Positions 1 to 64,000 of a stretch of DNA of 64,000 nucleotides are shown one piece after another (the first letter of the stretch is position 1; each line of letters opens with the position of its first letter). The position numbers and the translations under genes were made by a program. This DNA comes from an uncultured Methanosarcinales archaeon (lineage in GTDB: Archaea; Nanobdellota; Nanobdellia; Woesearchaeales; GW2011-AR9): positions 283,020 to 347,019 of the forward strand of contig CAYFMJ010000001.1 in NCBI GenBank assembly GCA_964344235.1, in the 5' to 3' direction. Below the pieces are notes generated by a model that searched no databases, was not told the DNA's origin, and was given only the letters and a program-made list of their open reading frames with translations.

Positions 1-878
1 GCGTTATTTTTTGCTTCTGCACTTTCTTTCTCATCTCCTGCTTTCGCGCCAGCATGACCAAACTGCACCTGCCAGGGGAATAACGAGGCAGAGGTTCCAG
101 AGACCCACATGACGAGTGGTTTAGTTATTTTTCCCTGCCGCTTAGCTTCTGCGATTTCATACTCAGCAGTACCGCCGATCTCTCCGAGTGCTATGATAAG
201 TTTAATGTTGGGATTGGCTTCGTAGCGGAGGATATGTTGAAGAAGCGTTGACCCGGGAAATTGGTCACCACCAATAGCAACACCTTCGTAAATTCCATCC
301 GTTGCCCGAGAGATTATGTTGAAGAATTCATTCATCATGCCAGCAGAACGTGAAATTAGGCCAACACTTCCCGGTTTGTACAGATTAGCTCTAAGAATAT
401 TCTCGTTCATTCCACCAGCGTGTCCTATTCTGAATTGACCTGCGACAATCCCTCCAACTGTTGCGGGGCCGATAATTGTTTTGCTATGTTGACTTGCAAG
501 TGCAATCAGCTCTTTACTTTGCCTTTCAGGAATGCCTTCAGCGACAATTGTTATTGTTTGAATTGTTGGCACGAGAATTGCTTCCTTTGATGACTGGAAT
601 GAAGACCTGAATGAAGCGAAGTTAATGAATGATGTTGTGTTGGGGTGTTTTGTTGCGGCAGTTGTTATTGAAGAGTAAACGGGGATGAGGATCTCTTTCT
701 CACCAAAGAATGCTTTGTGATGACCAGTTCTTCCAGGATGAATAATTGCAGAGATGCTTGGGGTTTCTCGTTGTGACAGATAATCAAAATCTAACATTCG
801 CTGAATTGGCTTCGCTTTGAGGTTGTAGAAAAATGTGGTTGTTGTTCTATTGAATAATTCATATGGTTGTAACGTCAT
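1..878 (-). CDS. aclA: ATP-citrate lyase large (alpha) subunit, N-terminal CoA-binding/ligase portion; 5' partial gene that runs off the left edge of the window
   Basis: The minus-strand frame translates as MTLQPYELFNRTTTTFFYNLKAKPIQ...ITIVAEGIPERQSKELIALASQHSKTIIGPATVGG...HAGAKAGDEKESAE. This aligns from memory to the CoA-binding region of human ACLY (IAIIAEGIPE...IIGPATVGG...QFGHAGA). The start ATG (revcomp of 876-878) overlaps the stop of the upstream aclB as ATGA. The remainder lies beyond position 1. Confidence 0.8.
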   Translation of the reverse strand, partial: MTLQPYELFNRTTTTFFYNLKAKPIQRMLDFDYLSQRETPSISAIIHPGRTGHHKAFFGEKEILIPVYSSITTAATKHPNTTSFINFASFRSSFQSSKEAILVPTIQTITIVAEGIPERQSKELIALASQHSKTIIGPATVGGIVAGQFRIGHAGGMNENILRANLYKPGSVGLISRSAGMMNEFFNIISRATDGIYEGVAIGGDQFPGSTLLQHILRYEANPNIKLIIALGEIGGTAEYEIAEAKRQGKITKPLVMWVSGTSASLFPWQVQFGHAGAKAGDEKESAEAKNN

Positions 879-2104
879 GAGAGATCACTCTCCGCTATTT
901 GAATGATTTTGGGCATTGATGTTTCTGGGCCATGCACTTCTATAGGGATCTGTAGGTTTGTGACAGTTTCTTTGATCTGGCGTAAGCCTTGTTCGTAATT
1001 TGGGCCACCTCTTCTGACGAAAATTTTGATATTTTGTTCTTTAAGTTGTTGTGCGTGCTCTTCAATGGCTTGGATAAACCCTTTAAACGTGTCTTTAACA
1101 TCAGTGAAGTTAGCGATACCACCAACGATGAAGAGAATTTTTCCATTATTCTTTAGCATCATGGAAATAATGGATTTTGCATATTCGTATGACTCCTGTG
1201 TTGAGGGGTTACCGCTGGATTCTCCATAATTAGCGATTTGATCCCCCTTGCCAAGATTAGCAATCATATCAAGATAGATAATACTTGCTCCGCCACCTCC
1301 AAGGACGTTCCAAATCGTTCCCTGTTGGTTGAGGACGCTTAGCTTTAACGATGCCCCACTATTTCTATCGAGGTTTTCAATGTATTCTTCTTCTGGAAAT
1401 GGTTGTTTGCCAAACTCTTTTGGAAGTTCGGGGGAGATGTGGTTCTTGAATAATGAACAGCTGTCAATCTCTGCGACAGTGTCAAGTAAGTAAATGGTGT
1501 TTGTTGCTTCTTGTATGGTGAATGGGTTAAATTCAAGATAAGTAAAGTCAAGCGTGCGGAATTGTGAGAGGGCCTCTTTAATGAATGATTGAATTGTTGG
1601 GTTTGTCGTGAGTTGTGATAGGTTGTCTGTTGTTAGTTCAGAGAGTGTTGGTACATAGACCGTTTTCACAGCATCCCAGTTTTCTTCAATATTAATTCCT
1701 CCCGTTTCTGAGAAATGAATTGTGTCGTGATCCCGTTCTGATTTTATTGCAAGATAATATTCTTTGTCATGTGGGATGAATGGTTCGATAATGAAATGGG
1801 TTAATGTGTCGGTTGCTTTATCGATAGTAACTTGTTTGTGTTGGTGTTCTGTGATGAATTGTTTCACTTCTTCGAATGACTTGTTTGCTAGTACAAGTCC
1901 ATATTTGCCTCTCTTGCCAAATAATTGGTCTGGTTTTACAACGAGGTTTGTGCTAAGAAGCCAGGGATGTTGCTCTGGAAGTGAGGCGAGGTTGGTTTCG
2001 GGAGTAATGGCAACTAGTTTAATGGCTAATGTGAAGCAGTTTTGTAGTATGTTTTGGAGAATAATCTGCTTTGCATCGTACTCCCTAATTTTCTTCCTAG
2101 CCAT
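875..2104 (-). CDS. aclB: ATP-citrate lyase small (beta) subunit, ATP-grasp/citryl-CoA synthetase domain
   Basis: 409 aa. It aligns collinearly with the N-terminal ~420 aa of ACLY: VVKPDQLFGKRGKYGLV, FIIEPFIPH, FTYLEFNPF, GASLKLSVLNQQGTIWNVLGGGGASIIY, ANYGESSGNPS, GIANFTDVKDTFKGF and IFVRRGGPNYEQGL are all conserved blocks. Confidence 0.85.
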   Translation of the reverse strand: MARKKIREYDAKQIILQNILQNCFTLAIKLVAITPETNLASLPEQHPWLLSTNLVVKPDQLFGKRGKYGLVLANKSFEEVKQFITEHQHKQVTIDKATDTLTHFIIEPFIPHDKEYYLAIKSERDHDTIHFSETGGINIEENWDAVKTVYVPTLSELTTDNLSQLTTNPTIQSFIKEALSQFRTLDFTYLEFNPFTIQEATNTIYLLDTVAEIDSCSLFKNHISPELPKEFGKQPFPEEEYIENLDRNSGASLKLSVLNQQGTIWNVLGGGGASIIYLDMIANLGKGDQIANYGESSGNPSTQESYEYAKSIISMMLKNNGKILFIVGGIANFTDVKDTFKGFIQAIEEHAQQLKEQNIKIFVRRGGPNYEQGLRQIKETVTNLQIPIEVHGPETSMPKIIQIAESDLS

Positions 2105-2118
2105 AGAGGATTTTTTAG

Positions 2119-2427
2119 ATGGCGTATTTAAATAGATTCTGGAAGAATGTTATGGATTCAGAAAATATTAAAAGAGAAGGGAGTTTGGGCAGTAGAATGG
2201 TTTCAGATATTGAGGCAACAATGGAGATGGTTCTGCCAGTCCTTGTAACAGATGTAATGCAAGCTCTTGAAGAGCAAGGAAAGCATCCAGAAGCGGACTT
2301 TACACAGCGGTTACGGGTGGCGTTGTTACGGGTTGTGCCTAAATATCCAGAGATTGAACAGGACGTTTGGGAACCAGGGAAGAAGCAGGCACTGATTAGT
2401 GAGTTGTGTGAGCTGATTGAATTATAA
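2119..2427 (+). CDS. small hypothetical protein; the true start is probably the second Met at 2152
   Basis: The ORF has a charged, protein-like composition. It ends 11 nt into uppP, suggesting co-transcription. A TATTTAAATA box lies at 2125-2134, downstream of the first ATG but ~22 nt upstream of the Met at 2152. The antisense ORF 2115..2450 is Ser/Cys-rich and looks spurious. Confidence 0.45.
   Translation: MAYLNRFWKNVMDSENIKREGSLGSRMVSDIEATMEMVLPVLVTDVMQALEEQGKHPEADFTQRLRVALLRVVPKYPEIEQDVWEPGKKQALISELCELIEL
2125..2134 (+). promoter_or_regulatory. TATA-box-like element (TATTTAAATA) for the small ORF/uppP transcript
   Basis: It matches the archaeal TATA consensus TTTAWATA. Its spacing to the Met codon at 2152 matches the other promoters in this window. 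Confidence 0.4.
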
Positions 2428-3187
2428 GATGGTTTCGATATTGGAAGCAATCATTTTGGGAATTGTGCAGGGAATAACAGAATGGGTGCCGATAAGTTCT
2501 AGTGGCCATTTGGTGTTGTTTGAAACGTTATTTGGTGTACAGCAACCAATTATTTTTGATGCGGTATTACATCTAGGAAGTTTAGTAGCGGTATTATTTG
2601 TCTTCTGGAAAGATATTATGCGTTTGATTCGAGGTTTTTTCCGATGGGAGAAGTTTTATGTGCGATATGTGTTGTGGTTAGCAATAGCTTCAGTACCGAT
2701 TGCAGTTGTTGGTTTATTGTTTAATACACAGATTAAAGCAGCGTTTCATAACTTAACTGTTGTAGGAATTTCATTTCTGTTTACAGCGTTAGTGTTGTTT
2801 TTATCCCGGTTTGCGCGAAGTAGTGGAAGAAAGTTGGGTTGGCGTTCTGTGATTATGATGGGAATTATGCAAGCATTTGCGTTGCTGCCAGGGGTGTCCC
2901 GTTCAGGAATGACGATTGCGACAGGGTTACGACATGGCGTAAAACAGCAGGACGTGGCTCGGTTTTCGTTTTTATTGTTTATCCCAGCGGTTGTTGGCGC
3001 AACGGTTTTGGAGATTGGGAGTATTGGCGAGGTGACAAACGTCGTTGCATTGGGTGTTGGTACGTTGGTTACAGTTATTGTGGGAATTATCACGTTACAG
3101 TTATTGTTGAACATTATTAAGAATCAGAAATTTCATTATTTTGGTTGGTATTGTTTGGTTTTAGGAATTATAGTGTTGGTTTTGTAA
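2417..3187 (+). CDS. uppP: undecaprenyl/dolichyl-diphosphatase (UppP/BacA family)
   Basis: 256 aa polytopic membrane protein with the family signature GITEWVPISSSGHL near the N-terminus and a second conserved block PGVSRSGMTIATG. Confidence 0.85.
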   Translation: MNYKMVSILEAIILGIVQGITEWVPISSSGHLVLFETLFGVQQPIIFDAVLHLGSLVAVLFVFWKDIMRLIRGFFRWEKFYVRYVLWLAIASVPIAVVGLLFNTQIKAAFHNLTVVGISFLFTALVLFLSRFARSSGRKLGWRSVIMMGIMQAFALLPGVSRSGMTIATGLRHGVKQQDVARFSFLLFIPAVVGATVLEIGSIGEVTNVVALGVGTLVTVIVGIITLQLLLNIIKNQKFHYFGWYCLVLGIIVLVL

Positions 3188-3215
3188 TTGGGCATCTTAC
3201 CTCTCGTGCGCAATC

Positions 3216-3223
3216 TTTAAATA
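3216..3223 (+). promoter_or_regulatory. TATA box (TTTAAATA) for the 3245 gene/aglB operon
   Basis: Its centre lies ~25 nt upstream of the ATG at 3245, giving leaderless-type spacing. Confidence 0.45.
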
Positions 3224-3244
3224 GCAGGGTTTTCTCTTTGTTGT

Positions 3245-3838
3245 ATGGGCAGGAAGAAGCGATTTAAAGTTGATTCTAAGAAGGCTATGGCGTGGTTTGT
3301 CATTTTCATCATGGCTTTTGGGGTTCTCGGTTTAGTTGGCGGGGGACTTGTCGGCTTAGGCAATGGTCAGGATTCTGCATATGGTGTGGAGGAGTATAAC
3401 GGTTTTACGTTTACAAGAGATTATAATCATCAATGGATTGTGGAAGTCAATGGACAGAATTTTGGGTTTAGCTATTTCCCAACAGAATTAGAAAATATTA
3501 TTTTGCCCGAGACAATGTCTGGTGTACTGGGTGCTGAGAAAGTGTATCTTGGTTTTATGCCAGAGGATGAAATCGATGTGACATTGTATCGAAATGTGTT
3601 GCGGTCAGTGCTGGCGTTACGGGGCAAATTTGCTCCCGATGCGTGTATGGTAGATGAGGGGTGTGGTGATCTTCCGCTGCTGGATTGTGAAGTAAGCGAA
3701 GGGATTGTGTTACAGCATAGTGAGGATGTCGTGTTGAGTTCTGAGGGCAAATGCGTGGTTGTTGAAGCACCAAATGCATTTGAGTTGCAGAAAATAACAG
3801 AAAGGATTATATATACGTTTCTTGGTGTGATGAATTAG
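3245..3838 (+). CDS. hypothetical N-terminally membrane-anchored protein immediately upstream of aglB
   Basis: 197 aa. It has a basic N-terminus followed by a single hydrophobic helix (AWFVIFIMAFGVLGLVGGGLVGLG). The rest is acidic/soluble with several Cys. It ends 12 nt before aglB. Confidence 0.5.
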   Translation: MGRKKRFKVDSKKAMAWFVIFIMAFGVLGLVGGGLVGLGNGQDSAYGVEEYNGFTFTRDYNHQWIVEVNGQNFGFSYFPTELENIILPETMSGVLGAEKVYLGFMPEDEIDVTLYRNVLRSVLALRGKFAPDACMVDEGCGDLPLLDCEVSEGIVLQHSEDVVLSSEGKCVVVEAPNAFELQKITERIIYTFLGVMN

Positions 3839-3849
3839 GGTGGTTTTAC

Positions 3850-6624
3850 GTGGATGATTCTGAAATCCGTGAAAAGAGAGAGAAATTAGTACAAAATTTT
3901 AAAGGTTTCTTTAGTTCTGCCAGTGAGAATGAAGCTGATCTTAAAGAACAACGGGAAAAAGTTATAGGTACTCTAAAACAGAAAACACATTGGCTGATTG
4001 GTTTAGTATTGGTAGGAATTATCTGGTTTACTTCAAAGTTGCGATTACAAAACTTACCTCTTCTGAAAGATATTACAACGGGAAAAGAAGTGCCACTGGC
4101 GCTGGATCCACATCTATTTTTGAAATACGCACGGCAAATTGTTGAGAATGGAGCGATGGTTGCACATGATGCTGCACGGTTTGTTCCAGTAGGGACGTCC
4201 ACAGTGAATTATGTGTTTATGAGTTCATTTATTGCGTATTTGTATAAATTTATTCATTTCTTTTTCCCGTCTGTGACGTTGGAATATGTTACAGTTATTT
4301 ATCCTGTTATCTGTTTTGCAATAGCGTTGGGCTTCTTCTTTTTACTTGTGAGAAGATTATTTGATTGGAAAGTGGGTTTGCTAGCAACTCTATTCTTAGG
4401 GGTTGTACCTGCGTTTTTACACAGAACGATGGCTGGTTTCTCTGACCACGAGGCGTTAGGTGTTATGCTGATGTTTATGGCGATGTATTTCTATGTGTTG
4501 GGTTGGCAGGCAAAAGGTATGAAGAAGACACTTGGGTGGGGTGTTTTAGCTGGATTGTTTACAGGTTTCATGGGTCTAACGTGGGGTGGTTGGAAGTTCT
4601 TAATCTTGATCATTAGTATCTTTGTGTTGATTGAATTTTTCTTCGATAAGATTGGGAAAAAAGATGTATATCAATATGTGGCGTGGGTTGTTGCTCTTGT
4701 TCTTGTGACAACAGTGTGGATCCCAATGTTTAGTATTAGTTTATTGTTGAGTTCGTTTACTACGGGGATTGCGTTTTTGGTATTATTTATGTTGTTAGTT
4801 CATTTGGCTATTGTGAAGTATAATGTGTTAAGGATTAAGCAAAAGGTTGCAGGGAAAATGCCATTAAGTGTGGCGACGTTTGTGATTAGTTTTGTGTTGG
4901 GAATTCTGTTACTTGGAGTGATTGTAGGACCAAGTGCGCTTTCTCATAAAGTAGAAGAGATTAGTGACAATTTATTACATCCATTAGGAAATGATCGATG
5001 GCAATTAACGGTAGCGGAACAACACCAACCATATTTCGTTGATTGGGTAGCACAGTTTGGCCCGAACTGGTTCTCTGTGCCGTTGTTCTTAACATTGTTT
5101 ATTGTTGGGTCAGTTATTTTATTTCATGCAATGGTGCGGCGTAATAAGAATAGTTCTTTGTTAACGGGCGCGTATGTGTTATTTATCTTAGCATTTATCT
5201 TAAGTAGACACTCTGCAGGTAGCATATTTAATGGGGAAAGTACGATTTCAAAAGTTGTATACTTAGGAAGTTTAGCTGTGTTTGCATTGCTGGCAGTGAT
5301 ATTTTACTTTAAGTCGTTCTATAAAAACCAAGAAGAGTACGAAAAGATTTTAGCATGGGAGAAGAAGTTTATTTTTGTATTAGTGTGGTTCTTAATTATG
5401 GTAATTGCAGCTCGTGGAGCTGTTCGGTTGTTGTTTATTTTCGCCCCAATTACAGCATTAATGGCGGCGTATGCAGTTGTACGTTTAGGGGAGATGGCGT
5501 GGAATGTTAAGACGCAGGTGTGGAAGTATGTTGCGTTGACCGTTTTAGTGTTGGTTGTATTTAGTCCGTTTGCATTTCCTGCACAGGGAATTGTTCCGCA
5601 ATTTACTGAAACGACGTCATCACAAGCAAAGTTTTCCGGTCCATCGTATAACCAACAGTGGCAGGTAACTGGAAGTTGGGTACGAGAGAATGTTCCTGAA
5701 GATGCGGTGTTTGGTCATTGGTGGGATTATGGGTATTGGGTGCAGAATGGTTTTGGAAAAGCTACAGTATTAGATGGAGCGAATAAAATTAAATATTGGA
5801 ATTATTTGATGGGAAGACATGTTTTAACAGCACAAACACAGGAAGAAGCTCTTGAATTTTTGAAAGTACATGACACGACACACTACTTGATTGTTTCTGA
5901 CGAGATTGGGAAATATACAGCGTACTCAAGCATTGGTTCTGACGAGAATTTTGACCGGTTTAGTTGGATTAATGTCTTTGGGTTGAATCCACAGGGAACG
6001 CAGGAGACTCGTGATAAAACAATTCTCATGTACCAAGGGGGTTATGCTCTTGATGATGATTTTGTCTGGGAGGGAAAAGTATATCCTCGCCAAGGTGCAG
6101 GAATTGGAGCAGTGTTCTTACCGATGCAGCAGGTTGAACAGGTTGTTAATGGTGAAGCCGTTCTTACGGGGACGTTTGAGCAGCCAATGATTGCATTGGT
6201 TCATGGGAATGAAAGAGTTGATTTACCTCTAGAATGTATTTATGTTAATGGGCAGATGATCTACTTTGAGCAGCCAGGATATAACGGTTGTTTCAGACTC
6301 ATGCCAACTTTAGCAGGTGATGGGAGTGTGGAGAATCCAATTGGCGCAGGTTTATTTGTTTCTGAGGAAGGTGTTAAAGCACTGTGGACGAATTTGTATA
6401 TTTTCGAAGGAAATAACCCTCGCTACGATACGTCAGCATTTGAGTTGATATATGGGGAAGATGGAGTTTATGCACCTTTGTCGTTGTATCAGAGTAGGAT
6501 TGTTGGACCTCAGAAGATTTGGCAAATTAATTATCCTGCAGGGTTTACGGTTGATGAAGAGACAACTGCGAAGTATCTTGGTGGGAATGAATTATTGCCA
6601 GGTTATTTCTATGATGTTAATTAG
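3850..6624 (+). CDS. aglB: archaeal oligosaccharyltransferase AglB (STT3 family, GT-C)
   Basis: 924 aa. A polytopic N-terminal half is followed by a soluble C-terminal domain. It carries the hallmark WWDYG motif (GHWWDYGYW) and an archaeal-type DK motif ~60 aa downstream (IVSDEIGKYTAY). Confidence 0.9.
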   Translation: MDDSEIREKREKLVQNFKGFFSSASENEADLKEQREKVIGTLKQKTHWLIGLVLVGIIWFTSKLRLQNLPLLKDITTGKEVPLALDPHLFLKYARQIVENGAMVAHDAARFVPVGTSTVNYVFMSSFIAYLYKFIHFFFPSVTLEYVTVIYPVICFAIALGFFFLLVRRLFDWKVGLLATLFLGVVPAFLHRTMAGFSDHEALGVMLMFMAMYFYVLGWQAKGMKKTLGWGVLAGLFTGFMGLTWGGWKFLILIISIFVLIEFFFDKIGKKDVYQYVAWVVALVLVTTVWIPMFSISLLLSSFTTGIAFLVLFMLLVHLAIVKYNVLRIKQKVAGKMPLSVATFVISFVLGILLLGVIVGPSALSHKVEEISDNLLHPLGNDRWQLTVAEQHQPYFVDWVAQFGPNWFSVPLFLTLFIVGSVILFHAMVRRNKNSSLLTGAYVLFILAFILSRHSAGSIFNGESTISKVVYLGSLAVFALLAVIFYFKSFYKNQEEYEKILAWEKKFIFVLVWFLIMVIAARGAVRLLFIFAPITALMAAYAVVRLGEMAWNVKTQVWKYVALTVLVLVVFSPFAFPAQGIVPQFTETTSSQAKFSGPSYNQQWQVTGSWVRENVPEDAVFGHWWDYGYWVQNGFGKATVLDGANKIKYWNYLMGRHVLTAQTQEEALEFLKVHDTTHYLIVSDEIGKYTAYSSIGSDENFDRFSWINVFGLNPQGTQETRDKTILMYQGGYALDDDFVWEGKVYPRQGAGIGAVFLPMQQVEQVVNGEAVLTGTFEQPMIALVHGNERVDLPLECIYVNGQMIYFEQPGYNGCFRLMPTLAGDGSVENPIGAGLFVSEEGVKALWTNLYIFEGNNPRYDTSAFELIYGEDGVYAPLSLYQSRIVGPQKIWQINYPAGFTVDEETTAKYLGGNELLPGYFYDVN

Positions 6625-6639
6625 AGTTTATTGAGAGAA

Positions 6640-7347
6640 TTATGTTGTTTTCTTCTTCCCTACCACAATTACGTTAAAACACCAGTTGGGGAAGACTTGA
6701 AATGGTTTGAGAAGAAAGTATAGCCATCCGGTGTACTGGGGAAAGAGTTGTGTGAGTTGGAACAAAACAGGTATGGTTGCTGAGAGTCCGTGTTTCGCTT
6801 CGATTGTTTGATGCTTTTCCAGCATTCTATAATATTCCCAAATCGGCCTATCGCCGGGATGGTAGGAAACTTTGGCAGTGCGTAATAATCTCCCGAGAAA
6901 CATGAATGAAAATCGTGATGACAAATGGGCAAGATTAGGAATACTCCAAATCATTTTTCCAGATGGTCTAAGGATACGTGTCAGTTCTTTGACAAGTGTT
7001 TCTTGTTGGTCTAATTGGAAATGTTCTATTACATCCAGGCATAGGATTATATCGAAGCTGTTATCTTCAAAGGAATTGTTGAGGATATCATCTTGCTTCA
7101 CGTATTCTGAGCCATAAAATGCGTCAATACCAATTATGTCGTAGCCTTTGTCTTTGAAGTGTTGAACGAGTAACCCCTGACCGCAACCAGCGTCAAGAAT
7201 TTTTGTGTCTTTTGGCAGTGTGTTAAGAAATGATGTGATGTATTTCATCTTCGCGACGAATGTGTGGCGGTAAGACCATTTCTTGAACGTCCATTGTGGG
7301 TTGATTTTCTTGAGGTGTTCCCCCGAGTAAAGTTTTTCGTAGTTCAT
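6640..7347 (-). CDS. class I SAM-dependent methyltransferase
   Basis: 235 aa. Motif I is ILDAGCGQGLL and the post-I acidic residue is IIGIDAF. It sits 20 nt downstream of the B12-rSAM gene on the same strand. Confidence 0.75.
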   Translation of the reverse strand: MNYEKLYSGEHLKKINPQWTFKKWSYRHTFVAKMKYITSFLNTLPKDTKILDAGCGQGLLVQHFKDKGYDIIGIDAFYGSEYVKQDDILNNSFEDNSFDIILCLDVIEHFQLDQQETLVKELTRILRPSGKMIWSIPNLAHLSSRFSFMFLGRLLRTAKVSYHPGDRPIWEYYRMLEKHQTIEAKHGLSATIPVLFQLTQLFPQYTGWLYFLLKPFQVFPNWCFNVIVVGKKKTT

Positions 7348-7366
7348 TGTGTTTGTAGAATAAAAT

Positions 7367-9079
7367 TCACTTCTCCTCGCTTAATACGTTAATTTGCGTG
7401 CCGGGAAGAACACCTTTGTTTTGTTTGTGGATGGAGTAGTTTTTTCGAAGAAAGTTGTATATGTGCTTTCCGAGACGCGTTCCCATAGCGATACCTCGTA
7501 ATTTTATGTACCGATCGTTATCTCGGGCAATCCAGTAGATTAGGGTGCCCAGTTTCTTGCCAAACCGATATTGTAAAAATGATTTGTTGAACACTGCACG
7601 GCCTTTCTTTAATGCTTTCACCCGCTCTTTGAAACGGAATTCTCGTGTTTCATAGACTGGCTGGCCGATTTTTGTGGTGGTGTCTTTCAGGTACTCCTCT
7701 GGTTGCCGTAAGAAGCGGGCGCGTCCAGTTTTTTCTTGTTCTCGAATCCATTTATACACATCTGTTCCAGGATAGGGGATCATGTTTGAGAACATTGCAT
7801 AGTCGCAGGTTTTGAGGATTTTCTTCGCAAATTTCACGGAATCGAGCGCTCGTTCATAGGTTTCTTCAGGATGGCCAACAATAAAGTTAACAGCATGTTT
7901 CAAGCCAACTTTCTTTGTTAGGGCAGATGTTTCTTCAATTTTTTTGAGTGTGGTTGCTTTCTTAATTGTTTTAAGAATGTAGGGGTTACCTGTCTCTAAC
8001 CCATAGGAAACGAAGACGCAACCCGCTTGTTTCATTAATGTAAGGAGTTCTTCATCAACCCTGTCTGCTCGAATGCCGTTTGCACAGTTCCAGTCAAACC
8101 TCATGCCGCTATCGATAATCATGCGGCAGACTTGTTTTGCTCGCTTAATGTCCATGGTAAAGACATCATCAACGAATTCAAAGAACCTGTATCCTTTATC
8201 GTACCAATGCTTGATCTCCGCTAAAATGTGGTCTGGTCCTCGTGGCCGGAAGGCTTGTCCCATACTTACTTTTACGTCGCAAAATGTACAACTATACGGA
8301 CAACCCCGTGAAGTTTCGATCGGGAGCCGCTTATCTACGTAGTGAATATACTTTGGAAGTTCAAATTTCTCATACGCAGGGTAGGGAAGTTCGTCCAGTT
8401 GCCAGTTTAATTTTCTAATTTGGTTTTCAATAATTTGCCCTTTGCCATCTCTCCAAATTAGACTTTTAATTTTGCCTAGTGGCCAGCCTGCACAAAGTTG
8501 GAAGAGAGGGATTTCTCCATCTCTTGTGATGCCGAAGTCAGCATTGGTTTTTTCCAGTGCTTCTCCTTTAACTGTTGAGATGTGGGCTCCACCAAGAATT
8601 AATGGGAGTTTGGTTCTTGTTTTAATTTCATTAATGACTTTATAGGTTCGCACGAAGTCGAAGCTAAACATTGTTACGCCAATAAGATCGGCTTTGAACT
8701 CTTCAGCTTTCTTTACAATGTCATCGATGTTGTAGCCAAGTTGTTGATCGATGACTGCGGTTTCAAAACCTTCGCGATCAAGATAGGCCATTAACATTGC
8801 TATCCCTAAATGGGGATTGAGTGCTTTTCCATACGCGGCAGAAACGTTAGTAACAACGAAGAGAATCCTGTTAAAACGGCGTTTGTACTCCGGACGTTTA
8901 ACATCTTCTTCGTTCTGTGGAACGTATTGTGATTTGATTTTTTCTTGCGCTGCTTTGATTTTCTCAAGAATTGCTTCTTTTTCAGAATCTGGTTTGTTTG
9001 AACTAGGGATTCCGGTGAGGTTTTCTGTAGAAGAATCTTGTGGTACAGTTGCTGTTTCTGGAGGAGTCATGAGAATCAC
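7367..9079 (-). CDS. B12-binding (cobalamin) radical SAM enzyme, class B
   Basis: 570 aa. The N-terminal B12-binding Rossmann-like region reads ILFVVTNVSAAYG...GIAMLMAYLDREGF. The radical SAM cysteine triad is CPYSCTFC. Confidence 0.8.
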   Translation of the reverse strand: MILMTPPETATVPQDSSTENLTGIPSSNKPDSEKEAILEKIKAAQEKIKSQYVPQNEEDVKRPEYKRRFNRILFVVTNVSAAYGKALNPHLGIAMLMAYLDREGFETAVIDQQLGYNIDDIVKKAEEFKADLIGVTMFSFDFVRTYKVINEIKTRTKLPLILGGAHISTVKGEALEKTNADFGITRDGEIPLFQLCAGWPLGKIKSLIWRDGKGQIIENQIRKLNWQLDELPYPAYEKFELPKYIHYVDKRLPIETSRGCPYSCTFCDVKVSMGQAFRPRGPDHILAEIKHWYDKGYRFFEFVDDVFTMDIKRAKQVCRMIIDSGMRFDWNCANGIRADRVDEELLTLMKQAGCVFVSYGLETGNPYILKTIKKATTLKKIEETSALTKKVGLKHAVNFIVGHPEETYERALDSVKFAKKILKTCDYAMFSNMIPYPGTDVYKWIREQEKTGRARFLRQPEEYLKDTTTKIGQPVYETREFRFKERVKALKKGRAVFNKSFLQYRFGKKLGTLIYWIARDNDRYIKLRGIAMGTRLGKHIYNFLRKNYSIHKQNKGVLPGTQINVLSEEK

Positions 9080-9146
9080 ACCTATTGATTACGAATTATG
9101 GTTTAACCCACCTATTTTGTTGTGTGGAAGCTCGGTGTTTAGACCG

Positions 9147-9154
9147 TTTAAATA
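9147..9154 (+). promoter_or_regulatory. TATA box (TTTAAATA) for the ferredoxin gene
   Basis: Its centre lies ~23 nt upstream of the ATG at 9174. Confidence 0.4.
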
Positions 9155-9173
9155 GTTTACGGATGTTTTTTTA

Positions 9174-9470
9174 ATGAAATGTGTTTTTGTGTGCAGAATG
9201 GAGAAGAAATATCGGCTTGTATATCGGAAGAGTGAATGTATTGGAGCAGGAGCGTGTGAAGCAGCGTACCCCGAAGCGTGGTTTTTTGATAAAGAAACAA
9301 GTATTGCGACATTGAAGTCGGAGAAGACGATAAGAACCGATGAGCGAGAGGAGTTGGAGTTTGGCCAGGAAGAGTTTGATAAATTCTTAGAATCAGCACA
9401 AGTGTGTCCTGTAATGATTATTGAGGTGTTTGATCAGGAGACGGGGAAGCGGGTTTTTCCTGAGGAGTAA
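9174..9470 (+). CDS. small single-cluster ferredoxin (Pyrococcus Fd-like fold)
   Basis: 98 aa. The motifs ECIGAGACEAAYPEAWFF ... AQVCPVMIIEV follow the C-x2-G/D-x2-C ... CP spacing of archaeal 7-8 kDa ferredoxins. The gene is convergent with the flippase gene and overlaps its 3' end by ~50 nt. It has its own TATA box. Confidence 0.55.
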   Translation: MKCVFVCRMEKKYRLVYRKSECIGAGACEAAYPEAWFFDKETSIATLKSEKTIRTDEREELEFGQEEFDKFLESAQVCPVMIIEVFDQETGKRVFPEE

Positions 9471-10722
9471 CTGGTGGGTTGTTGTTTTGTATTCGTAATT
9501 TCTTAATTCCATAAATGTTTAGTGCGATTTTTATGATAATAGTGATCGCTGTAGCGATTGGAGCTCCAATGATGCCCCATGCTGAAATGAGTAAGACGTT
9601 GAGTAATGTGTTGATAATCAGTGAGATTGCGAAGTCTGCTACGAGAATTTTCATGTACAGTGGAGAGTATTCGTTTTCTCCCACAAAAATAGAGTTGAAG
9701 TAGGAGTAAAGAACAAGAAGTGTTGAGGAAATAACTAGCGCAATTGGTAAGTATGTTGCGGAGTAGCCTGCACCATATAAAATCGGAACGAGGATGTAGC
9801 TTCCTGCCAAAACGAGAAGTGCGAATGGGATAAGTAATTTGAAGATTCTTTTAAGAGATTGTTTTAACCTATAATGATGAATTGCAGCCATCGGCACAAC
9901 GACCATCGGAAAGACATAGCCCAGTAATCGGATGGTGTTAGTGATAGAACCGTATGCTGAATACAAACCAAGACTGGTGAAATCAACGAGGTATTTAATC
10001 GTGATGGCGTCAGCAAAGCGAAGTGAGTAGAAGCTTACCTGCATTAGGAATAATGAGAGGGCGAGGATGAAGAATTTCTTGAAAGGTGTTGATTGTTGTA
10101 ATTGTGGTTTGGGAAAATGTTTGAGAATTTGTGGAATGCTGGCAACGGTTGCAATGAGGAGTGCTATGGAAAAGCTGATGAGAACATAGGTGAATGGGAA
10201 AAGATACAATGCAAGTAAGACGATGAATAGTATGACAAATATCCTGTTGAGTAATGAGTACATGGAAGCACTGACAAATTTCTGCCAACCACGTAGTATG
10301 TTGTAGGAGATGTAATGGAGTGTGTAGAACACTATGTAGAGAGTAAATGCGAGGTTGAAATATGGAAGTTGTGGGTTAAGATGGGTATATGTAGTGATGG
10401 TTATGGTGATCAGGATGAAGAAAATCGTAAATGGAGTTAAGAGGGTGAGTGCGTGTCTCAGTGAATTTCGTAATCGATGTGGGTTTTTGATAATAATTTG
10501 AGTGATTGCATCAGGAATACCAAAGGAGGTGAATAAAAACACGAGGCTCACAAGGCTGAAGAAGTATGTGAAAATTCCTAATTCTTCTTGTCCGTAGAGG
10601 CGGGCAATAAGAATTTTTATGAAGATGATGGTTAAGGCAATAAACCCATAGATGAAGAATGTTTTGAATAAATGGGCGCGTGTTTCGCCACCAAGAGTGA
10701 GTTTTTTAATTTTTTGAATCAT
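9418..10722 (-). CDS. Wzx-like oligosaccharide flippase (MOP/polysaccharide biosynthesis protein family)
   Basis: 434 aa with ~12 predicted TM helices throughout. The C-terminal tail is low-complexity and Pro/Ser/Thr-rich. Confidence 0.65.
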   Translation of the reverse strand: MIQKIKKLTLGGETRAHLFKTFFIYGFIALTIIFIKILIARLYGQEELGIFTYFFSLVSLVFLFTSFGIPDAITQIIIKNPHRLRNSLRHALTLLTPFTIFFILITITITTYTHLNPQLPYFNLAFTLYIVFYTLHYISYNILRGWQKFVSASMYSLLNRIFVILFIVLLALYLFPFTYVLISFSIALLIATVASIPQILKHFPKPQLQQSTPFKKFFILALSLFLMQVSFYSLRFADAITIKYLVDFTSLGLYSAYGSITNTIRLLGYVFPMVVVPMAAIHHYRLKQSLKRIFKLLIPFALLVLAGSYILVPILYGAGYSATYLPIALVISSTLLVLYSYFNSIFVGENEYSPLYMKILVADFAISLIINTLLNVLLISAWGIIGAPIATAITIIIKIALNIYGIKKLRIQNNNPPVTPQEKPASPSPDQTPQ

Positions 10723-10736
10723 CTGTTGTTATTCTG

Positions 10737-11264
10737 TTATTCTCTTTTTGTTTTTCTAGTTTTTGTTTTTGCAAGGAATGAATGGATTTCTTCATGAATA
10801 GTGTGGGGTGTGGGCGAGTATGAGGCAAAGTTGTGTGTCTCGGCTTTCTGAATACACTCAGCGAGTTGTTGTGGTGTGTCACAATATAGTAGGCCGTCTG
10901 TTTCTTGTGCAATGGCTTGCAGAAACTCTACTTGGTGGCGCGGATCAGTTCTGTTTCTGTTGGGGATACCAATTAATTTCTTTCCCATTTTGAGAATTTC
11001 AAAGATACAACCGGGTCCACCGTGACTGATGATTACGTCTGCTTGCTGTTCATACTTTGTTAATGGTGCTTCAAACGTAAACCAGTTGCAATGTTGTGGT
11101 TTGTATTCTCCATGGCCGAGTTGGATAAGAACGTCGTCTTTGATAACTCCCGTGGATTTTAATCTATCAATCTCTTTGACGAGTTCTTCAAATTTTCCGT
11201 TTCCTACTGTGACGAAGAGCATTGTGTTGAATGTCTGATGGGGATTATGACAACCTCCCTGCAT
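10737..11264 (-). CDS. Alg13-like UDP-GlcNAc transferase catalytic subunit (GT28 C-terminal domain)
   Basis: 175 aa. MLFVTVGNGKFEEL...VISHGGPGCIFEIL is Glyco_tran_28_C-like. It is adjacent to and overlaps the Alg14-like gene. Confidence 0.75.
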   Translation of the reverse strand: MQGGCHNPHQTFNTMLFVTVGNGKFEELVKEIDRLKSTGVIKDDVLIQLGHGEYKPQHCNWFTFEAPLTKYEQQADVIISHGGPGCIFEILKMGKKLIGIPNRNRTDPRHQVEFLQAIAQETDGLLYCDTPQQLAECIQKAETHNFASYSPTPHTIHEEIHSFLAKTKTRKTKRE

Positions 11265-11769
11265 GTTTGGCTTTTGGATAGACTTTTTTCATACTTTCCC
11301 ATTGAACGAGGAAGAGATCAGATACAGGGTAGACGAGTTTTCCAGTTTGTGATTTATGGTGGACCCGCACCCATGACTCAATAAAGATTGTTTTGATACC
11401 CATAACTTTAGCAATCCAGAATAATGGGATGGCAGCGGAAGGGCCGGCACTAATAAACACATCTGGTTTTGCTTTTCGTAAGATATTGAAGCCTTGAATA
11501 GTTGTGGGGAACATGTTGAGGACGACTCTAAAGAGGGATTTATCTTTCATTAACCGTGGATTTTTAATGGTGTGAACTTTCCCGGGATGGTGGATTTTCT
11601 TTGCAGATGTTTGGTCATCATGGCCTACGAGGTATTGAAATTGGTGAGTTGGATCGAGATTTTTTGTTAGTTCCAGTATTTGTGAAGTGTGGCCGCCCAT
11701 CCCTAGGTGAATAAGGAGGTTTTTACTGCTGTTTAGCGTGGTACTCATAAAATGGTCTCGGTTCGACAA
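11245..11769 (-). CDS. Alg14-like membrane-anchoring subunit of a bipartite UDP-GlcNAc transferase
   Basis: 174 aa. HLGMGGHTSQILEL ... FISAGPSAAIPLFWIAKVMGIKTIFIESWVRV are conserved Alg14 blocks. Confidence 0.75.
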   Translation of the reverse strand: MSNRDHFMSTTLNSSKNLLIHLGMGGHTSQILELTKNLDPTHQFQYLVGHDDQTSAKKIHHPGKVHTIKNPRLMKDKSLFRVVLNMFPTTIQGFNILRKAKPDVFISAGPSAAIPLFWIAKVMGIKTIFIESWVRVHHKSQTGKLVYPVSDLFLVQWESMKKVYPKAKHAGRLS

Positions 11770-11812
11770 GATTTATAAAGATTTGGAAAAAGATTTTGGA
11801 AATGGTGGTTCT

Positions 11813-13564
11813 ATGTTGAGGGCGGCAAGGAAAACTCCGTTGGAAGAAGGAGAGTGTAGGACGATTAGCGCTACTTCTGGGAACGTTACTGAGAATGGAT
11901 CCTTAACAGAGACACAGACCGTTTTTGGAGCTACAAGTGAACTTGAGGATGTTACGAAAGAAACCCCTCCCCTGGAAACACAAAGAATAAAAGAGCATAA
12001 ATTTAATTTTCCTAAAGGAAAGACAATTGATTTTTTAAAGGATAAGTATCACCTTATTCTGGTAGCAGTTTTAGTTTTGGTTCTGCTCACACGCTTGAAA
12101 TATATTGGTCAAGAAAGTCTATGGAATGATGCAGCTGTTCACTTGTGGTACGTTATAAAAGTTACTAAAGAACCACTGTTTATACTTAGTCATGAATATC
12201 TGCTTGGAGATTATGCAATCCCACAAACAATTATGACTCTTTTTTACTTTGTTGTTAAAGATGCTCTCACTGCGGGGAAGATTGTTGCAGTTTTATATTC
12301 TTTAGTGGGAGTTGTCTTAATTTACCTTTTAGGCTCAGAACTTAAAAGTAAATTCGTTGGGGTCATGGCGGCTATCCTTTTAGCTTTTAATCATATCTTT
12401 TGGTTTTACAGCGTAAGGCCTTTGGGAGATTCACCGCTAATGGTTAGTACTATTTTTATCTTCTATTGCATGGTTCGGTTAGAAAAAGAAAAAACAATGA
12501 TCTGGGGTTTTCTCACGGGGACCGCCTTCGTTCTCGCACTTTTCCATAAGGTCCAATCCTCTATTTTTATCCTTGGTCTTGTTCTTTACTATATTCTTTT
12601 TAAGCGTAAAGAAATGATTAGAAACAAGCCAACGCTTGTTTCTTGGTTGATACCCGTAGGGACAATTGTGGTGGGGCACCTTGTCGCTCAGATCTTTTAC
12701 GGCCGAGATTTGCTTGGAAGATTATTCGGCTTAATGATTTATTTAAGAGGAATGCCTTTTGGATTTGAGGCTGCTGGTATGCTGGAATGGGTCTTTTCTT
12801 GGTATTTAATCCCGTTTGTTTTCTTGGGGGCTTTGTTCGTTGTTTTTTATAAATATAAGAGATTTTATCCGCTACTTGTTTTAGGGCTTTATTACTGGTT
12901 TTACTTTGAGGTTAATGTTGATAATACGCAAGACAGATATGTTTTACCTCTCCTTCCTATAGCAATATTGTTAGCAGTATTCGCGATAGAAGAGATCGCA
13001 TCATACCTCTCGATGGTCTTCCCGAAGAAAGTGAAATCTATCCTAAAGCATGTGATTGTTATTGCTGTTGTTTTGCTCTTAGCTTTGAATTATTATCAAG
13101 TTGGTGATCCTTTGATTTATAATAAATCGTTTAGTTACACTGGCCATGCAGAAGCAGGTCAGTGGATGAAAGAGAATATTCCTGAGGAGACCCCGATTTT
13201 TGCTGGTTCGTATCGTTTTGTTCGTTTGTTTACTGAGCGTGAGTTTGGTGGGCCGGCGGAAGAATCTTTTGGAGGATCAATTTGGAACCTACGGGCAGAA
13301 AAAGTATATGCATCAAATCGGACTGCCTTTGAGGAGGATCTTTTGCGTCTTTCTCAAGAGAGCGATGTCTATTTGGAAATTGACCACATTGAATACACTC
13401 AACCAAGTTGGTATTATCCATTGACTGAAGATAGCGTTAGCTACTTCGCTTCTCTTGGTTTTAACTTAGTGCATGTTGTCAATGGAAAAGTGCTGACGAA
13501 CGAGGGGGTTATGGAAACACCGATGATTTTTATCTTTAAAAAAGATAAAGTAGAGTTAGAATGA
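11813..13564 (+). CDS. GT-C fold membrane glycosyltransferase (ArnT/PMT-like, GT39/GT83-type)
   Basis: The ORF is open from 11738, but that would overlap the divergent Alg14 gene; the Met at 11813 is preceded by GGTGG. About 11 TM helices are followed by a ~200-aa soluble C-terminal domain. The stop overlaps the start of the CE4 gene. Confidence 0.6.
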   Translation: MLRAARKTPLEEGECRTISATSGNVTENGSLTETQTVFGATSELEDVTKETPPLETQRIKEHKFNFPKGKTIDFLKDKYHLILVAVLVLVLLTRLKYIGQESLWNDAAVHLWYVIKVTKEPLFILSHEYLLGDYAIPQTIMTLFYFVVKDALTAGKIVAVLYSLVGVVLIYLLGSELKSKFVGVMAAILLAFNHIFWFYSVRPLGDSPLMVSTIFIFYCMVRLEKEKTMIWGFLTGTAFVLALFHKVQSSIFILGLVLYYILFKRKEMIRNKPTLVSWLIPVGTIVVGHLVAQIFYGRDLLGRLFGLMIYLRGMPFGFEAAGMLEWVFSWYLIPFVFLGALFVVFYKYKRFYPLLVLGLYYWFYFEVNVDNTQDRYVLPLLPIAILLAVFAIEEIASYLSMVFPKKVKSILKHVIVIAVVLLLALNYYQVGDPLIYNKSFSYTGHAEAGQWMKENIPEETPIFAGSYRFVRLFTEREFGGPAEESFGGSIWNLRAEKVYASNRTAFEEDLLRLSQESDVYLEIDHIEYTQPSWYYPLTEDSVSYFASLGFNLVHVVNGKVLTNEGVMETPMIFIFKKDKVELE

Positions 13565-14496
13565 ATCCCAGAAAGTATGCGACAATTCAAGTAGATTTAG
13601 ATGGCTTATGGACAAATTTAGCGTATTATGGTTATGACCACCCTGTGGAAGATGACCCTGTATTTGCCAGTTCAGTACCTCGTTTTATTGAATTGTTCAA
13701 AGAATTTGATGTTAAAGCAACATTTTTCTTGATAGGCAGGGATGGAGAGGTGCCTTGGAAAGCAGAATTGGTAAAAAAATTGGTCGAGGCAGGGCATGAA
13801 GTTGCTAACCATACTTACAATCACCCTTTTGGTTTACGAAAGTTGCCTCAACAAGAGCAAGTTACAGAGATTGAACGAGGAGAAGAAGTAATCAAAAAGA
13901 TTACTGGGAAAAAACCTCGTGGATTTAAAGCTCCAGGGTATGACATGGACGCAGGAGTTTTGCGGTTATTAGCAGAGAAGGGGTATAGGTACGATTCTTC
14001 AATGATTCCAACGTTTGTATACCCGATGATTATGAAGATGATGCAACTCATTTCGGGTGGGGCAAAACGGACGCACGGGCCAAAGTGGAGTTGGGCGTTT
14101 GCTCCGAATACTGTCTATCGGCCGTCAGGTCATAAAGAGTCAAGACGAGGAAAGATGCCCCTGGTAGAGTTGCCGTGCACAGTTGTCCCGGGGTTGCGGT
14201 TACCGTACCATGCAACGTTTGCATTGCGGTTAGGTATGCCTTACTTTTCACCAGCATATGGGCTTACAAAGATGACTCGCGGGACGTTGAATTATGAATT
14301 TCACGCTGTTGATTTAGCAGATGATATTACTGATGATAGATTGACACACGTCAAGGGAATACCTCTTAGTAAAAGGATTGAACGTTGTCGAGCGATCGTC
14401 AAAAAGATGGTAACTCACTATGATGTTGTTGTGTCTGAGGATTTAGTGCAGGAGGTTCAGCAAGGAAATGGTTTGCTCTCTACTCGCAAAAGATGA
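13561..14496 (+). CDS. polysaccharide deacetylase (CE4/NodB homology; ArnD-like)
   Basis: 311 aa. FFLIGRDGEV...GHEVANHTYNHP is a NodB-type motif. Confidence 0.75.
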   Translation: MNPRKYATIQVDLDGLWTNLAYYGYDHPVEDDPVFASSVPRFIELFKEFDVKATFFLIGRDGEVPWKAELVKKLVEAGHEVANHTYNHPFGLRKLPQQEQVTEIERGEEVIKKITGKKPRGFKAPGYDMDAGVLRLLAEKGYRYDSSMIPTFVYPMIMKMMQLISGGAKRTHGPKWSWAFAPNTVYRPSGHKESRRGKMPLVELPCTVVPGLRLPYHATFALRLGMPYFSPAYGLTKMTRGTLNYEFHAVDLADDITDDRLTHVKGIPLSKRIERCRAIVKKMVTHYDVVVSEDLVQEVQQGNGLLSTRKR

Positions 14497-15523
14497 TGAG
14501 GAACAGTACGACCGGTATGTTAGTAATGTTTCCAACGCTGGTTTTGAATATACTTTGCGTTGGCGCGATATTCTTCAACGTCATTTTGGTTTTCGCTCGC
14601 GATGTATCATCGCTAAGGACGAAGAAGGTAAGATTGTAGGGGTTCTGCCATTATTCCAAGCTCGAGGCATATTTGGTAAGAAGCTCGTTTCTTCTCCATA
14701 CGCGATTTATACGGGCATGTTGGCAGATAATGGAGTGGCGAGAGAAGAGATGATGCATTTTGCAAAACAGTTGTCGATTCAGGAACGTGTAAAATTTTGT
14801 GAGGTTCGTGAACAGTTTCAAGATGATTCCTATATTAAAAGAGGGTTTAGGGAAAACAGTACTGTGTTCAATTTCTCGCTTGCCTTATCTTCTGATGTCG
14901 ATGCCGTCTGGAAGAAATTGCCTAAAGGGAGCGTGCGTTGGGGGGTCAAGAAAGCCCAAAAGAGTGGCTTGCAGTGGCGTTGTGGTATTAGTGAGCGGGA
15001 GCTGCAAGGTTTTTATGCTTTGTTTCTTCAGACACGCAAACTGCGGGGTGTTCCGGGATATCCTTATGCCTATTTCAAAGAAATTCTCTCGACATTTGGG
15101 GAGAATGCGAGAATTTACGTTACTTCATACGAGAATAAACCTGTTGCTACAATCTTCTTGATATATCACAAGAATGAAGTGCGATATGCTTTTGCAGGAG
15201 CAGTTCACGATAAAACAATCATGCAATTGCAACCGTACCATCTTATAATGTGGGAAGCAATTAAAGATGCGTGTAACAGAGGGTATACAACGTTTAACTT
15301 TGGTGGTGCTACACTGCAAACAAATGATGGCGGGTTGTATAATTTTAAGAAGAGATGGGCAGATACGGTTGGGAAAGCGTATTCGTATTATTTCCTTCAT
15401 ACAATGAAAGAAGTTCCCTCAAGCGACACTGCATTTTTTGCTTTGGCCACGAAACTATGGAGGAAGCTGCCTCTGTCGGTTGTTGATACGTTAAGTCCTT
15501 TTGTGATACGGCAATTTGTTTAA
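14468..15523 (+). CDS. FemAB-like / Acetyltransf_6 (GNAT-fold) family protein, paralogue 1
   Basis: 351 aa. Conserved with 15553..16602 and 60917..61942 in the blocks LPLFQ, KLPKGSVRWGVKKAQKSGL, TRKLRGVPGYPYAYF, RYAFAGA, TFNFGGA and FKKRWA. Length and spacing are typical of FemAB/BioF2-like tandem GNAT proteins. Confidence 0.55.
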   Translation: MVCSLLAKDDEEQYDRYVSNVSNAGFEYTLRWRDILQRHFGFRSRCIIAKDEEGKIVGVLPLFQARGIFGKKLVSSPYAIYTGMLADNGVAREEMMHFAKQLSIQERVKFCEVREQFQDDSYIKRGFRENSTVFNFSLALSSDVDAVWKKLPKGSVRWGVKKAQKSGLQWRCGISERELQGFYALFLQTRKLRGVPGYPYAYFKEILSTFGENARIYVTSYENKPVATIFLIYHKNEVRYAFAGAVHDKTIMQLQPYHLIMWEAIKDACNRGYTTFNFGGATLQTNDGGLYNFKKRWADTVGKAYSYYFLHTMKEVPSSDTAFFALATKLWRKLPLSVVDTLSPFVIRQFV

Positions 15524-15552
15524 GAGGAATATTTGGCGGATGATAAAGTCTA

Positions 15553-16602
15553 ATGAAATATACAATAACAATGTTAAGTGAGGAGGATCACGAGCTGTAT
15601 GCGCAGTTTGTTAGTAGCTGCCCTGATGCCCTTTATGAACATTCTTTAGCTGTGAAAGATTTGGTTCAAAGATATTTTAAGTTTGAACCGAGATATATTG
15701 TGGCGAAGAATTCAGTTGGACAAATTGTTGGGGCTTTGCCGTTGTTTAAAGCGAAGAGTTTTGTGGAAGGAACACGCCTCGTTTCTATCCCATTTTTTCC
15801 ATATGGCGGCGTGATTGGGGAGAGTGATGAATGTAAACGTTTGCTGTTAGAGGAAGCCAAGAAGTTGTCAAGTACAAGTAAGTTCTTGGAAATGCGTCAA
15901 CATGGTGAACTCTCGGCGGAAGTTGCTCGAGGTTTTGTAAGACAAGCCCCGATTATTAATTTTTATCTTGACTTGAAAGAGTCCGAGGAGGAGATGTTAC
16001 AATCGTTACATAAAAGTGTGCGATATGATATTCGAAAAGCACAGAAAAATAATTTGCAATTTTCTATGGGGGATACAACCAAGTTGCTCAATGATTTTTA
16101 TGATGTGTATCTGAACACGCGGAAGAGAAGAGGTGTACCGGCGTGGCCAATGGGGCTCTTTAAAGAGGCATTGAAAACATGTGATACAAAAGTTGCGGTG
16201 ACATACCATGAAGGAAAACCAATTGCTGGTTGCTTTTTATTTTTTGATAAAAAGACAATTGAATATGCTTTTGCGGGGACTGACTATCGGCACTCTGCGC
16301 TTTGTCCATATTATCTCTTACTGTGGGAGATTATTTGTTATGGAATCAAGCAAGGTTACACTGTTTTAGAGTTGGGTGGAACGACTAAAGTTATGAATGA
16401 GGGGAATATGTATTCTTTCAAGAAACGGTGGAGTACGAAAACTGAAGAGATCCCTTACTACTTTTATGCACGTGAGGAGAAAAATATTCCTGTGTTACAG
16501 AATTCATTTAAAGTGTATACTCTCTATGGTAAAGTTTGGAGTTTACTGCCGAAGTGGTTGATAAAAAAAATAAGTCCGCCAATTATACGGCAATTTAGTT
16601 GA
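15553..16602 (+). CDS. FemAB-like / Acetyltransf_6 family protein, paralogue 2
   Basis: 349 aa. Tandem duplicate of the upstream gene. Shared blocks: LPLFKA, HKSVRYDIRKAQKNNL, TRKRRGVPAWPMGLF, EYAFAGT, LELGGTT and FKKRWS. Confidence 0.55.
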   Translation: MKYTITMLSEEDHELYAQFVSSCPDALYEHSLAVKDLVQRYFKFEPRYIVAKNSVGQIVGALPLFKAKSFVEGTRLVSIPFFPYGGVIGESDECKRLLLEEAKKLSSTSKFLEMRQHGELSAEVARGFVRQAPIINFYLDLKESEEEMLQSLHKSVRYDIRKAQKNNLQFSMGDTTKLLNDFYDVYLNTRKRRGVPAWPMGLFKEALKTCDTKVAVTYHEGKPIAGCFLFFDKKTIEYAFAGTDYRHSALCPYYLLLWEIICYGIKQGYTVLELGGTTKVMNEGNMYSFKKRWSTKTEEIPYYFYAREEKNIPVLQNSFKVYTLYGKVWSLLPKWLIKKISPPIIRQFS

Positions 16603-16625
16603 TGATGTGGGGAGTGAAGGTATAA

Positions 16626-17630
16626 ATGGTTTCCGTCAAACAAAAATTACAACAAACGTTATGTTCGTATCTTGGTGTTCGTCATGCAGTGCTATTTAGT
16701 TCTTGCAGGAATGCGTTGCATACATTATTAGTTTCATTACAGTTGGGGGGGGGAGAGGTTATCGTGCAGGATTTTATTTGTGATAGCTTAAATCAAGCGA
16801 TTGAGAACGCAGACGGCACAGTTGTCGGTGTTCCGGTGGACGAAAAAACGTTTAACCTTTCTGCAGAAACGGTTGAACAATATATTACGCCAAAAACGAA
16901 GGCAGTTCTCTTCGTTCATACGTACGGGAATCCAACGGGTATTGCTGAGGTTGCAACACTTTGTCAAGATAAGGGTATTGTTTTGGTTGAGGATATTGCC
17001 CATGCTTTGGGCGCTGTTTGTCAGGGGAAAAAAGCAGGGACGTTTGGACAATATGCAGTGTATAGTTTTACAAAACAATTAGTTAGTGGTGGTGGTGGAG
17101 CAGTACTTACGAATGAAGATACGACAGCACTAGTTAAAGAACGTGATCGACATTCAACGAGTGCGCCCATTCTGGGTTACGTGAAACGCGTGATGGCTTC
17201 TCTCTATGAGACAAGAGCGTTTTTTCTTTCAAAGATTCTGATTGATGTCGCTCGAAAGAAAGCGGATTTGAAAATGACGAATGCTCTTGATAGACATTAT
17301 AGTTGTTCTTCGATTGAAGCATGGATGATTCTGCGGCAATTGAATGGCTTGGAGAGGTTGGTGGAGAAGAGACAGCGAAATTATCGTTATTGGTCAACAC
17401 TTGTGAAGACACAAGCGGTTATGAATGGTTGTGAATCTAGTTGCAATTATTTAACAATTATTTTTTCCAGCCGTAAAAATCGAGATAAGGCTGTGGCTCA
17501 AAGTCGTTTTTTACTTCCCCCCTGGCCTGGTTCAAATGTTTCTGAAAAGATTGCTTTTGTGCCTAATAATCCTGCTTTTACACAGAAAAAGTTACGAATA
17601 ATCGCTGGAGCGAGTACAAAAGATTTATAA
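16626..17630 (+). CDS. DegT/DnrJ/EryC1/StrS-family PLP enzyme (short aminotransferase-like)
   Basis: 334 aa. VLVEDIAHALGAV...GQYAVYSFTKQLVSGGGGAV contains the conserved PLP-lysine context. It is shorter than canonical DegT enzymes. Confidence 0.65.
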   Translation: MVSVKQKLQQTLCSYLGVRHAVLFSSCRNALHTLLVSLQLGGGEVIVQDFICDSLNQAIENADGTVVGVPVDEKTFNLSAETVEQYITPKTKAVLFVHTYGNPTGIAEVATLCQDKGIVLVEDIAHALGAVCQGKKAGTFGQYAVYSFTKQLVSGGGGAVLTNEDTTALVKERDRHSTSAPILGYVKRVMASLYETRAFFLSKILIDVARKKADLKMTNALDRHYSCSSIEAWMILRQLNGLERLVEKRQRNYRYWSTLVKTQAVMNGCESSCNYLTIIFSSRKNRDKAVAQSRFLLPPWPGSNVSEKIAFVPNNPAFTQKKLRIIAGASTKDL

Positions 17631-17638
17631 GGAACTCT

Positions 17639-18010
17639 TTGCGGATGAGAATTGAGATGAAAGATAATACAAAAGCGGTGCTTCTGGCTTTAGTTGTAAC
17701 AGTTATTGTCTCTGTGTCTCAGATTCTCTTGAAATTTGGTAGTGAACAGTTTGAATTTTCATTGAATCAAATTACAAATTATCCTCTTATTGTTGGAGGG
17801 GTGTTGTATGTTTTAGGAGCTTTTGTGTTGATTAAGGCGTTTCGTCTCGGTGAACTTTCTGTTGTGTATCCTGTTATGGCATCAAGTTATATTTTAGTGA
17901 CACTGTTATCTGTGCGTTATCTTGGTGAGATTATTACAACACAGAAGTGGGTTGGATTAGCTTTAATTACAATCGGAGTTGTATTTATTGGTAGGGGGGG
18001 TTCACAATGA
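17639..18010 (+). CDS. small DMT/SMR-like 4-TM transporter subunit (ArnE/ArnF-like)
   Basis: 123 aa. QILLKFGS ... ELSVVYPVMASSYILVTLLS ... WVGLALITIGVV are EamA/ArnE-type blocks. Its stop overlaps the start of the next small TM gene. Confidence 0.6.
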   Translation: MRMRIEMKDNTKAVLLALVVTVIVSVSQILLKFGSEQFEFSLNQITNYPLIVGGVLYVLGAFVLIKAFRLGELSVVYPVMASSYILVTLLSVRYLGEIITTQKWVGLALITIGVVFIGRGGSQ

Positions 18011-18339
18011 GTTTAGTTACCGGGCTGTTCTTTTTGCTGATTTCTTCAATAATTGGCGCGTTTAGTACGCTTCTTTTTAAGACTGGGTCTCGGTTTAAAA
18101 TTAGCATTCGAAATAATCACCTCATTGGGGCAGTTGTCCTTGCGGCTTTTTCGTTTGTGTTTTACATTCTTGCGTTACAACAAGCGCCGTTGACGTTCAT
18201 TTATCTGACTGCTTCTATTAGTTATATTTGGGCGATAATCCTGGCTAAAAGTATTTTGAAAGAAAAGATTAACAGAAATAAAATCATTGGAGTATCCCTT
18301 ATTATCATCGGTATTGTTGTTCTTAATTTCCCATTCTAA
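18007..18339 (+). CDS. small DMT/SMR-like 4-TM transporter subunit (second subunit of pair)
   Basis: 110 aa, four hydrophobic helices. Paired, translationally coupled with the preceding gene like ArnE/ArnF heterodimers. Confidence 0.55.
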   Translation: MSLVTGLFFLLISSIIGAFSTLLFKTGSRFKISIRNNHLIGAVVLAAFSFVFYILALQQAPLTFIYLTASISYIWAIILAKSILKEKINRNKIIGVSLIIIGIVVLNFPF

Positions 18340-18388
18340 TGGTGTCCTGTTAAGGAAAATTTATAAATCACGTCTCAGAGAGGCAGAT

Positions 18389-19117
18389 ATGAAATTATCG
18401 ATTGTTGTTCCGTGCTATAATGAGGAGGAAGGTGTTGAAAACCTCTCACAGAAGCTTGAACCGATTCTCCAGGAATTGCAAAAGGAGTGGCAGTTAGAAC
18501 TTATTTTTGTTGATGATGGAAGCAAAGATAGAACGTACGACTTATTGCAGCAGTATTTTGGTGAGAAAGAGTATGTCAAAATTGTGAAGCATGAAGTCAA
18601 TAAGAATATTGGTGCTGCGATGCGAACGGGGTTTTCACATTCAACGGGAGATGTTATTGTGACTATGGATAGTGATTGCACGTACGATCCGCAAGAAATC
18701 TTTGCGATGCTGGGCCTTATGAAGGATGGTGCTTCAATTGTTACGGCTTCACCATATCACCCTCAAGGGGGTGTGAGGAATGTTCCTCTTTACAGAATTT
18801 TTCTGAGTAAAGCTATCACTCAAATTTATAGAACACTTACTGGCTCGAAGATTTACACGTTTACTGCTCTCTTTCGAGCCCATACTCGTGATGTTGTAGA
18901 TACGGTTGCTTTCCAAGCTGATGATTTCCTCGCTACTGCAGAAATGTTAATCAAAGCGTCAATAGCAGGTCATAAAATTCAAGAGCATCCCAGTGTTCTC
19001 AATGTAAGAGAATATGGTGTTTCTAAAATGAGATTGTTACAAGTGATTGGGAATCATGCAAAGTTTGTGGGAAAAGTTGCATCGCTGCGCTTCCGTGGTA
19101 GTTTTAGAAAAAAGTAG
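18389..19117 (+). CDS. GT2 polyprenyl-phosphate sugar synthase (Dpm1/ArnC/GtrB-like)
   Basis: The ORF is open from 18287, but the Met at 18389 (MKLSIVVPCYNEEEG) is the canonical GT2 N-terminus. Also present: IFVDDGSKDRT ... TMDSDCTY. Confidence 0.8.
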   Translation: MKLSIVVPCYNEEEGVENLSQKLEPILQELQKEWQLELIFVDDGSKDRTYDLLQQYFGEKEYVKIVKHEVNKNIGAAMRTGFSHSTGDVIVTMDSDCTYDPQEIFAMLGLMKDGASIVTASPYHPQGGVRNVPLYRIFLSKAITQIYRTLTGSKIYTFTALFRAHTRDVVDTVAFQADDFLATAEMLIKASIAGHKIQEHPSVLNVREYGVSKMRLLQVIGNHAKFVGKVASLRFRGSFRKK

Positions 19118-19130
19118 AAGGTTTGGAGTT

Positions 19131-20231
19131 ATGAAAATAATTACGATTCTAGGAACAAGGCCAGAAATCACGAAACTTTCTCCCGTCTTACCGCTGCTTG
19201 ATGAAGCATTTGATCATAAAGTCATCCATACTGGCCAGCATTATGACTATAAAATGGATGAGATTTTTTTTGAGGAATTGCAATTGCGGAAACCAGATTA
19301 TATGTTGCATGTGGGGAGTGGGAGTCATGCTGAAATGACTGCAAAGATGTTAATTGAGATTGAAAAAATTCTTGTTGCAGAGAAGCCAGATTGGGTGATT
19401 GTGTTTGCCGATCCTAACACTCCGCTTGCAGGGGCGTTAGCAGCAGTGAAGTTACACATTCCTGTGATTCACATGGAAGCAGGGTGTCGTTCTTTTAACA
19501 AAAAGATGCCGGAAGAGATTAATCGAATTGTGTGTGACCATTGTGCAGACTTGTTGCTAGCTCCAGATGAAGTGGCTAGGGGCAACTTGTTACGAGAGGG
19601 TTTGCCTGAAGAGAAGATTGAGGTTGTTGGCAGTACAGCACTTGAAGCGGCGTTGCGGAATGTGGTAATTGCGCGTGAGAAGTCGAAGATTTTGGAAGAG
19701 CTGGGGCTGGTTGATGGCAAATATGCCCTTCTAACAATTCATCGAGCAGAGAATACTGATAATGCAGAAGTGTTGTGTGGTTTAGTGGGTGCAATGAATA
19801 AAATTGCTGAAAAAATTCCGATTGTATTTCCAATGCATCCCCGTTTTGTCAAAGCGTTGCAGCGTGAAGGGTTGCAGTTATCAGAGAAGATTCACGCGAT
19901 TGAGGCAGTTGGTTATGTAGACATGTTGATGTTGTTGGATAATGCATTATTTGTGATGACTGGGTCTGGCGGGTTACAGGAAGAAGCAGCAGCGTTAGAT
20001 ACGCCTTGTCTTGTGATTCGGAATGAAACAGAGTGGACGTATTTAACTGATGCAGGGAAAAATTTGTTGGTTAGTAATGATGGTGGTAAAATAGTGAATG
20101 TGGTCACTGACCTGCTTGACCACCCTGAAAAGCTTACTAATATGAAGAATGTTCAATTAACTTTAAATACGGATGTTTCCCGAAATGTAGTTGATGCAAT
20201 CAAAAGAAATTGTTCAACGAAAGACGCTTAA
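19131..20231 (+). CDS. wecB: UDP-N-acetylglucosamine 2-epimerase (non-hydrolysing, WecB/WbpI-like)
   Basis: The Met at 19131 (MKIITILGTRPEITKLSPV) is 14 nt after the GT2 stop. Conserved blocks: HTGQHYDYKMDEIFF ... HMEAGCRSFN ... PEEINR ... LMTGSGGLQEEA. The ORF track starts earlier, at 19047. Confidence 0.85.
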   Translation: MKIITILGTRPEITKLSPVLPLLDEAFDHKVIHTGQHYDYKMDEIFFEELQLRKPDYMLHVGSGSHAEMTAKMLIEIEKILVAEKPDWVIVFADPNTPLAGALAAVKLHIPVIHMEAGCRSFNKKMPEEINRIVCDHCADLLLAPDEVARGNLLREGLPEEKIEVVGSTALEAALRNVVIAREKSKILEELGLVDGKYALLTIHRAENTDNAEVLCGLVGAMNKIAEKIPIVFPMHPRFVKALQREGLQLSEKIHAIEAVGYVDMLMLLDNALFVMTGSGGLQEEAAALDTPCLVIRNETEWTYLTDAGKNLLVSNDGGKIVNVVTDLLDHPEKLTNMKNVQLTLNTDVSRNVVDAIKRNCSTKDA

Positions 20232-21186
20232 AGGTAAGAACGTTTTAGTGACTGGTGGTGCTGGCTTTGTTGGTGGGCATTTAGTTGATAGGCTCATTGA
20301 GGAAGAACCAGCTTCTATTGTTGTTGCGTCTAATTTCTTTTTAGGAAGCATTTCAAATTTAGATGATGCGCTGAAACGGTTTCCCGTTAAAATTGTACGG
20401 TGTGATGTTGCTGATTTTGAAGAGATTAAAGACGCAATCGTTGATAATGATATTGAAGTTGTGTTTAATTTAGCAGTCATACCTCTGCCAACCTCGCTTG
20501 TAAAACCGGAATGGACTATTCGAAAAAATATTGAGATGACAATTAATATTTGCCAGTTGTTGCGGGAAAAGAAGTTTAAGACGTTAATTCAATACTCCTC
20601 TTCCGAAGCATTTGGTTCAGCACAATACGTGCCGATGGACGGGAAACATCCACTTGACCCTGAAACGCCGTATGCAGCTTCCAAAGCAGCAACAGATCAT
20701 ATTGCGTTATCCTATCATCACACGTTTGGCTGTGACGTTGCTGTGGTGAGGCCGTTTAACCAATATGGGCCGCGGCAGAATGTTAAGAAGTATGCAGGAA
20801 TAATTCCATTAATGGTTGGCAAGATGGTGCGAGGCGAGGATGTGACGATTTTTGGTGATGGGGAACAAACGAGAGATTTTATGTACGTGGGAGATACAGC
20901 AGATTTAACCATTGAAGTTTACAAAAACCCTGCAAGTCGAGGAAGAGTTATTAATGCAGGTAGTGGCCGGGAAGTTTCAATCAAAACTGTTTTAACAAAG
21001 ATGGCAGATATTTTAGAGTATACAAAACCGTTTGTGCATCTCGATGCACGACCCGGTGATGTGAGGAGACACTGTTCTGATATTTCTGAAGTTAGGGAAG
21101 TGCTAGGATGGGAGCCGAAAACTTCGTTTGAGGAAGGGCTTCGTAAAACGGTTGAATGGTACCGTGATCATCCTGAGGTTTTTTGA
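20191..21186 (+). CDS. NAD-dependent epimerase/dehydratase (extended SDR; UXS/ArnA-C-terminal-like)
   Basis: 331 aa. VLVTGGAGFVGGHLVDRL is the Rossmann GxxGxxG motif. YAASKAATDHI is the YxxxK motif. Confidence 0.8.
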   Translation: MMQSKEIVQRKTLKGKNVLVTGGAGFVGGHLVDRLIEEEPASIVVASNFFLGSISNLDDALKRFPVKIVRCDVADFEEIKDAIVDNDIEVVFNLAVIPLPTSLVKPEWTIRKNIEMTINICQLLREKKFKTLIQYSSSEAFGSAQYVPMDGKHPLDPETPYAASKAATDHIALSYHHTFGCDVAVVRPFNQYGPRQNVKKYAGIIPLMVGKMVRGEDVTIFGDGEQTRDFMYVGDTADLTIEVYKNPASRGRVINAGSGREVSIKTVLTKMADILEYTKPFVHLDARPGDVRRHCSDISEVREVLGWEPKTSFEEGLRKTVEWYRDHPEVF

Positions 21187-21731
21187 TGATTCATTCGACA
21201 GCAGATGTTTCTCCAGAAGCAGTGTTGGGGAAGAATGTAAAAGTGTGGCACCAATCGCAGGTACGGGAGAAAGTGATTATCGGTGATAATTGTATTTTAG
21301 CAAAGAATGTGTATGTTGATAAAGATGTAGTTATTGGCAAGAATTGTAAAATTCAAAATAATAGCTCTCTGTACCATGGGGCGTTGTTAGGAGATGGCGT
21401 ATTTATTGGCCCACATTGTGTTTTGACAAATGACAGATATCCTCGCGCTGTTACAGTTGATGGGGATTTGAAACAGGATACTGATTGGGAAGAAGGAAAA
21501 GTTGTGATTAAAGGGGGGGCGTCCTTGGGTGCGGGGGTTATTGTGTTGCCGGGAGTTACAATTGGAAAGTATGCACTCGTGGGAGCAGGGAGTGTTGTTG
21601 CGAAAGACGTTCCTGATTTTGGGTTAGTGTATGGTAACAGAGCGGAGTTACGGGGATTTGTGTGTAAGTGTGGGAAGAAGCTAGCTGTTGGTAAGATTGG
21701 CGGGGAGATGTGTGAGGAATGTTTAGAATAG
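21183..21731 (+). CDS. left-handed beta-helix (hexapeptide) sugar N-acetyltransferase with C-terminal CxxC...CxxC tail
   Basis: 182 aa. Repeated [LIV]-G-x4 hexapeptides (IGDNCILAKNVYV, IGKNCKIQNNSSL, IGPHCVLTNDRYP). The C-terminus FVCKCGKKLAVGKIGGEMCEEC resembles a zinc ribbon. Confidence 0.7.
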   Translation: MMIHSTADVSPEAVLGKNVKVWHQSQVREKVIIGDNCILAKNVYVDKDVVIGKNCKIQNNSSLYHGALLGDGVFIGPHCVLTNDRYPRAVTVDGDLKQDTDWEEGKVVIKGGASLGAGVIVLPGVTIGKYALVGAGSVVAKDVPDFGLVYGNRAELRGFVCKCGKKLAVGKIGGEMCEECLE

Positions 21732-21736
21732 TTGTG

Positions 21737-22669
21737 TTATATTCTCTCTAATTCTGGGATCATTTCTGTTGGATCAACCCCATAGCTTTCTGCCATGCAG
21801 ATGAATGTTGGAGAAACGGTGGCAGGGAATCTTGTGTGGTTATCAAGTAGATGTGCTATGCCTGCTGCATCTGCTGTTACCGAAGCACCTTGGGAATATT
21901 TCCCCGAGTGTATCCCCTGGCGCATTTGTTCTGCAGTAACGTCAATTTCTGCATAAGTCGTACGCGTAATATCTAAGTCGTGAATTGAACGAATAATGGC
22001 AGTAACTCTAACATCTTGTACTCTCGCACTTAAACTTGCCACTCCTGGAAACTCTAGGGAAAGCATTCTTTTAACATGGTCTTCGAATGTAGAGCTATCG
22101 GCTGTCACTTCATCAACGAAGAGAGAAGGGTCGCCGCTGATTCGTCCACCACTTGGGAAAGACCAACTGTTTGTGTAGCAATCAACGTTGTTGGTTCTCA
22201 CTCCGTATAAGAACTGCCTATCACTTGTTCTGATAAGTGTGCTCACTGCAAAAGCGGTTGCTAGCTCATTGCCATTTGGAACTATTGCTCGTAGCGCTCT
22301 ATCCGAGACTTTTCGATATCTGTAAGGGCGATGTTGCGCAGTCCATGTATCATCAATCCCATTCACGGGAGTCGTTCCATGGTGTTGTCTGTAGTCTGTC
22401 TTTCCAAGCCGTATTGCTGTTGTGTCGCTTTCTGGTTGGATTCCATTGAAATATACTAATGGGCCATTGAACAACGTTTTCCTTGCAACTTCTGCTTCTG
22501 CCTTTTTCTCTTTCCACACTCGCTCTATCCTCTTTTTTACTGCTGGTGTTGGGGTAAAATCTTCTCCTCGTTCAAATACTAGGTTTTCACCTAAGGTAAG
22601 GTCACTTGCGTCAAGTTCGGTGATCCAAGAACGTGAGCGATCTCGGGAGTCAAGATGGTATAGGGGCAT
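21737..22669 (-). CDS. hypothetical protein with no catalytic motif I can recognise
   Basis: 310 aa, single long ORF on the opposite strand to the flanking operons. It appears somewhat GC-richer than its neighbours by eye. It may be an internally duplicated alpha/beta fold. Confidence 0.45.
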   Translation of the reverse strand: MPLYHLDSRDRSRSWITELDASDLTLGENLVFERGEDFTPTPAVKKRIERVWKEKKAEAEVARKTLFNGPLVYFNGIQPESDTTAIRLGKTDYRQHHGTTPVNGIDDTWTAQHRPYRYRKVSDRALRAIVPNGNELATAFAVSTLIRTSDRQFLYGVRTNNVDCYTNSWSFPSGGRISGDPSLFVDEVTADSSTFEDHVKRMLSLEFPGVASLSARVQDVRVTAIIRSIHDLDITRTTYAEIDVTAEQMRQGIHSGKYSQGASVTADAAGIAHLLDNHTRFPATVSPTFICMAESYGVDPTEMIPELERI

Positions 22670-22742
22670 TTTTGCTATTTTTTTGTAAATAGAATAAAAA
22701 TCTTATGTATTAATTCCTCTTTCATTAAAAGTTGCATAAGTT

Positions 22743-22750
22743 ATTTAAAC
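22743..22750 (+). promoter_or_regulatory. TATA-like box (ATTTAAAC) for the 22772 gene
   Basis: Its centre lies ~25 nt upstream of the ATG at 22772. Confidence 0.35.
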
Positions 22751-22771
22751 TGATTTGTTCTCGGAGTTGCT

Positions 22772-23170
22772 ATGTCAACGTGGCGTGAGGATTTCGATGC
22801 GTGGAAGGCGTTTGCGGACGCTTATGGTTTACATTCTTTAGATGATCTCTCTGATAGATTTGGCATACCGATTCCAGAAAGTCCAAGTTTCTCTTTTGAA
22901 ACCATTCCTGTGCCACTTTCTCCTGAAAATCAAGATACTCTCGCCGAAGAAGTTCAAAAGCTTTGGGATGTCGAATTTGCTCCTAATGGCTATGAGAATT
23001 CACCTCGTTATGGCGTTTTTGGCATTGATGATAACTTGTGGCTAATTACTGATGGGCTTAGATTTGAGGCATGGGCAACCGACTATGCAACATCTCGCTT
23101 TGCAAATAGAGATGACAAAGAAGTACTTTGGGCTACATTGAATGAGAATCAAAGAAGTTATTTAGAATGA
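22772..23170 (+). CDS. hypothetical acidic protein
   Basis: 132 aa ORF with its own TATA box. It is Asp/Glu/Trp-rich and I recognise no family. Confidence 0.45.
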   Translation: MSTWREDFDAWKAFADAYGLHSLDDLSDRFGIPIPESPSFSFETIPVPLSPENQDTLAEEVQKLWDVEFAPNGYENSPRYGVFGIDDNLWLITDGLRFEAWATDYATSRFANRDDKEVLWATLNENQRSYLE

Positions 23171-23176
23171 TTAAAG

Positions 23177-23638
23177 TTGCCAGGCATTATTGTAGTAACG
23201 AAAATCGCTGGTTCTGGGGGGCGAGATGATAAGTATTTACTCTCTTCACGAAAAGATGTTCGTGATGGTGTGGCTCGGAGGAGGGACCAATCTTTAGAAT
23301 CACCACAAGGATTAATCCCATTGGGAGATTATGCAAACCCTGTCCACACACATGCTCTTAATTTATTGTGTGATGAAGCGGAGATTAGTGAAGGAATGGT
23401 TGAAGGGTTATACTTTAATGGCCTTGTTGAGTCACCTGCGTATGGTGATTTTGCTTTAGTGTTCACTGCAGAAGTTGACCCCGCAGCGCACGTTGTTGCT
23501 GCAACAGAGGAAGCGACTGATTTACATTATAATCGTCAATGGTTCTCGGCAGATGAAATCAATGAGATGCAACCAAATGTAATTAATCCTGCAGTCTATA
23601 ATGCGTTGAAAGTAGCGGGTGTTGTGCGGGAAGATTAA
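23177..23638 (+). CDS. hypothetical protein
   Basis: 153 aa ORF, 6 nt after the previous one. It has no motif I recognise. Confidence 0.45.
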   Translation: MPGIIVVTKIAGSGGRDDKYLLSSRKDVRDGVARRRDQSLESPQGLIPLGDYANPVHTHALNLLCDEAEISEGMVEGLYFNGLVESPAYGDFALVFTAEVDPAAHVVAATEEATDLHYNRQWFSADEINEMQPNVINPAVYNALKVAGVVRED

Positions 23639-23656
23639 AATTACTGTTCCCTAACT

Positions 23657-23664
23657 TTTATAAA
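23657..23664 (+). promoter_or_regulatory. TATA box (TTTATAAA) for the aminotransferase operon
   Basis: Its centre lies ~27 nt upstream of the ATG at 23688. Confidence 0.45.
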
Positions 23665-23687
23665 CGAATTTCTTGCTTTTTTAGGTA

Positions 23688-24755
23688 ATGATTCCAATGG
23701 CGAAGCCTCTCTTAGGTGAAGAGGAAAAGGCGGCAGTTTTGAGGGTATTAGAGTCTGGACAACTTGCGCAAGGTAGTGTTGTTAAAGAATTTGAAGAAGC
23801 GTTTGCAGCGTTTATTGGTGTGAAACATGCTATTGCTACAGGCAATGGTACAGCGGCACTACATACAGCATTAATGGCGCATGATATCAGTCCGGGAGAT
23901 GAGGTAATTACGACGCCGTTTACGTTTATTGCAACTGCCAATGCTATCAAAATGGTTGGTGCGACCCCTGTGTTTGTTGATATTGAAGAAGACTCATTTA
24001 ATCTTAATCCGGAGCTTGTTGCTGGTGCGATTACGGAAAGAACTAAAGCGGTGCTTGCTGTTCATTTATTTGGAAAAGCTGCAAGAGTTGACCGTTTACG
24101 TGAAGTGTGTAGGGAGAATGGTTTGGTATTGCTAGAAGATGCGTGCCAGGCGCACGGGGCGACACATAATGGCGCGAACGTGGGTTCATTTGGTACAAGC
24201 TGTTTTTCATTTTATCCCACAAAAAATATGACTACTGGAGAAGGTGGCATGGTTACAACGAATAATGACGTTGTAGCAGAGAAAGCACGGTGGTTAATTG
24301 ATCATGGGGCTGTAGAAAAGTATACTCATCCAATGTTTGGTTATAATTATCGTATGACGAATATTGCAGCAGCGATTGGCATTGAACAGTTAAAGAAGTT
24401 GCATGAATTTAATGCAGCACGGCGTGGGAATGCGCTGCGGCTGAATGAAGGTCTTGCTGGAGTCCCTGGTCTTGTGTTACCAGTAGTTGAAGAGGGACAT
24501 GTGTTCCACCAATATACTGTACGAGTTAACGATAGAGATGCTGTTGCAGAGTTGCTTAAAGAGAAAGGTGTTGGCTCGGCTGTGTATTATCCTATTCCAA
24601 TTCATAAACAGGGTGCGTATGCAGTCTGGAACAATGTTTCGTTCCCGGCTGCGGAGAAAGCAGCAGCAGAGGTGTTATCTTTGCCCGTTCATCCAAGTGT
24701 GACCCGGGGGGAGATTGACAGAGTTATTTTAGCGATGCGTGAGGTATTGCGATGA
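23688..24755 (+). CDS. DegT-family UDP-keto-sugar aminotransferase (WbpE/PglE/ArnB-like)
   Basis: 355 aa. Present: MAKPLLGEEEK, DEVITTPFTFIATANAI and FSFYPTKNMTTGEGGMV (PLP-lysine block). Confidence 0.85.
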   Translation: MIPMAKPLLGEEEKAAVLRVLESGQLAQGSVVKEFEEAFAAFIGVKHAIATGNGTAALHTALMAHDISPGDEVITTPFTFIATANAIKMVGATPVFVDIEEDSFNLNPELVAGAITERTKAVLAVHLFGKAARVDRLREVCRENGLVLLEDACQAHGATHNGANVGSFGTSCFSFYPTKNMTTGEGGMVTTNNDVVAEKARWLIDHGAVEKYTHPMFGYNYRMTNIAAAIGIEQLKKLHEFNAARRGNALRLNEGLAGVPGLVLPVVEEGHVFHQYTVRVNDRDAVAELLKEKGVGSAVYYPIPIHKQGAYAVWNNVSFPAAEKAAAEVLSLPVHPSVTRGEIDRVILAMREVLR

Positions 24756-25732
24756 TTGAGAAGAAAAGAATAGCAGTAATTGGTCTAGGGAATATGGGGA
24801 AGCATCATGCTCGGAACTATACGCTTGTTCATGGTGTTGAGTTAGTAGCGGTTTGTGACCTTAATAGAACATTAGCTGATACAACAGCAGCGAAGTTTGG
24901 CTGTAAAGCATATTACGATTATAGGCAGATGTTAGACCTGGAGACGATTGATGCAGTCAGTATTGTTGTGCCAACGTTATTTCATAAAGAAGTTGCATTG
25001 TACTGTTTAGAGAAAGGGATTGATATTTTAGTAGAGAAGCCGATAGCGGCTACTGTAGAGGATGCACAAGAAATTATTGCTAAAGCACAGGAGAATGGGC
25101 GGATTTTACAAGTGGGTCATGTGGAGCGATTTAATCCTGCCGTGCAGAAGCTGAAGCAGGTTATTGAAAGTGGCAAGTTGGGAGAAGTAACGTCGGTCAT
25201 TGCTCGGCGGGTGGGGGCAGTTCCGGTACAAGTGAGGGATGCTAACGTTGTTATTGATTTAGCGGTTCATGATATTGATGTGATTAATTACATTTATGGG
25301 GGCTTTCCAGAGAATATTTTGGGGAATATGGGAAAAGCAATGGTTGAGCAGCGAGAGGATTATGCAGAAATCTTCTTAAAGTACGGAAATCGATCTGGCT
25401 ATATTCAGGTGAATTGGATAACTCCTGTTAAGATTCGGAATCTCACCGTAACTGGGAGTCGAGGTTATGCAGAGCTGAACTATATTACGCAGGAACTTAT
25501 CGTGCATGAAAGTAATTATACTAAAGAAGTTGTTGATGAGTATGGCGATTATGTCGTAAAGTTTGGTGTGCCAGATAAAACACATATCGGTGTTGAAGTT
25601 GCAGAACCTCTCCTTTTAGAGTTAGACCACTTTGTTAGCTGTGTGCGGGATCGAAAAGAGCCTCTTGTTACAGGAGAGATGGGATTGCAGGCGCTACGGG
25701 TGGCTCTTGAGGTTATGAAGAATAATGGATAA
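24752..25732 (+). CDS. Gfo/Idh/MocA-family NAD-dependent sugar-nucleotide dehydrogenase (WbpB/WlbA-like UDP-GlcNAcA 3-dehydrogenase candidate)
   Basis: 326 aa. IAVIGLGNMGKHHARNY is an N-terminal Rossmann motif. The EKP motif is LVEKPIAAT. Its start overlaps the aminotransferase stop. Confidence 0.75.
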   Translation: MIEKKRIAVIGLGNMGKHHARNYTLVHGVELVAVCDLNRTLADTTAAKFGCKAYYDYRQMLDLETIDAVSIVVPTLFHKEVALYCLEKGIDILVEKPIAATVEDAQEIIAKAQENGRILQVGHVERFNPAVQKLKQVIESGKLGEVTSVIARRVGAVPVQVRDANVVIDLAVHDIDVINYIYGGFPENILGNMGKAMVEQREDYAEIFLKYGNRSGYIQVNWITPVKIRNLTVTGSRGYAELNYITQELIVHESNYTKEVVDEYGDYVVKFGVPDKTHIGVEVAEPLLLELDHFVSCVRDRKEPLVTGEMGLQALRVALEVMKNNG

Positions 25733-27395
25733 AAAAATTATTTTTCTTGTAATCCTGGGAATTCTTGTGTTCGGTTTTAGGGCTGTTAATCTAAACGAAG
25801 CCATTTATGACGATGAAGCTAACTTTGCGTATTCCTTAACAGTAATGGATGAATGGGGGTTTAATCATGATTTTCCATCTCCACAGTTGTTTAATGTTTT
25901 GTATAAACCGTTTATCGCTTTGTTTGGGTTGCAGACGTGGGTGTTTCGTTTGTTGCCTTGGCTTTTTGGTATATTAAATACAGTTTTTGTATACTTTTTT
26001 GCCAGAAGAAATTGGGGCAAATCAGTTGCTTTTTGGTCGACACTTTTGATGTTAGTAAGTTTTTATCCAACCCTCGCATCCCTACAGTTTGATGTTGAAG
26101 GAAGTTTAGTAATGTCTGCTATTCTGTTATTATTCTTTTCGTATATCGAATCTGAAAGCGCTTATTGTGTGAGAAAAAAGCGATTTTGGCAAATTCTAGC
26201 AGGCGTGGGCCTGGGTATTGCTGTGATTTCAAAGTATAATTCTGTGTATATTGTTTTGCCTTTGTTCATATATGTTCTTATGCGGAACAAGTGGCGCCTT
26301 AAAAATACGTTTAAGTGTCTCTTTTTGGTATATTTCTCAGGTTTTATTCTCTTTGTTGCTCAACTCCTTTTTGCTATTATGATTGTGCCACAAGAGGCTG
26401 CGAATGCAATACCGTTTTTTTCTTGGTCAACTGGATTTGGTGCGGCATATCGTCCAGCTGGTGTCTCCTTTTTAGGGTTACTTATGTTTTCACTGTGGGG
26501 CACGTCGCTTTTGCTCGGCTTCTATCTACTTTCATTTTGGCAACGAAGAAAGAAAACATTATTCTTTTTTTTGTGGGTTACAGGAGCTCTCTTGTTTTAC
26601 ACATTGTTTTTAACGTATGGTTCAATGGATCGCTACTTTATGAACACAATTCCAGCAATGGCGATATTGGGTGGAATCTATATCTCGAGTCTCACCCTAA
26701 AACGAAAACACCTTTTCTTTGGAAGTGTCATCTGTTTCTTCTTTCTTATCATGCTCTTTTTGATAAACTCTTTTCCCATACACTATATTTCACGTTTTCC
26801 AAATCTCTATCTACAAGAACTTACGCTTTTTAACTTGAATTTTCTCTTTTCATACACCTCTGCGTCTGGGCCAACGTTTGGCGTTAATTTTGCAACAATT
26901 TTTCTTTCATTTGTGTTGGCGTTTTATTTTCTCGTGTTTTATTTATGGTATCGTCGAAAGAATAGGGCTCTTGCAAAATATTGCTTCACAGTATTTCTTT
27001 TTGTGTCTATTGCTTTTAATCTCTTTCTCGTCTCGGAATATTTATTTCACCCTACCGGTGTTGCAGTAAGTGATGCCAAAAAAGAAATGATCTCATATGC
27101 ACAACAGAATGAGCTGCCTTTTCCAATATATTCAAACGATGAGGGAATACAATGGTATTTTGATCATTACTATTGGCATAATAAAGAGAACGTTGTGAGT
27201 TTCCCCGACAATGAAATTGGAGATGACCCTCGGTCAGCTATCGAAAGCATCAAAGAAAGAGCTGGGACAATTCTTTTGCTGCATTGGCCACCACTCCATG
27301 AAAAAAGCCCTGCGTGGGCGGTTGTTTCGTTGTGCACACAGAAAGAGGAATTTTTTTCAAAAGGACGATTGATTGGAGAGGTTTACACCTGTTAA
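25725..27395 (+). CDS. second GT-C fold membrane glycosyltransferase (ArnT/PMT_2-like)
   Basis: 556 aa with ~12 TM helices. The N-terminal luminal loop carries acidic residues (YDDEANFAY). A soluble ~120 aa C-terminal domain follows. Confidence 0.6.
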   Translation: MDKKIIFLVILGILVFGFRAVNLNEAIYDDEANFAYSLTVMDEWGFNHDFPSPQLFNVLYKPFIALFGLQTWVFRLLPWLFGILNTVFVYFFARRNWGKSVAFWSTLLMLVSFYPTLASLQFDVEGSLVMSAILLLFFSYIESESAYCVRKKRFWQILAGVGLGIAVISKYNSVYIVLPLFIYVLMRNKWRLKNTFKCLFLVYFSGFILFVAQLLFAIMIVPQEAANAIPFFSWSTGFGAAYRPAGVSFLGLLMFSLWGTSLLLGFYLLSFWQRRKKTLFFFLWVTGALLFYTLFLTYGSMDRYFMNTIPAMAILGGIYISSLTLKRKHLFFGSVICFFFLIMLFLINSFPIHYISRFPNLYLQELTLFNLNFLFSYTSASGPTFGVNFATIFLSFVLAFYFLVFYLWYRRKNRALAKYCFTVFLFVSIAFNLFLVSEYLFHPTGVAVSDAKKEMISYAQQNELPFPIYSNDEGIQWYFDHYYWHNKENVVSFPDNEIGDDPRSAIESIKERAGTILLLHWPPLHEKSPAWAVVSLCTQKEEFFSKGRLIGEVYTC

Positions 27396-27443
27396 GGATT
27401 TTAATATTAAATTGGCGACTCAGAACTGGGAAACCAAATTCAT

Positions 27444-28361
27444 TTAAAATTTATTTTTTAAGAATTTTAGGTCAACTTCTTCACGCCAGAATAAATTTCT
27501 TGCTTTGGCAAATGTGTTAAGGTTCTGCAGGTATAGACTCTGTTTTTGTGGGTCTTTAAACTCGTTCTCTAAGTTTGCTATTTCTTCTAGTTCAACTTTA
27601 ATTGTATCTTTATAGTCTTGATTTGTAAGGTGTTTTAGCATTGACTTATATTGTTGCTTTTTTAGATTAATCCCATATGAAATATATTTTGCATTAAAGC
27701 TTGTTTTCATTCCAGCAATATTACTATCATATTGGCGATAATAAGTATAGCTATTTTTGAGGAGTTTTGCTTTATGACCCTGTGCTAAGAGAGAGGAAAA
27801 AATCCACCAATCAGTTACTACTAAGTTTGAAGTTATTGGAAATATTTTTTCAAGAAGATTAGCCCTTATTGCAGTGTTATTTAGGCCACAAAGGTTTTTT
27901 TTAATGTTATCCACAAATGAAATCGTATCTGACTTAAGTTTTTCTTGATACCAAGGTCCACTTTTTTGTTTTCCATTTTCATATGTTGGAATGAGATCAG
28001 TAAATACAATTTCATCTGTTTGGAGAGCTTCTCTTGTTTTAGCTACTCGGTCTTTGTCAAAATAATCATCAGTATCGGTGAAAATAATCACTTTAACATT
28101 TTCCTTTTTAACTTTCTCTTGGAGTGAAGGGATAATGTATTGCCAAAGAGTGGGACCTTTCGCTCCCGGGTTTGGAACTGGAAGAATTTGAACTTTTATT
28201 TTAGAGTTTATTCGTGCAGTGACCTCTTCTGTGTTAGGATAATTATTGTCAAAAAGCCAAAGTTCGAAGTTAGTATCGGTTTGGTCATTAATGGCTTTTC
28301 TGTATTGGGGCCAAAATGGGCGCATTATGGGATACAGAACGCCAACAACTATTAATTTCAT
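27444..28361 (-). CDS. putative glycosyltransferase (GT-A-like, DxD motif)
   Basis: 305 aa. IIFTDTDDYF is a DxD-type motif. The gene is AT-rich. I cannot assign a family with confidence. Confidence 0.4.
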   Translation of the reverse strand: MKLIVVGVLYPIMRPFWPQYRKAINDQTDTNFELWLFDNNYPNTEEVTARINSKIKVQILPVPNPGAKGPTLWQYIIPSLQEKVKKENVKVIIFTDTDDYFDKDRVAKTREALQTDEIVFTDLIPTYENGKQKSGPWYQEKLKSDTISFVDNIKKNLCGLNNTAIRANLLEKIFPITSNLVVTDWWIFSSLLAQGHKAKLLKNSYTYYRQYDSNIAGMKTSFNAKYISYGINLKKQQYKSMLKHLTNQDYKDTIKVELEEIANLENEFKDPQKQSLYLQNLNTFAKARNLFWREEVDLKFLKNKF

Positions 28362-29053
28362 TTTCTCTTTCTCTCGTCTTTAAAATTGACTGGCTTTTGA
28401 TAACGAAATAATCTAGCATTGGGCATTACCATTACAGAGTTATCTTCAACGTCGGTTTGAATAATTGCTCCCGCTCCCGTTAGAACATTGTTCCCAATCT
28501 TTCTTTTTTCGATAATGCGAGTGCCCATACCAAAGAAGTTATAGTTACCAATAGTAACATTTCCACCAATGATTACACTCGTACAGAAATTACAGAAACT
28601 TCCAATATACGTGTCGTGTCCAATGACACAATAGCGGTTGAAGTAGTTAAAATCTCCAATTTCAATATCTGTTGTAAGGTTCGTTCCAACATTTATAATA
28701 TTTCCCTCTCCGAACTTTACTCCTTCGGCGTCATACAAAACTGAGGGATGAATTAAGTTTGGAAATGTAATGGAACACTGATTATACTGTTTAATCTTTT
28801 GTACAATTGTGGCCGTGGTTCGAGGTGTTCCGTTGGCGACGGCGATACAAATCTCGCTTTTACCCCGGAGGGCAGCATCGAGTGATGGAAATACTGGTAA
28901 GCCGTACACTTTTCTTCCTTTAAATTTCTTAGAGTTGTCAACAAATCCTAAGAGGTTGTAACCACCAATCTGTTTAATAAGCCAGGCAATGTGACGCCCT
29001 TGGCCTCCTGCACAGTAAACGATAATATCTAATGGGGGAACGGTCTCGACCAT
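28358..29053 (-). CDS. NeuD/PglD/PglB-family sugar acyltransferase (N-terminal Rossmann-like + LbH domain)
   Basis: 231 aa. N-terminal IIVYCAGGQGRHIAWLI...LGFVDN, then hexapeptide repeats (IGDFNYFNRYCVIGHDTYIGSFCNFCTSVIIGGNVTIGNYNFFGMGTRII). Confidence 0.75.
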   Translation of the reverse strand: MVETVPPLDIIVYCAGGQGRHIAWLIKQIGGYNLLGFVDNSKKFKGRKVYGLPVFPSLDAALRGKSEICIAVANGTPRTTATIVQKIKQYNQCSITFPNLIHPSVLYDAEGVKFGEGNIINVGTNLTTDIEIGDFNYFNRYCVIGHDTYIGSFCNFCTSVIIGGNVTIGNYNFFGMGTRIIEKRKIGNNVLTGAGAIIQTDVEDNSVMVMPNARLFRYQKPVNFKDERKRK

Positions 29054-29147
29054 GTGCTAGTTGAGGATATTCTCTTTTTAATTCTTATGAAAAATATGTT
29101 GTTTATTTCTACACAACCTTCTATGGAGTTGCTATCTTCTTAGAAAA

Positions 29148-29426
29148 TTAGACTTTTTTTGTAAGAATAAAGAGGTTATCTTTGATAGGCCTGAAGCCTT
29201 TTTGCTTTAAGAAAATGATAATTGATTTAATTGAAGTTAGTCTCGAGACTTCTGCTGGCGGAATGTTTTCTTGTAAGATCTTTTCAAGGCTGGTAATAAT
29301 ATCAAAGTGAGCAATGGAGTCCCATTGAGTATGAGTATCGCATGACGTCTCTATGGTGATCTGGCTAGAAGTAAGGTGTAACACTTTCTGAAATAACTGT
29401 TTTAAATTAATCGAGCTTATTACCAT
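29148..29426 (-). CDS. acyl/peptidyl carrier protein-like (4-helix, phosphopantetheine-attachment Ser)
   Basis: The Met at 29426 gives a ~92-aa protein. WDSIAHFDIITSLEKIL matches the ACP DSL...L serine motif. It overlaps the 3' end of the ligase gene by ~20 nt. The ORF track entry begins earlier, at 29501. Confidence 0.55.
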   Translation of the reverse strand: MVISSINLKQLFQKVLHLTSSQITIETSCDTHTQWDSIAHFDIITSLEKILQENIPPAEVSRLTSIKSIIIFLKQKGFRPIKDNLFILTKKV

Positions 29427-30939
29427 TGTATTCACCTGCAAGAAACAGTTCACGTACTTTGTTTCGTAAAATCTTCCCCCCTCCCCCGAGAGGGAAATCA
29501 TCGATGCTATATATCTCCTCTGGACATTTGTAACTGGCTAAACTATTATGACAAAATTGAACTACACTTTGAGGCTGCCCCTGCTTGCTCGATTCTTTAA
29601 TTTTAACAAGCCCGATTATTTTTTGATTTCTTATCGGATCTGGGATGGCAATGGTCACTGCATTCTCAACTGTGGGGTATGCATAAAGACATTCATCGAC
29701 CTCTCTAAGGGAAACGTTTTTTCCCCCGACAATTGCAATGTCCTTCTTTCTTCCTTTTAAAAAAAGGAATTCTTCCTCATCTACATAACCTAAATCTCCC
29801 GTGTCAAACCAGCTATCTTTGATGACTCTGTTAGTGTTTTCTATATCATCAAGGTACCCTGGCATTAAGCCTTCACAGCGCACCCAAATTTCACCTTCTT
29901 GTTTGGGTTGTGTAATGACATTTCCTTGCGTGTCTCGTATTTGATATTCCGTCATAACCGGTTTGCCGACAGACCCTTTCTTACGCTTCTTTCGCCCATT
30001 AACAAACAGCTGACCAGCGGTCTCACTCATCCCGAGAGAGTCAATCATTGGAAGGTAATAAATTGCTTCAAACTTTTCTTGTACTGAAGCAGGCAGAGGC
30101 GCAGAAGATGTACGAACGAAATCCATGGAGGATATATCAAACTCTTCTTTTTGTATTTCTGAGGCGACAATGATAGAATAATGTGTTGGGGTAGCGTTCA
30201 TCCATGTAGTTTTATATTGGTCCATTAAGTTGAACGTAGTAAAAGGAGTGAACATGCCTTGTTGGTAAACTGCACTACCACCTGTTCTTATAACAGACCA
30301 GATTGTAAAGATTTGTCCATTTGTACCAGAAAAAGGAGTTAGTGCGAGCAAACGATCTTTTGGTTTTAGTTCTAAAGAAATTTCCAAAGATTTTGCTCCC
30401 CAAAGAACATTTTTATGGGTTGATATGATCCCCTTCGGGCTTCCAGTACTTCCAGAAGTATAAAGACAAATGGCGGGGTCATCTTCCTCTATAACTCGAT
30501 CGCTCTTTGATGTAATACCAGATGAAATGGCTTTATCAATGGGGGCGATAAGCACCTGTGTCATTGAGTTCTTAACTTTTTGGGCGAATGAAATATGTTT
30601 GGGGTGAACAAGCAAGCAGTCTGCTCGGTATTTTTTGATTAGTTCTTCTTTTTCATCGTCAAGTAATTTTTCATCAGCCCATAGAACTAATGAACCGTGT
30701 GTGATCGCTCCAAAGTAAGCTAAGTAACCAGCTTTAGAGCGCGGTGATAGAATTAAAAGACGACTCTTTTTTGGAATATTGTTTCTGTCTAAATAGTTTG
30801 CTATAACATTAGATTTCTCAAAGAGCTCTCTATAACTAATTTCTTCGTTATCTTCTGGAAAAATCGCACAAATTTTATTTTGATACTTTTGGGCTTGTAT
30901 CTTCACTAATGCAGGGAGTGAGCGAATTGACATAATCAT
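29407..30939 (-). CDS. AMP-dependent synthetase/ligase (adenylate-forming enzyme; acyl- or aminoacyl-carrier protein ligase)
   Basis: 510 aa. Present: YTSGSTGSPKGI (A3/P-loop), WFDTGDLGY (A7), GRKKDIAIVGGKNVSLREVD (A8). Confidence 0.85.
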   Translation of the reverse strand: MIMSIRSLPALVKIQAQKYQNKICAIFPEDNEEISYRELFEKSNVIANYLDRNNIPKKSRLLILSPRSKAGYLAYFGAITHGSLVLWADEKLLDDEKEELIKKYRADCLLVHPKHISFAQKVKNSMTQVLIAPIDKAISSGITSKSDRVIEEDDPAICLYTSGSTGSPKGIISTHKNVLWGAKSLEISLELKPKDRLLALTPFSGTNGQIFTIWSVIRTGGSAVYQQGMFTPFTTFNLMDQYKTTWMNATPTHYSIIVASEIQKEEFDISSMDFVRTSSAPLPASVQEKFEAIYYLPMIDSLGMSETAGQLFVNGRKKRKKGSVGKPVMTEYQIRDTQGNVITQPKQEGEIWVRCEGLMPGYLDDIENTNRVIKDSWFDTGDLGYVDEEEFLFLKGRKKDIAIVGGKNVSLREVDECLYAYPTVENAVTIAIPDPIRNQKIIGLVKIKESSKQGQPQSVVQFCHNSLASYKCPEEIYSIDDFPLGGGGKILRNKVRELFLAGEYNGNKLD

Positions 30940-31021
30940 TTGAAAAGTTTAGTTTTTTTAAATCTTTAGAAACTCTTTTTGTGAAGACGAGTCTTTATTG
31001 GGCACCTTGTTTTAAGATCTT

Positions 31022-31405
31022 TTACTTTCTTACGTACTTCTTGGAAACTATTGCAAATGCAAGCGCATATTCTGGAGTATGTGATAAAGAGACCTTTACC
31101 TGAAAACGATTTTGTATTTCGGGATAATGGATGAATACATTTGGTGAGCCATCTTCTTTTTTTTTTACTTCAATACATTTGAGGTCACCTTTAAAATCAA
31201 TCTTTAGAACAAGGCCCATCAAAGCTTTAAAAACTGCTTCTTTGGTTGCAAAACGGGCTGCTAGATGTTGAGCTGGGTCTGTTTTTGAAAAGCAATAATC
31301 AAGCTCAGCCTGCCAGAATATTTTTGTGAGAAAGTTTTTATTTGATAATTTCTCTTTAAATCTGGAGATTGCACAAATATCTGTTCCAATAGCGAGGACT
31401 TCCAT
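31022..31405 (-). CDS. acpS: holo-[acyl-carrier-protein] synthase (AcpS-type 4'-phosphopantetheinyl transferase)
   Basis: 127 aa. AIGTDICAISRF, LAARFATKEAVFKALMG, IEVKKKEDGSPNV and VSLSHTPEYALAFAIV align block-for-block with bacterial AcpS. Confidence 0.8.
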   Translation of the reverse strand: MEVLAIGTDICAISRFKEKLSNKNFLTKIFWQAELDYCFSKTDPAQHLAARFATKEAVFKALMGLVLKIDFKGDLKCIEVKKKEDGSPNVFIHYPEIQNRFQVKVSLSHTPEYALAFAIVSKKYVRK

Positions 31406-31431
31406 ATTTCATGTTTTTTTAAGACAAATTT

Positions 31432-31449
31432 ATGTAACTTATGTAACTT
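31432..31449. repeat. tandem 9-mer ATGTAACTT x2 abutting an ATATAAATT element in the acpS/hydrolase divergent intergenic region
   Basis: Read directly from the sequence: ttATGTAACTTATGTAACTTatataaatt, 27-44 nt upstream of the acpS start on the minus strand. Confidence 0.5.
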
Positions 31450-31631
31450 ATATAAATTCTATTTTACTAAAATTATATGTTGTTTTTATTGTTGACCTAG
31501 AATGTTTCACAACGCTTAAATATAAATGTGTTGGGTAATCTCAAGACACGTATTGTATTATTATAGTGGGTTGTTAAGGGAAGTTTTTGCTGTGTTTGTG
31601 TGGATAGTAATAAAGCTTGTAGCAATAAAAA

Positions 31632-32414
31632 ATGGAACAAGAAATCTATTTTCCAACATCAACATCCGATTTGTTATTTGGAAAGCTTCAATGTCCAGAA
31701 GTTGGTGATTTTGGGCCAAAAAGGCGAAAGCTTGTTATTCTATCTCACGGTTATGGTTCGCATTTAGATGCTCGGACAACGCAAATTGGTGTCGTTGGTG
31801 CTCTCTATAAGCGGGGAATTGATACTTTTAGATTTTCGTTCTGGGGAAGCAGCCATTCTGCAGGCAATTTTGAGAAGAATACCCTTACGCAATATATCTC
31901 TGACCTTGAGGCTGCAGTGCGTTATGCGCGAGAAGTTCTGGGATATCACCACATAAGTTTGTATGGCTTTAGTTGTGGAGGTACTATTTCGCTCCATGTT
32001 GCAGCCAAAGATCCTACTATCGAAAAGGTTGCAGTTGTCGCTCCAGTTCTTGATTATCCTGCACAAAGAAGACGTAGACTTGGTGATCTTGTAATGAAGC
32101 ACTGGGAGGAGAGTGGAAAGTTAGAGTTTCCCAATTATGGTGAGGAAAAACATGTTCATTATTACTTCATAGAAGATGCTTACCAGCATATTCTCTTAGA
32201 TGAAGAAGCGACGGTTAATAGGTTGTTAGAAATCTCCCAACCAGTATTACTTCTCCATGGGACGGCGGATTCAGAAGTCCCCTTTTCGCAAAGTCTTCGT
32301 GCTCACGAATCCTTGCCTTCTTCGGAAGTTAGATTATTTGAGGACGATGATCATTGGCTTAGAGCGAATCGTCAGGAGGTTGATGGGTACATTGCAGAAT
32401 GGTTGTCTCAGTGA
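31632..32414 (+). CDS. alpha/beta-fold serine hydrolase
   Basis: 260 aa. The nucleophile elbow is YGFSCGG (GxSxG). A His is present near the C-terminus (DDDHW). Confidence 0.65.
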   Translation: MEQEIYFPTSTSDLLFGKLQCPEVGDFGPKRRKLVILSHGYGSHLDARTTQIGVVGALYKRGIDTFRFSFWGSSHSAGNFEKNTLTQYISDLEAAVRYAREVLGYHHISLYGFSCGGTISLHVAAKDPTIEKVAVVAPVLDYPAQRRRRLGDLVMKHWEESGKLEFPNYGEEKHVHYYFIEDAYQHILLDEEATVNRLLEISQPVLLLHGTADSEVPFSQSLRAHESLPSSEVRLFEDDDHWLRANRQEVDGYIAEWLSQ

Positions 32415-32417
32415 ACC

Positions 32418-32978
32418 TTATCCTTGTTTCTTAATCTTTCTAATATCTATATAATCTATCCCTAAATTCTTAGCAGCATTCTCATCAGATGTTGAATTTC
32501 CGATAAAAAGAATTTTTGGGATTGCAGTGTCGAAATATCTTCTAATTATCAAAAACCCTTCTGAGTTTGGTTTTGTAAAATTAACTTGGTCTTTACCAAC
32601 AATTAATCCAATTCTTTTTCCAATGGCGAATTTTTGCAAGACTTCTCTGATAACTGAAGACTGATTTGATGACCAGACCACCTGTGGCCCAAGGAATTCT
32701 TTCATGATACTCTTGCACTTCTCATTTTCTTTAAAACCATTAACTCCTTGCGATTCGAACTGGTAGGCGATTTCATTAAACTCTTTCTTCCCTACTTCTC
32801 CTAATCTTTCATACACAGTGCTTGCACCACCCGAGTAACTCGTGAAATCAATATCCATGTTGTGTTTCTCTAAGAAATGGTTATGTAATGCCGACCGAAG
32901 AGCGGCCCAATCAACATCTAATTTTCCGATTGTGCCATCAAAGTCCAAGATCAGCAAGTCATATCGTTGGAAATCCAT
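32418..32978 (-). CDS. HAD-superfamily phosphatase
   Basis: 186 aa. Motif I is LILDFDGTIG (DxDGT). Motif III is a K upstream of GNSTSDENAA. Confidence 0.7.
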   Translation of the reverse strand: MDFQRYDLLILDFDGTIGKLDVDWAALRSALHNHFLEKHNMDIDFTSYSGGASTVYERLGEVGKKEFNEIAYQFESQGVNGFKENEKCKSIMKEFLGPQVVWSSNQSSVIREVLQKFAIGKRIGLIVGKDQVNFTKPNSEGFLIIRRYFDTAIPKILFIGNSTSDENAAKNLGIDYIDIRKIKKQG

Positions 32979-33990
32979 TTTCTTGGTATGTTTTTATTGC
33001 GTTCTTTAAATGTGTTATCTTTCGTTGCAATCCAGGAAGCAATTCATCAATAAAATCACTATTGAGCGAATAGTTTAATAAATCTTCCACCCATATACGG
33101 ATTGCGACAATGGGGATACATTCTTTTTCTTGTGCTGTTAAAGGTAATTCTTGGTTGTATGTTTCAATGTAGTGGGTTGCTCTTTCTTGATTAAATGGTA
33201 TGATGTTGCCTTCTGCGTTCCTCGTTGAGAAACACCACATCGCGTAAACTACATCTCTGATATGAGGAATATACATCATCTCGTCTGGGTCAAGCAGTGC
33301 ACTTACCTCGCCTTTTTGATAAATAACGTTTCCTGGCCAGATGTCTTTATGCGCAACGATTTTTGGTAAAGCAGGGTATTGTTTTTTATCAACCAATGCT
33401 ATTTGTTGCTCAACAAGCGGGAGCACTTCTTGTACTCGCTGACGAAACATGCTTGCTGTAGCGCTTTTTGCTTTCTTGCGTACTTCTTGTAACGTTACCT
33501 GTAACCGTTCCCGGCGGAGGAAAATGCTTCTTGTCTCTTTTATGTGCATAACATTGGTGGGTGCCATCGTAGTGAGTGTGCGGTTTAGTGTTGCATGGAA
33601 CTTTGCCATGCTTTGGACTTCAGGTATTATGCTTTGAAATGAACTGCCTTCAATAAAAGGGTAGAGAACGTAATAGTTCTCATTATACTTGACATAGATA
33701 GTATTTTCATTTGTTGTTAGATAGCTGACGAGTGGAATATTCTCGTTCATTACATGCTGCATGAAATGTTGCAAGCCTTTAAAGTAGTGTTCTGGAGTGC
33801 ATAATGCAAAATATTCTTTAGGGATTTCTTTCAGCACGAATTTTGTTGTTCCCTCTGTTAAAAGATGAAGCGAACTTTTTGCATTAAATTTTATGTGAGT
33901 TGATGAACTAAGATTTTTTAGGTTTTTAGAATATGATCTGTTGATGTTTTGTAGCAAATTTTGGGATATCATTGTTTTTGATTTATACAA
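32959..33990 (-). CDS. APH/ChoK-fold small-molecule kinase (aminoglycoside phosphotransferase-like)
   Basis: 343 aa. The catalytic loop is HKDIWPGNVIY (HxDxxxxN). A DPDEM block (DxD-like) follows. Confidence 0.6.
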   Translation of the reverse strand: MYKSKTMISQNLLQNINRSYSKNLKNLSSSTHIKFNAKSSLHLLTEGTTKFVLKEIPKEYFALCTPEHYFKGLQHFMQHVMNENIPLVSYLTTNENTIYVKYNENYYVLYPFIEGSSFQSIIPEVQSMAKFHATLNRTLTTMAPTNVMHIKETRSIFLRRERLQVTLQEVRKKAKSATASMFRQRVQEVLPLVEQQIALVDKKQYPALPKIVAHKDIWPGNVIYQKGEVSALLDPDEMMYIPHIRDVVYAMWCFSTRNAEGNIIPFNQERATHYIETYNQELPLTAQEKECIPIVAIRIWVEDLLNYSLNSDFIDELLPGLQRKITHLKNAIKTYQENGFPTI

Positions 33991-34045
33991 TAATTACACT
34001 TTTAAATAATTCTTTCCCTGTTTCTTGACTTTCTTTTCATAATCT

Positions 34046-34053
34046 ATTTAAAC
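34046..34053 (+). promoter_or_regulatory. TATA box (TATTTAAA) for neuB-like gene
   Basis: Its centre lies ~26 nt upstream of the ATG at 34076. Confidence 0.45.
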
Positions 34054-34075
34054 CGTTCTTTCTCGTTTTTGCAGA

Positions 34076-35122
34076 ATGGACTCAGAGATATATCAGCGGT
34101 TGACAAATGAGACGAAACCTTTTGTTCTGGCGGAAATTGGTTCAAATCACATGGCCAGTATGGAGACTGCTAAAGAGCTTATTGATGCAGCGGTTGAAGC
34201 TGGCTGTGATGGTGTTAAGTTTCAATCACTTGGTTGGAATGATTGGAATTCGAAAACGGTTTTTCAAAAAAGACGTAACTATACTGCTCCTGGCTTGCTA
34301 GTGGTTGGGCTAGAGGCCACTAATAAGTTACTTGAACTCTCAAAAGAGCAACATCACGAATTAAAAAGGTATTGTGATGAGAAAGGCATTCTTTTTTCTT
34401 CAACTCCCGCAACTAACGCCCAAATAGATATGCTTGTTGATGAGCTGAAAGTTCCATTCTTAAAAATTGCTTCAATGGATTTAACAAACCACGATTTCCT
34501 ACGCTATGCTGCATCGAAGGGCGTTCCGATTGTTCTTTCAACGGGGATGGCACTACTTCATGAAATTGCCGAGGCTGTTGAAGTAATTAAGGGAACCGGT
34601 AATGATCAATTGATTCTTCTACATTGTGTGGCAACATATCCTACCCCTCACGATTGGGTTGATCTCCAAAACATCTCCATGTTAAAAGATACTTTTGGTT
34701 TTCCAATTGGCTTTTCAGATCACACTTTGACAGCGGATATCCCAATTGCATCAGTGGCGTTGGGTGCTTGTTTTATTGAGAAACATTTTATGTTAGAAGG
34801 GCAGGAGTGTCGTGAAAAGAAAGTATCCATTACTCCCTCACAAATGAAGCGATTGGTAGAAGGGGCACATAATGTTGGTATGGCAATGGGAACGTATCAT
34901 AGACGCTTAACTGAGCAGGAAGTAATACGAAGAGGATGGATGCGTCGAGGGATTTTGGTTCGAAAAGATTTACCTGCAGGACATATTCTTACGAGGGAAG
35001 ATTTAGTCTTTAAGAGACCAAGTGGTAAGATCCCCGCCAAGGATTGGAAGTATGTTGTTGGGAGAAAGCTTAAGGAGGCAAGGGAAGCAGATGATGTTCT
35101 TGGTTTAGAGGATTTTGAGTGA
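34076..35122 (+). CDS. neuB: nonulosonic acid (sialic/pseudaminic/legionaminic acid) synthase, NeuB family with C-terminal SAF domain
   Basis: 348 aa. VLAEIGSNHMASMETAKELIDAAVEAGCDGVKFQS matches the NeuB N-terminal block (EIGxNHNGS...KFQ). The C-terminal ~60 aa form an antifreeze-like/SAF domain. Confidence 0.85.
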   Translation: MDSEIYQRLTNETKPFVLAEIGSNHMASMETAKELIDAAVEAGCDGVKFQSLGWNDWNSKTVFQKRRNYTAPGLLVVGLEATNKLLELSKEQHHELKRYCDEKGILFSSTPATNAQIDMLVDELKVPFLKIASMDLTNHDFLRYAASKGVPIVLSTGMALLHEIAEAVEVIKGTGNDQLILLHCVATYPTPHDWVDLQNISMLKDTFGFPIGFSDHTLTADIPIASVALGACFIEKHFMLEGQECREKKVSITPSQMKRLVEGAHNVGMAMGTYHRRLTEQEVIRRGWMRRGILVRKDLPAGHILTREDLVFKRPSGKIPAKDWKYVVGRKLKEAREADDVLGLEDFE

Positions 35123-35260
35123 GAAAGGTAAGAATTATCCTTAAGACATTGCCCAACAATCTCTATGTTCTGTGACAAGTCTCTAAAAAATCCCGAGTGA
35201 TGTTACGTTGTTCTATAGTTCCACAACGCTTATTAGTTTTCCTTTATCAGGTGGCAGATT

Positions 35261-36367
35261 ATGAATATACTTGTTACTGGAACGCACAGAGAAGCGACAA
35301 ACACCCTCACTCCTGTTGTAAAAGAATTGGTGCGAAGGGGTCATGATGTGACGGTTTATGCAACAGGGAATGAGCGGGAAGCGGCAGGATTTAATGGACT
35401 TGAATATGAACAGCAGATCCCTACTTCTGATCAATACATAGTGTTAGTTCAAGGTTATGATCTTGTTGTCGCAGGCGTGTCAGGGCCACAAACTCCAGAT
35501 GGATATGTCATTCGCGCCGCAAGGGATAGAGGAATACCTGTTGTTGGTGTTGTTGGGCAGAATCGAGTGTTTAATGTTCGTTTTGGTACTGTTGATGATT
35601 TACCTGATCATATTACTGTTCCAGGGGAAGATTCATACGATTTAGTGAGGGAAGCTGTCGGTGAATGTCTGGCAACGGAAATAATCCGAAGAGCGGTTCC
35701 GGTTGGCTTTCCAGCGTTTGATCATTACGCAGCAACGCGTGAGCGTTTTACTTCTAAACGGCGAGAAGCATTTGTTGCTGAACTTGAATTGGAAGGGCCG
35801 TTTGTTTTTTACCCCTCTGCAAATTTAGACCCAAACACCGACTACATGCGGAGATCGACACGAGATCCTGTTGACAAACGGCAACGGTTTGAGTATGCTC
35901 TACGGCTTACTGAAGAAACATTTAGAGTGGCGTCAGACTTAGGTTTGCATATGGTTGTAAAGCCTCATCCTGGTGAGCAGACAAGACCCAGACACACTTT
36001 AGGGCTTGCGGAACGATTTGGCGTTACATATTTGAGCTACGATCGGTGTGGGACCCAGGATTTACTCCTTGCATCTGCTGTAGTAGTTGCAGGAGAGAGC
36101 GGCTGTTTAAATGAAGGGTGCCTCTTTGATAGAAATACAGGGGCGTTGTTTCCTGGATTGGATGAGGATGTTGTACCCCAATTCTCTGCGACGAAAACGG
36201 GAGCGATTCCTTACACTTTCGAATGGGAGGGTATTGGAAGGATCCTTACTGAGCTTACTTCCTCAGATGAAGATGTACAACGGAGACTTGCTGATCAAAG
36301 AAAAAGGTTTTCTGTTGATGGAAAAGGCGCACAGCGTGTTGCAGATTTAGTTGAGAGAGTGCTCTGA
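35261..36367 (+). CDS. GT-B-fold protein with HP motif (PseG/TagF/KpsS-like glycosyl- or glycerophospho-transferase/UDP-sugar hydrolase candidate)
   Basis: 368 aa. The N-terminal Rossmann-like block is MNILVTGTHREA...GHDVTVYATG. The C-terminal half carries VVKPHPGE. It looks GC-richer than the flanks by eye. Confidence 0.4.
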   Translation: MNILVTGTHREATNTLTPVVKELVRRGHDVTVYATGNEREAAGFNGLEYEQQIPTSDQYIVLVQGYDLVVAGVSGPQTPDGYVIRAARDRGIPVVGVVGQNRVFNVRFGTVDDLPDHITVPGEDSYDLVREAVGECLATEIIRRAVPVGFPAFDHYAATRERFTSKRREAFVAELELEGPFVFYPSANLDPNTDYMRRSTRDPVDKRQRFEYALRLTEETFRVASDLGLHMVVKPHPGEQTRPRHTLGLAERFGVTYLSYDRCGTQDLLLASAVVVAGESGCLNEGCLFDRNTGALFPGLDEDVVPQFSATKTGAIPYTFEWEGIGRILTELTSSDEDVQRRLADQRKRFSVDGKGAQRVADLVERVL

Positions 36368-36395
36368 GCAAGTTGAGTATTCCTTGGGGTGTTCT

Positions 36396-37469
36396 TTAGG
36401 GGCGAGTTGGTATTACTGGTTGCCCTGTTTTTGATCTGAAAATATCTGTATGCCCAACATAGTCTATCTTTCCTGTCTTTATCATTTGGAAAGCAAGATC
36501 TTTGAATCTAGCACTCCACTCTCTACGAAATCCTTCTGCTCCATAGTAGTTCGCAGCAGAGCCTACGGTGTGAGCTACACGTAAAAGAAGTTCTAATTGC
36601 TGTGTTAGCGGACCTTCATGGTTGTACGTTCCTCCCTCACTTTGATGGCCCCTTCGTAACGCTTCTTGTCCAGCAATCAATGTTTCATTGTCAAAATAGC
36701 TAGTGAACAGTGAATGGACGAGGTACATTTCTTGTTCCACCGGTCCTGCTTGACTCCATTCAACATCGGGAAAACTGGGATTACCTGCACTGTCAACGAG
36801 AATATTTCTTGGATGTAAATCAGCTATTGTGAACACGGGGGTGATATGGCTTTCAACTTCTACTATACTCGCAAGGCTTCTCTCGAGAAAACGATTTACT
36901 TCTTCTACTTCCCTTTCAGTGTATGCTGGGGATTGTGTCAATCTGGCTAATCGATAAACAATAAATTGTTTTGCTCTTGCTGTGAACTGTGGGGGGCCTT
37001 GCACACCTTCGGGATTGATGTCACCAAATTTTTCGTATGTTTTGCGGTGGGCTTTTGCTAATTCCATCCCTAGTCTTTCTAAAGAGGCAAGAAAAACGCC
37101 TAATGAATAATCGTGTTCTCTCAAATATTGATCCCATGTCTTTCCAGTGAGTTTTTCTGCAACAAGGAATCGTTCATCGTCAACTTTGAAAGGACCTCTC
37201 ATTTTTGGAGTACGAATCCCTAATTCATTCCTGAGAAAGTTACACAGATAGCCTTCTCTCTCTAGGGAAATTACTCCCCCGTAATGTGAATCTCTTTTCA
37301 CCCTGTGCTTGTCTAATTTTGTAGCTCTTTCAAATCGTACGACAACTTCTTCACCGGAATCTAACGTTACCTCAAAGTTATCATGAGATCGACCTTCAGA
37401 AATTGCGGTAATGGTGTCAACAGAATGTCCTGCTTGTTCAAGTAGTCTCTGAGCACGTTGTTGGTCCAT
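36396..37469 (-). CDS. APH-fold kinase (phosphotransferase enzyme family)
   Basis: 357 aa. IADLHPRNILVDSAGNPSFPDVEWS is the HxxxxN catalytic loop followed by a DVE(W) metal-binding block. The gene is translationally coupled to the upstream cytidylyltransferase gene. Confidence 0.6.
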   Translation of the reverse strand: MDQQRAQRLLEQAGHSVDTITAISEGRSHDNFEVTLDSGEEVVVRFERATKLDKHRVKRDSHYGGVISLEREGYLCNFLRNELGIRTPKMRGPFKVDDERFLVAEKLTGKTWDQYLREHDYSLGVFLASLERLGMELAKAHRKTYEKFGDINPEGVQGPPQFTARAKQFIVYRLARLTQSPAYTEREVEEVNRFLERSLASIVEVESHITPVFTIADLHPRNILVDSAGNPSFPDVEWSQAGPVEQEMYLVHSLFTSYFDNETLIAGQEALRRGHQSEGGTYNHEGPLTQQLELLLRVAHTVGSAANYYGAEGFRREWSARFKDLAFQMIKTGKIDYVGHTDIFRSKTGQPVIPTRP

Positions 37470-38161
37470 TATCCTCTTTTCCGCATTAAGAATTCTGTTA
37501 TGTCAAAGTCGTGTTGTGTATCAATGTCGGTTGAATGCTCAACCGGCATAATATAAGGGTACGTTTTATCCGGGTACTCTCCACTTTCATCAAAAAGAAC
37601 AGATGGTTTGAACACAAACATATTCCCATTGTGAAGGTACACTTTGTCGTTGTCTTGTCGGTTCCCGAAGACTCCCTTTCTGTTGCTCCTAGGTCTTATA
37701 GTTCCATCGTCTTGAATTATCTTAATTCTGTTAGGGTGGACATCAGTTTCACACACTCCTATGACAGCATTTGCATTGTTTTTGAGAAAAATCTCAATGG
37801 CATTGTCAATATCCTGGGCTGTCCGCAAGGGTGAAGTTGGCTGTAAAATAACAACAATGTCTGGGTTGTACCCTGTCTCTTTCTGTAATCGGTCAATTGT
37901 GTAACGGTAGGCATCTGTTGCATCTGCATCATCTGTTGCTAATTCAGCTGGCCGCATAAATGGAATTTCGATGTCATAATGAGAACAAACTTGAGAGATC
38001 TCATTACTGTCAGTTGATAAAACCAGTTTGTTGATAAACTTTGATTTATTCGCTGCTTCAATAGAATAGGCAACCAGCGGTTTGCCATTTAGGGGCTTAA
38101 TGTTCTTTCCAGGAAGGCCTTTTGATCCTCCGCGAGCTGGAATAATTGCTAAAATATTCAT
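37469..38161 (-). CDS. neuA: N-acylneuraminate (CMP-nonulosonate) cytidylyltransferase, NeuA/KdsB family
   Basis: 230 aa. NILAIIPARGGSKGLPGKNIKPLNGKPL is the NeuA-type N-terminal signature. Confidence 0.85.
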   Translation of the reverse strand: MNILAIIPARGGSKGLPGKNIKPLNGKPLVAYSIEAANKSKFINKLVLSTDSNEISQVCSHYDIEIPFMRPAELATDDADATDAYRYTIDRLQKETGYNPDIVVILQPTSPLRTAQDIDNAIEIFLKNNANAVIGVCETDVHPNRIKIIQDDGTIRPRSNRKGVFGNRQDNDKVYLHNGNMFVFKPSVLFDESGEYPDKTYPYIMPVEHSTDIDTQHDFDITEFLMRKRG

Positions 38162-38258
38162 TCTGTTATCACTATTTATGTTTATTATAAAGCTTTTGGA
38201 AGATTAATTCTTTCTATATTACAACTCCATAATTCTTATAAATTAATCCTTAACCACA

Positions 38259-40439
38259 ATGATTAAAAAGATGGATAAACCAGCAATCATAGGTGGAAGA
38301 AAAGAGTTTGAAGAGTTTTTACCGATAGTAAGACCTTCTTTACCAACACTCTCTCAGATAAGCGTTCAAGTAGAAGAAGTTCTGGCGAGCGGCATGGTGA
38401 CGAATTTTTCGAAGTATACTCAACAGCTGGAACGTGAGTGTGGAAATTATCTAAACGTTAATTTTAGTCTTTCTCAACCAAACGCCACCACTGGATTACT
38501 GTTACTCTGTAAAGTGTTAGGTCTTACGGGAGAAGTTATTGTACCAAGTTTTACTTTCTCAGCGACTGTTCATGCACTGATTTGGAATGGCCTTACACCA
38601 GTTTTTGTTGATATTGACCCTGAAACGTTTAACATTGATCCAAAACTCGTGGAAGAAAAGATAACAGACAAGACCTCTGCCATTTTAGGAGTACACATTT
38701 TTGGTAATCCCTGTGACGTTAAGGAATTAGAAGAAATAGCGAGGAAACATGATTTAAAATTACTCTTCGATGCTGCTCATGCCTTTGGTTCGGAGTATCA
38801 AGGAAAGAAAATCGGAGGCTGTGGTGATGCAGAAGTTTTTAGTATGAGCGGAACTAAATTATTAGTGACTGGAGAGGGAGGTTTAATTACCACTACAGAT
38901 AAAGATTTGTCTGACAAGCTTAGGTTAGCAAGGAACTATGGGGATCCGGGAAATTATAATTGTGTTTTTGTTGGTTTTAATGGAAAAATGTCTGAGTTTT
39001 CAGCGATTATTGGCTTGCAGTCTCTGAAAGATATTTCTGGTCAAGTTAGGAATAGAAATATTATTAGAAATATTTTCGAACAAGAGTTACGAAGTGTTCC
39101 GGGAATTAGTTTTCAGAAGATAAGAGAAGGAAATATCACATCAGTGAAAGACTTTTCAATTATAGTTGATAAGAATGAATTTGGCATCAGTAGAGATCAA
39201 TTGGCTAAGTGTTTAGCAGCGGAGAACATTCATTCCAAAAAATATTTTTATCCTCCAATTCATTTTATGGATGCTTATAGAGAGTTTCATGAACAGTATT
39301 ATGGGAAACTACCACACACGGAAAAAGTCTCCTGGAACATTCTTTGTTTGCCGATCCATAGTACTATGTCGGAAGAGCAGGTAAAGAAGATATGCAATGC
39401 AATTAGGAGAATTCAGCATTTTCATCAAGAAATTGTTCAGGAAGCGGAAGATATTAGTTCAGTGTTGATAACAGGGGGCGCAGGGTATGTGGGAGTTGTC
39501 TTAGCAAGGCAGTTGTTAGAGCAAGGGTATAAAGTTAAAATTCTGGACCAGCTTATTTTTGGTAAAGAGCCTTTACAAGAGATTGAAGGACATCCAAACT
39601 TTAGCTTGGAAGTTGGTGTGGTTGAGGATAAATATGTGGTAGAAAAGAGTTTAGAGGGGATTGATGCAGTTATTCATTTGTCTGGTTTATCCAATGATCC
39701 TTCTTGTGAGTTAAACTCTGATTTGACGAAGAAATCAAATATAGATGCAACGAAAGTTCTTTTACAGTTTGCAAAAGCAAAAGGCGTAAAGAGATTTATC
39801 AATGCTTCTTCATGTAGTGTGTATGGTTTTACAAATGGTGTTTTGGTGGATGAACAAAGTCCGCCAAACCCTCTGACTGCTTATGCAAAATCGAAAGTAA
39901 AAAGTGAGGAGTTAGTTCTCGCTGAGTCAGAGGAAGATTTTGTGACAGTTTGTTTACGAAAATCAACGATTTATGGCCCTTCACCAAGAATGAGGTTTGA
40001 TCTTGTTATTAACACAATGACGGGAATGGGAATGAGTGAGGGCAAGATTGTTATCAATGGTGGTGAACAATGGCGCCCTTTCTTGCATGTTGAAGATGCA
40101 GCGAGTGCGTATCTGTTTATGTTACAAGCACCTAAAGAACAAATCAATGGGCAAGTGTTCAACGTAGGGAGTAACTACCAAAACATTAAAATTATAGATT
40201 TGGCGCATAGAATTGCTGCTGTTCTTCCTGGCGTAAAGGTTGAGCAGAGTCACTCTCCCGATAAAAGGAGTTATTTAGTTAGTTTTGATAAAATCAGTGC
40301 ACTTGGCTGGAAAGCTACATTTGATATCGAAGATGGAGTTCATGGTGTGAAAAAACTATTTGATGAAGGAAAAGTGAAGAATTTTCGCGATTTAAATTAT
40401 TTTAACATAAAGAGAATGATTTCCTATTTGAATGTTTAG
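38259..40439 (+). CDS. bifunctional fusion: N-terminal DegT-family aminotransferase + C-terminal NAD-dependent sugar-nucleotide dehydratase/epimerase (PseC/LegC-PseB/LegB-like)
   Basis: 726 aa. Residues ~1-380 carry the DegT blocks (VIVPSFTFSATVHAL, FSMSGTKLLVTGEGG). Residues ~395-726 carry VLITGGAGYVGVVLARQL (GxxGxxG) and YAKSKVKSE (YxxxK). Confidence 0.8.
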   Translation: MIKKMDKPAIIGGRKEFEEFLPIVRPSLPTLSQISVQVEEVLASGMVTNFSKYTQQLERECGNYLNVNFSLSQPNATTGLLLLCKVLGLTGEVIVPSFTFSATVHALIWNGLTPVFVDIDPETFNIDPKLVEEKITDKTSAILGVHIFGNPCDVKELEEIARKHDLKLLFDAAHAFGSEYQGKKIGGCGDAEVFSMSGTKLLVTGEGGLITTTDKDLSDKLRLARNYGDPGNYNCVFVGFNGKMSEFSAIIGLQSLKDISGQVRNRNIIRNIFEQELRSVPGISFQKIREGNITSVKDFSIIVDKNEFGISRDQLAKCLAAENIHSKKYFYPPIHFMDAYREFHEQYYGKLPHTEKVSWNILCLPIHSTMSEEQVKKICNAIRRIQHFHQEIVQEAEDISSVLITGGAGYVGVVLARQLLEQGYKVKILDQLIFGKEPLQEIEGHPNFSLEVGVVEDKYVVEKSLEGIDAVIHLSGLSNDPSCELNSDLTKKSNIDATKVLLQFAKAKGVKRFINASSCSVYGFTNGVLVDEQSPPNPLTAYAKSKVKSEELVLAESEEDFVTVCLRKSTIYGPSPRMRFDLVINTMTGMGMSEGKIVINGGEQWRPFLHVEDAASAYLFMLQAPKEQINGQVFNVGSNYQNIKIIDLAHRIAAVLPGVKVEQSHSPDKRSYLVSFDKISALGWKATFDIEDGVHGVKKLFDEGKVKNFRDLNYFNIKRMISYLNV

Positions 40440-41071
40440 AATTTCTTTGCAACCACTAAGATGTCTGATGCTGCTAGTTTAAAAATGTTCCATTCAGGAA
40501 GTAATAGCCCTAATGAAACAATTTCAGGACTCCGTTTTTCAAAATGAGTAACATTGAATGAAGCTCTCTTCAGCAAATTGCAAATCTCTTGCGTACCAAA
40601 GCCAAGACAATGTTCTGGTCTTTCTGCTTTCACGTACTTCTTTTCATTAATAATCGAAGCAAAATTTTTGACAATATTTTCAGAATTGGGTACAATGATG
40701 ATTGCCCCTCCATCTTCTTTAAGCACTCGGCCTATCTCCTGCAAGGCTAGCATGGGGGTATCAAGGTGCTCTAAGACCATTGAAAAAATAACTTTGTTGA
40801 AAAAGCCGTCCGGGAATGGTAGCTTTTCTCTCGTAATATCAACAACAATGGTTTGTGGTGTAAATTTATTGATGTCAATTGGGTAGTACTGCTTAGGATC
40901 GTTTAGTGTAAGATATTGTAACTGTAGATTGGTGCAAGCACCGATATCAAGAACGTTGTCAGTTGGTTTAATAAAAGTAGCGATATATTGCCTTCTTCTC
41001 ACTGCCGATTTTCTTTGTTTTTTCTGTACATTAGCGTGTTGATATGAGTGAAACCTATTGTGTTTTTTCAT
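40436..41071 (-). CDS. class I SAM-dependent methyltransferase
   Basis: 211 aa. Motif I variant VLDIGACTN. The fold-typical acidic residue is at YYPIDIN. Confidence 0.55.
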   Translation of the reverse strand: MKKHNRFHSYQHANVQKKQRKSAVRRRQYIATFIKPTDNVLDIGACTNLQLQYLTLNDPKQYYPIDINKFTPQTIVVDITREKLPFPDGFFNKVIFSMVLEHLDTPMLALQEIGRVLKEDGGAIIIVPNSENIVKNFASIINEKKYVKAERPEHCLGFGTQEICNLLKRASFNVTHFEKRSPEIVSLGLLLPEWNIFKLAASDILVVAKKF

Positions 41072-41204
41072 TTATTCTTGTGTAAGCTCGTCCTTTTTTT
41101 AAGTTTGTGGAAGTTAGCTGGAAAGAATAGAATCTTTAATTAAATGAAAAGTTACACATAAACTTAATATAGTGGGCGTAACTACAGAGAAAGAGTAAAA
41201 GGAA

Positions 41205-42131
41205 ATGACAAAAACAATGAGAGACCAACTTCGTGCTGATGGTGAATTGGCGTTGGCAGGCCTTGTTCATCCAGAGATTATTCGTGGTGACCCTGCGTCT
41301 TGTACAGCAGAATTTAGCAAATTAATTGTTAATCTTTGCCTCCGTGTGGAAGATGATGATTATGTACGACGTATTACAGAAGACGATGTTGATCGAGTGA
41401 TGCTTCATGCAGATTCCCAGATTGGAAGACCAGAAGCCCACCGTTCTCACATTATCACAACAGGGTATTTGTTCCAAAGTCTCACAGCAGCTCTTCTTGA
41501 TACACATCCAGACTTAGATTTACCCCATCCGGATATTGCGCGTGCTATGGGTTGGCTACACGATCTTAATATGATGTTTAGTAGTTATCAACGAGGAGGT
41601 CAATTGTCGAAGGAATTAGATTTGTTTTTCTTAGGTGCTATGAATGGCTGGACACGGATAGCAGATCATATGGCGATGCATAGTGCTTATTTTGAGATTG
41701 GACAGCTTCTTACTGGGGAGTATCAATTTCCAGAAAAAAATGAAGCGTATGAAGGTATGCGGGAAGTTCTAAGGGGAGGGGGCCCATTATCACTTACTGC
41801 TATCACAGAGCGGTTTAGAGGATATCATCGAGGTACTGATAACATGCCGCTACTCGCCTTAACAGTGGTTGATTATATGGAACGTGGTTTAAGAACCTTT
41901 GATCCTACGAAGATAGAAGCGGACTTTGCTGCACGATCGGAGGATGTTCTTTGGCGCTACCATGGGAAACATGTAGAAGCAGAAATGGCGCCACCGCCTC
42001 TTGGCGTTGCGTTAATGTCGGGGGGATTAACGAGAATAAAAGGGTACAAAGACATAGTTAGAAAACTTCTTTCTGATGATATTGAAGCAATTGATAGGTT
42101 ACGAGAAACAACTCATCTGTTTAAGAAATGA
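41205..42131 (+). CDS. hypothetical protein, possibly HD-domain-like
   Basis: 308 aa. His/Asp residues (HRSH, WLHDL, DHMAMH) are spaced roughly like an HD metal-binding scaffold. It is the first gene of the phosphonate-like operon. Low certainty. Confidence 0.35.
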   Translation: MTKTMRDQLRADGELALAGLVHPEIIRGDPASCTAEFSKLIVNLCLRVEDDDYVRRITEDDVDRVMLHADSQIGRPEAHRSHIITTGYLFQSLTAALLDTHPDLDLPHPDIARAMGWLHDLNMMFSSYQRGGQLSKELDLFFLGAMNGWTRIADHMAMHSAYFEIGQLLTGEYQFPEKNEAYEGMREVLRGGGPLSLTAITERFRGYHRGTDNMPLLALTVVDYMERGLRTFDPTKIEADFAARSEDVLWRYHGKHVEAEMAPPPLGVALMSGGLTRIKGYKDIVRKLLSDDIEAIDRLRETTHLFKK

Positions 42132-42236
42132 TCTTCTGTTCAATAGAATTCCTGAATTTTTGTTACTTTTAAACAATAATCCATAAACTTAATAAAGAAA
42201 TTTGGTGCTTTTGATTGAGTCAAGGTGGAATGATAT

Positions 42237-43538
42237 ATGAAAAAAGTATATGTCGCAATGAGTGCAGACTTCTTACACGAAGGTCATATGAACATCCTAG
42301 ACGAAGCTCGGAAATTAGGAGAAGTAACAATAGGATTATTGACAGATGAGGCTGTAGCTACATATAAAAGAATGCCCCTTTTGAGTTATGAACAACGGAA
42401 GAGAATTTTTCGAAATATTGTTGGCGTTTGTGATGTTATACCACAGCATACTTTAGATTATGAAGAAAATATTCGTCAGTTGAAGCCAGACTTTGTTGTT
42501 CATAGTGATGATTGGAAAACGGGAATACAGAAGCCGATCCGGGAAAAGGTAGTTGCCACTTTACAAGAATGGGGAGGAATACTGATTGAACCAAGATATA
42601 CTGAAGGGATTTCCTCTTCGAAAATGGTTGGTCAAATTCGGGAGAGGGGCACTACTCCTGATGTACGAAGAAATATGCTGCGTCGATTGTTAGCAGCAAA
42701 ACCATTAGTAAGAGTTCTAGAAGCTCATAATGGTCTCACTGGGTTGATTGTTGAAAAAACAAAAATACAGAATCACTTAGGACATATTAAAGATTTTGAC
42801 GGAATGTGGTTAAGCAGTTTGACGCATTCTACCTCTAAGGGAAAACCAGATATTCAATACGTTGATATTACATCCACTGGTCAGACCATTAGTGAAATTT
42901 TTGAAGTTTCTACCAAACCACTAATTGTTGATGCGGATAATGGTGGGCTTATCGAACATTTTCGTTTTACTGTGAGAACGCTGGAAAGGCTTGGTGTATC
43001 TGCAGTTATTATTGAAGATAAAGTGGGAGCAAAACGGAACTCGTTATTTGGAACTGATGTTAAGCAGACACAAGATAGTATTAAAGGCTTTTCAGAAAAG
43101 ATTTCGGAGGGTAAGAAATCTCTAGTTTCTGATGATTTTATGATTATTGCTAGGATTGAAAGTTTCATTTTGAAGAAGGGTCTGGAGGACGCTCTAACCC
43201 GGGCAAGAGCGTACATAGAAGCAGGAGCAGATGCTATTATGATTCATAGTAAAGAGAATTCACCGTCGGAGATTCTTTCTTTCTGTGAAGAGTATAAAAG
43301 GTTTAGCACGAGAGTTCCATTGGTTGCTGTCCCATCTTCGTATAGTGAGATTACTGAGGAGCAATTAATAGAAGCAGGGGTGAATGTTGTGATCTATGCA
43401 AATCACTTACTAAGAAGTGCGTATCCAGCAATGGTTAGGGCGGCGGAGTCTATATTACAACATGGGCGCTGTCATGAAGCGAGCAAGAACTGTATGGAAA
43501 TTAAAGAAATTCTCAAATTGATACCTAATGGAGAGTAG
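42237..43538 (+). CDS. ppm: bifunctional cytidylyltransferase / phosphoenolpyruvate phosphomutase (Fom1-like CyTase-PEPM fusion)
   Basis: 433 aa. The N-terminal ~130 aa are a cytidylyltransferase-like HxGH domain (YVAMSADFLHEGHMNIL). The C-terminal ICL/PEPM domain has EAHNGLTG and the PEP-mutase-specific signature EDKVGAKRNS (EDKX5NS), plus a VDADNGG metal site. Confidence 0.85.
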   Translation: MKKVYVAMSADFLHEGHMNILDEARKLGEVTIGLLTDEAVATYKRMPLLSYEQRKRIFRNIVGVCDVIPQHTLDYEENIRQLKPDFVVHSDDWKTGIQKPIREKVVATLQEWGGILIEPRYTEGISSSKMVGQIRERGTTPDVRRNMLRRLLAAKPLVRVLEAHNGLTGLIVEKTKIQNHLGHIKDFDGMWLSSLTHSTSKGKPDIQYVDITSTGQTISEIFEVSTKPLIVDADNGGLIEHFRFTVRTLERLGVSAVIIEDKVGAKRNSLFGTDVKQTQDSIKGFSEKISEGKKSLVSDDFMIIARIESFILKKGLEDALTRARAYIEAGADAIMIHSKENSPSEILSFCEEYKRFSTRVPLVAVPSSYSEITEEQLIEAGVNVVIYANHLLRSAYPAMVRAAESILQHGRCHEASKNCMEIKEILKLIPNGE

Positions 43539-43635
43539 AGTACCAATATAGTGGACTAATTTAGAGTTCAAAGGTGGCCTTTGAAACAATCACTTTTACA
43601 TATGATTTATAAAGAGGAATACGTGTCGAACCATT

Positions 43636-44775
43636 ATGCAACAAGAATATTTTGGTATGGGAAGTATTACGTTTTTGAAGGAAATATTAGAGCGAGAAAA
43701 CCCGAGTAAAATATTTTTAGTGCGGGGGAAACAGGCGTATGTTTCTTCAGGTGTGCAAAAAAAATTGGAACCCTTTCTTTTTGATTATGAGGTGGTTCAC
43801 TTCTCAGATTTCTCTGTGAACCCAAGAATTGAAGATGTGGAGAAAGGAATAGAACTTTATAAAAAAGAAAAGTGCGATTTTGTCATTGCTGTTGGCGGAG
43901 GAAGTGTTATTGATATGGCGAAGTCAATAAACGTACTTTCTGTGCAACCAGAGGAACCTCCAAAATATATCCTTAAGGAGTTGCCAATAGAGATGAAAGG
44001 AAACCCATTAATTGCTATTCCTACAACATCAGGGACTGGAACTGAAGCAACTCAGTTTGCTGTTGTATATATTGGCAAAAAGAAATATTCACTCGCCCAT
44101 AAAGAAATCCTTCTACCAAGTTATGTGATTCTGGATCCATCATTAACCTCTTCTCTGCCGGCTAAGGTGACAGCTTCAACAGCCATGGATGCATTGGCTC
44201 AAGCTATTGAAGCACACTGGTCAGTTCATTCTACCAGAGAATCAAAGATATTTTCGCGAGGCGCTATTTCACTTATTTTAGATAATGTTCACGCTGCTGT
44301 TAATAGTCCAACAGAAGAAGCGAGAATAGCGATGATGAAAGGTTCAAATTTAGCGGGAAAAGCCATAAATATCGCCAAAACAACAGCATGCCATGCTGTT
44401 TCTTACCCAATCACCTCTTACTTTAATATTCCACATGGCCATGCAGTTGCGTTGACTTTGGGCGAGATGTTTGTATTCAATGCACAAATAGTAGAAGACC
44501 AATGCTCTGACAAAAGGGGAGTGGGTTATGTTAAAGATACAATGTATGAACTGATTCAACTTTTCAAAGTGGAAACTGCTCAAGAAGTTCGTATTAGAAT
44601 AGAACAATTAATGGATTCTATACAACTGGAACGGAATTTGTCAAAGTTACATATTACAACAGAAGATCACTTTAATCTCATCATTCAAAATGGATTTAAT
44701 CCGGAAAGGGTTAAAAATAATCCTCGGCTCTTAACAGAACAGAATTTAAGAAGCATGTTAACACGCATAAAGTAA
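43636..44775 (+). CDS. group III iron-containing alcohol dehydrogenase (phosphonoacetaldehyde reductase candidate, FomC/PhpC/Pdh-like)
   Basis: 379 aa. AVGGGSVIDMAK is the NAD-binding GGGS motif. The His-rich metal site is HGHAVALT. Confidence 0.75.
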   Translation: MQQEYFGMGSITFLKEILERENPSKIFLVRGKQAYVSSGVQKKLEPFLFDYEVVHFSDFSVNPRIEDVEKGIELYKKEKCDFVIAVGGGSVIDMAKSINVLSVQPEEPPKYILKELPIEMKGNPLIAIPTTSGTGTEATQFAVVYIGKKKYSLAHKEILLPSYVILDPSLTSSLPAKVTASTAMDALAQAIEAHWSVHSTRESKIFSRGAISLILDNVHAAVNSPTEEARIAMMKGSNLAGKAINIAKTTACHAVSYPITSYFNIPHGHAVALTLGEMFVFNAQIVEDQCSDKRGVGYVKDTMYELIQLFKVETAQEVRIRIEQLMDSIQLERNLSKLHITTEDHFNLIIQNGFNPERVKNNPRLLTEQNLRSMLTRIK

Positions 44776-44836
44776 TATCGAGTTGTCCATAAGATTATTC
44801 CATAAGTCTTAAGAAGGAGATTTTGACCATGCGAGT

Positions 44837-46324
44837 ATGGTTAATTATGGTTCAAAGCTTCTAAAAGGGGCCGGTATTATTTTCTTTATGAGTTTACTGA
44901 GTGCTGGTTTGGGGTATGGAATACGAATTATTCTTGCTAAGAATTTAAGTACTGCAGATTTTGGCCTTTTTTTTGCTGTTTATAACATAGTGTTGATGCT
45001 TGGTTGGATGAAAGGGTTTAGTTTTACGTCTGTTGTTCAAAAGTTTATACCTGGGTTTAAAGCTAAAGGAGATTATACGAAAATAAAATCAATGTTTATA
45101 TTTGTCCTTATCTTTACTTCATTAACGAGCTTACTGCTTGTCATCTTAATTTACTTATTCCCGGAACACCTTATTAACAGCTACTTTAAGAGTAATGTAG
45201 CAAAGTCATTGCTTTGGATAATTACTCTTTTTTATATTATTGATGACTTCTCAAAGCTTGTTGCGGGATACTTCCTTTCTGTACATTTGCCGTTTCTTTA
45301 CTCCCTGCGGGATTTATTAGTCCGATTATCCCTTTTTCTGCTTTTGTTTGTTGTTACTATTAATACTTTTTCTGTGGCCTGGCTCTATGTTGTAGCAGCA
45401 GCACTCGCACTTGTTGTTAATCTGTTACTTTTTATACGATATTTTCCTTTTCAGTATAAAACTTCAATCACAAAAGATCTAGTGCGGAAATTATTTAGCT
45501 TTAGCACTCCTCTTATTATACGGGATTTTTTTGGCGTCTTTTTGAGTAGGGTGGACAACCTTTTTCTTGTCTATTTCAGGCCTTTGACAGAAGTTGCTAT
45601 CTATAACACTATTTTGCCAACGGCAGAGCTCTTATTGTTTATTTCTCGACCTTTTGCAAAGGTCTTGTTTCCCCTGTCCTCAGAATTGTGGTTTATGCAA
45701 GATAAAAGAAGGCTGAGGAGTCTTCTAGGTATAACCCACAAATATTTGCTGTTACTTTTAATTCCACTCGCACTCTTTGTTGGTTATCTATCAACTTTTA
45801 TTTTAAGTCAATTTTTTGGCTCAGTGTATGTAGAAGGATCTTTTGGATTAAGGATATTAATTGTTGGAATCCTATTTTCTAGCTTGAATCTTGTGGGTTA
45901 TGCTGTTCTAAAAGGCATCGGAAAGACCAAAGAAGTGGCAGTAATTCATATATTTATAAATAGTCTTAATGTTATTCTTAATATAATCTTAATACCCTTA
46001 TTTGGATCATTGAATCAAGGTTATTTTGGGGCTATAATTGCAACAACATGCAGTTTCTTTGTTGCCTTTTTACTTTTGACATACTTCTTACATAAATTTT
46101 TGCACTATAGACTTTCTCTAGCTATCCTTTTATTTATCGTTACAAGTGGTTTTGCTTCTTTGCTTATTATGCATGTCATTGTAACACCGATTTCATCTTT
46201 GTATGTGCAATTAGCTGTTTTTATTGTTGGTTTCTCCCTGCTGTATCTCGTATTTATCTTTGTGTTGAAAATCACTTCAAAGCAAGAGATTGTTACTTTA
46301 TTGAAGATGTTGAGGTCATCTTAG
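44837..46324 (+). CDS. Wzx-like flippase (MOP superfamily polysaccharide biosynthesis protein), second copy
   Basis: 495 aa with ~14 TM helices. The gene is AT-rich. Confidence 0.65.
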   Translation: MVNYGSKLLKGAGIIFFMSLLSAGLGYGIRIILAKNLSTADFGLFFAVYNIVLMLGWMKGFSFTSVVQKFIPGFKAKGDYTKIKSMFIFVLIFTSLTSLLLVILIYLFPEHLINSYFKSNVAKSLLWIITLFYIIDDFSKLVAGYFLSVHLPFLYSLRDLLVRLSLFLLLFVVTINTFSVAWLYVVAAALALVVNLLLFIRYFPFQYKTSITKDLVRKLFSFSTPLIIRDFFGVFLSRVDNLFLVYFRPLTEVAIYNTILPTAELLLFISRPFAKVLFPLSSELWFMQDKRRLRSLLGITHKYLLLLLIPLALFVGYLSTFILSQFFGSVYVEGSFGLRILIVGILFSSLNLVGYAVLKGIGKTKEVAVIHIFINSLNVILNIILIPLFGSLNQGYFGAIIATTCSFFVAFLLLTYFLHKFLHYRLSLAILLFIVTSGFASLLIMHVIVTPISSLYVQLAVFIVGFSLLYLVFIFVLKITSKQEIVTLLKMLRSS

Positions 46325-46364
46325 TTTCTTAATATTTATAAATAGCTGACATTTTTTTTGGAGG

Positions 46365-47780
46365 ATGAAAAAGAACACATTAAATGGTCGAAAGTTTGTT
46401 TTTTTCTCTGGGTCGTCGGGGCGTGACAAGATGATGATAAAAATAGCGAAACAGCTTGCTTCACGAAATGGTGTGAAAACTCACTTCCTGACGTTTACAC
46501 CTGGCCAAACAGTTGATTATTTTGTTTCAGAGGGAATTAAGAGCGATTGTGTTACATCTGTTCTTCACCTCCCTAATCCTGCTGTGAAGCCAGACATGGC
46601 TTTCTTGAAGTCTAAGGAGATAGAATATGGGGTTCAGTTCTTTGACATCTGGCAAATTGCTGCGGCTAGAAGCAAAAAACGCCATAACATAAAGTCCACT
46701 AAGGTGCTGGCCCAAATGGAATTCTTTGTTCGAGAGCTTGAACACTTTATTAAAAAGGTTAAGCCCGATTATCTTGTTGTTTCTGGGGTTTCATCGTATG
46801 TTACCCTCCTTGCATACAAAATTTTTATGAAGAAGGGACTTCCTGTATTAGAGATAACAAACCCACGTATTCCTAATCGGTTTGCAATTGATGATAAACT
46901 GAAATCCGAGTGGCCCTTGCTTGTGAAGAAATACGAAGAAATAAAAAACACCTCTTTGAAGCCGCGGCAGAGGAAAGAAGCGCTGGACTTCATGCAGTCT
47001 TTCTATGTGAAACCTTTAAAGTCAGATAACCAGACTACAGAGAACCAGGACTTCTCACAAAGATTTGCGAGATACTTTAGACACATAAAAACATTGTATT
47101 ATAGACGCCGCCTTCCAGCATTAAGGGTTTTTTGGACTCCTATTAAAGATTTTTTCTTAAAGAATTCTTCACGGTTTGAACTTCCAGTAGATGGAGAAAA
47201 ATTTGTCTTTCACCCTTTACAAATCCAACCAGAGGTTTCTACTCTCCTTAAGGGCAAGTGGTATGTTAATCAAGTAGCCTTGATTGAAAATATCGCCAAA
47301 AGCCTTCCTTGCGATTACAAGCTTTATGTTAAAGAACATGTTAAAAATTATTCCCAGCGCCCCCCAAACTTTCATCGTGATATTAAGCGATTCCCTAATG
47401 TTCGTTTGATTGCCCCTTCCGCTGACACTATTTGGTTAGCCAAAAAATGTTCGCTGGTTACGACGATTACTGGAACGATTGGTTGGGAAGCAATCTTGTT
47501 ACGCAAGCCGGTTTTAACGTTTGGACAGGTCTTTTATAACCAGTTTGAAGAAGTCGTGTCTGTTGTGGATATTAAACAGCTTCCCAACATTATAAAAAGC
47601 AAACTTGATACTGTTGTTGATCTTGAGAAAACACTGCAATTTGTTAGTGCAGTACAACAGTCAACGTTTCCGGGAATAAGAGCTCTTCCAACTGACTGTC
47701 GAGATCGCTCATTAAAAGATGAGAATATCTTAGCGCTCACTCAAGGGTTAGAACAATATATTTATGCAATGAACCTTTGA
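46365..47780 (+). CDS. capsule-polysaccharide-biosynthesis family protein (KpsS/KpsC-like, possible beta-Kdo/nonulosonate transferase)
   Basis: 471 aa, soluble. The C-terminal half (FVFHPLQIQPE ... TITGTIGWEAILLRKPVLTFGQ) resembles the Capsule_synth fold with its HP motif. Assigned by pattern memory only. Confidence 0.35.
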   Translation: MKKNTLNGRKFVFFSGSSGRDKMMIKIAKQLASRNGVKTHFLTFTPGQTVDYFVSEGIKSDCVTSVLHLPNPAVKPDMAFLKSKEIEYGVQFFDIWQIAAARSKKRHNIKSTKVLAQMEFFVRELEHFIKKVKPDYLVVSGVSSYVTLLAYKIFMKKGLPVLEITNPRIPNRFAIDDKLKSEWPLLVKKYEEIKNTSLKPRQRKEALDFMQSFYVKPLKSDNQTTENQDFSQRFARYFRHIKTLYYRRRLPALRVFWTPIKDFFLKNSSRFELPVDGEKFVFHPLQIQPEVSTLLKGKWYVNQVALIENIAKSLPCDYKLYVKEHVKNYSQRPPNFHRDIKRFPNVRLIAPSADTIWLAKKCSLVTTITGTIGWEAILLRKPVLTFGQVFYNQFEEVVSVVDIKQLPNIIKSKLDTVVDLEKTLQFVSAVQQSTFPGIRALPTDCRDRSLKDENILALTQGLEQYIYAMNL

Positions 47781-47818
47781 TAGTGATTTGTATCGCTCTG
47801 TAGTTCTGTTGGTGATTT

Positions 47819-49525
47819 CTAGTCTTTGCCAAGTGTTTGGCGTAAATAACTTTTTGTTTCAATCAACAGCTTCTTTGGGTCTTTTAAGTAATGGGTCTTT
47901 TTAGCGTAGATTAAAGAGAGACCTTTGAGAAACCAGCCAGGAGGTTTTTTTATGAACGTTAGATTATAGTCTAAATAGGTAGTTGTTGTTGATGTAAGCT
48001 TACTTGCGATCTTCATGAGATCTCTCCTCCCTGCACCAAAAGGGTTATCTAAGGGAATCATTGTGAGATCATACGGTTTATTGCAAAGTTGAGAACAGTT
48101 TTTCATGAAATCATCAAAATGGATGGTGGTGAAGTGGATGTCCACTTGGTCCGTAGATCGGCCAACATCTTGATGTTCAAACGCCCATTTTTTGGAGAAG
48201 GAACTCTCTCGAACGTTAACGTTATAGTGCGTTATCTTTCCTTTTGGCTCAAACCCCCCGTATGTGGTTTTATAGTTGTTCATTATCTTCTTATTAATCA
48301 CCACATCTAACTCATAGTGTGAAAAAGTAGCATCGAGTGCTTTGATTACCATGGAAATAAAAGTGCTATTCGCAGAGCCTAATAACAATATTCGCTTAAT
48401 ATTTTGAATTTTCTTTATTGAGAAATGCTTCGCAATTTCTCGCTGAAACTTATTTGTTAGGTATGTTGTGTGGTATGTAACGAGGTCCTTTTCCTGCTGC
48501 TGCAATTCTTTTCGGAAAAAATCCAGTTCTACGGCATGCTCTGGCGAGGCAATGAGGTTGGTTTGCTCGTCGGGATCACGAGAAAGATCATAGAATTCTT
48601 CACTCTGCTCGTCAAATCGAAAAATATATTTATACTTCTCTGTCTGCAAGGCTGTAGCCCGTTCTTTCTGGAAAATATATCGTATGTCGCTGCGGAATAG
48701 TTTTTTTGTATAAGGAGCATCATGTTCAATAAGTGGCAGTAAACTCATCCCTCGAAATCCAAATTCACTGTGAGGAATATTTACAATATCTAGAATAGTT
48801 GGTGTTATGTCAAGGGGACTCACTAGGGTTTTTATTCTCTTTCTCGGACAAGAAGGATATTTCAAAAAAAGGTGTTGTAAAATATTTGAATTGGTAAGAA
48901 TAAGGTCATGGCGCTTCATGATTTTTTTTCGCTCATTGTCATTCCAACCATGGTCTGGGCAGAATAAAAAAAGACAATCATCATACAACCCTTCTTTCTT
49001 TAACCTCTCAATCAGAAGTCGTACGTATTTTGCAGTATTCTCTTGGTTGTTGTAGTTTAGAAGGAGAAAGAACGGTTCTTGTAGCTTTCTTTCTAACAGG
49101 TGATCCAACAGTTTGTTGATGTCCTGGCTTTTCCAATTATCATCATTTCTGATTCCATCGGGCAGCTCCTTTTGGTCTAGTGAAAGAACCGCTTGTTTTA
49201 ATCTCTTCCGAACTTCAGCGGAGTGTGTTGTTGCATATACTGTGTAACCATTTTTTTTAAGAATTCTACTAATGGAAGGAAAGTAATCATGGTCAAAGCT
49301 AAAATCCGCGTTAGTTCTACTGAGATGGATACCAGGCTGGCTAGTCATTAACGAGCTTTGTGACATCAAAGTGCTTGCAGTTGTGTCTACGACGTTTTCA
49401 AAGTACACTCCCTCTGAAGAGATTTCATCAATAATTTTATATTTCCCAAAACGATCCTTTCCAGGATAGTTGCGTATTGCTTCTCCAAGAATCCAGATTA
49501 CATTTAGCTTTTTTTTAGAAGACAT
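47819..49525 (-). CDS. sulfatase-fold (alkaline phosphatase superfamily) phospho-group transferase-like protein (EptA/LtaS catalytic-domain-like, no TM anchor) with extra C-terminal domain
   Basis: 568 aa. Present: NVIWILGEAIRN (cf. EptA VIVGESAR), the Thr/Ser nucleophile region DTTASTLMSQSSLMTS, and the metal site FLFCPDHGW. The last ~220 aa are unassigned. Confidence 0.55.
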   Translation of the reverse strand: MSSKKKLNVIWILGEAIRNYPGKDRFGKYKIIDEISSEGVYFENVVDTTASTLMSQSSLMTSQPGIHLSRTNADFSFDHDYFPSISRILKKNGYTVYATTHSAEVRKRLKQAVLSLDQKELPDGIRNDDNWKSQDINKLLDHLLERKLQEPFFLLLNYNNQENTAKYVRLLIERLKKEGLYDDCLFLFCPDHGWNDNERKKIMKRHDLILTNSNILQHLFLKYPSCPRKRIKTLVSPLDITPTILDIVNIPHSEFGFRGMSLLPLIEHDAPYTKKLFRSDIRYIFQKERATALQTEKYKYIFRFDEQSEEFYDLSRDPDEQTNLIASPEHAVELDFFRKELQQQEKDLVTYHTTYLTNKFQREIAKHFSIKKIQNIKRILLLGSANSTFISMVIKALDATFSHYELDVVINKKIMNNYKTTYGGFEPKGKITHYNVNVRESSFSKKWAFEHQDVGRSTDQVDIHFTTIHFDDFMKNCSQLCNKPYDLTMIPLDNPFGAGRRDLMKIASKLTSTTTTYLDYNLTFIKKPPGWFLKGLSLIYAKKTHYLKDPKKLLIETKSYLRQTLGKD

Positions 49526-49593
49526 GTTTACCTTATCTTTTCATTTTTCTGTTTTGCTTGCGTTTATAAGTTTTATTAAGTTACATACCAGTG

Positions 49594-51075
49594 TTACTGT
49601 TGCTTTTTCAGCGACTCACTTGTACTATACTCTTTTCCTCCATCTTCTTTCACACCATACTTTTTCAGAAGGTAATTATAGAGGAAATAAATAGTGGCGT
49701 CTTGGTCCTCGATCGGAAAGCTTGAAATGACCATTCCCTGTAATCGATGATTACCACATCGTTCTGCATGCCTCTGTGTTGGGGTGAAGATTTCCTTTGT
49801 TTTTAGTAGTGAAGAAGGCCAAAAGCGAAAATCGGTGTCATAGAATAGTAAGTCCGGTGCTTGGTCTAAGTGTTTACCTCTGTATACTTCCTCTTTTTTC
49901 TTTACTTCATGTTTGAAGCACCATCCCTGTTCGCGCTGTAACACTTCATATACTTTGTTCCTTACTCTCTCAAAATCTTCCTTAGCAACACTTCCTGCTT
50001 TGAAATCACTTGTATTGATATAAACGCCATTTTCCATTGCAAAAGCAACAGTATTCTCCCAGTCAATGAGTTTTTTGTTAACAGCATCGTTCCATTGCAA
50101 CGCACCCACTTCGGAGGGAATCAGTCTTGATACATTAGTGCCTTTCAGCAACGCATATGCTAACTTTTTGATTTTGAATTTCATGAGTAAGGTATCAATT
50201 TTGTTGGAATCTAACTTTAGTGTGCTTAAGACAGAAGAGATAAACGTGCTATTTTTTTTCAACTTGAGAAAGTCATTTCTCACTAACCATTCGTTAAGGT
50301 GGAATTTCCCATGCAACGCACCACCGCCGTGGTCGCTTAAGATGATGATTTCGCCATCATGGCCTGTGACGAGTTTTCCAACTTCATGATCGACGAGTTC
50401 ATAATAGTCATAAAATGCTTTTTCATATTCTTCATTCTCTTCATAGATTGGGCTATCGTGGTAGACATACCTGGCCATAAGGTGTTGTACGGCGTCAGTG
50501 CCGTTTTCAACAACAACAACAACGTCTGGTTTTAGTTCTTTGAGTAACTTTTTCACAACTTTAAAACGAACTTCTGTTGCGCTTCTGATTTGCTGTATTA
50601 ACTCATTCATGCTATTCCAGTTGTAGGTAAGTTGGTACTTAGGTAATTCCTCTTTAATCATCTCACGAATCTCTTTTGGGTAGATGAAGGAATCACTGTC
50701 CATGGAAGGTGTGTATACACCCGTTAGAATAAAGCCGTTAAAAGGGCGCGCAGGATATGTTCCTGGAACGTTTATAATTCCGCAACGGGCATCTACTTTC
50801 TCCCAAAAAGGAACAAAATTGTAATGTTTAACAGGGACTTTCGCGTAATCTTTTACTGTATGACAACCAAATAAACCAATCTCTCCTGGATTACTGCCGC
50901 TGACAATGCAAGACCACGCAGGAACAGAATTCGGTGGAATGACGCTTTTTACTTCTTTCAAAGAACCTGCTTTTATTATTTTTTCAATGTTAGGAATTTT
51001 CTTTTTTTTAATAAGTGCTTCAATTAAATTTTTACTTACTCCATCTAATCCAATGACAATTGTCTGTTTATTCAT
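49594..51075 (-). CDS. type I phosphodiesterase/nucleotide pyrophosphatase-family (NPP-like alkaline phosphatase superfamily) enzyme
   Basis: 493 aa. IVIGLDGVS is the N-terminal metal-site Asp. PPNSVPAWSCIVSGSNPGEIG is the NPP nucleophile region. The second metal site is ILSDHGG. Confidence 0.55.
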   Translation of the reverse strand: MNKQTIVIGLDGVSKNLIEALIKKKKIPNIEKIIKAGSLKEVKSVIPPNSVPAWSCIVSGSNPGEIGLFGCHTVKDYAKVPVKHYNFVPFWEKVDARCGIINVPGTYPARPFNGFILTGVYTPSMDSDSFIYPKEIREMIKEELPKYQLTYNWNSMNELIQQIRSATEVRFKVVKKLLKELKPDVVVVVENGTDAVQHLMARYVYHDSPIYEENEEYEKAFYDYYELVDHEVGKLVTGHDGEIIILSDHGGGALHGKFHLNEWLVRNDFLKLKKNSTFISSVLSTLKLDSNKIDTLLMKFKIKKLAYALLKGTNVSRLIPSEVGALQWNDAVNKKLIDWENTVAFAMENGVYINTSDFKAGSVAKEDFERVRNKVYEVLQREQGWCFKHEVKKKEEVYRGKHLDQAPDLLFYDTDFRFWPSSLLKTKEIFTPTQRHAERCGNHRLQGMVISSFPIEDQDATIYFLYNYLLKKYGVKEDGGKEYSTSESLKKQQ

Positions 51076-51188
51076 CTCTGCCGGGCTTTGAATTTTGTTT
51101 ATAAAGATTATGAATAAAGAATGAAAAAAAGAAAGATTTATATACGAAATGTCTCAGAAATAATAAATTAGTAAAACGAGAGGTATCA

Positions 51189-52898
51189 ATGGTTGAAAGT
51201 CAAAATGAGGAAATGTTAGGGACAGTGAAAACTTCTGGTTCGACGCCGAGCGGTGATAGTAGCCCTACAGTTCCTACAGTAAATGTTGCAGTGAACGCCC
51301 CTACAATTGATGGTGGCGTTCAAACACCCATTGCTCCTGCGGCGTCAAACGGAACTTCATTTGCAAATAATAGTGCTTCTGCAACAACTGAGAATGAAAA
51401 ATTTAGAGTGCTCTTAATCCACGCAAATTCTTCTATGGATACCTTAATTCCACCCAACTTGGCAACTCTATCTGCTTATTTGAAACAAGCGGGGAATGAA
51501 GTGAAACTATTTGATACAACGTTTTACAATACCCGTGGATTTACCGGTGATGATTCTCGAGTTAGAACCCTGCAGGTCAAAGAAACTAAGTTTGCTGATT
51601 TAGGAATTCACTTTGAGACGACGGATATGGTGGAAGATTTCATAAAAATAGTTGAGGAATACCAACCTAATCTTGTTGGATTATCTGCCGTTGAGTTGAC
51701 ATTCCAAATGGGGATGAATTTGATCAACGCTATGAAAGAGATCAGACCAGATATCCCGGTTATTGTAGGAGGCTCACATGCTATTACATCGCCTGAGGCA
51801 GTTGCTGCGGAGAAAAATGTTGATCTTATTTCAATCGGAGAAGCTGAAAAATCCTTTGTAGAGTTATGCACTAAATTACAGAACGGCGAAGATTATACTC
51901 AAATTCTGAACATGTGGGTTAAAAAGGATGGCCAAATTTACAAAAATAAGTTGGGAAATCTGATTGCAATGGATGATCTTCCTCGCCAAGATTGGGAAAT
52001 TTTTGATAAACGAAGAATCTACAAACCAATGTCGGGGACTATTGGCAGAACTGGTTGTTTTGAGCTTACGCGCGGCTGTGTTTTCTCTTGCACTTTTTGT
52101 ATCAATGAATTCTTAAATAAGACGCACAAACATCGAAGTTATCGAGAGAAAAGTATCCCTAAATTTATCGAGGAAGTGCAATATTTCAAAGAGAAATATG
52201 GGATTGAATATGTTTATATTCTCGCAGAGATGTTTCTTCCAACTTCTAAAGAGAGAGTACGAGAGTTTTCCCGCCTGTGGAAAGAGAAGGTTGGTCTTCC
52301 ATTTTGGTGTCAGGTAAGGGTTGAGGGCGTTGATGAGGAAAATGCTAGACTGCTTGAAGAAGCGGGTTGTGTATCAATCTCGGCTGGTATTGAGAGCGGT
52401 AATGAAGAATTTAGAAGAAATGTTATTCATAGAATGATGAGTAATGAAAAAATAATTGAAGCGTTTAGAATTCTCAAGAGCACAAAAATGCAAATTTCGG
52501 GCAATAGCATCATTGGGTTCCCTGGAGAAACTCGCGAACAAATATTTGATACTATTGAGCTTAATAGAAAATTAGATTTGGATAATATTATGATTCATGT
52601 CTTTAATCCTTATCGAGGTACAACTTTGTATGATGTTAGCGTTGAAAGAGGGTACATTACTCCCAACCACATGGCGGGTGATTACAGGGCAGATTTTACA
52701 TTAAACATGCCACACATTACAAAGGAAGAAATCCTTGGACTACAAAGAACTTTTAACATGTACGTCAAATTTCCAAGAGAAATGTGGCCCGAAATAAAAA
52801 TTGCGGAAAGGATGGATGAAGAAGGGAACAAGAAATTTGCAGAACTGAGTAAAAAGTTTAAAGAAGAATTCTTTGCAAAACCATTAATGATGCATTAA
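51189..52898 (+). CDS. B12-binding radical SAM enzyme, class B (Fom3/PhpK/GenK-like methyltransferase candidate)
   Basis: 569 aa. The N-terminal ~60 aa are low-complexity Ser/Thr/Pro-rich. The B12-binding domain is FRVLLIHAN...LSAYLKQAGNEVKLFD. The radical SAM motif is TRGCVFSCTFCINEF. Paralogous to 7367..9079. Confidence 0.8.
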   Translation: MVESQNEEMLGTVKTSGSTPSGDSSPTVPTVNVAVNAPTIDGGVQTPIAPAASNGTSFANNSASATTENEKFRVLLIHANSSMDTLIPPNLATLSAYLKQAGNEVKLFDTTFYNTRGFTGDDSRVRTLQVKETKFADLGIHFETTDMVEDFIKIVEEYQPNLVGLSAVELTFQMGMNLINAMKEIRPDIPVIVGGSHAITSPEAVAAEKNVDLISIGEAEKSFVELCTKLQNGEDYTQILNMWVKKDGQIYKNKLGNLIAMDDLPRQDWEIFDKRRIYKPMSGTIGRTGCFELTRGCVFSCTFCINEFLNKTHKHRSYREKSIPKFIEEVQYFKEKYGIEYVYILAEMFLPTSKERVREFSRLWKEKVGLPFWCQVRVEGVDEENARLLEEAGCVSISAGIESGNEEFRRNVIHRMMSNEKIIEAFRILKSTKMQISGNSIIGFPGETREQIFDTIELNRKLDLDNIMIHVFNPYRGTTLYDVSVERGYITPNHMAGDYRADFTLNMPHITKEEILGLQRTFNMYVKFPREMWPEIKIAERMDEEGNKKFAELSKKFKEEFFAKPLMMH

Positions 52899-53548
52899 TA
52901 GGCTGGGCTGAAATCAAGTTCGTCATCCTGGATATAGGCAATCTTTTTTTGCAGTGCAATATATGCTTTCTGCAGCTCCCGACCTAGATAGGCGGCGTGG
53001 TCATATCGAGAAAGAAGGTTTTCTTTAATGGCAGTTTGGTAAATCTCAAGTGGTTTCGTGCCAATGATTTTCACACTGACTTTGTTGACTGTAGGACAAA
53101 ACCCCACATGAATCTCCTTCTTCTGATGATCTACTTTGATTAAAAAATAGCCTTTTTGATCCATCATAAATTCTTTGCGATCATCATATTGAGCGTGGAT
53201 TACTCTTAATGCGGTGGTATCAACCTCTGTTTTCACAACTTTTGTATTATCCTCTTTGTTGATTACCTGGATGGCATTTACGGGACAAGCCTCAGCAGCG
53301 GCAATAAGCTTTTGGGCCTCTTGGGGTGTACAGACAAGACTTCTAACACTATTCTGGTTTTCCTGATGACCTTTGACAAGTTCTGCCGTGTTTTCTTTTA
53401 TGAAAAAATTATTTGGGTCAATCCGTTGACAAACCCCGTTAGCAACACATTTTTTCTGATCTAATAGTACTTGAAAGGATTTAGCTTTTTCTTCTGAGGT
53501 TTGATGTTTATTCTGTTCTGTTGATTGTTGTTCTGTCATGTAAAACAC
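52895..53548 (-). CDS. ferredoxin-domain protein (N-terminal single-cluster Fd paralogous to 9174..9470) fused to an uncharacterised C-terminal domain
   Basis: 217 aa. KKCVANGVCQRIDPNNFF ... LVCTPQE ... AEACPVNAIQV has the same Cys spacing as the 9174 ferredoxin. The C-terminal ~110 aa are unassigned. Its stop overlaps the rSAM stop in a convergent arrangement. Confidence 0.55.
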   Translation of the reverse strand: MFYMTEQQSTEQNKHQTSEEKAKSFQVLLDQKKCVANGVCQRIDPNNFFIKENTAELVKGHQENQNSVRSLVCTPQEAQKLIAAAEACPVNAIQVINKEDNTKVVKTEVDTTALRVIHAQYDDRKEFMMDQKGYFLIKVDHQKKEIHVGFCPTVNKVSVKIIGTKPLEIYQTAIKENLLSRYDHAAYLGRELQKAYIALQKKIAYIQDDELDFSPAY

Positions 53549-53666
53549 GGAAGCTACTTTCTTTATAAATATTCTGAATATCTTGGTTGGAGGCGTGTTC
53601 CGACAGTGGCCTTAATATCTTCCTTCACTAATCGAAGCCCTACAATAGATCATGAGAACTTAGTTA

Positions 53667-53702
53667 CGCCGGGTCATGTAGTACTCTGTACTACAGTGGC
53701 AC
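53667..53702. repeat. perfect palindrome TGTAGTAC-TCT-GTACTACA followed by tandem 11-mer ACTACARTGGC x2, within a 344-bp non-coding gap
   Basis: Read directly. Positions 53667-53685 form an 8-bp stem with a 3-nt loop. Positions 53680-53701 are ACTACAGTGGC ACTACAATGGC. A related CGACAGTGGCC lies at 53613-53623. Confidence 0.6.
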
Positions 53703-53892
53703 TACAATGGCACATAACAGAAATGGGATATTTTTGGAATGTTCCGATAACCATTGATTTTTGTTAGAGATGATTATTTAGCACTCAGCCAGGTGTTCCA
53801 CAATATTTATAAGACCAATTATTTTTTTGAGCGTAAAATGAGCTTGGTGCTCTTTTGGTTGGAGAAAGCTATGTGTTGGTGGTTAATGTATT

Positions 53893-54657
53893 ATGAAAGC
53901 TCTTATCTTAAATTCAGGAGTGGGCAATAGAATTGCTGATGTGGTTAGTGGTAAGCCTAAGTGTTTGATTGAAATTGGCCCCGGAACAACGATCCTGAGT
54001 CAGCAGATCCAGCATCTTCTTGATGCAAACATTAATGAATGTATCGTGACTACAGGTCCTTTTGTTGAAGATATCAAGAATCATATCCGACAGAAATTCC
54101 CTCAGATGAATGTCCAATATGTACATAACCCCCTTTACAGAACGACTAATTATATTTATTCGTTGTACTTAGCTCGAAAGTTTATTGATGACGATATTCT
54201 ATTGCTCCACGGGGATTTAGTATTCGAACCAGAGGTTCTTACACGATTACTTCAGGATTCTGCTCCTAATGCCATCCCTGTTGACACATCTGTGCCGCCG
54301 CCGGAGAAAGATTTCAAAGGCCGAATTGAGCAAGGGTGCATCAAAGAGGTAGGAGTTAATACATCTGGGTCGGATTGCTATTTTGTTGCACCTCTCTATA
54401 AGTTTTCTCAACAATCTTTCCTTGATTGGCTGGTACAGATCGAGCAATTCATTTTTGAGGGCGAGCATACCGTTCATGCCGAGAATGCGCTGAACCAAAT
54501 TATGGATGCACTCCAGGTTAAGGCTGTGCCTATTAATGGAATATTTTGTTCTGAGATTGATACAAAAGAAGATATGGATTCTGTGTGCACGTATTGGCGG
54601 AGGAGGAGCAAGAGAAACGATTATTCTCTTTTGGGTGAGAGCTTAACAAGCACCTAA
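53893..54657 (+). CDS. sugar-phosphate/phospho-alcohol nucleotidyltransferase (LicC/PntC-like cytidylyltransferase candidate)
   Basis: 254 aa. The N-terminal KALILNSGVGNRIADVVSGKPKCL is the GxGxR NTP-transferase signature. Confidence 0.65.
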   Translation: MKALILNSGVGNRIADVVSGKPKCLIEIGPGTTILSQQIQHLLDANINECIVTTGPFVEDIKNHIRQKFPQMNVQYVHNPLYRTTNYIYSLYLARKFIDDDILLLHGDLVFEPEVLTRLLQDSAPNAIPVDTSVPPPEKDFKGRIEQGCIKEVGVNTSGSDCYFVAPLYKFSQQSFLDWLVQIEQFIFEGEHTVHAENALNQIMDALQVKAVPINGIFCSEIDTKEDMDSVCTYWRRRSKRNDYSLLGESLTST

Positions 54658-55757
54658 TTTAGCTGATATTGTTTAACGATTTCTTTACCGAGGTTATGTT
54701 GAATAAATCCTATGGCATGAGAATTACCTTCTTCTGCGACTCTTTGTTGTAACTTTTTGTTGGATAATAGTAATAAGATCTTAGTAGATAGGTCTCTGTG
54801 ACTCCTATTCTTAAAAATAATGCAGTGTCCCCCTGCGGCTTCTCTGAGAGCCCCCCCGCTAGAAACGACTAAAGGAAGTCTCGAGAGTTGTCCCTCAACA
54901 ACAACGTTTCCAAACCCTTCGTCTTTGGAAGGAACAACCATGATTTCTGAGGAGGCTAGAAGGTCCCATTTATCTTGTCCGGTCTTCCGGCCATGGAATG
55001 TGACAGTGTTTTTCAAGTTTAGCGTTTTTGTTATGCTCTGCATTTTTTGTAGGTAATCCTTTGAGCCAGAACCAATAATGTGGAGAGAGACGTTAGGATA
55101 ATCTTTTTTTACTAAGTAAATTGCGTTAAGTAATATATCGACGCCTTTCTGAGAACTGATGCGACCGAGAAAAACGATTGAATCTTTTATTTTCTCGCGC
55201 TTCGTTTTATGAATTGGGGTAAAATTGTTGTAGAGTGTAACTTTCTTTCTCTTAAGGATTATTGAGAACGAAGCTTTGTTTTTGAGATAATCTGAAATGA
55301 AAAATACTTTGTTGAAGAATGGTAAAAACGGTTGCATAAATATCAGGTAGAAAGTGCCCAGGATTTTTGCAACAGGTGGCCCTTCCAGGAATGTATTGTG
55401 GAACGTTACGTATGTTGGTATTTTTCTGTGCTTCCCAATAAGTAATGTTAGTTCTGGGAGCAATGAAGAGTAATGGTGGCTATGAAAAACGTCTGCGTCA
55501 ATGAGACGCAATTCTTTGATAAAACCACGTAAGATGCGGGATGTATTATTTATTCCCCATAGTGTTGGCAATTCGATGACTTTAATACCCCGCCAATGAT
55601 ATTCAACACGATTTTTCTGTTCTCCTCCGCAGATGAGGGTTACTTCGTGCCCTAGCTCTGCTTGTGCTACCAAACCCCAGCGGTTGGCGAAACATTCTAC
55701 CTCTGGTTTGTCTCGCTGAATATACATGTTGTTAATATACGTGTGGACGATTTTCAT
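54654..55757 (-). CDS. GT4 (GT-B, group 1) glycosyltransferase
   Basis: 367 aa. VVPSKDEGFGNVVVEGQLSRLPLVVSSGG is the EX7E motif region. Confidence 0.8.
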   Translation of the reverse strand: MKIVHTYINNMYIQRDKPEVECFANRWGLVAQAELGHEVTLICGGEQKNRVEYHWRGIKVIELPTLWGINNTSRILRGFIKELRLIDADVFHSHHYSSLLPELTLLIGKHRKIPTYVTFHNTFLEGPPVAKILGTFYLIFMQPFLPFFNKVFFISDYLKNKASFSIILKRKKVTLYNNFTPIHKTKREKIKDSIVFLGRISSQKGVDILLNAIYLVKKDYPNVSLHIIGSGSKDYLQKMQSITKTLNLKNTVTFHGRKTGQDKWDLLASSEIMVVPSKDEGFGNVVVEGQLSRLPLVVSSGGALREAAGGHCIIFKNRSHRDLSTKILLLLSNKKLQQRVAEEGNSHAIGFIQHNLGKEIVKQYQLN

Positions 55758-56812
55758 TTTGCTGTTATTGTATGAATGAGTTCTGCTACTTTTGCCCCTA
55801 ATACTTTTGAGTGGAACTGTTGATTGTAGGTTTTCCGAGCCTGCCGTTCAATTGTTTTGAGGAGGGGTTTATTTTCTTTTAGCAACTCTATTTTCTCTGC
55901 AAGTTCCTTCCCGTCGGAAAAATTACAGAAGATAATATCTTTCTTATCAGTAAGAAATTCTTTACAGGCTTTTGCTTCGCCAGTGATAACTGCTTTCGCC
56001 ATTGCTAAACCCTCTATGACTTTGAACGCGACAACTCTCTGCATTTTAGCAACGGCACCGTCGAATTGACCTAATAAAACATCTGCATTCTTTATTTTTT
56101 GAGGGATCATTTGGTAAGTACAGGGACCTTCAAACACTACGTTGTTTAAATCGTTCTGTTCTTTTAGCTGCTGAGCTGGTTTCAATAATGGCCCGGTTCC
56201 GACAAACCGGAATTCAATATCTTTCTTTTCTTTGAGAATTTTTGCAGCGTCTAGAATGTATTGTATACCATGCCCAGCAATGAATGAACCATGGAATAGC
56301 ACTCTGAATTTTTCTTTTTCTTTTTGACCTCTCTGGTCTCTCTCTTGCGGGAAAAAGAGGGTATCGTCAGCCCCCAAAGGAACGCACGTAAACTTATTCG
56401 TAGGAATATTGAATGTTTCTGAAAAGTACTTTCCATGTTCTTCCGTATCAATGATTGTCCTACTTGAGAATTTGCAGGGGATTTTGTCAGTGAACCATAA
56501 CAATTTTGCTCGTAATGATTTCTTTGGCACACATTTTTTCGATTCTACGAGAGCTTCATAATTGGAGATAAAGCAGTCGTGAATGATGGGTTTAAAACAG
56601 AAAAGCCTTGCGAGAAACCAGACAATAATACCTTTTGTGATAAGAGCGTCGTAATCGTTTTTAAGAATGCGCCAACAGAGTTTAATATATTTTAATGAAC
56701 TTGAAGGGGTGTAAAGGATGACGTTTACGCTGTTAGCTTTCAACCCTTCGTATAGGGATTGCCCACGACCGTAATTAGAAAAGTCATGGTCGGCAACTAT
56801 TAGGACTTTCAT
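55754..56812 (-). CDS. GT-B fold glycosyltransferase (GT4-like)
   Basis: 352 aa. The C-terminal Rossmann domain has FRVLFHGSFIAGHGIQYIL ... FKVIEGLAMAKAVITGE. Translationally coupled with the downstream GT4 gene. Confidence 0.6.
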   Translation of the reverse strand: MKVLIVADHDFSNYGRGQSLYEGLKANSVNVILYTPSSSLKYIKLCWRILKNDYDALITKGIIVWFLARLFCFKPIIHDCFISNYEALVESKKCVPKKSLRAKLLWFTDKIPCKFSSRTIIDTEEHGKYFSETFNIPTNKFTCVPLGADDTLFFPQERDQRGQKEKEKFRVLFHGSFIAGHGIQYILDAAKILKEKKDIEFRFVGTGPLLKPAQQLKEQNDLNNVVFEGPCTYQMIPQKIKNADVLLGQFDGAVAKMQRVVAFKVIEGLAMAKAVITGEAKACKEFLTDKKDIIFCNFSDGKELAEKIELLKENKPLLKTIERQARKTYNQQFHSKVLGAKVAELIHTITAK

Positions 56813-56845
56813 TTGTTTGTGCTAACCCCGCTTATTGCAGAGAAA

Positions 56846-57847
56846 TTAAGTCTCATGATTTGGACGGAACTTATTCGCTTGAAGCATTTCTTTGTAGTCG
56901 TCAATAATCTCTTGTACAATTTCTCTAAAACTGTACTCTGGTTGCCAATTGACATGTGACTGAATCTTTGAAATGTCTGGAATTTTGTTCCAAGCTTCTT
57001 CGTAGTCTTTCCCATAAATTTCTTTCGGGTCAACTTGGACGATTTCAGATGATGATCCTGTCATTTCTTTTACGATTTGGGCAACTTCAAGAATTGAATG
57101 TTCATTGTCGGGGTTACCAATGTTATACACTTCTCCTGAAACATCAGAGTTCATGACTGCAACAAAACCATTCACAATGTCTTTTACATGAGTAAATGTT
57201 CGGCGTTGTTGCCCACCGCTGAAGACTGTGATTGGTTTGTTTGTTAATGCTGCGTACACAAAGCGAGGTAATACAAAACCAGCTTTTGCACTTTGCCCAA
57301 CGCCAACGATATTGAATGGCCTAATAACAGTATAATTTAAATCGTTAGCTTTTGCAAAATTGTGTAAACAAATTTCTGTTAATAGCTTACTAACGCCATA
57401 TTCTAACCGAGTTGTTATCTTAGAAGGAACGACACTGTGAAGGTCTTCTCGTTGTGCTGTATTCCCTGGATCTTTTCCATAAACTTCAGAAGTGGAAATG
57501 AAAATAACTTTACAGCCAGTTCTGGAAGCGTGCTTAGCGATTTTAAGAGTTTCATTTAAGATGATTGAACCCATCTTACCTGCATATTTTAGGACCCCTG
57601 CCGGGCCAACGGGACTTGCTAAGTGGTAAATTTCATCATATTTCTTTGAGAGGGGAAATTCTTCAACAGAACAAATATGAATTTCATTAATTTTGGGTGA
57701 TTTAAGGTCTTCTGGTGTTAAGGAGTTGTTAGAAAGGTTGTCAACGATTTCAATACTGCAATCTTCATGTTGTATTAGGTGCTCAATCAAATGAGAACCA
57801 ATAAACCCTAAGCCTCCTGTGATAAGAATTTTTTTCATAGCAAACAC
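56846..57847 (-). CDS. NAD-dependent sugar-nucleotide epimerase/dehydratase (GalE/WbpP-like)
   Basis: 333 aa. KKILITGGLGFIGSHLIEHL is the Rossmann motif. YGVSKLLTE is the YxxxK motif. Confidence 0.8.
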   Translation of the reverse strand: MFAMKKILITGGLGFIGSHLIEHLIQHEDCSIEIVDNLSNNSLTPEDLKSPKINEIHICSVEEFPLSKKYDEIYHLASPVGPAGVLKYAGKMGSIILNETLKIAKHASRTGCKVIFISTSEVYGKDPGNTAQREDLHSVVPSKITTRLEYGVSKLLTEICLHNFAKANDLNYTVIRPFNIVGVGQSAKAGFVLPRFVYAALTNKPITVFSGGQQRRTFTHVKDIVNGFVAVMNSDVSGEVYNIGNPDNEHSILEVAQIVKEMTGSSSEIVQVDPKEIYGKDYEEAWNKIPDISKIQSHVNWQPEYSFREIVQEIIDDYKEMLQANKFRPNHET

Positions 57848-57955
57848 CGAATAGTAGCTGCTTTTTGAATTTGGCTCATATATAAAGGTTGCTAAGGAGT
57901 GTTCACAATTATTTGGGTTGAGCTTCTAATTGCATAAAGCTGTCAAGAGATCTCA

Positions 57956-58630
57956 TTAAACTTCTTCACTAGAGAGATCTTTCACACACAAGATTTGCGA
58001 AGCTGCGTGGGGTTTATGTTTTGTGAACTTTTGTGTGATATCTGAAATAAGTAACCAAAAGTATTGTGGTTTGAAGCGGATATTTGCTCTTTCTCCACGG
58101 AGAGATTTTAGACCGTGGATGCCAGTAACTTGGAAACCTAAATTCTTCATTTCTTCTACTTCCCACCCTGATTTATGTTCTTGCCAAGGGTTTCCTTCAC
58201 AGGCTTCCTGTGGCATGAAACCATTGGGTGTAAAGATGATTACTTTTTTCCGTGCTATTTTCTCCATCATTTTTATGAGTTGTAAGCCTTCTTCTTTCTC
58301 AAAGTGTTCGATGACGTCAGATGCCAAAACGCAGTCAAATGAGTTTTCAGGAAAGTGTTCGCCGATATCCATGATGTTAATTTTCACGTATTTGTCGTGG
58401 ATGTTATTGGCTTTACTTTTATCAATACTAGGTTGGAAGAGGTCGACCCCAACACACTCTAGATTATTTGAGAAGTTTCTAATAGGGGAGTTTGAACCAC
58501 AACCAACATCAAGTAAACTCTTACTTTTCCCCACACTAGCTTCTAGCTCTTTCCGGTAGTCTGGGAACACCTTTACGTATACTTTGTCGTACACCCATTT
58601 TGCGATTTTGTATGGTTTCACGGATATCAA
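57956..58630 (-). CDS. class I SAM-dependent methyltransferase
   Basis: 224 aa. Motif I is LLDVGCGSNSPIRNF. The acidic residue is at CVGVDLF. The motif IV region is LASDVIEHF. Confidence 0.75.
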   Translation of the reverse strand: MISVKPYKIAKWVYDKVYVKVFPDYRKELEASVGKSKSLLDVGCGSNSPIRNFSNNLECVGVDLFQPSIDKSKANNIHDKYVKINIMDIGEHFPENSFDCVLASDVIEHFEKEEGLQLIKMMEKIARKKVIIFTPNGFMPQEACEGNPWQEHKSGWEVEEMKNLGFQVTGIHGLKSLRGERANIRFKPQYFWLLISDITQKFTKHKPHAASQILCVKDLSSEEV

Positions 58631-58676
58631 AATAAAGGGTTATCTATTTAAGCTTTTGGCAATACTGGTTGTGATA

Positions 58677-59864
58677 TTATGCCGTATCAATTGTGTTTTG
58701 GTATAAGTTTTTGTATAATGCAGCAACCCTATCCCAAGTAAATTGTTTGATCTTTTCTTTACCATTCCATTGTTGGGTAGAGTGGAGAATGGTTTTTGTT
58801 GCGTTGTAATAGCCCTCGGTGTCGTACATCTCTACTAAGATGCCCTCTTTACCCTTTTCTATTAAATCGGGTGTGCAGCCTTCGTTCGTTGCTACAACTG
58901 GGATGCCGGTAGCCATTGCTTCCATGACAACACCGGGAAGGCCTTCCCCTTCTGAAGGAAGAATGAGGAGAGTAGCAAGCTGCATGAAATCAGCGAAGTC
59001 AGTTCTGCCACCAGTGAGGATTATTTTGTCTCTAAATTGTTCTGGGACAAGTTGTTTGAATGTATTCTGTCCATGAGCATCTCCTACAAGAAGGACTTTG
59101 ATTTTTTCTTTTTCTTCAAGTAAGCGTTGTCCTACGTCAATCACTGTTTTAATGCCTTTTCTTTCAGTGAGCATGCCAACGTAGAGAATAATTTTTTCAT
59201 TTGTTATATTAAATTCTTGCTTGAGTTTTTGTAGTGTTTCTTCAGAAGCGTTTCCTAATCTTGACGCGTGGATGCCCGTTGGTAGGACATGAAGTTTTTT
59301 TCCAGAGAAACCAACTTGCTTGCCGAAGGGAACCATGGCATGTCCATATGTCGTGAGCTTGTGCGGAATTTTGAAGAGGAAGCGAGCGATAAGTTGTGAG
59401 TAAAGTTTAAACCCTGGAACAAGCCACCATGGTTCTTTCGGTTTGTAGGAATAGCCCACGAACCCGTCGGTAGTGAGAATGGTTTTGTTCTTTCTTGCTT
59501 TGTTGAACGATGCATGTAGTAAAGCTCTGACGCTTAATGGGTAGTAATATTCCCAAATGTGGATGATGTCGTTTTCCTGATAGATTTTTTTGATAGCTTT
59601 GTTGAGTTGTTGGAATTTGGGGAACGAATAACGAAGAGAAGGGATGTACGTTGAGTCAATTGGTATCGTTTTAATGTTGGGGTTGTTCTCAATGAGTTTG
59701 TTGGCACGCCAGTTCTTTGTGTGTTCCCCATGACTTTTGGGATAGAGGATTGTGATGCTGTGGCCCTGTTTTGAGAGAAGTGTGGCTAGCTCAGCGATAG
59801 GCCTGCGCATATTGTCGGTTGGGTTAATGTAGCAAATATTCATTGATACACCTCTTTTTAACAA
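58677..59864 (-). CDS. GT4 (GT-B, group 1) glycosyltransferase
   Basis: 395 aa. ILPSEGEGLPGVVMEAMATGIPVVATNEG is the EX7E motif. Confidence 0.8.
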   Translation of the reverse strand: MLKRGVSMNICYINPTDNMRRPIAELATLLSKQGHSITILYPKSHGEHTKNWRANKLIENNPNIKTIPIDSTYIPSLRYSFPKFQQLNKAIKKIYQENDIIHIWEYYYPLSVRALLHASFNKARKNKTILTTDGFVGYSYKPKEPWWLVPGFKLYSQLIARFLFKIPHKLTTYGHAMVPFGKQVGFSGKKLHVLPTGIHASRLGNASEETLQKLKQEFNITNEKIILYVGMLTERKGIKTVIDVGQRLLEEKEKIKVLLVGDAHGQNTFKQLVPEQFRDKIILTGGRTDFADFMQLATLLILPSEGEGLPGVVMEAMATGIPVVATNEGCTPDLIEKGKEGILVEMYDTEGYYNATKTILHSTQQWNGKEKIKQFTWDRVAALYKNLYQNTIDTA

Positions 59865-59880
59865 CTTATTTAAATAAACT

Positions 59881-60927
59881 GTGGAACGAGTTAATATGTT
59901 ATTGAGTCAGCAAAGAATTGCGGCGAGAATTAGTGATTTGTTTACATTTTCTTCTACTGAATCAGTGCTTAATGGGTATGTAGCTCATAAAAATAGGTAT
60001 TGGGTTGGCTCGGCACGGGAAGGATTGCGGCAAGTATTGTTAGGGATTCGCGGGAAGCGGGTAGGCATACCAGCGTATACGTGCCATGTTGTTCTTGATG
60101 CGGTTAGGAGAGCTGGTTGTGAGCCGGTGTTTTATGATTCTGGTGTTATTGTTTCTGTTGAGGATATTGCTACGGTTATTAAAGACGTTGATGTGCTTGT
60201 GGTGTGTTATAATTTTGGATTTGTTTCAGATGTTGATAAGATTGTAGAGTTATGTCGGGAGCATGATGTGGTAGTGGTAGAAGATTGTGCGCAAGCATTC
60301 GGTGTACATGTTGGGGGTTTTGGAGAGTATGCAGTGTATTCGTTTGGGTTAAGTAAGAATATTGGTTTCTGTGGGGGAATGGTTGCGAGTAAGGGGGGGA
60401 TGGGTGAGATACATTTACCAAAGTATCCTTTGGGAAAGTTGTTATCCGTTATTGGGAAGGTTGCTGCGGCGCCGTTGTTATTTAACAAATACGTGTATCC
60501 ACTGATAAGAAGATTTTTGCAGAGAGAGTTGCATAAAGGTCAGGAATCGTTGTCGTATGCGTGTTCTCCATATGCGAAGAACGTCGTGTTGAAGCAGATG
60601 GGGCGGTATAAAGAAGTTATGGCGTTGCGGCGGAGTAACTTTGAGCATTGTGTAAAAGAATTGCAGGGTGTTGTTGATTTCGTTTCTGCTCCCAGTTCTG
60701 GGTTATATTTTGTGTTGTTGGTTGATAATAGTGTGGAGTTGAAGAGGAAGTTGCTCGCTCGAGGAGTTGAGGTTGGTGAGATGTATACATTCCAATGTTT
60801 TGATACAAATAAGAAGAAAGCAGCTGCTGCAGAAAAGCAAGTATTAACGTTTGCATTATATCGGCCACTTGTGGAAGTTCAGGCGATAATTGGCGCGATT
60901 AAAGGAGTTTGTGCTGATGGAAATTAG
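59881..60927 (+). CDS. DegT-family PLP enzyme (short form), paralogue of 16626..17630
   Basis: 348 aa. Present: IPAYTCHVVLDAVRRAGCEPVF, VVVEDCAQAFGVHVGG and EYAVYSFGLSKNIGFCGGMV (PLP-Lys context). Confidence 0.65.
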   Translation: MERVNMLLSQQRIAARISDLFTFSSTESVLNGYVAHKNRYWVGSAREGLRQVLLGIRGKRVGIPAYTCHVVLDAVRRAGCEPVFYDSGVIVSVEDIATVIKDVDVLVVCYNFGFVSDVDKIVELCREHDVVVVEDCAQAFGVHVGGFGEYAVYSFGLSKNIGFCGGMVASKGGMGEIHLPKYPLGKLLSVIGKVAAAPLLFNKYVYPLIRRFLQRELHKGQESLSYACSPYAKNVVLKQMGRYKEVMALRRSNFEHCVKELQGVVDFVSAPSSGLYFVLLVDNSVELKRKLLARGVEVGEMYTFQCFDTNKKKAAAAEKQVLTFALYRPLVEVQAIIGAIKGVCADGN

Positions 60928-61942
60928 AGAGATTAGTGTTGAGACGGAAGAGTATCGTGATTTTTTGAAAAGGTATGATCATTGGTTATTTCACACATTT
61001 CATTTTAAGAAGTTTATTGAAACCGCGTTTGGTTGTGTGTATCGGTTTATTGCAGCAGTTGAGGGGGATGCTGTGAAAACAGTGTTGCCGATTGTTGAAG
61101 TAAAGAGTAGATTGTTTGGGAATAAAGTTATTTCAACAGCGTATATTGAGTATGGTGGTTTTGCAGGAGATGAAGATTTTGTTAAAGACATTTTGAAATA
61201 TTTGCAGATGAACTATAAAAAAAATAATCAGTACCTGGAGATAAGAGGGAGTGCGGCATTTGATGAAATTTTGTCAAAGAAGTTGCAGAAAGCGGATTTG
61301 TATAAGCGATTTGTGTTGAAGTTAGGTGGGGTTGAAGATGTATGGAACGGTATTCAGAAGTCTAAGAGGAAAGCGATTAAGAAATCGTTGAAGGGTGTTG
61401 AAGTTAAAGAGTTGTCGGCTTCTGATGTCGGTGATTTTTACCAGTTGTATCTACGAAATATGCGAAGGTTTGGTAGTCCGCCGTATTCTAAGAACTATTT
61501 TGAAACTTTTTTTGAAGGTATTGTGGAACATAACTTGGGAAGAATATATGGGGCGTATTGCAATGGAACACTCGCTGCAGCGTTACTTGGGTTTCATTAT
61601 GGTGATCGAGTACATATTTTAATTGCAGTGTCTGATCCAACATATCAGGAACATAGGCCAAATGACGCAGTGCATTGGAAGTTTATTGAATGGGCGTGTG
61701 AGAGTGGTTACACGTGGTTTGATTTTGGGAGAGTTAGAGAAGAGTCAGGACAGTTTGAATACAAACGGAAATGGGGGGGAGAATTGTTAGAGTTACCATC
61801 ATACTTTGCGTTGTGGAATACGAAAAAGATTCCAATTGTTGATCCAAAGAAACATGGAATGTTAACTGAGGCGTGGAAGAAAATGCCTTTGTGGTTGACT
61901 CGGTTGATTGGTATGAAATTGAGGAAAGGACTGGGTATTTAG
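60917..61942 (+). CDS. FemAB-like / Acetyltransf_6 family protein, paralogue 3
   Basis: The ORF is open from 60890. The Met at 60917 reduces the overlap with the DegT-like gene to 11 nt. It shares the YAFAG-type core (ILIAVSD), FDFGRV and the C-terminal YKRKWGGEL block (cf. FKKRWA/FKKRWS in paralogues 1 and 2). Confidence 0.5.
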   Translation: MEIREISVETEEYRDFLKRYDHWLFHTFHFKKFIETAFGCVYRFIAAVEGDAVKTVLPIVEVKSRLFGNKVISTAYIEYGGFAGDEDFVKDILKYLQMNYKKNNQYLEIRGSAAFDEILSKKLQKADLYKRFVLKLGGVEDVWNGIQKSKRKAIKKSLKGVEVKELSASDVGDFYQLYLRNMRRFGSPPYSKNYFETFFEGIVEHNLGRIYGAYCNGTLAAALLGFHYGDRVHILIAVSDPTYQEHRPNDAVHWKFIEWACESGYTWFDFGRVREESGQFEYKRKWGGELLELPSYFALWNTKKIPIVDPKKHGMLTEAWKKMPLWLTRLIGMKLRKGLGI

Positions 61943-61945
61943 TTT

Positions 61946-62683
61946 CTAATCCTTACTTCTTTTAATCCACTCTTCACAGCTAACCCATTGACAGTTAGAG
62001 CGTTTGATATAATTCTCAAAGATGCTCCATGCTTTGGTTCCGGTGTTTCTGTGAAGTGCTTTGCTAATAAGTGTGTTTGCTGCTGAGAGTTCTGTTTTTT
62101 CTAAGAATTCCCAAGGGTGGAGGTAGAACATATAGGGTTTAGGGAATAATTTGGAAACGGGATGAAATAATTTGAGGTAGGATAAACCAGAATTTATTGT
62201 TGGGGGGATGAATGTCGTCATTGGAAATTGATATACGTTATTTTTCACAAATGGTTGCTTTGGAAGATTTTTATTTCTATACCGTTTGGGGAAATAACGC
62301 GCAAGAGAGGCATCATACTGATAACCGTGTTGTGCTAAGAGTTCATGATGATTCTTGGTTGTAATAAATCTTGGAGCACGGAAGCCTTTACACTCAATGC
62401 CATGTTGAGCGAATGCTTCTTTGGATGTTTTGATTTCAGATAATGCATTCTCCTCGGTTAACGAGGCATGAGTATGGGAATGTGATGCGATTTCATGTTT
62501 CTTAGCAATTTCTTTGATTTCTTTTGAGTATCTTTCCAATAAACTTGATACCACAAAGAACGTTGCTTTAATGTTATATTTATCAAAGAGTTGGAGAAGT
62601 TTTGGCACGATGGTTGTCATGCTTTTACATTCATTACTGCCTAAATCTGGTTCCAAATCCACTGTCATGATGCGTGTTCTCAT
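61946..62683 (-). CDS. polysaccharide deacetylase (CE4/NodB), second copy
   Basis: 245 aa. TFFVVSSLLERYSKEIKEIAKKHEIASHSHTHASL is a NodB motif (HE..SH..H). Confidence 0.75.
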   Translation of the reverse strand: MRTRIMTVDLEPDLGSNECKSMTTIVPKLLQLFDKYNIKATFFVVSSLLERYSKEIKEIAKKHEIASHSHTHASLTEENALSEIKTSKEAFAQHGIECKGFRAPRFITTKNHHELLAQHGYQYDASLARYFPKRYRNKNLPKQPFVKNNVYQFPMTTFIPPTINSGLSYLKLFHPVSKLFPKPYMFYLHPWEFLEKTELSAANTLISKALHRNTGTKAWSIFENYIKRSNCQWVSCEEWIKRSKD

Positions 62684-64000
62684 AGTAGCTCGTTAAGTTT
62701 GATATTTTTCTGTGGTAGATCTTCAGCGTCAATGAACATCCTATGCCATAGTTCAAAATTGATAAATGTGAATAGCTGTTTGCCGTATAAAAGTTTTGAG
62801 GAATTGTAATTCTGCCAGATTTTTTGAATGTGGTGATAATTGAAATAGCCACGTTTCTTTACGGATGAAAGGGTAAAGAGCTGTTCAGTGAGGTCTTTCA
62901 ATTCTTCTTTATACCATCTATCAAGTGGCATGAGGAATGGATGTTTTTTGTTATTGTTTTTTGGAAGAAGTTTACTCATCGCTTGTTTTAGGATGATTTT
63001 ATCTTTCTTGAACTTTGGATCGAGCGTTGTTGCGTGTTCAACTATATTGTGGTCCAAAAATGGCACACGACCTTCAATAGAGTGAGACATAGTCATTCTA
63101 TCATTAATGTGAAGCACATAATTTGGTAACCATGTTTTGGAGTCGTAATAGAGCATACGGTTAATAATGGGTTTGCGACTTTTTTGCCAATGTTGTTGTA
63201 GTTGTTTGTTTTCAAGTTTTTGAAGATGTAACTGCTTCTGGTCATTATTACTGAGAATGGAAGTAAATTGTTGATATTGTTGAAGTTCTGTTTGTTTTTT
63301 TGCAAATAAATCAATGAATTTCTCTTTGCCTTTTTCTCCAATTGAGGAGGGATAGTTGAAGAGTTTGTCTAAGACCGGGATGGGAATTGCTTTTGCAAGT
63401 GGTTGGGGAATAAATTTGAGTTTCTGTGCTTGCAACATTTTTTGGTATTGTACGTAACCGCCATAGATTTCATCAGCTCCCTCCCCGGAGAGAACAACTT
63501 TGACTTTTTTGGATGCTAATTCTGAGAGTTTGAATTGTGGAATCACAACAGGATCACCATGGGGCATGTCTAAGTGCCAGAGGATTGTTGGCAGAAGTTC
63601 TGAGATGTTGTTGTTGTTGTTGATTTCATGATGGTCTGTGTTGAAGTGGTCTGCGATAACTCTTGCTTTATGCAGTTCATCAGCTTCGCTGTTCTCAAAT
63701 CCTACCGAGAACGTTTTGACGGGTTCTTGTTTAATCTGAGAAGCAAGTGCAGTAATGGCAGAGGAATCTAAACCGCCAGAGAGGTATACACCAACGGGAA
63801 CATCTGCTACAAGACGTTTCTTGACAGATTCGTGTAGTAAGTCATGGACTTCCTTGGTGGCGTTATTGTTTTGTTTGATGTTTGGGAGAGGAATGTTCCA
63901 GAACTGACTGATTGTTAATCGGTTTTCTTTAAGAATCATATAATGGCCTGGGAGCAGCTTCTTGATGTTTTGGAATAATGTTTCTTCCCCTGGAATGTAA
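62680..64000 (-). CDS. asparagine synthetase (glutamine-hydrolysing)-like amidotransferase; N-terminus lies outside the window
   Basis: VPVGVYLSGGLDSSAITALAS is the AsnB PP-loop (SGGLDSS). The reading frame stays open upstream of the listed Met to the window edge, reading ...YIPGEETLFQNIKKLLPGHY, which is a typical AsnB glutaminase/synthetase junction. Confidence 0.75.
   Translation of the reverse strand, partial: YIPGEETLFQNIKKLLPGHYMILKENRLTISQFWNIPLPNIKQNNNATKEVHDLLHESVKKRLVADVPVGVYLSGGLDSSAITALASQIKQEPVKTFSVGFENSEADELHKARVIADHFNTDHHEINNNNNISELLPTILWHLDMPHGDPVVIPQFKLSELASKKVKVVLSGEGADEIYGGYVQYQKMLQAQKLKFIPQPLAKAIPIPVLDKLFNYPSSIGEKGKEKFIDLFAKKQTELQQYQQFTSILSNNDQKQLHLQKLENKQLQQHWQKSRKPIINRMLYYDSKTWLPNYVLHINDRMTMSHSIEGRVPFLDHNIVEHATTLDPKFKKDKIILKQAMSKLLPKNNNKKHPFLMPLDRWYKEELKDLTEQLFTLSSVKKRGYFNYHHIQKIWQNYNSSKLLYGKQLFTFINFELWHRMFIDAEDLPQKNIKLNELL

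What the first reader, a model, noticed from the sequence alone, without database searches (positions are those of the whole stretch)
6640..9470. B12-radical SAM + class I methyltransferase + dedicated ferredoxin directly downstream of aglB
A class-B (cobalamin-binding) radical SAM enzyme (CPYSCTFC) is co-oriented with a SAM methyltransferase. It is flanked by a stand-alone single-cluster ferredoxin that has its own TATA box. Class-B rSAMs methylate unactivated carbon (GenK, Fom3, TsrM). Placed beside the OST, this suggests C-methylation (plus O-/N-methylation) of a glycan sugar, a modification not described in archaeal N-glycans. The ferredoxin is a plausible dedicated reductant.
Basis: inference. 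Interest (0 to 1): 0.6.

Follow-up and report, generated by a model that had tools for sequence, protein, structure and literature searches.

The report
B12 radical-SAM glycan-tailoring module beside AglB
Next to the enzyme that attaches sugar chains to proteins, this DPANN (Woesearchaeota-type) archaeon carries a vitamin-B12-dependent radical enzyme, a conventional methyltransferase and a small private ferredoxin, and the radical enzyme belongs to an uncharacterised family that sits in sugar-chain gene clusters in both archaea and bacteria and is sometimes fused to glycosyltransferases, so it probably adds an unusual, as yet undescribed, modification to cell-surface glycans.

Summary
Window 6640-9470 encodes a class I methyltransferase (MT), a B12-binding radical SAM enzyme (rSAM, CPYSCTFC) and a small single-cluster ferredoxin. 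The pair lies tail-to-tail with aglB, not in its operon.

Comparative evidence supports a glycan-tailoring role:
- DPANN relatives at 45-81% identity keep an Alg14-Alg13-flippase-rSAM-MT cassette, in most cases beside STT3/AglB.
- More distant relatives in Halobacteriota, Omnitrophica, Hakubella and Nitrospinales sit among GT2/GT4/epimerase genes.
- Family members occur fused to a class I MT (twice, independently). A sister group is fused to two GT4 glycosyltransferases.

The rSAM matches no curated B12-rSAM family. Its predicted fold matches only class-B structures, at 15-21% identity.

The ferredoxin family is tiny. It lay beside the rSAM in all 7 contexts checked but is absent from most of the rSAM family, so it is a lineage-specific dedicated partner.

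C-methylation itself is untested. A Fom3-like phosphonate role is unlikely for this enzyme. The window holds a second B12-rSAM (51189-52898), near a cytidylyltransferase-PEP mutase gene. Relatives of that second enzyme are fused to a phosphonopyruvate-decarboxylase-like domain.

No paper found describes such an enzyme in glycan pathways. Verdict: new variant of a known kind, interest about 0.6.

The parts
3850..6624 (+). AglB/STT3 oligosaccharyltransferase (924 aa, WWDYG motif present)
   Evidence: PF02516 STT3 64 bits and TIGR04154 103 bits. Convergent with the MT, stop codons 15 bp apart.
6640..7347 (-). Class I SAM-dependent methyltransferase (235 aa), partner of the rSAM
   Evidence: Methyltransf_23/11/25 hits, with no curated NCBIfam family reached. 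Orthologs follow the rSAM in L001, L089, L092 and L097-L099. P0061 is an in-frame rSAM::MT fusion whose MT part is an ortholog (216 bits).
7367..9079 (-). Cobalamin-binding (class B) radical SAM enzyme, 570 aa from GTG 9079. Probable start is ATG 9070 (567 aa). It has a family-specific basic C-terminal helical domain (residues ~455-550).
   Evidence: PF02310 + PF04055. CX3CX2C invariant. AF2 pLDDT 87, with Foldseek top hits all class-B structures. All NCBIfam families far below cut-off.
9080..9197 (.). Divergent intergenic region between the rSAM and the ferredoxin, with a TATA-like TTTAAATA at 9147-9154 on the + strand
   Evidence: Read directly from the sequence. The element lies 44-51 nt upstream of the conserved ferredoxin start ATG 9198. 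Promoter function not tested.
9198..9470 (+). Small single-cluster ferredoxin (90 aa; the ORF opens at 9174), three conserved Cys CxxAxxC...CP. It overlaps the 3' end of the flippase gene.
   Evidence: Fer4_15 28.1 bits. Alignment with L089/L091/L092 homologs. 20 homologs in total, and all 7 contexts checked are beside the rSAM.
9418..10722 (-). Wzx-type flippase (Polysacc_synt), upstream member of the conserved cassette
   Evidence: PF01943 52 bits. Same position in L001, L089-L092, L094 and L097-L099.
10737..11264 (-). Alg13/EpsF/PssE-type glycosyltransferase subunit
   Evidence: PF04101 59.5 bits; NF041548 PssE 131 bits, above its cut-off of 120.
11245..11769 (-). Alg14/EpsE/PssD-type glycosyltransferase subunit (membrane/acceptor half)
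   Evidence: PF08660 101 bits; NF041549 PssD 142 bits, above its cut-off of 110.
11738..13564 (+). PMT_2 GT-C glycosyltransferase, divergent from the cassette. A PMT_2 GT-C gene takes the same divergent position in several relatives.
   Evidence: PF13231 40.7 bits. Same position in L090, L094, L097 and L098.
51189..52898 (+). Second, unrelated-family B12-rSAM of the same island (27% identity to the first). This is the likely phosphonate (Fom3-like) enzyme and is listed because it absorbs the main rival explanation.
   Evidence: PF02310 + PF04055. Relatives P0228/P0230 are fused to TPP_enzyme_N/C domains. L100 context is CT::PepM - unknown - TPP::rSAM - Fe-ADH. The two families separate cleanly by score.
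52895..53548 (-). Ferredoxin domain (same three-Cys type, CVANGVC...CP) fused to PterinBD-DUF4346, convergent with the second rSAM
   Evidence: Fer4_13 33 bits, Fer4_15 27 bits, DUF4346 73 bits. 26% identity to the first ferredoxin, E 1e-9.

Best explanation
The rSAM and the MT form a two-enzyme tailoring module of the pathway that builds the lipid-linked glycan which AglB transfers to protein.

Shown:
- The rSAM has class-B architecture: an N-terminal cobalamin domain, a CX3CX2C [4Fe-4S]/SAM core and a family-specific basic C-terminal cap.
- It belongs to an uncharacterised family that is embedded in glycan-assembly loci in archaea and bacteria. Members are fused to a class I MT, and a sister group is fused to GT4 glycosyltransferases.
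- In DPANN archaea it is the fourth gene of an Alg14-Alg13-flippase-rSAM-MT cassette.

Inferred mechanism:
- On the cytoplasmic face of the membrane, the early lipid-linked sugar or disaccharide made by the EpsE/EpsF-type Alg14/13 transferase, or its nucleotide-sugar precursor, binds under the basic C-terminal cap.
- The ferredoxin reduces the [4Fe-4S] cluster and cob(II)alamin.
- One SAM methylates cob(I)alamin. A second SAM is cleaved to a 5'-deoxyadenosyl radical, which abstracts H from an unactivated sp3 carbon of the sugar or of its N-acyl/O-alkyl substituent.
- The substrate radical then takes the methyl group from methylcobalamin.
- The class I MT adds an ordinary O-, N- or carboxyl-methyl group to the same residue.
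- The modified glycan is flipped and transferred by AglB.

The ferredoxin is a dedicated but lineage-restricted electron donor.
For: Domains and motif.

Fold: AF2 pLDDT 87, and the best PDB matches are exclusively cobalamin-type rSAM folds (MgmA, TsrM, OxsB, AprD4, CysS, TokK).

Synteny in DPANN:
- L089, L092, L097, L098 and L099 keep the full order Alg14-Alg13-flippase-(Fdx)-rSAM-MT-(AglB).
- L090 and L091 are cut after the rSAM.
- L001 (64% identity), L094 (51%) and L006 (45%) keep the cassette without the ferredoxin.

Other lineages:
- Halobacteriota L008: GT2-rSAM-MT-GT4.
- Omnitrophica L004: GT2-rSAM::MT-GT4.
- Hakubella L095: MT-GT2-rSAM.
- Nitrospinales L040: MT-rSAM among GT2/GT4 genes.
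- Archaeal MAGs L012 and L014 place a sister-group rSAM directly beside STT3.

Counts: 5 of 5 non-redundant core-family loci and 5 of 5 sister-group loci have a GT within 5 kb. 5 of 5 core loci have an MT within 1.5 kb.

Fusions: P0061 and P0077 (rSAM::MT). L009 and L010 (B12-rSAM::GT4::GT4, 1239 aa).

Ferredoxin: only 20 homologs found, and 7 of 7 contexts (the window plus six loci) are divergent from the rSAM. A second rSAM and ferredoxin-domain pair in the same window shows the pairing recurs.

The C-terminal 90 residues are strongly basic and helical, which fits a (pyro)phosphate-bearing or membrane-bound substrate.

Established knowledge:
- Class-B rSAMs GenK and GenD1 C-methylate sugars.
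- EpsE/EpsF/Alg14-13 add the second sugar to a lipid-linked sugar (PMC8993221).
- Methylation at the lipid-linked stage is known in Halobacterium (PMC11407970).
Against: - No chemistry was tested. Class-B architecture does not prove methyl transfer: OxsB, BchE and AprD4-type relatives do other reactions.
- The best PDB sequence match is the diol dehydratase AprD4, over the rSAM core only.
- The rSAM is equidistant (15-21% identity) from all solved class-B enzymes, so no substrate can be inferred by homology.
- The sister group that carries the GT4 fusions mostly lacks an adjacent MT (1 of 5).
- P0061 has no contig on record, so that fusion could be an assembly or frameshift artefact.
- The ferredoxin is absent from L090, L001, L094 and from all 88 loci fetched before the close Woesearchaeota relatives.
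- DPANN archaea are not known to make cobalamin, so cofactor supply is unexplained.
- Neighbourhood annotation of the 80 GTDB loci used seed proteins and not Pfam, so those counts are lower bounds with no random control.
Confidence: 0.5

Rival explanations
1. Cooperative alkyl extension, as in CysS or CndI. The class I MT first makes an O-methyl (or N-methyl) group on the sugar. The B12-rSAM then methylates that methyl carbon one or more times, giving ethyl, isopropyl or larger ether groups.
For: The rSAM and a class I MT are adjacent in all core-family loci and have been fused twice independently, which suggests consecutive action on one site. CysS is among the sequence and fold matches. That CysS extends a methoxy group installed by a conventional O-MT is from my own knowledge.
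Against: Similarity to CysS is no higher than to other class-B enzymes (17% identity). To my knowledge, O-ethyl or O-isopropyl sugars have not been reported in prokaryotic glycans. The sister group with GT4 fusions usually lacks the MT.
Confidence: 0.12
2. The rSAM performs non-methylating radical chemistry on a glycan sugar: 1,2-diol dehydration/deoxygenation (AprD4-like), ring contraction (OxsB-like), epimerisation or C-C coupling. The MT acts independently.
For: The best PDB sequence hit is AprD4, a sugar diol dehydratase (E 7e-22). OxsB and AprD4 are among the top fold matches. Glycan context as for the main explanation.
Against: AprD4 lacks bound cobalamin and matches only the rSAM core, whereas this protein has a well-scoring B12-binding domain. 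Per the 2026 review PMC12931638, C-methyltransferases are the most represented group among B12-dependent rSAMs. The recurrent MT partner gives the module a methylation theme.
Confidence: 0.15
3. Fom3-like role. The rSAM methylates CMP-2-hydroxyethylphosphonate (or another phosphonate) made by the cytidylyltransferase::PEP mutase and Fe-ADH encoded 33 kb away, for a phosphonate decoration of the glycan.
For: The window encodes a true PEP mutase fused to a cytidylyltransferase (TIGR02320 391 bits, above cut-off) and an Fe-ADH. In L001, a stand-alone cytidylyltransferase, a phosphonate-binding ABC transporter and a Capsule_synth ortholog lie immediately upstream of the cassette. PhpK-type P-methylases are among the weak NCBIfam hits.
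Against: - No PEP mutase homolog was found in any of 99 loci fetched around rSAM and ferredoxin homologs.
- The window has a second B12-rSAM (51189-52898) much nearer the phosphonate genes. Relatives of that enzyme are fused to a TPP decarboxylase domain and sit between CT::PepM and Fe-ADH.
- The two rSAM families are cleanly separate.
Confidence: 0.05
4. The module modifies the lipid carrier (dolichol/polyprenol) or a membrane lipid and not the sugar.
For: The top NCBIfam hits include lipid-modifying B12-rSAMs: HpnJ 143 bits, the ladderane-lipid rSAM 121 bits and HpnR 72 bits. There is a basic C-terminal domain suited to a membrane surface. UppP/BacA lies in the same island.
Against: All those scores are far below the family cut-offs (360-650 bits). 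Fusion to two GT4 domains and tight coupling to GT2 genes point to the glycan. The family occurs in both bacteria and archaea, whose carriers differ.
Confidence: 0.08
5. The function is unrelated to glycans. Examples are the 'anaerobic Mg-protoporphyrin IX monomethyl ester cyclase' (BchE) named by JGI's automatic annotation, or a RiPP maturase. Adjacency to aglB would then be fortuitous.
For: JGI names for several homologs. Weak NCBIfam hits: ApyD 143 bits, BchE 107 bits.
Against: The scores are 4-5 fold below the cut-offs (750 and 481 bits). Glycan context is conserved across two domains and there are GT/MT fusions. A DPANN archaeon has no bacteriochlorophyll pathway.
Confidence: 0.03

Closest known systems
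GenK / GenD1 (gentamicin) and related aminoglycoside class-B radical SAM C-methyltransferases
   Same: Cobalamin-binding domain plus rSAM core. They act on unactivated sp3 carbons of sugars. This is the chemistry proposed here.
   Different: - They act on soluble secondary-metabolite pseudo-oligosaccharides in actinomycete antibiotic clusters, not on cell-surface or N-glycan precursors.
- They have no fusion to MT or GT domains and no dedicated ferredoxin.
Fom3 (fosfomycin; CMP-2-hydroxyethylphosphonate C-methylase)
   Same: Class-B rSAM methylating an sp3 carbon of a nucleotide-activated substrate. The window also carries Fom1-like (CT::PepM) and FomC-like (Fe-ADH) genes.
   Different: The phosphonate context belongs to the second rSAM of the window (TPP-decarboxylase fusions). 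The rSAM of this finding never co-localises with PEP mutase within 6-10 kb.
CysS (cystobactamid) / CndI: B12-rSAMs that extend a methoxy group installed by a conventional O-MT
   Same: Functional pairing of a class I methyltransferase with a class-B rSAM. CysS is a detectable sequence and fold relative.
   Different: The substrate is an aryl methoxy group on a carrier-protein-bound intermediate. Identity is 17%. No glycan context.
MgmA (Gln C-methylase of methyl-coenzyme M reductase) and TsrM
   Same: Best structural matches (Foldseek E 8.5e-24 and 1.9e-23, 21% identity). Same class-B architecture.
   Different: Protein or tryptophan substrates. TIGR04014 scores 88 bits against a cut-off of 360. 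The C-terminal domain differs.
AglP (Haloferax volcanii) and the transient methylation of dolichol-linked oligosaccharide in Halobacterium salinarum
   Same: SAM-dependent methylation of an archaeal N-glycan sugar at the lipid-linked stage. This is the precedent for the class I MT half of the module (PMC11407970 for Halobacterium; AglP from my own knowledge).
   Different: These are heteroatom (O- or ester) methylations by conventional MTs only. No radical SAM or cobalamin enzyme has been implicated in them.

Membership tests
Class B (cobalamin-dependent) radical SAM enzymes | N-terminal cobalamin-binding Rossmann domain | tested here: met
   PF02310 57.4 bits against a cut-off of 32.1, residues 89-191. 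The AF2 model shows a beta-alpha Rossmann domain over residues 71-218.
Class B (cobalamin-dependent) radical SAM enzymes | Radical SAM core with a CX3CX2C cluster motif | tested here: met
   PF04055 80.9 bits. C260, C264 and C267 are invariant in 60 homologs.
Class B (cobalamin-dependent) radical SAM enzymes | Overall fold resembling solved class-B enzymes | tested here: met
   The 17 best Foldseek PDB matches are MgmA, TsrM, OxsB, AprD4, CysS and TokK (E 1e-24 to 1e-16). MiaB/RimO follow.
Class B (cobalamin-dependent) radical SAM enzymes | Actually binds cobalamin and transfers methyl via methylcobalamin | not testable with these tools
   Requires purified, reconstituted protein.
GenK/GenD1-type sugar C-methyltransferases | Phylogenetic clustering with GenK/GenD1 | not tested
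   Reference sequences were not obtainable with the tools, and no NCBIfam model for them appeared among the 25 of 32 matched families that were listed.
Fom3-like phosphonate C-methyltransferases | Co-localisation or fusion with PEP mutase, phosphonopyruvate decarboxylase or Fe-ADH | tested here: not met
   0 of 99 loci around homologs contain a PEP mutase. The TPP-decarboxylase fusions and the CT::PepM/Fe-ADH context belong to the other rSAM family of the window.
BchE (anaerobic Mg-protoporphyrin cyclase; JGI's name for homologs) | Score at or above the TIGR02026 cut-off | tested here: not met
   107.3 bits against a cut-off of 481.
HpnJ / HpnR / ladderane-lipid B12-rSAMs | Score at or above the curated cut-offs | tested here: not met
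   142.7 vs 577.6, 72.1 vs 650, and 120.9 vs 360 bits.
ApyD / RiPP C-methyltransferases | Score at or above the curated cut-offs | tested here: not met
   143.5 vs 750 and 74 vs 282 bits. No precursor-peptide context was seen in any locus map.
Single-cluster ferredoxins (Fer4_15/Fer4_13) | Domain match and cluster-ligating Cys pattern | tested here: met
   Fer4_15 28.1 bits against 22.4. The pattern C-x2-A-x2-C...C-P is conserved in 4 of 4 aligned homologs. Only three Cys are present, so the type is [3Fe-4S]-like and not classical CxxCxxC.
Class I SAM-dependent methyltransferases | Rossmann-fold SAM-binding domain with motif I | tested here: met
   Methyltransf_23/11/25/12 hits above their cut-offs, and the motif 'ILDAGCGQG'. 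No specific NCBIfam family was reached; the best is UbiG at 45.8 vs 103 bits.

The most novel reading that the evidence does not exclude
A previously unrecognised family of cobalamin-dependent radical SAM enzymes spans both prokaryotic domains. It is physically coupled to glycosyltransferases and class I methyltransferases, and it installs C-methyl (or longer alkyl) groups on lipid-linked cell-surface glycans, including the AglB-dependent N-glycan of DPANN archaea. This would be radical, B12-dependent sugar alkylation in primary envelope biogenesis as opposed to antibiotic biosynthesis. One Woesearchaeota subclade has in addition evolved a private three-Cys ferredoxin to drive it.
Probability: 0.45. 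Interest if true: 0.75.

Novelty: new variant of a known kind. Interest (0 to 1): 0.6.

Why it matters
- **New modification type.** All sugar modifications assigned so far in archaeal N-glycans and in most bacterial surface polysaccharides are made by polar chemistry: O/N-methylation, sulfation, acylation and amidation. A B12/radical SAM enzyme wired into glycan assembly would predict sugar structures, such as C-methyl or extended alkyl groups, that have not been looked for.
- **Defined enzyme family.** It would give glycoproteomics and NMR studies a specific family to connect with unexplained +14/+28 Da masses.
- **Wider substrate range.** It would extend class-B rSAM substrates to lipid- or nucleotide-linked envelope precursors.
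- **Reductant.** The MT and GT4 fusions and the dedicated ferredoxin supply ready-made clues to partners and to the physiological reductant, which is unknown for nearly all class-B enzymes.
- **Cofactor dependence.** It implies that genome-reduced DPANN archaea depend on externally supplied cobalamin for envelope biogenesis.

Tried and rejected
1. The metagenome-contig scan with the single protein gave only 5 loci. They were useful for synteny but too few for statistics.
2. The exhaustive representative-library search with the family-specific C-terminal 130 residues returned only 39 weak hits and no informative fusion lengths. It gave no family-size estimate.
3. Foldseek against afdb50 was unavailable.
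4. Seven literature searches and term searches in three reviews (2022, 2024, 2026) found no report of a B12-rSAM in N-glycan, O-antigen, capsule or EPS pathways. This is absence in the held library only.
5. A phylogeny against GenK, GenD1, Fom3, MoeK5 and PoyC could not be made because reference sequences were not retrievable. NCBIfam scores and PDB sequence and fold searches served as a proxy.
6. The Fom3-like idea for this rSAM was raised by the CT::PepM gene at 42237-43538 and rejected on context and fusion evidence.
7. The BchE annotation given by JGI was rejected.
8. No phosphonopyruvate decarboxylase was found in the window by tblastn.
9. Archaeal promoter elements could only be read by eye, because the promoter tool covers sigma-70 only.


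Full report
**1. What is in the sequence**

The ORF scan and domain searches place the following genes on the minus strand:
- 6640-7347: a 235-aa class I SAM methyltransferase (MT). Methyltransf_23 scores 59.9 bits and Methyltransf_11 56.3 bits, with motif I 'LDAGCGQG'.
- 7367-9079: a 570-aa protein with a B12-binding domain (PF02310, 57.4 bits, cut-off 32.1) and a radical SAM core (PF04055, 80.9 bits) carrying CPYSCTFC.

The two genes are 19 bp apart.

On the plus strand, ORF 9174-9470 matches Fer4_15 (28.1 bits, cut-off 22.4). Aligning it with three homologs moves the start to ATG 9198 (90 aa). Only three Cys are conserved, in the pattern C-x2-A-x2-C...C-P, which is the [3Fe-4S]-type variant of the single-cluster motif. 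A consensus-like TTTAAATA lies at 9147-9154, 44-51 nt upstream of that start.

aglB (3850-6624, +; STT3 domain, WWDYG present) ends 15 bp from the MT stop codon on the opposite strand. The module is therefore adjacent to aglB and convergent with it, not transcriptionally downstream.

Upstream of the rSAM on its own strand lie three further genes:
- a Wzx-type flippase (9418-10722);
- an Alg13/PssE-type subunit (10737-11264);
- an Alg14/PssD-type subunit (11245-11769).

The wider window from about 2.4 kb to at least 60 kb is a glycan-biosynthesis island. It contains UppP, three PMT_2 GT-C enzymes, a deacetylase, two FemAB-like proteins, DegT aminotransferases, UDP-GlcNAc 2-epimerase, NeuB, a CMP-sugar synthetase and GT2/GT4 enzymes.

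**2. What organism and family**

The rSAM has an identical database twin on a 412,874-bp contig. Relatives at 60-86% identity are named Woesearchaeota or Nanoarchaeota. A second tier at 38-54% identity comes from other archaea, Halobacteriota, Omnitrophica, Berkelbacteria and 'Ca. Hakubella'.

The family core is about 475 aa. Invariant residues include the cluster Cys and a family-specific C-terminal signature (P474, E477, T478, F481, and the R/K-rich helices 483-544). The Woesearchaeota proteins add a poorly conserved N-terminal extension of about 85 residues.

**3. Is it a member of a known B12-rSAM family?**

No. All 32 NCBIfam matches are generic and 3-5 fold below their cut-offs:

| Family | Score (bits) | Cut-off (bits) |
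|---|---|---|
| ApyD | 143 | 750 |
| HpnJ | 143 | 578 |
| PhpK | 131 | 600 |
| Ladderane-lipid rSAM | 121 | 360 |
| BchE | 107 | 481 |
| MgmA-type | 88 | 360 |

- PDB sequence matches are weak: AprD4 7e-22 over the core only, then 9ccb (identified as MgmA), CysS, TsrM, OxsB and TokK.
- An AlphaFold model built from 60 homologs is confident (pLDDT 87.2, pTM 0.86).
- Its 17 best Foldseek matches in the PDB are all class-B-type structures at 15-21% identity, followed by MiaB/RimO.
- Class-B architecture is therefore established. Subfamily and substrate are not.
- JGI's label 'anaerobic Mg-protoporphyrin IX monomethyl ester cyclase' for homologs is an over-annotation.

**4. Evidence that the enzyme works in glycan assembly**

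(a) Synteny in DPANN archaea.
- Loci at 73-81% rSAM identity (L089, L092) and the ferredoxin-anchored loci L097-L099 keep the order Alg14-Alg13-flippase-(ferredoxin)-rSAM-MT-(AglB convergent).
- L090 and L091 end after the rSAM.
- L001 (64%) keeps the order with small insertions: two small ORFs between the rSAM and the MT, and a PAPS synthase before STT3.
- L094 (51%) has Alg14-Alg13-flippase-rSAM-MT with overlapping stop and start codons.
- L006 (45%) has Alg14-Alg13-rSAM-rSAM-GT4-MT-flippase-(STT3 convergent).

(b) Other lineages.
- Halobacteriota L008: GT2-rSAM-MT-GT4.
- Omnitrophica L004: GT2-rSAM::MT-GT4, plus a second rSAM-MT pair, among epimerases and nucleotidyltransferases.
- Hakubella L095: DegT-GT2-epimerase-MT-GT2-rSAM.
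- Nitrospinales L040: MT-rSAM among GT2/GT4 genes.
- Archaeon L096: four rSAM paralogs with GT2, GT4, epimerases and a flippase.
- Two archaeal MAGs place a sister-group rSAM directly beside STT3 (L012, L014).

(c) Counts. Of the non-redundant loci with at least 6 kb of flank:

| Group | GT within 5 kb | MT within 1.5 kb |
|---|---|---|
| Core family (at least 590 bits to the family HMM) | 5/5 | 5/5 |
| Sister group (390-590 bits) | 5/5 | 0/5 (1/5 within 5 kb) |
| Remoter homologs | 25/54 | not assessed |

The last GT figure is a lower bound because annotation used seed proteins.

(d) Gene fusions.
- P0077 (Omnitrophica, 744 aa) is B12-rSAM::class I MT.
- P0061 is a Woesearchaeota-type rSAM fused in frame to an ortholog of the window's MT (216 bits). 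It has no contig on record, so this one could be an artefact.
- L009 (Alphaproteobacteria MAG) and L010 (Parcubacteria MAG) encode 1239-aa proteins with B12-binding, radical SAM and two GT4 glycosyltransferase domains.

Together these results tie the family to glycan assembly far more firmly than adjacency to aglB alone.

**5. The ferredoxin**
- A search of the 5.8-billion-protein collection found only 20 homologs (55-99% identity). The few with names are Woesearchaeota.
- Every context examined (the window, L089, L091, L092, L097, L098, L099) has it in the same place. It lies between the flippase and the rSAM and is divergently transcribed from the rSAM.
- It is absent from L090, L001, L094 and L006. 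No homolog occurs in any of the 88 loci fetched before the close Woesearchaeota relatives (L001-L088).
- It is therefore a dedicated accessory that was inserted into the cassette in one subclade, not a general requirement of the family.
- The window contains a second example of the pairing. A B12-rSAM at 51189-52898 is convergent with a 217-aa protein at 52895-53548. That protein's N-terminal domain is a ferredoxin of the same three-Cys type (26% identity, E 1e-9), fused to PterinBD-DUF4346.
- That these ferredoxins reduce the [4Fe-4S] cluster and/or cob(II)alamin is inference.

**6. The main rival raised by the surroundings**
- At 42237-43538 the window encodes a cytidylyltransferase::PEP mutase fusion (TIGR02320 391 bits, above its cut-off of 319.55), followed by an Fe-ADH. 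This is the Fom1/FomC pattern of fosfomycin biosynthesis, in which the class-B rSAM Fom3 methylates CMP-2-hydroxyethylphosphonate (established knowledge).
- I therefore tested whether the rSAM of the finding could be the Fom3 equivalent.
- No PEP mutase homolog occurs in any of 99 loci around homologs.
- Relatives of the second rSAM (53% identity) are fused to TPP_enzyme_N/C domains, which is phosphonopyruvate-decarboxylase-like (P0228, P0230).
- One such fusion lies in the order sulfatase - CT::PepM - unknown - TPP::rSAM - Fe-ADH - phosphodiesterase (L100).
- The two rSAM families are cleanly separated by score. The MT fusions fall in the first family, the TPP fusions in the second, and the GT4 fusions nearer the first.
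- The phosphonate role therefore belongs to the second rSAM, and the first is left with the glycan-core cassette.
- One caveat remains. In L001 a cytidylyltransferase, a phosphonate-binding ABC transporter and a Capsule_synth ortholog abut the cassette. The two modules are thus parts of one island.

**7. Most likely mechanism (inferred)**
- The EpsE/EpsF-type Alg14/13 pair adds the second sugar to a lipid-linked sugar (function of the family per PMC8993221).
- The class-B rSAM binds the phosphate-bearing substrate under its basic C-terminal cap. It uses one SAM to methylate cob(I)alamin and a second SAM to generate the 5'-deoxyadenosyl radical. That radical abstracts H from an unactivated carbon of the sugar or its substituent, and the substrate radical is quenched by methyl transfer from methylcobalamin.
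- The class I MT adds an O-, N- or ester methyl group.
- Wzx flips the product and AglB transfers it.
- Methylation at the lipid-linked stage has a precedent in Halobacterium (PMC11407970).
- Alternatives kept open: extension of an MT-installed methyl group to ethyl or isopropyl (CysS paradigm); non-methylating radical chemistry (AprD4- or OxsB-like); and carrier-lipid modification.

**8. Novelty**
- Reviews of cobalamin-dependent rSAM enzymes from 2022 and 2026, and a 2024 review of archaeal N-glycosylation, contain no mention of such an enzyme in glycan, polysaccharide or N-glycan pathways.
- Targeted full-text searches found none either.
- The enzyme class and the idea of radical sugar C-methylation are known from aminoglycosides.
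- What is new is the family itself, its wiring into envelope/N-glycan assembly across two domains, its MT and GT fusions, and the private ferredoxin.
- I rate it a new variant of a known kind, interest 0.6.

**9. Limits**
- No chemistry was tested.
- No tree against GenK, GenD1 or Fom3 was possible.
- Neighbourhood statistics rest on about 25 informative loci with no random control.
- Fetched flanks were at most 10 kb.
- Cobalamin supply in a DPANN archaeon is unexplained.

Noticed in passing
window 40436-53548: A phosphonate module sits inside the glycan island. Genes in order:
- MT 40436-41071(-)
- unknown 308-aa protein 41205-42131
- cytidylyltransferase::PEP mutase 42237-43538 (TIGR02320, above cut-off)
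- Fe-ADH 43636-44775
- second Wzx 44837-46324
- Capsule_synth-like 46365-47780
- sulfatase-like 47819-49525
- phosphodiesterase-like 49594-51075
- second B12-rSAM 51189-52898

Relatives of that second rSAM are fused to a phosphonopyruvate-decarboxylase-like TPP domain, within a Fom1/Fom2::Fom3/FomC-like gene order (L100). This suggests 2-hydroxypropylphosphonate-type decoration of a DPANN glycan. No TPP decarboxylase was found in the 64-kb window.
   Followed up: partly
window 52895-53548 (-); L096 5882-6259: A ferredoxin domain is fused to PterinBD-DUF4346 (similar to the C-terminus of MtrA and of dihydropteroate-synthase-like proteins) and lies convergent with the second B12-rSAM. A stand-alone DUF4346 protein also lies 0.7 kb upstream of an rSAM homolog in L096. 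DUF4346 may be a recurrent accessory of B12-rSAMs, perhaps for cofactor handling or reduction.
   Followed up: partly
window 3245-3838 (+): A 197-aa protein with no Pfam hit lies immediately upstream of aglB. A homolog holds the same position in L092 (112 bits). Unannotated 181-197-aa genes abut STT3 in L001, L006 and L099. This may be a conserved AglB partner.
   Followed up: partly
window 11738-16602: A PMT_2 GT-C gene overlaps the start of a polysaccharide deacetylase gene (13561-14496), an arrangement reminiscent of ArnT/ArnD. Two paralogous FemAB/Acetyltransf_6 genes follow (14468-15523, 15553-16602), which suggests amino-acid or acyl decoration of an amino sugar.
   Followed up: no
L031, L030, L026, L022, L096: Several bacterial and archaeal loci carry tandem arrays of four to seven B12-rSAM paralogs, often with GT genes nearby. 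This suggests extensive radical tailoring in some glycan or lipid clusters.
   Followed up: no
L004 7072-10235; L008 7090-9452; L095 6085-8497: In Omnitrophica, Halobacteriota and Hakubella, a GT2 gene (Glyco_tranf_2_2/2_3 type, 304-316 aa) overlaps the start of the rSAM gene. This suggests translational coupling of the rSAM to one particular glycosyltransferase. Orthology of these GT2s was not checked.
   Followed up: no
L001 65-4632: In a 64%-identity relative, three genes lie directly upstream of the Alg14 cassette: a stand-alone cytidylyltransferase (homologous to the CT domain of the window's PepM fusion), a phosphonate-binding ABC transporter and a Capsule_synth ortholog. This looks like scavenging of a phosphonate in place of synthesis.
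   Followed up: partly
L097 3076-3339; L001 11115-12899: The gap between the MT and STT3 accepts insertions: a ParE toxin gene in L097 and a bifunctional ATP-sulfurylase/APS kinase (PAPS synthase) in L001. The latter hints at sulfated glycans.
   Followed up: no
window 875-2104 (-): An ATP-citrate lyase/citryl-CoA synthetase beta-like protein (Citrate_synth_N plus Citrate_bind) lies at the edge of the window. This is unexpected for a genome-reduced DPANN archaeon.
   Followed up: no
window 34076-38161: NeuB-type nonulosonic acid synthase (34076-35122) and a CMP-sugar cytidylyltransferase (37469-38161) lie close together, with two APH-family kinases nearby (32959-33990 and 36396-37469). The glycan probably carries a sialic-acid-like sugar.
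   Followed up: no

Follow-up and report, generated by a model that had tools for sequence, protein, structure and literature searches.

From homology, gene context and gene fusions, we judge the chances to be about even that a conserved gene cluster in the window (the whole stretch of DNA analysed, 64 kb in length) encodes a composite, modular system that puts an amino-acid-bearing diamino sugar on a surface glycan outside the membrane. Such a hybrid would join a Wbp/Vim aminoacyl-sugar pathway to a lipid-carrier system of the three-component (Arn) type, a proposal that may equally well be right as wrong and for which we infer all of the chemistry. An earlier sequence-only reading had described an Arn-like operon; the GT2 enzyme, the EamA/ArnE-like pair and the GT-C fold stood, while the readings of the SDR, WecB/LbH and FemAB genes did not.

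Gene order and extent of the locus

The genes were confirmed as real and as lying where that reading had placed them: 11 ORFs of one orientation, with ends overlapping or almost touching, fill positions 11813-21731 (+ strand, as for all features below unless indicated). Their order is shared by at least 11 Woesearchaeota/Nanoarchaeota-like loci, with protein identities of 40-69% (L005, L006/L102, L008, L012, L013, L015, L016, L021, L022 and L109 have the matching order). Since these loci come from independent MAGs and metagenome contigs that repeat the gene order, the arrangement is far beyond what chance can account for, and the operon is kept as a unit in relatives, as the sequence-only reading required. 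The functional unit, however, does not end at 21731: a DegT gene (23688-24755), a Gfo/Idh/MocA gene (24752-25732) and a second GT-C gene (25725-27395) are additional members, so the conserved unit reaches 27395.

On the 5' side, genes for Wzx-like flippase, Alg13-like and Alg14-like proteins (9418..11769, - strand; Pfam Polysacc_synt, Glyco_tran_28_C and Alg14) are found head-to-head with the first gene of the cluster, GTC1, in most related loci. An AglB/STT3 oligosaccharyltransferase gene (3850..6624; Pfam STT3) lies somewhat farther out as a context gene, and its upstream position is kept in L007, L009, L016, L107 and L109. The Alg13/Alg14-like genes are an N-glycan chitobiose-core module and, together with Wzx, suggest the likely acceptor pathway. 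Domains were called from Pfam and NCBIfam profile scores; no protein reached the NCBIfam equivalog cut-off of an Arn, Vim-related or Wbp family, the operon genes falling short of all the Arn cut-offs.

Candidate enzymes for lipid charging, translocation and external transfer

GT2 (18389..19117) is assigned by PDB and NCBIfam matches to the polyprenyl-phosphate sugar synthases of the DPMS/ArnC/GtrB class. In the PDB it scores highest with PfDPMS (95 bits), followed by ArnC (80 bits) and GtrB (59 bits); its top NCBIfam match is ArnC (91 bits, under the cut-off), and it shares 30% identity with E. coli ArnC over 223 aa; a TM scan found no TM helix. The closest solved relatives are polyprenyl-phosphate glycosyltransferases only, and by this comparison GT2 does not group with cytoplasmic-side LLO-assembly enzymes, in agreement with the initial proposal. 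GT2 homologues on unrelated contigs (40-47% identity) adjoin Gfo, DegT, LbH and WecB genes.

Eam1 (17639..18010; Pfam EamA, 32.7 bits) and Eam2 (18007..18339; Pfam EamA, 37.3 bits) are half-size EamA/DMT proteins of 4 TM helices, and the stop of the former overlaps the start of the latter by 4 nt. Eam1 is predicted N-in and matches ArnE (29.7 bits) and ArnF (25.8 bits) in NCBIfam, each under its cut-off, while Eam2 is predicted N-out, has ArnE as its top NCBIfam match (43.9 bits) and, across its own full length (103 aa aligned), is 26% identical to E. coli ArnE. Because their K/R biases are opposite (55:25 for Eam1 over 10 orthologues, 7:69 for Eam2), they are predicted to form an antiparallel pair. 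The pair scores better with EamA and ArnE than with drug-efflux SMR families, in line with the ArnE/ArnF-like label of the earlier reading. No small DMT/SMR-like protein and no LPG_synthase_TM protein of systems of this kind has yet been directly demonstrated to act as a flippase (PMC11127046).

In GTC1 (11813..13564; Pfam PMT_2, 40.7 bits), about 10 TM helices stand between a disordered N-terminal tail (about 67 aa) and a soluble C-terminal domain (about 145 aa). The TM scan places a basic cytoplasmic segment before TM1, and directly past this helix lies an ESxWND motif (E101, W104, N105, D106); invariant residues were read from the family alignment, in which this acidic motif is invariant. 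The AF2 model (pLDDT 83) has a GT-C fold, with ALG12, STT3/PglB, ArnT and ALG9 as Foldseek matches. The ArnT-like label given to GTC1 is thus upheld at the level of fold but not of sequence, as neither BLAST nor phmmer matched it to E. coli ArnT. The second PMT_2 enzyme, GTC2 (25725..27395; Pfam PMT_2, 56 bits), has no similarity to GTC1 detectable by BLASTP; it closes the conserved block, with synteny in L010, L011, L022, L102 and L105.

The six-gene cassette

Between GTC1 and GT2 sits a cassette, CE4-Fem-Fem-DegTs-Eam-Eam, that is either there or missing as a unit. Eleven loci have it; in three (L010, L011 and L105) the slot is filled by an MprF-type LPG_synthase_TM protein, and no locus has both, in a small sample of cassette-less loci (n=3).

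CE4 (13561..14496; Pfam Polysacc_deac_1, 88 bits) is a NodB-type de-N-acetylase and a putative analogue of VimE, the XrtA-type deacetylases and ArnD. It had been called ArnD-like, which remains apt for a cytoplasmic NodB-type deacetylase, but its best NCBIfam match is the XrtA-type family TIGR03006 (72 bits), against 26 bits for ArnD. The metal and catalytic residues D12, D14, H84, H88 and H248 are kept across orthologues, D12, H84 and H88 being invariant once E. coli ArnD joins the alignment, and a sequence scan found neither TM helix nor signal peptide. FemAB-like transferase 1 (14468..15523; Pfam FemAB, Acetyltransf_6), a putative VimA-like enzyme that would transfer aminoacyl groups to a sugar amine, has its best match in TIGR03019 (pepcterm_femAB), over the full length and with 192 bits (cut-off 260). 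Its paralogue, FemAB-like 2 (15553..16602; Pfam FemAB/Acetyltransf_6; best match TIGR03019, 165 bits), is 37% identical to it, and two copies occur in every cassette-bearing locus. VimA belongs to the same match family, and acts after the CE4 enzyme VimE has taken off a 2-N-acetyl group, adding Ser or Gly (PMC7468200). Rather than replacing the ArnA formyltransferase, as first suggested, the FemAB genes would correspond with CE4 to VimA/VimE, and best fit this bacterial logic of N-deacetylation followed by N-aminoacylation.

DegTs (16626..17630; Pfam DegT), a short DegT-like PLP enzyme of 334 aa, lacks about 30 N-terminal residues and keeps the catalytic Lys150 and Asp123. Its likeness to known DegT enzymes spans only about the first 165-200 residues (Pfam profile positions 27-259 of 360), and homologue scores drop from 260 to 108 bits with a gap between. 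This gap sets DegTs apart as a separate subfamily, whose members all come from Woesearchaeota/Nanoarchaeota-like contigs. Its AF2 model (pLDDT 89) shows a complete fold of the sugar-aminotransferase type and aligns with WbpE and perosamine synthase at TM 0.74-0.78. The protein is not specifically ArnB-like as had been claimed, the downstream DegT2 being closer to ArnB.

CE4, both FemAB-like proteins, DegTs and GT2 have no TM helices or signal peptides and are consequently expected to act in the cytoplasm. In Porphyromonas, VimF, a cytoplasmic GT4, is believed to take up the Vim product as its substrate (PMC13086638), and CE4 and FemAB could for this reason act on the nucleotide sugar instead of the lipid-linked sugar. 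GT2 sequences of loci that lack the cassette fall among those of loci that carry it, which suggests that both locus types use the same donor and that modification follows GT2. Modification of the lipid-linked sugar, the reading we prefer, would place these enzymes close to the membrane steps, and fusions appear to link the two. DegTs is joined to the N-terminal side of Eam1 in P0070, P0074/L021, P0098 and L109, which agrees with the predicted N-in orientation of Eam1. On one unrelated contig (L029), a CE4+DUF3473 domain of a subtype different from the CE4 of the window forms one protein with a homologue of GT2, in a cluster that additionally carries DegT, Gfo, LbH, a PMT_2 GT-C and another CE4. 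A second short-DegT, FemAB and CE4 module within the window (59881-62683) has no adjoining EamA pair or GT-C; these enzymes are thus not strictly dependent on a flippase context.

Nucleotide-sugar genes and the proposed route

WecB and LbH had been taken merely to complete the operon; with DegT2 and Gfo they would instead constitute a Wbp-like UDP-2,3-diacetamido-sugar (UDP-GlcNAc3NAc) pathway. The WecB/WbpI-type non-hydrolysing UDP-HexNAc 2-epimerase (about 19131..20231; TIGR00236, 334 bits, above the cut-off of 210) directly follows GT2 in nearly all related loci; its ORF is open from 19047, with a likely ATG at 19131. The WbpD-like LbH N-acetyltransferase (21183..21731; Pfam Hexapep; NeuD/PglB/VioB subfamily, 95 bits) has a conserved place beside WecB and DegT2. 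DegT2 (23688..24755; Pfam DegT, 428 bits, full length) is a WbpE-like sugar aminotransferase, 37% identical to ArnB over 374 aa and syntenic across related loci. The Gfo/Idh/MocA oxidoreductase (24752..25732), a WbpB analogue, best matches the archaeal UDP-GlcNAc 3-dehydrogenase family NF040723 (346 bits, cut-off 450). No UDP-sugar 6-dehydrogenase (WbpA) occurs within the 64-kb window, which means that a uronic acid may not be what the pathway makes.

The extended SDR (20191..21186), proposed as the ArnA decarboxylase half, was rejected as such since it scores far higher as a 4,6-dehydratase type (LegB 216, RmlB 208 bits) than with ArnA (55 bits). It is optional, missing in the cassette-bearing L008, L016, L021 and L022 and found in the cassette-less L105. 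No keto-sugar source for the DegTs reaction was identified, and SDR presence does not co-vary with DegTs.

We propose that the 3-dehydrogenase Gfo, the aminotransferase DegT2 and the N-acetyltransferase LbH would produce UDP-GlcNAc3NAc, which WecB may epimerise to the manno form, and that the TM-less DPMS/ArnC-type GT2 would load the sugar onto dolichyl phosphate at the cytoplasmic face. In cassette-bearing genomes, CE4 would strip an N-acetyl group in the cytoplasm and the VimA-like FemAB paralogues would put one or more amino acids on the freed amine(s), probably from aminoacyl-tRNA. DegTs would act at the membrane beside Eam1; our best guess is a reaction that adds a further amino group to the sugar or its aminoacyl substituent, or converts one there. 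The antiparallel ArnE/F-like Eam1/Eam2 heterodimer would then flip the amine-bearing Dol-P-sugar, and GTC1 and/or GTC2 would transfer the sugar outside the membrane, most likely to the AglB-dependent N-glycan made by the neighbouring Alg13/Alg14/Wzx genes. In cassette-less genomes, the unmodified Dol-P-sugar would be handled by the MprF-type LPG_synthase_TM protein whose gene takes the place of the cassette.

The order GT2, deacylase, small-pair flippase, GT-C has a precedent in the Arn system (PMC8495848), and the succession of polyprenyl phosphate charging, deacylation, flipping and outside transfer foreseen by the sequence-only reading fits the co-conserved GT2, CE4, EamA pair and GT-C. The UDP-GlcNAc3NAc step would resemble the Wbp and Methanococcus acetamido-sugar routes, and the CE4 step would parallel those of ArnD on Und-P-Ara4FN and VimE in Porphyromonas. 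Post-flipping tailoring of an archaeal glycan is in itself not new, AglD/AglR/AglS of Haloferax being a known route of this kind (PMC3871713). If the proposed route is correct, tiny DPANN archaea (Woesearchaeota-like) would combine two pathways that until now have been described in bacteria alone.

Gene order, neighborhood and nucleotide-sugar genes

The operon at 11813-21731 consists of 11 tightly packed ORFs in a single orientation, encoding PMT_2 GT-C, CE4, FemAB/Acetyltransf_6 (two copies), DegT, EamA half (two copies), GT2, WecB, extended SDR and LbH domain proteins. The genes named in the sequence-only reading are confirmed in both domain content and co-orientation, and their arrangement is kept in relatives. 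Comparison by tblastn of the window proteins with 17 genome loci anchored on homologues of the first GT-C protein (GTC1), as well as with further loci, revealed a gene order shared at 40-69% identity with L005, L006/L102, L008, L012, L013, L015, L016, L021, L022 and L109. The conserved block continues beyond the span first considered, with a second DegT gene (DegT2, 23688-24755), a Gfo/Idh/MocA oxidoreductase gene (Gfo, 24752-25732) and a second GT-C gene (GTC2, 25725-27395), all on the plus strand, and it lies head-to-head with Alg14, Alg13 and Wzx genes. Three ORFs without Pfam or NCBIfam match (310 aa on the minus strand, 132 and 153 aa on the plus strand) break the operon between LbH and DegT2 at 21737-23638, and L102 carries a minus-strand ORF, also without match, at the equivalent position. 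Metagenome contigs from ENA project PRJEB17505 match the window, and the nearest named relatives of the proteins are from Candidatus Woesearchaeota and Nanoarchaeota MAGs, which places the contig among DPANN archaea; in the literature, we did not find the cluster described for Woesearchaeota or DPANN.

A surface-glycan island takes up the greater part of the 64 kb. Upstream of the operon are UppP, AglB/STT3, methyltransferase, B12-radical-SAM and Wzx-, Alg13- and Alg14-like genes, and downstream are nonulosonic-acid, phosphonate and more glycosyltransferase genes. Scans of the window for tRNA and Rfam families gave no match. The class-I methyltransferase and the B12-binding radical-SAM enzyme (6640-9079) are encoded between AglB and Wzx, a position kept in most related loci, and are perhaps involved in lipid or glycan methylation; a second enzyme of the latter type is encoded at 51189-52898. 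A PglD-like N-acetyltransferase, an AMP-dependent acyl-CoA-ligase-like enzyme and a 4'-phosphopantetheinyl transferase are found together at 28358-31405, which hints at an extra sugar modification with a non-acetyl N-acyl group. The nonulosonic-acid genes (34076-40439) code for NeuB, a CMP-transferase-like cytidylyltransferase and two APH-family kinases, and the same stretch contains a gene for a 726-aa DegT-SDR fusion protein (38259-40439). An ATP-citrate-lyase beta-subunit-like gene with ATP-grasp and citrate-binding domains (875-2104), unexpected in a small DPANN genome, has a citrate-synthase-family gene at a comparable position in the locus of protein P0055.

Gfo best matches the archaeal UDP-GlcNAc 3-dehydrogenase NF040723 (346 bits, below its cut-off), while the full-length DegT2, LbH (21183-21731) and WecB (approximately 19131-20231; above cut-off) are all present and syntenic. 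Together, these proteins are predicted, at class level only, to form the enzyme set for UDP-2,3-diacetamido-2,3-dideoxy-glucose or -mannose, their genes being of the WbpB, WbpE and WbpD types plus a WbpI epimerase at that same class level. WecB and LbH had been seen as completing an Arn operon; the nucleotide-sugar half is instead Wbp-like, and includes Gfo and DegT2. Among the ORFs of 120 aa or more in the window, none codes for a WbpA-type UDP-sugar 6-dehydrogenase, the gene for which could lie in another part of the genome. Homologues of the GT2 protein with 40-47% identity are flanked by Gfo, DegT, LbH and WecB genes on unrelated, probably bacterial contigs (L023, L024, L025, L028, L029, L030 and L032), and because of this adjacency the GT2 donor is most likely a diacetamido sugar. 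A metagenome scan with GT2 patterns was swamped by generic GT2 genes, so that its informative loci are L022-L034 only.

The SDR (20191-21186), previously likened to the decarboxylase half of ArnA, is of the 4,6-dehydratase type (LegB 216 bits, RmlB 208 bits) and scores only 55 bits with ArnA; its gene is optional among relatives. The operon contains no formyltransferase domain, which in ArnA is joined to a UDP-GlcA C4-oxidative decarboxylase.

Predicted lipid-carrier enzymes and exchange of putative flippases

The GT2 protein (18389-19117) has 242 aa and no TM helix. Its best solved relatives are exclusively polyprenyl-phosphate glycosyltransferases (Pyrococcus furiosus DPMS 95 bits, ArnC 80 bits, GtrB 59 bits), and an alignment with E. 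coli ArnC across 223 residues shows 30% identity. The proposed likeness to ArnC, an Und-P-Ara4FN synthase with C-terminal TM helices, holds for the class but does not extend to membership, as the ArnC model NF007986 gives 91 bits for a cut-off of 529.

The AlphaFold model of GTC1 (11813-13564; pLDDT 83) has a GT-C fold, for which the top PDB matches in Foldseek are ALG12, STT3/PglB, ArnT and ALG9, with query-normalised TM-scores of about 0.47-0.60. TM1 is preceded by a segment rich in K/R and followed by a loop that carries an invariant ESxWND motif, and a soluble C-terminal domain follows the last TM. Because of this loop and the preceding basic segment, the catalytic site is predicted to face the extracytoplasmic side. 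While GTC1 is indeed a GT-C protein, a specific kinship with ArnT was rejected: neither BLAST nor phmmer detected sequence similarity to E. coli ArnT, and ALG12 and STT3 are at least as close in fold. Archaea have no lipid A, the acceptor of the GT83 enzyme ArnT. The conserved neighborhood points to an AglB-dependent N-glycan as acceptor.

Eam1 (17639-18010) and Eam2 (18007-18339) are translationally coupled 4-TM EamA halves sharing 32% identity. This architecture agrees with the proposed ArnE/F pair, as does the top NCBIfam match of Eam2, which is ArnE (full-length alignment to the E. coli protein, 26% identity); however, the scores of 44 and 30 bits against the ArnE/F models are under the cut-offs of 92 and 99. 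Lower scores are obtained with models of drug-efflux SMR proteins. Counts of K and R over ten orthologues amount to 55 versus 25 for Eam1 (N-in) and 7 versus 69 for Eam2 (N-out) under the positive-inside rule, and on account of these opposite biases the two proteins are predicted to form a fixed antiparallel heterodimer like SMR pairs of the EbrAB/MdtIJ type.

The GT2, the EamA pair and GTC1/GTC2 are conserved together as a three-component set in at least 11 loci. The EamA pair itself belongs to a cassette of six genes, coding for CE4, two FemAB-like proteins, a short DegT protein (DegTs), Eam1 and Eam2, which acts like a single insertable unit, occurs in 11 loci and always lies exactly between GTC1 and GT2. 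Left out of this comparison were L106, which stops at GTC1, and L107, L108 and the P0055 locus, which represent other GT-C/SDR/GT2 variants. The cassette is absent from three loci, where GTC1 is followed by a single gene with the MprF flippase domain LPG_synthase_TM (L010:5165-6175; L011:11577-13316; L105:10803-11783) and then by the orthologous block running from GT2 and WecB to DegT2, Gfo and GTC2. The L011 version of this LPG_synthase_TM protein carries a fused methyltransferase domain. LPG_synthase_TM genes are missing from the window and from all cassette-bearing loci, and L009 is a further variant with a GtrA-type protein. Since the cassette-less loci keep GT2 and GT-C but swap in LPG_synthase_TM, the EamA pair co-varies with the tailoring enzymes and not with GT2 or GT-C as such. 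Such co-variation, seen with a sample of only three cassette-less loci, is as expected if the EamA pair were to flip a tailored, amine-bearing lipid-sugar. ArnE/F, for comparison, flips only deformylated Und-P-Ara4N (PMC8495848). The GT2 sequences of the cassette-less loci nest among those of cassette-bearing loci, which weakly favors tailoring after the GT2 step.

Alternatively, the EamA pair could be an ordinary metabolite or drug exporter, or supply the FemAB and PLP enzymes with an imported, amino-acid-like substrate, as would suit a class of proteins (EamA/DMT and SMR) that mostly carry small solutes. Besides the scores under the ArnE/F cut-offs, the best NCBIfam match of Eam1 is a phosphonate-associated DMT, and flippase activity is unproven for this class (PMC11127046). 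We nevertheless regard a solute transporter as rather improbable, given that the pair keeps a fixed place between GT-C and GT2 and never shares a locus with the MprF-flippase-like protein of that slot, that the further variant L009 has a GtrA-type protein, that a small EamA gene adjoins a distant GT2 homologue in L025, and that Eam2 matches ArnE best.

The membrane enzymes also bear on whether the operon is a plain archaeal Arn pathway, in which an Ara4N-like sugar would be made by DegTs in the role of ArnB and by the SDR in that of the ArnA decarboxylase, GT2, CE4, the EamA pair and GT-C would stand for ArnC, ArnD, ArnE/F and ArnT, and FemAB would be accessory. The gene classes do pair one-to-one in a co-oriented operon, and similarities of GT2 to ArnC, Eam2 to ArnE and DegTs to ArnB are detectable. 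Yet every Arn equivalog cut-off is missed by a wide margin, GTC1 lacks sequence similarity to ArnT, and the SDR is not only a better dehydratase (about 210 bits for LegB/RmlB) than ArnA homologue but also missing from several cassette-bearing loci. Furthermore, GT2 is genomically tied to the Gfo, DegT2, LbH and WecB diacetamido-sugar genes, and both FemAB genes are invariant members of the cassette and no mere accessories. A plain Arn pathway is therefore very unlikely.

In L006/L102, a phosphonate-biosynthesis module (L006/L102:952-8568) is found inside the cassette and splits its two FemAB genes; it encodes a PEP-mutase-cytidylyltransferase fusion, a TPP decarboxylase, an Fe-ADH, a CDP-alcohol phosphatidyltransferase and a radical-SAM/SPASM enzyme. 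The window has a PEP-mutase-cytidylyltransferase fusion and an Fe-ADH 20 kb downstream, at 42237-44775. These phosphonate genes suggest phosphonate-decorated glycans.

Predicted deacetylation and aminoacylation, and the short DegT protein

CE4 (13561-14496) is a cytoplasmic protein that keeps the NodB Asp/His catalytic and metal residues, these too aligning with ArnD (27% similarity over 71 aa with the E. coli protein). Its identification as a CE4 enzyme with conserved Asp/His stands; its membership in ArnD, a CE4 deformylase of the lipid-linked sugar, does not, the ArnD model NF011923 giving 26 bits (cut-off 382) and the XrtA-associated deacetylase model TIGR03006 giving 72. The CE4 gene directly precedes those of two full-length proteins (14468-15523 and 15553-16602) for which TIGR03019 is the best match (192 and 165 bits; cut-off 260). 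In the Vim pathway, VimA, which matches TIGR03019, adds Ser or Gly, and exchanging vimA between species exchanges the amino acid (PMC7468200). By analogy, CE4 and the FemAB-like proteins would correspond to VimE and VimA, the likeness to VimA being through the shared TIGR03019 match, and because of this precedent the FemAB-like proteins are predicted to aminoacylate the amine freed by CE4.

A different substrate for these enzymes could be the chitobiose core, or another GlcNAc, of an Alg13/Alg14 lipid-linked N-glycan in place of the GT2 product, the EamA pair then flipping or exporting something else. The head-to-head arrangement of GTC1 and the cassette with Alg14, Alg13 and Wzx in most loci is consistent with such a role, as is the lipid-linked substrate (lipid II) of the FemABX enzymes of S. 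aureus. However, Alg13, Alg14 and Wzx are equally present in the cassette-less L010, L011 and L105, the closest characterized pair of CE4 and TIGR03019 proteins uses a 2,3-diacetamido sugar, and L029 has a CE4-GT2 fusion beside Wbp-like genes, all of which make action on the N-glycan core fairly improbable.

We favor tailoring of a Dol-P-linked diamino sugar, although the modifying enzymes, all of them soluble, could also act before the lipid carrier is charged. A second, paralogous Vim-like module at 56846-63939, reaching the edge of the window, comprises a short DegT-like gene (59881-60927, plus strand), a FemAB-like gene (60890-61942, plus strand; TIGR03019 200 bits) and, on the minus strand, a CE4 gene (61946-62683; TIGR03006 80 bits) and a gene for a WbpS-like AsnB-like synthetase-domain protein (62680-63939; TIGR03108 239 bits). 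This module is located beside GT4 genes and a minus-strand SDR gene (56846-57847; best matches UDP-xylose/UDP-4-keto-pentose synthase, 160 bits, and ArnA, 120 bits) which is the most ArnA-like of the window, and it has no adjoining EamA pair, so nucleotide-level tailoring remains a serious rival. In that case CE4, both FemAB-like proteins and DegTs would act on the UDP-sugar, a cytoplasmic glycosyltransferase would build it into a Dol-PP N-glycan precursor, Wzx would flip this precursor and AglB would transfer it, and GT2, together with the EamA pair and the GT-C proteins, would form an unrelated, neighboring three-component system. Such a route has a parallel in Porphyromonas, whose aminoacyl sugar is handled by the cytoplasmic GT4 VimF. 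We consider it unlikely, since the cassette is inserted precisely between GTC1 and GT2 every time, the EamA pair is gained and lost with CE4, FemAB and DegTs and replaced by LPG_synthase_TM in their absence, DegTs-EamA and CE4-GT2 fusions are known, and domain searches revealed no GT4 or GT-B gene within the conserved block.

DegTs (16626-17630) is some 30 residues short at the N-terminus, yet its PLP lysine and aspartate are retained and it is modeled as a complete sugar-aminotransferase fold. It represents a discrete family seen only in Woesearchaeota/Nanoarchaeota-like archaea, outside of which scores fall from at least 260 to at most 108 bits. No keto-sugar source co-varies with DegTs among the loci compared. 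The SDR was rejected as its 4-keto-sugar partner, since several cassette-bearing loci lack it and L105, a cassette-less locus, has it.

DegTs is N-terminally fused to Eam1 via a low-complexity linker in P0070, P0074 (the ORF of which was confirmed in L021:3384-4796), P0098 and L109 (L109:14592-16022); L022, where a stop codon separates the two, was not counted. On an unrelated 496-kb metagenome contig, a 566-aa ORF (L029:9074-10774) combines CE4 and DUF3473 domains with a GT2 homologue 41% identical to that of the window, and is followed by genes for a DegT protein, Gfo, LbH, an amine-oxidase-like flavoprotein, a second CE4, an NTP-transferase-GT2 fusion and a PMT_2 GT-C. The fused CE4 was rejected as an orthologue of the window CE4, to which the stand-alone CE4 of L029 is closer. 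Together with L025, where the small EamA gene follows the GT2 homologue, these fusions are a physical link between the tailoring enzymes and the membrane steps.

In a far more speculative scheme, to which we give very little credence, the aminoacylated diamino sugar would be an archaeal counterpart of the T9SS/exosortase linking sugar of bacteria, exported on Dol-P by the EamA pair and installed by GT-C, its free alpha-amine serving as the nucleophile for sortase-like (e.g., archaeosortase) anchoring of surface-protein C-termini in these host-dependent DPANN cells. The EamA-fused short DegT would then be without precedent as a PLP enzyme that has a polyprenyl-phosphate-linked sugar as its substrate.

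Significance and relation to known systems

We infer that a Wbp/Vim-type aminoacyl-sugar pathway has been inserted in an Arn-type, three-component lipid-carrier framework, with family assignments that are sub-equivalog and a chemistry that is deduced throughout. The surfaces of DPANN archaea mediate host dependence, and for Woesearchaeota, as for most other DPANN, we are aware of neither a solved glycan structure nor an elucidated glycosylation pathway. The main interest of the cluster accordingly lies in the surface chemistry it predicts for DPANN, a decoration with an aminoacyl-2,3-diamino sugar, and in a natural pattern of flippase swaps. It suggests that the Vim-type step of deacetylation followed by aminoacylation is not limited to bacteria and can be coupled to lipid-carrier/GT-C delivery in place of a cytoplasmic glycosyltransferase. 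The presence or absence of the cassette amounts to a natural experiment on the old question of what flips polyprenyl-phosphate sugars; it nominates the EamA pair and MprF-type LPG_synthase_TM as flippase families, whose use is apparently matched to the substrate. The DegT-EamA and CE4-GT2 fusions are ready constructs for biochemistry.

The acetamido-sugar pathway of Methanococcus, reportedly described by Namboori and Graham in 2008, relies on a UDP-GlcNAc 3-dehydrogenase, an aminotransferase, an acetyltransferase and a 2-epimerase, an enzyme set matched here by adjacent Gfo, DegT, LbH and WecB genes. Methanococci add these sugars to the lipid-linked glycan with cytoplasmic glycosyltransferases, and to our knowledge no Dol-P-monosaccharide, GT-C or aminoacyl step is known from them. 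XrtA/PEP-CTERM exopolysaccharide loci share the TIGR03006, TIGR03019 and TIGR03108 trio, the best NCBIfam families of the CE4, three FemAB-like and AsnB-like proteins of the window, although all scores are under the trusted cut-offs and the context here is archaeal N-glycosylation; no exosortase, archaeosortase, sortase-like gene or PEP-CTERM protein was seen in the window.

With the Arn system of E. coli and Salmonella (PmrHFIJKLM), the cluster shares the enzyme classes of the membrane half and the order of operations. In Arn, a GT2 charges polyprenyl phosphate with an N-acylated amino sugar that a cytoplasmic CE4 de-acylates, after which the amine-bearing lipid-sugar is believed to be flipped by a neighboring pair of half-size DMT proteins, each with 4 TM helices, for transfer outside by a GT-C (PMC8495848). 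The archaeal sugar, however, is probably GlcNAc3NAc or ManNAc3NAc as opposed to Ara4N, with dolichol as the predicted carrier and an acceptor other than lipid A. Moreover, the GT2 has none of the TM helices of ArnC, CE4 is nearer to XrtA/Vim-type deacetylases than to ArnD, GTC1 is not similar in sequence to ArnT, the ArnA domains are absent, and an aminoacylation step (two FemAB) and a PLP enzyme are added. All equivalog cut-offs are missed, and by the criteria tested for ArnA, ArnC, ArnD and ArnT the system is not an Arn family member.

The Wbp/Vim pathway of Porphyromonas gingivalis and Tannerella forsythia (WbpA/B/E/D, WbpI, VimE, VimA, WbpS, VimF) has in common with the cluster the Wbp-type 2,3-diacetamido route, the CE4 deacetylase and a TIGR03019-type FemAB-like transferase, which in Vim lead from an N-acetyl group to Ser or Gly (PMC7468200). 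The Wbp/Vim product is a 2-N-aminoacyl-3-N-acetyl sugar on which proteins are anchored by sortase-type attachment; the AsnB-like (WbpS/TIGR03108-like) gene goes with the second module of the window. The archaeal version differs by its two FemAB paralogues, its extra short DegT and the lack of WbpA in the window, and has no VimF-type GT4, delivery being predicted to proceed via a Dol-P carrier, the EamA pair and GT-C. This delivery recalls three-component glycosylation systems (GtrA/GtrB/Gtr*, CsbB/GtcA/YfhO and C. youngae ORF15/14/12, PMC11127046; and, as an archaeal precedent, Haloferax AglD/AglR/AglS, PMC3871713), which are likewise built from a synthase for polyprenyl-phosphate sugars, a putative flippase and a GT-C that works after export. 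Alternative flippase families fill one role in those systems, as the EamA pair, LPG_synthase_TM and GtrA would across the relatives of this cluster, while the tailoring cassette interposed here co-varies with the type of flippase and two GT-C genes flank the block.
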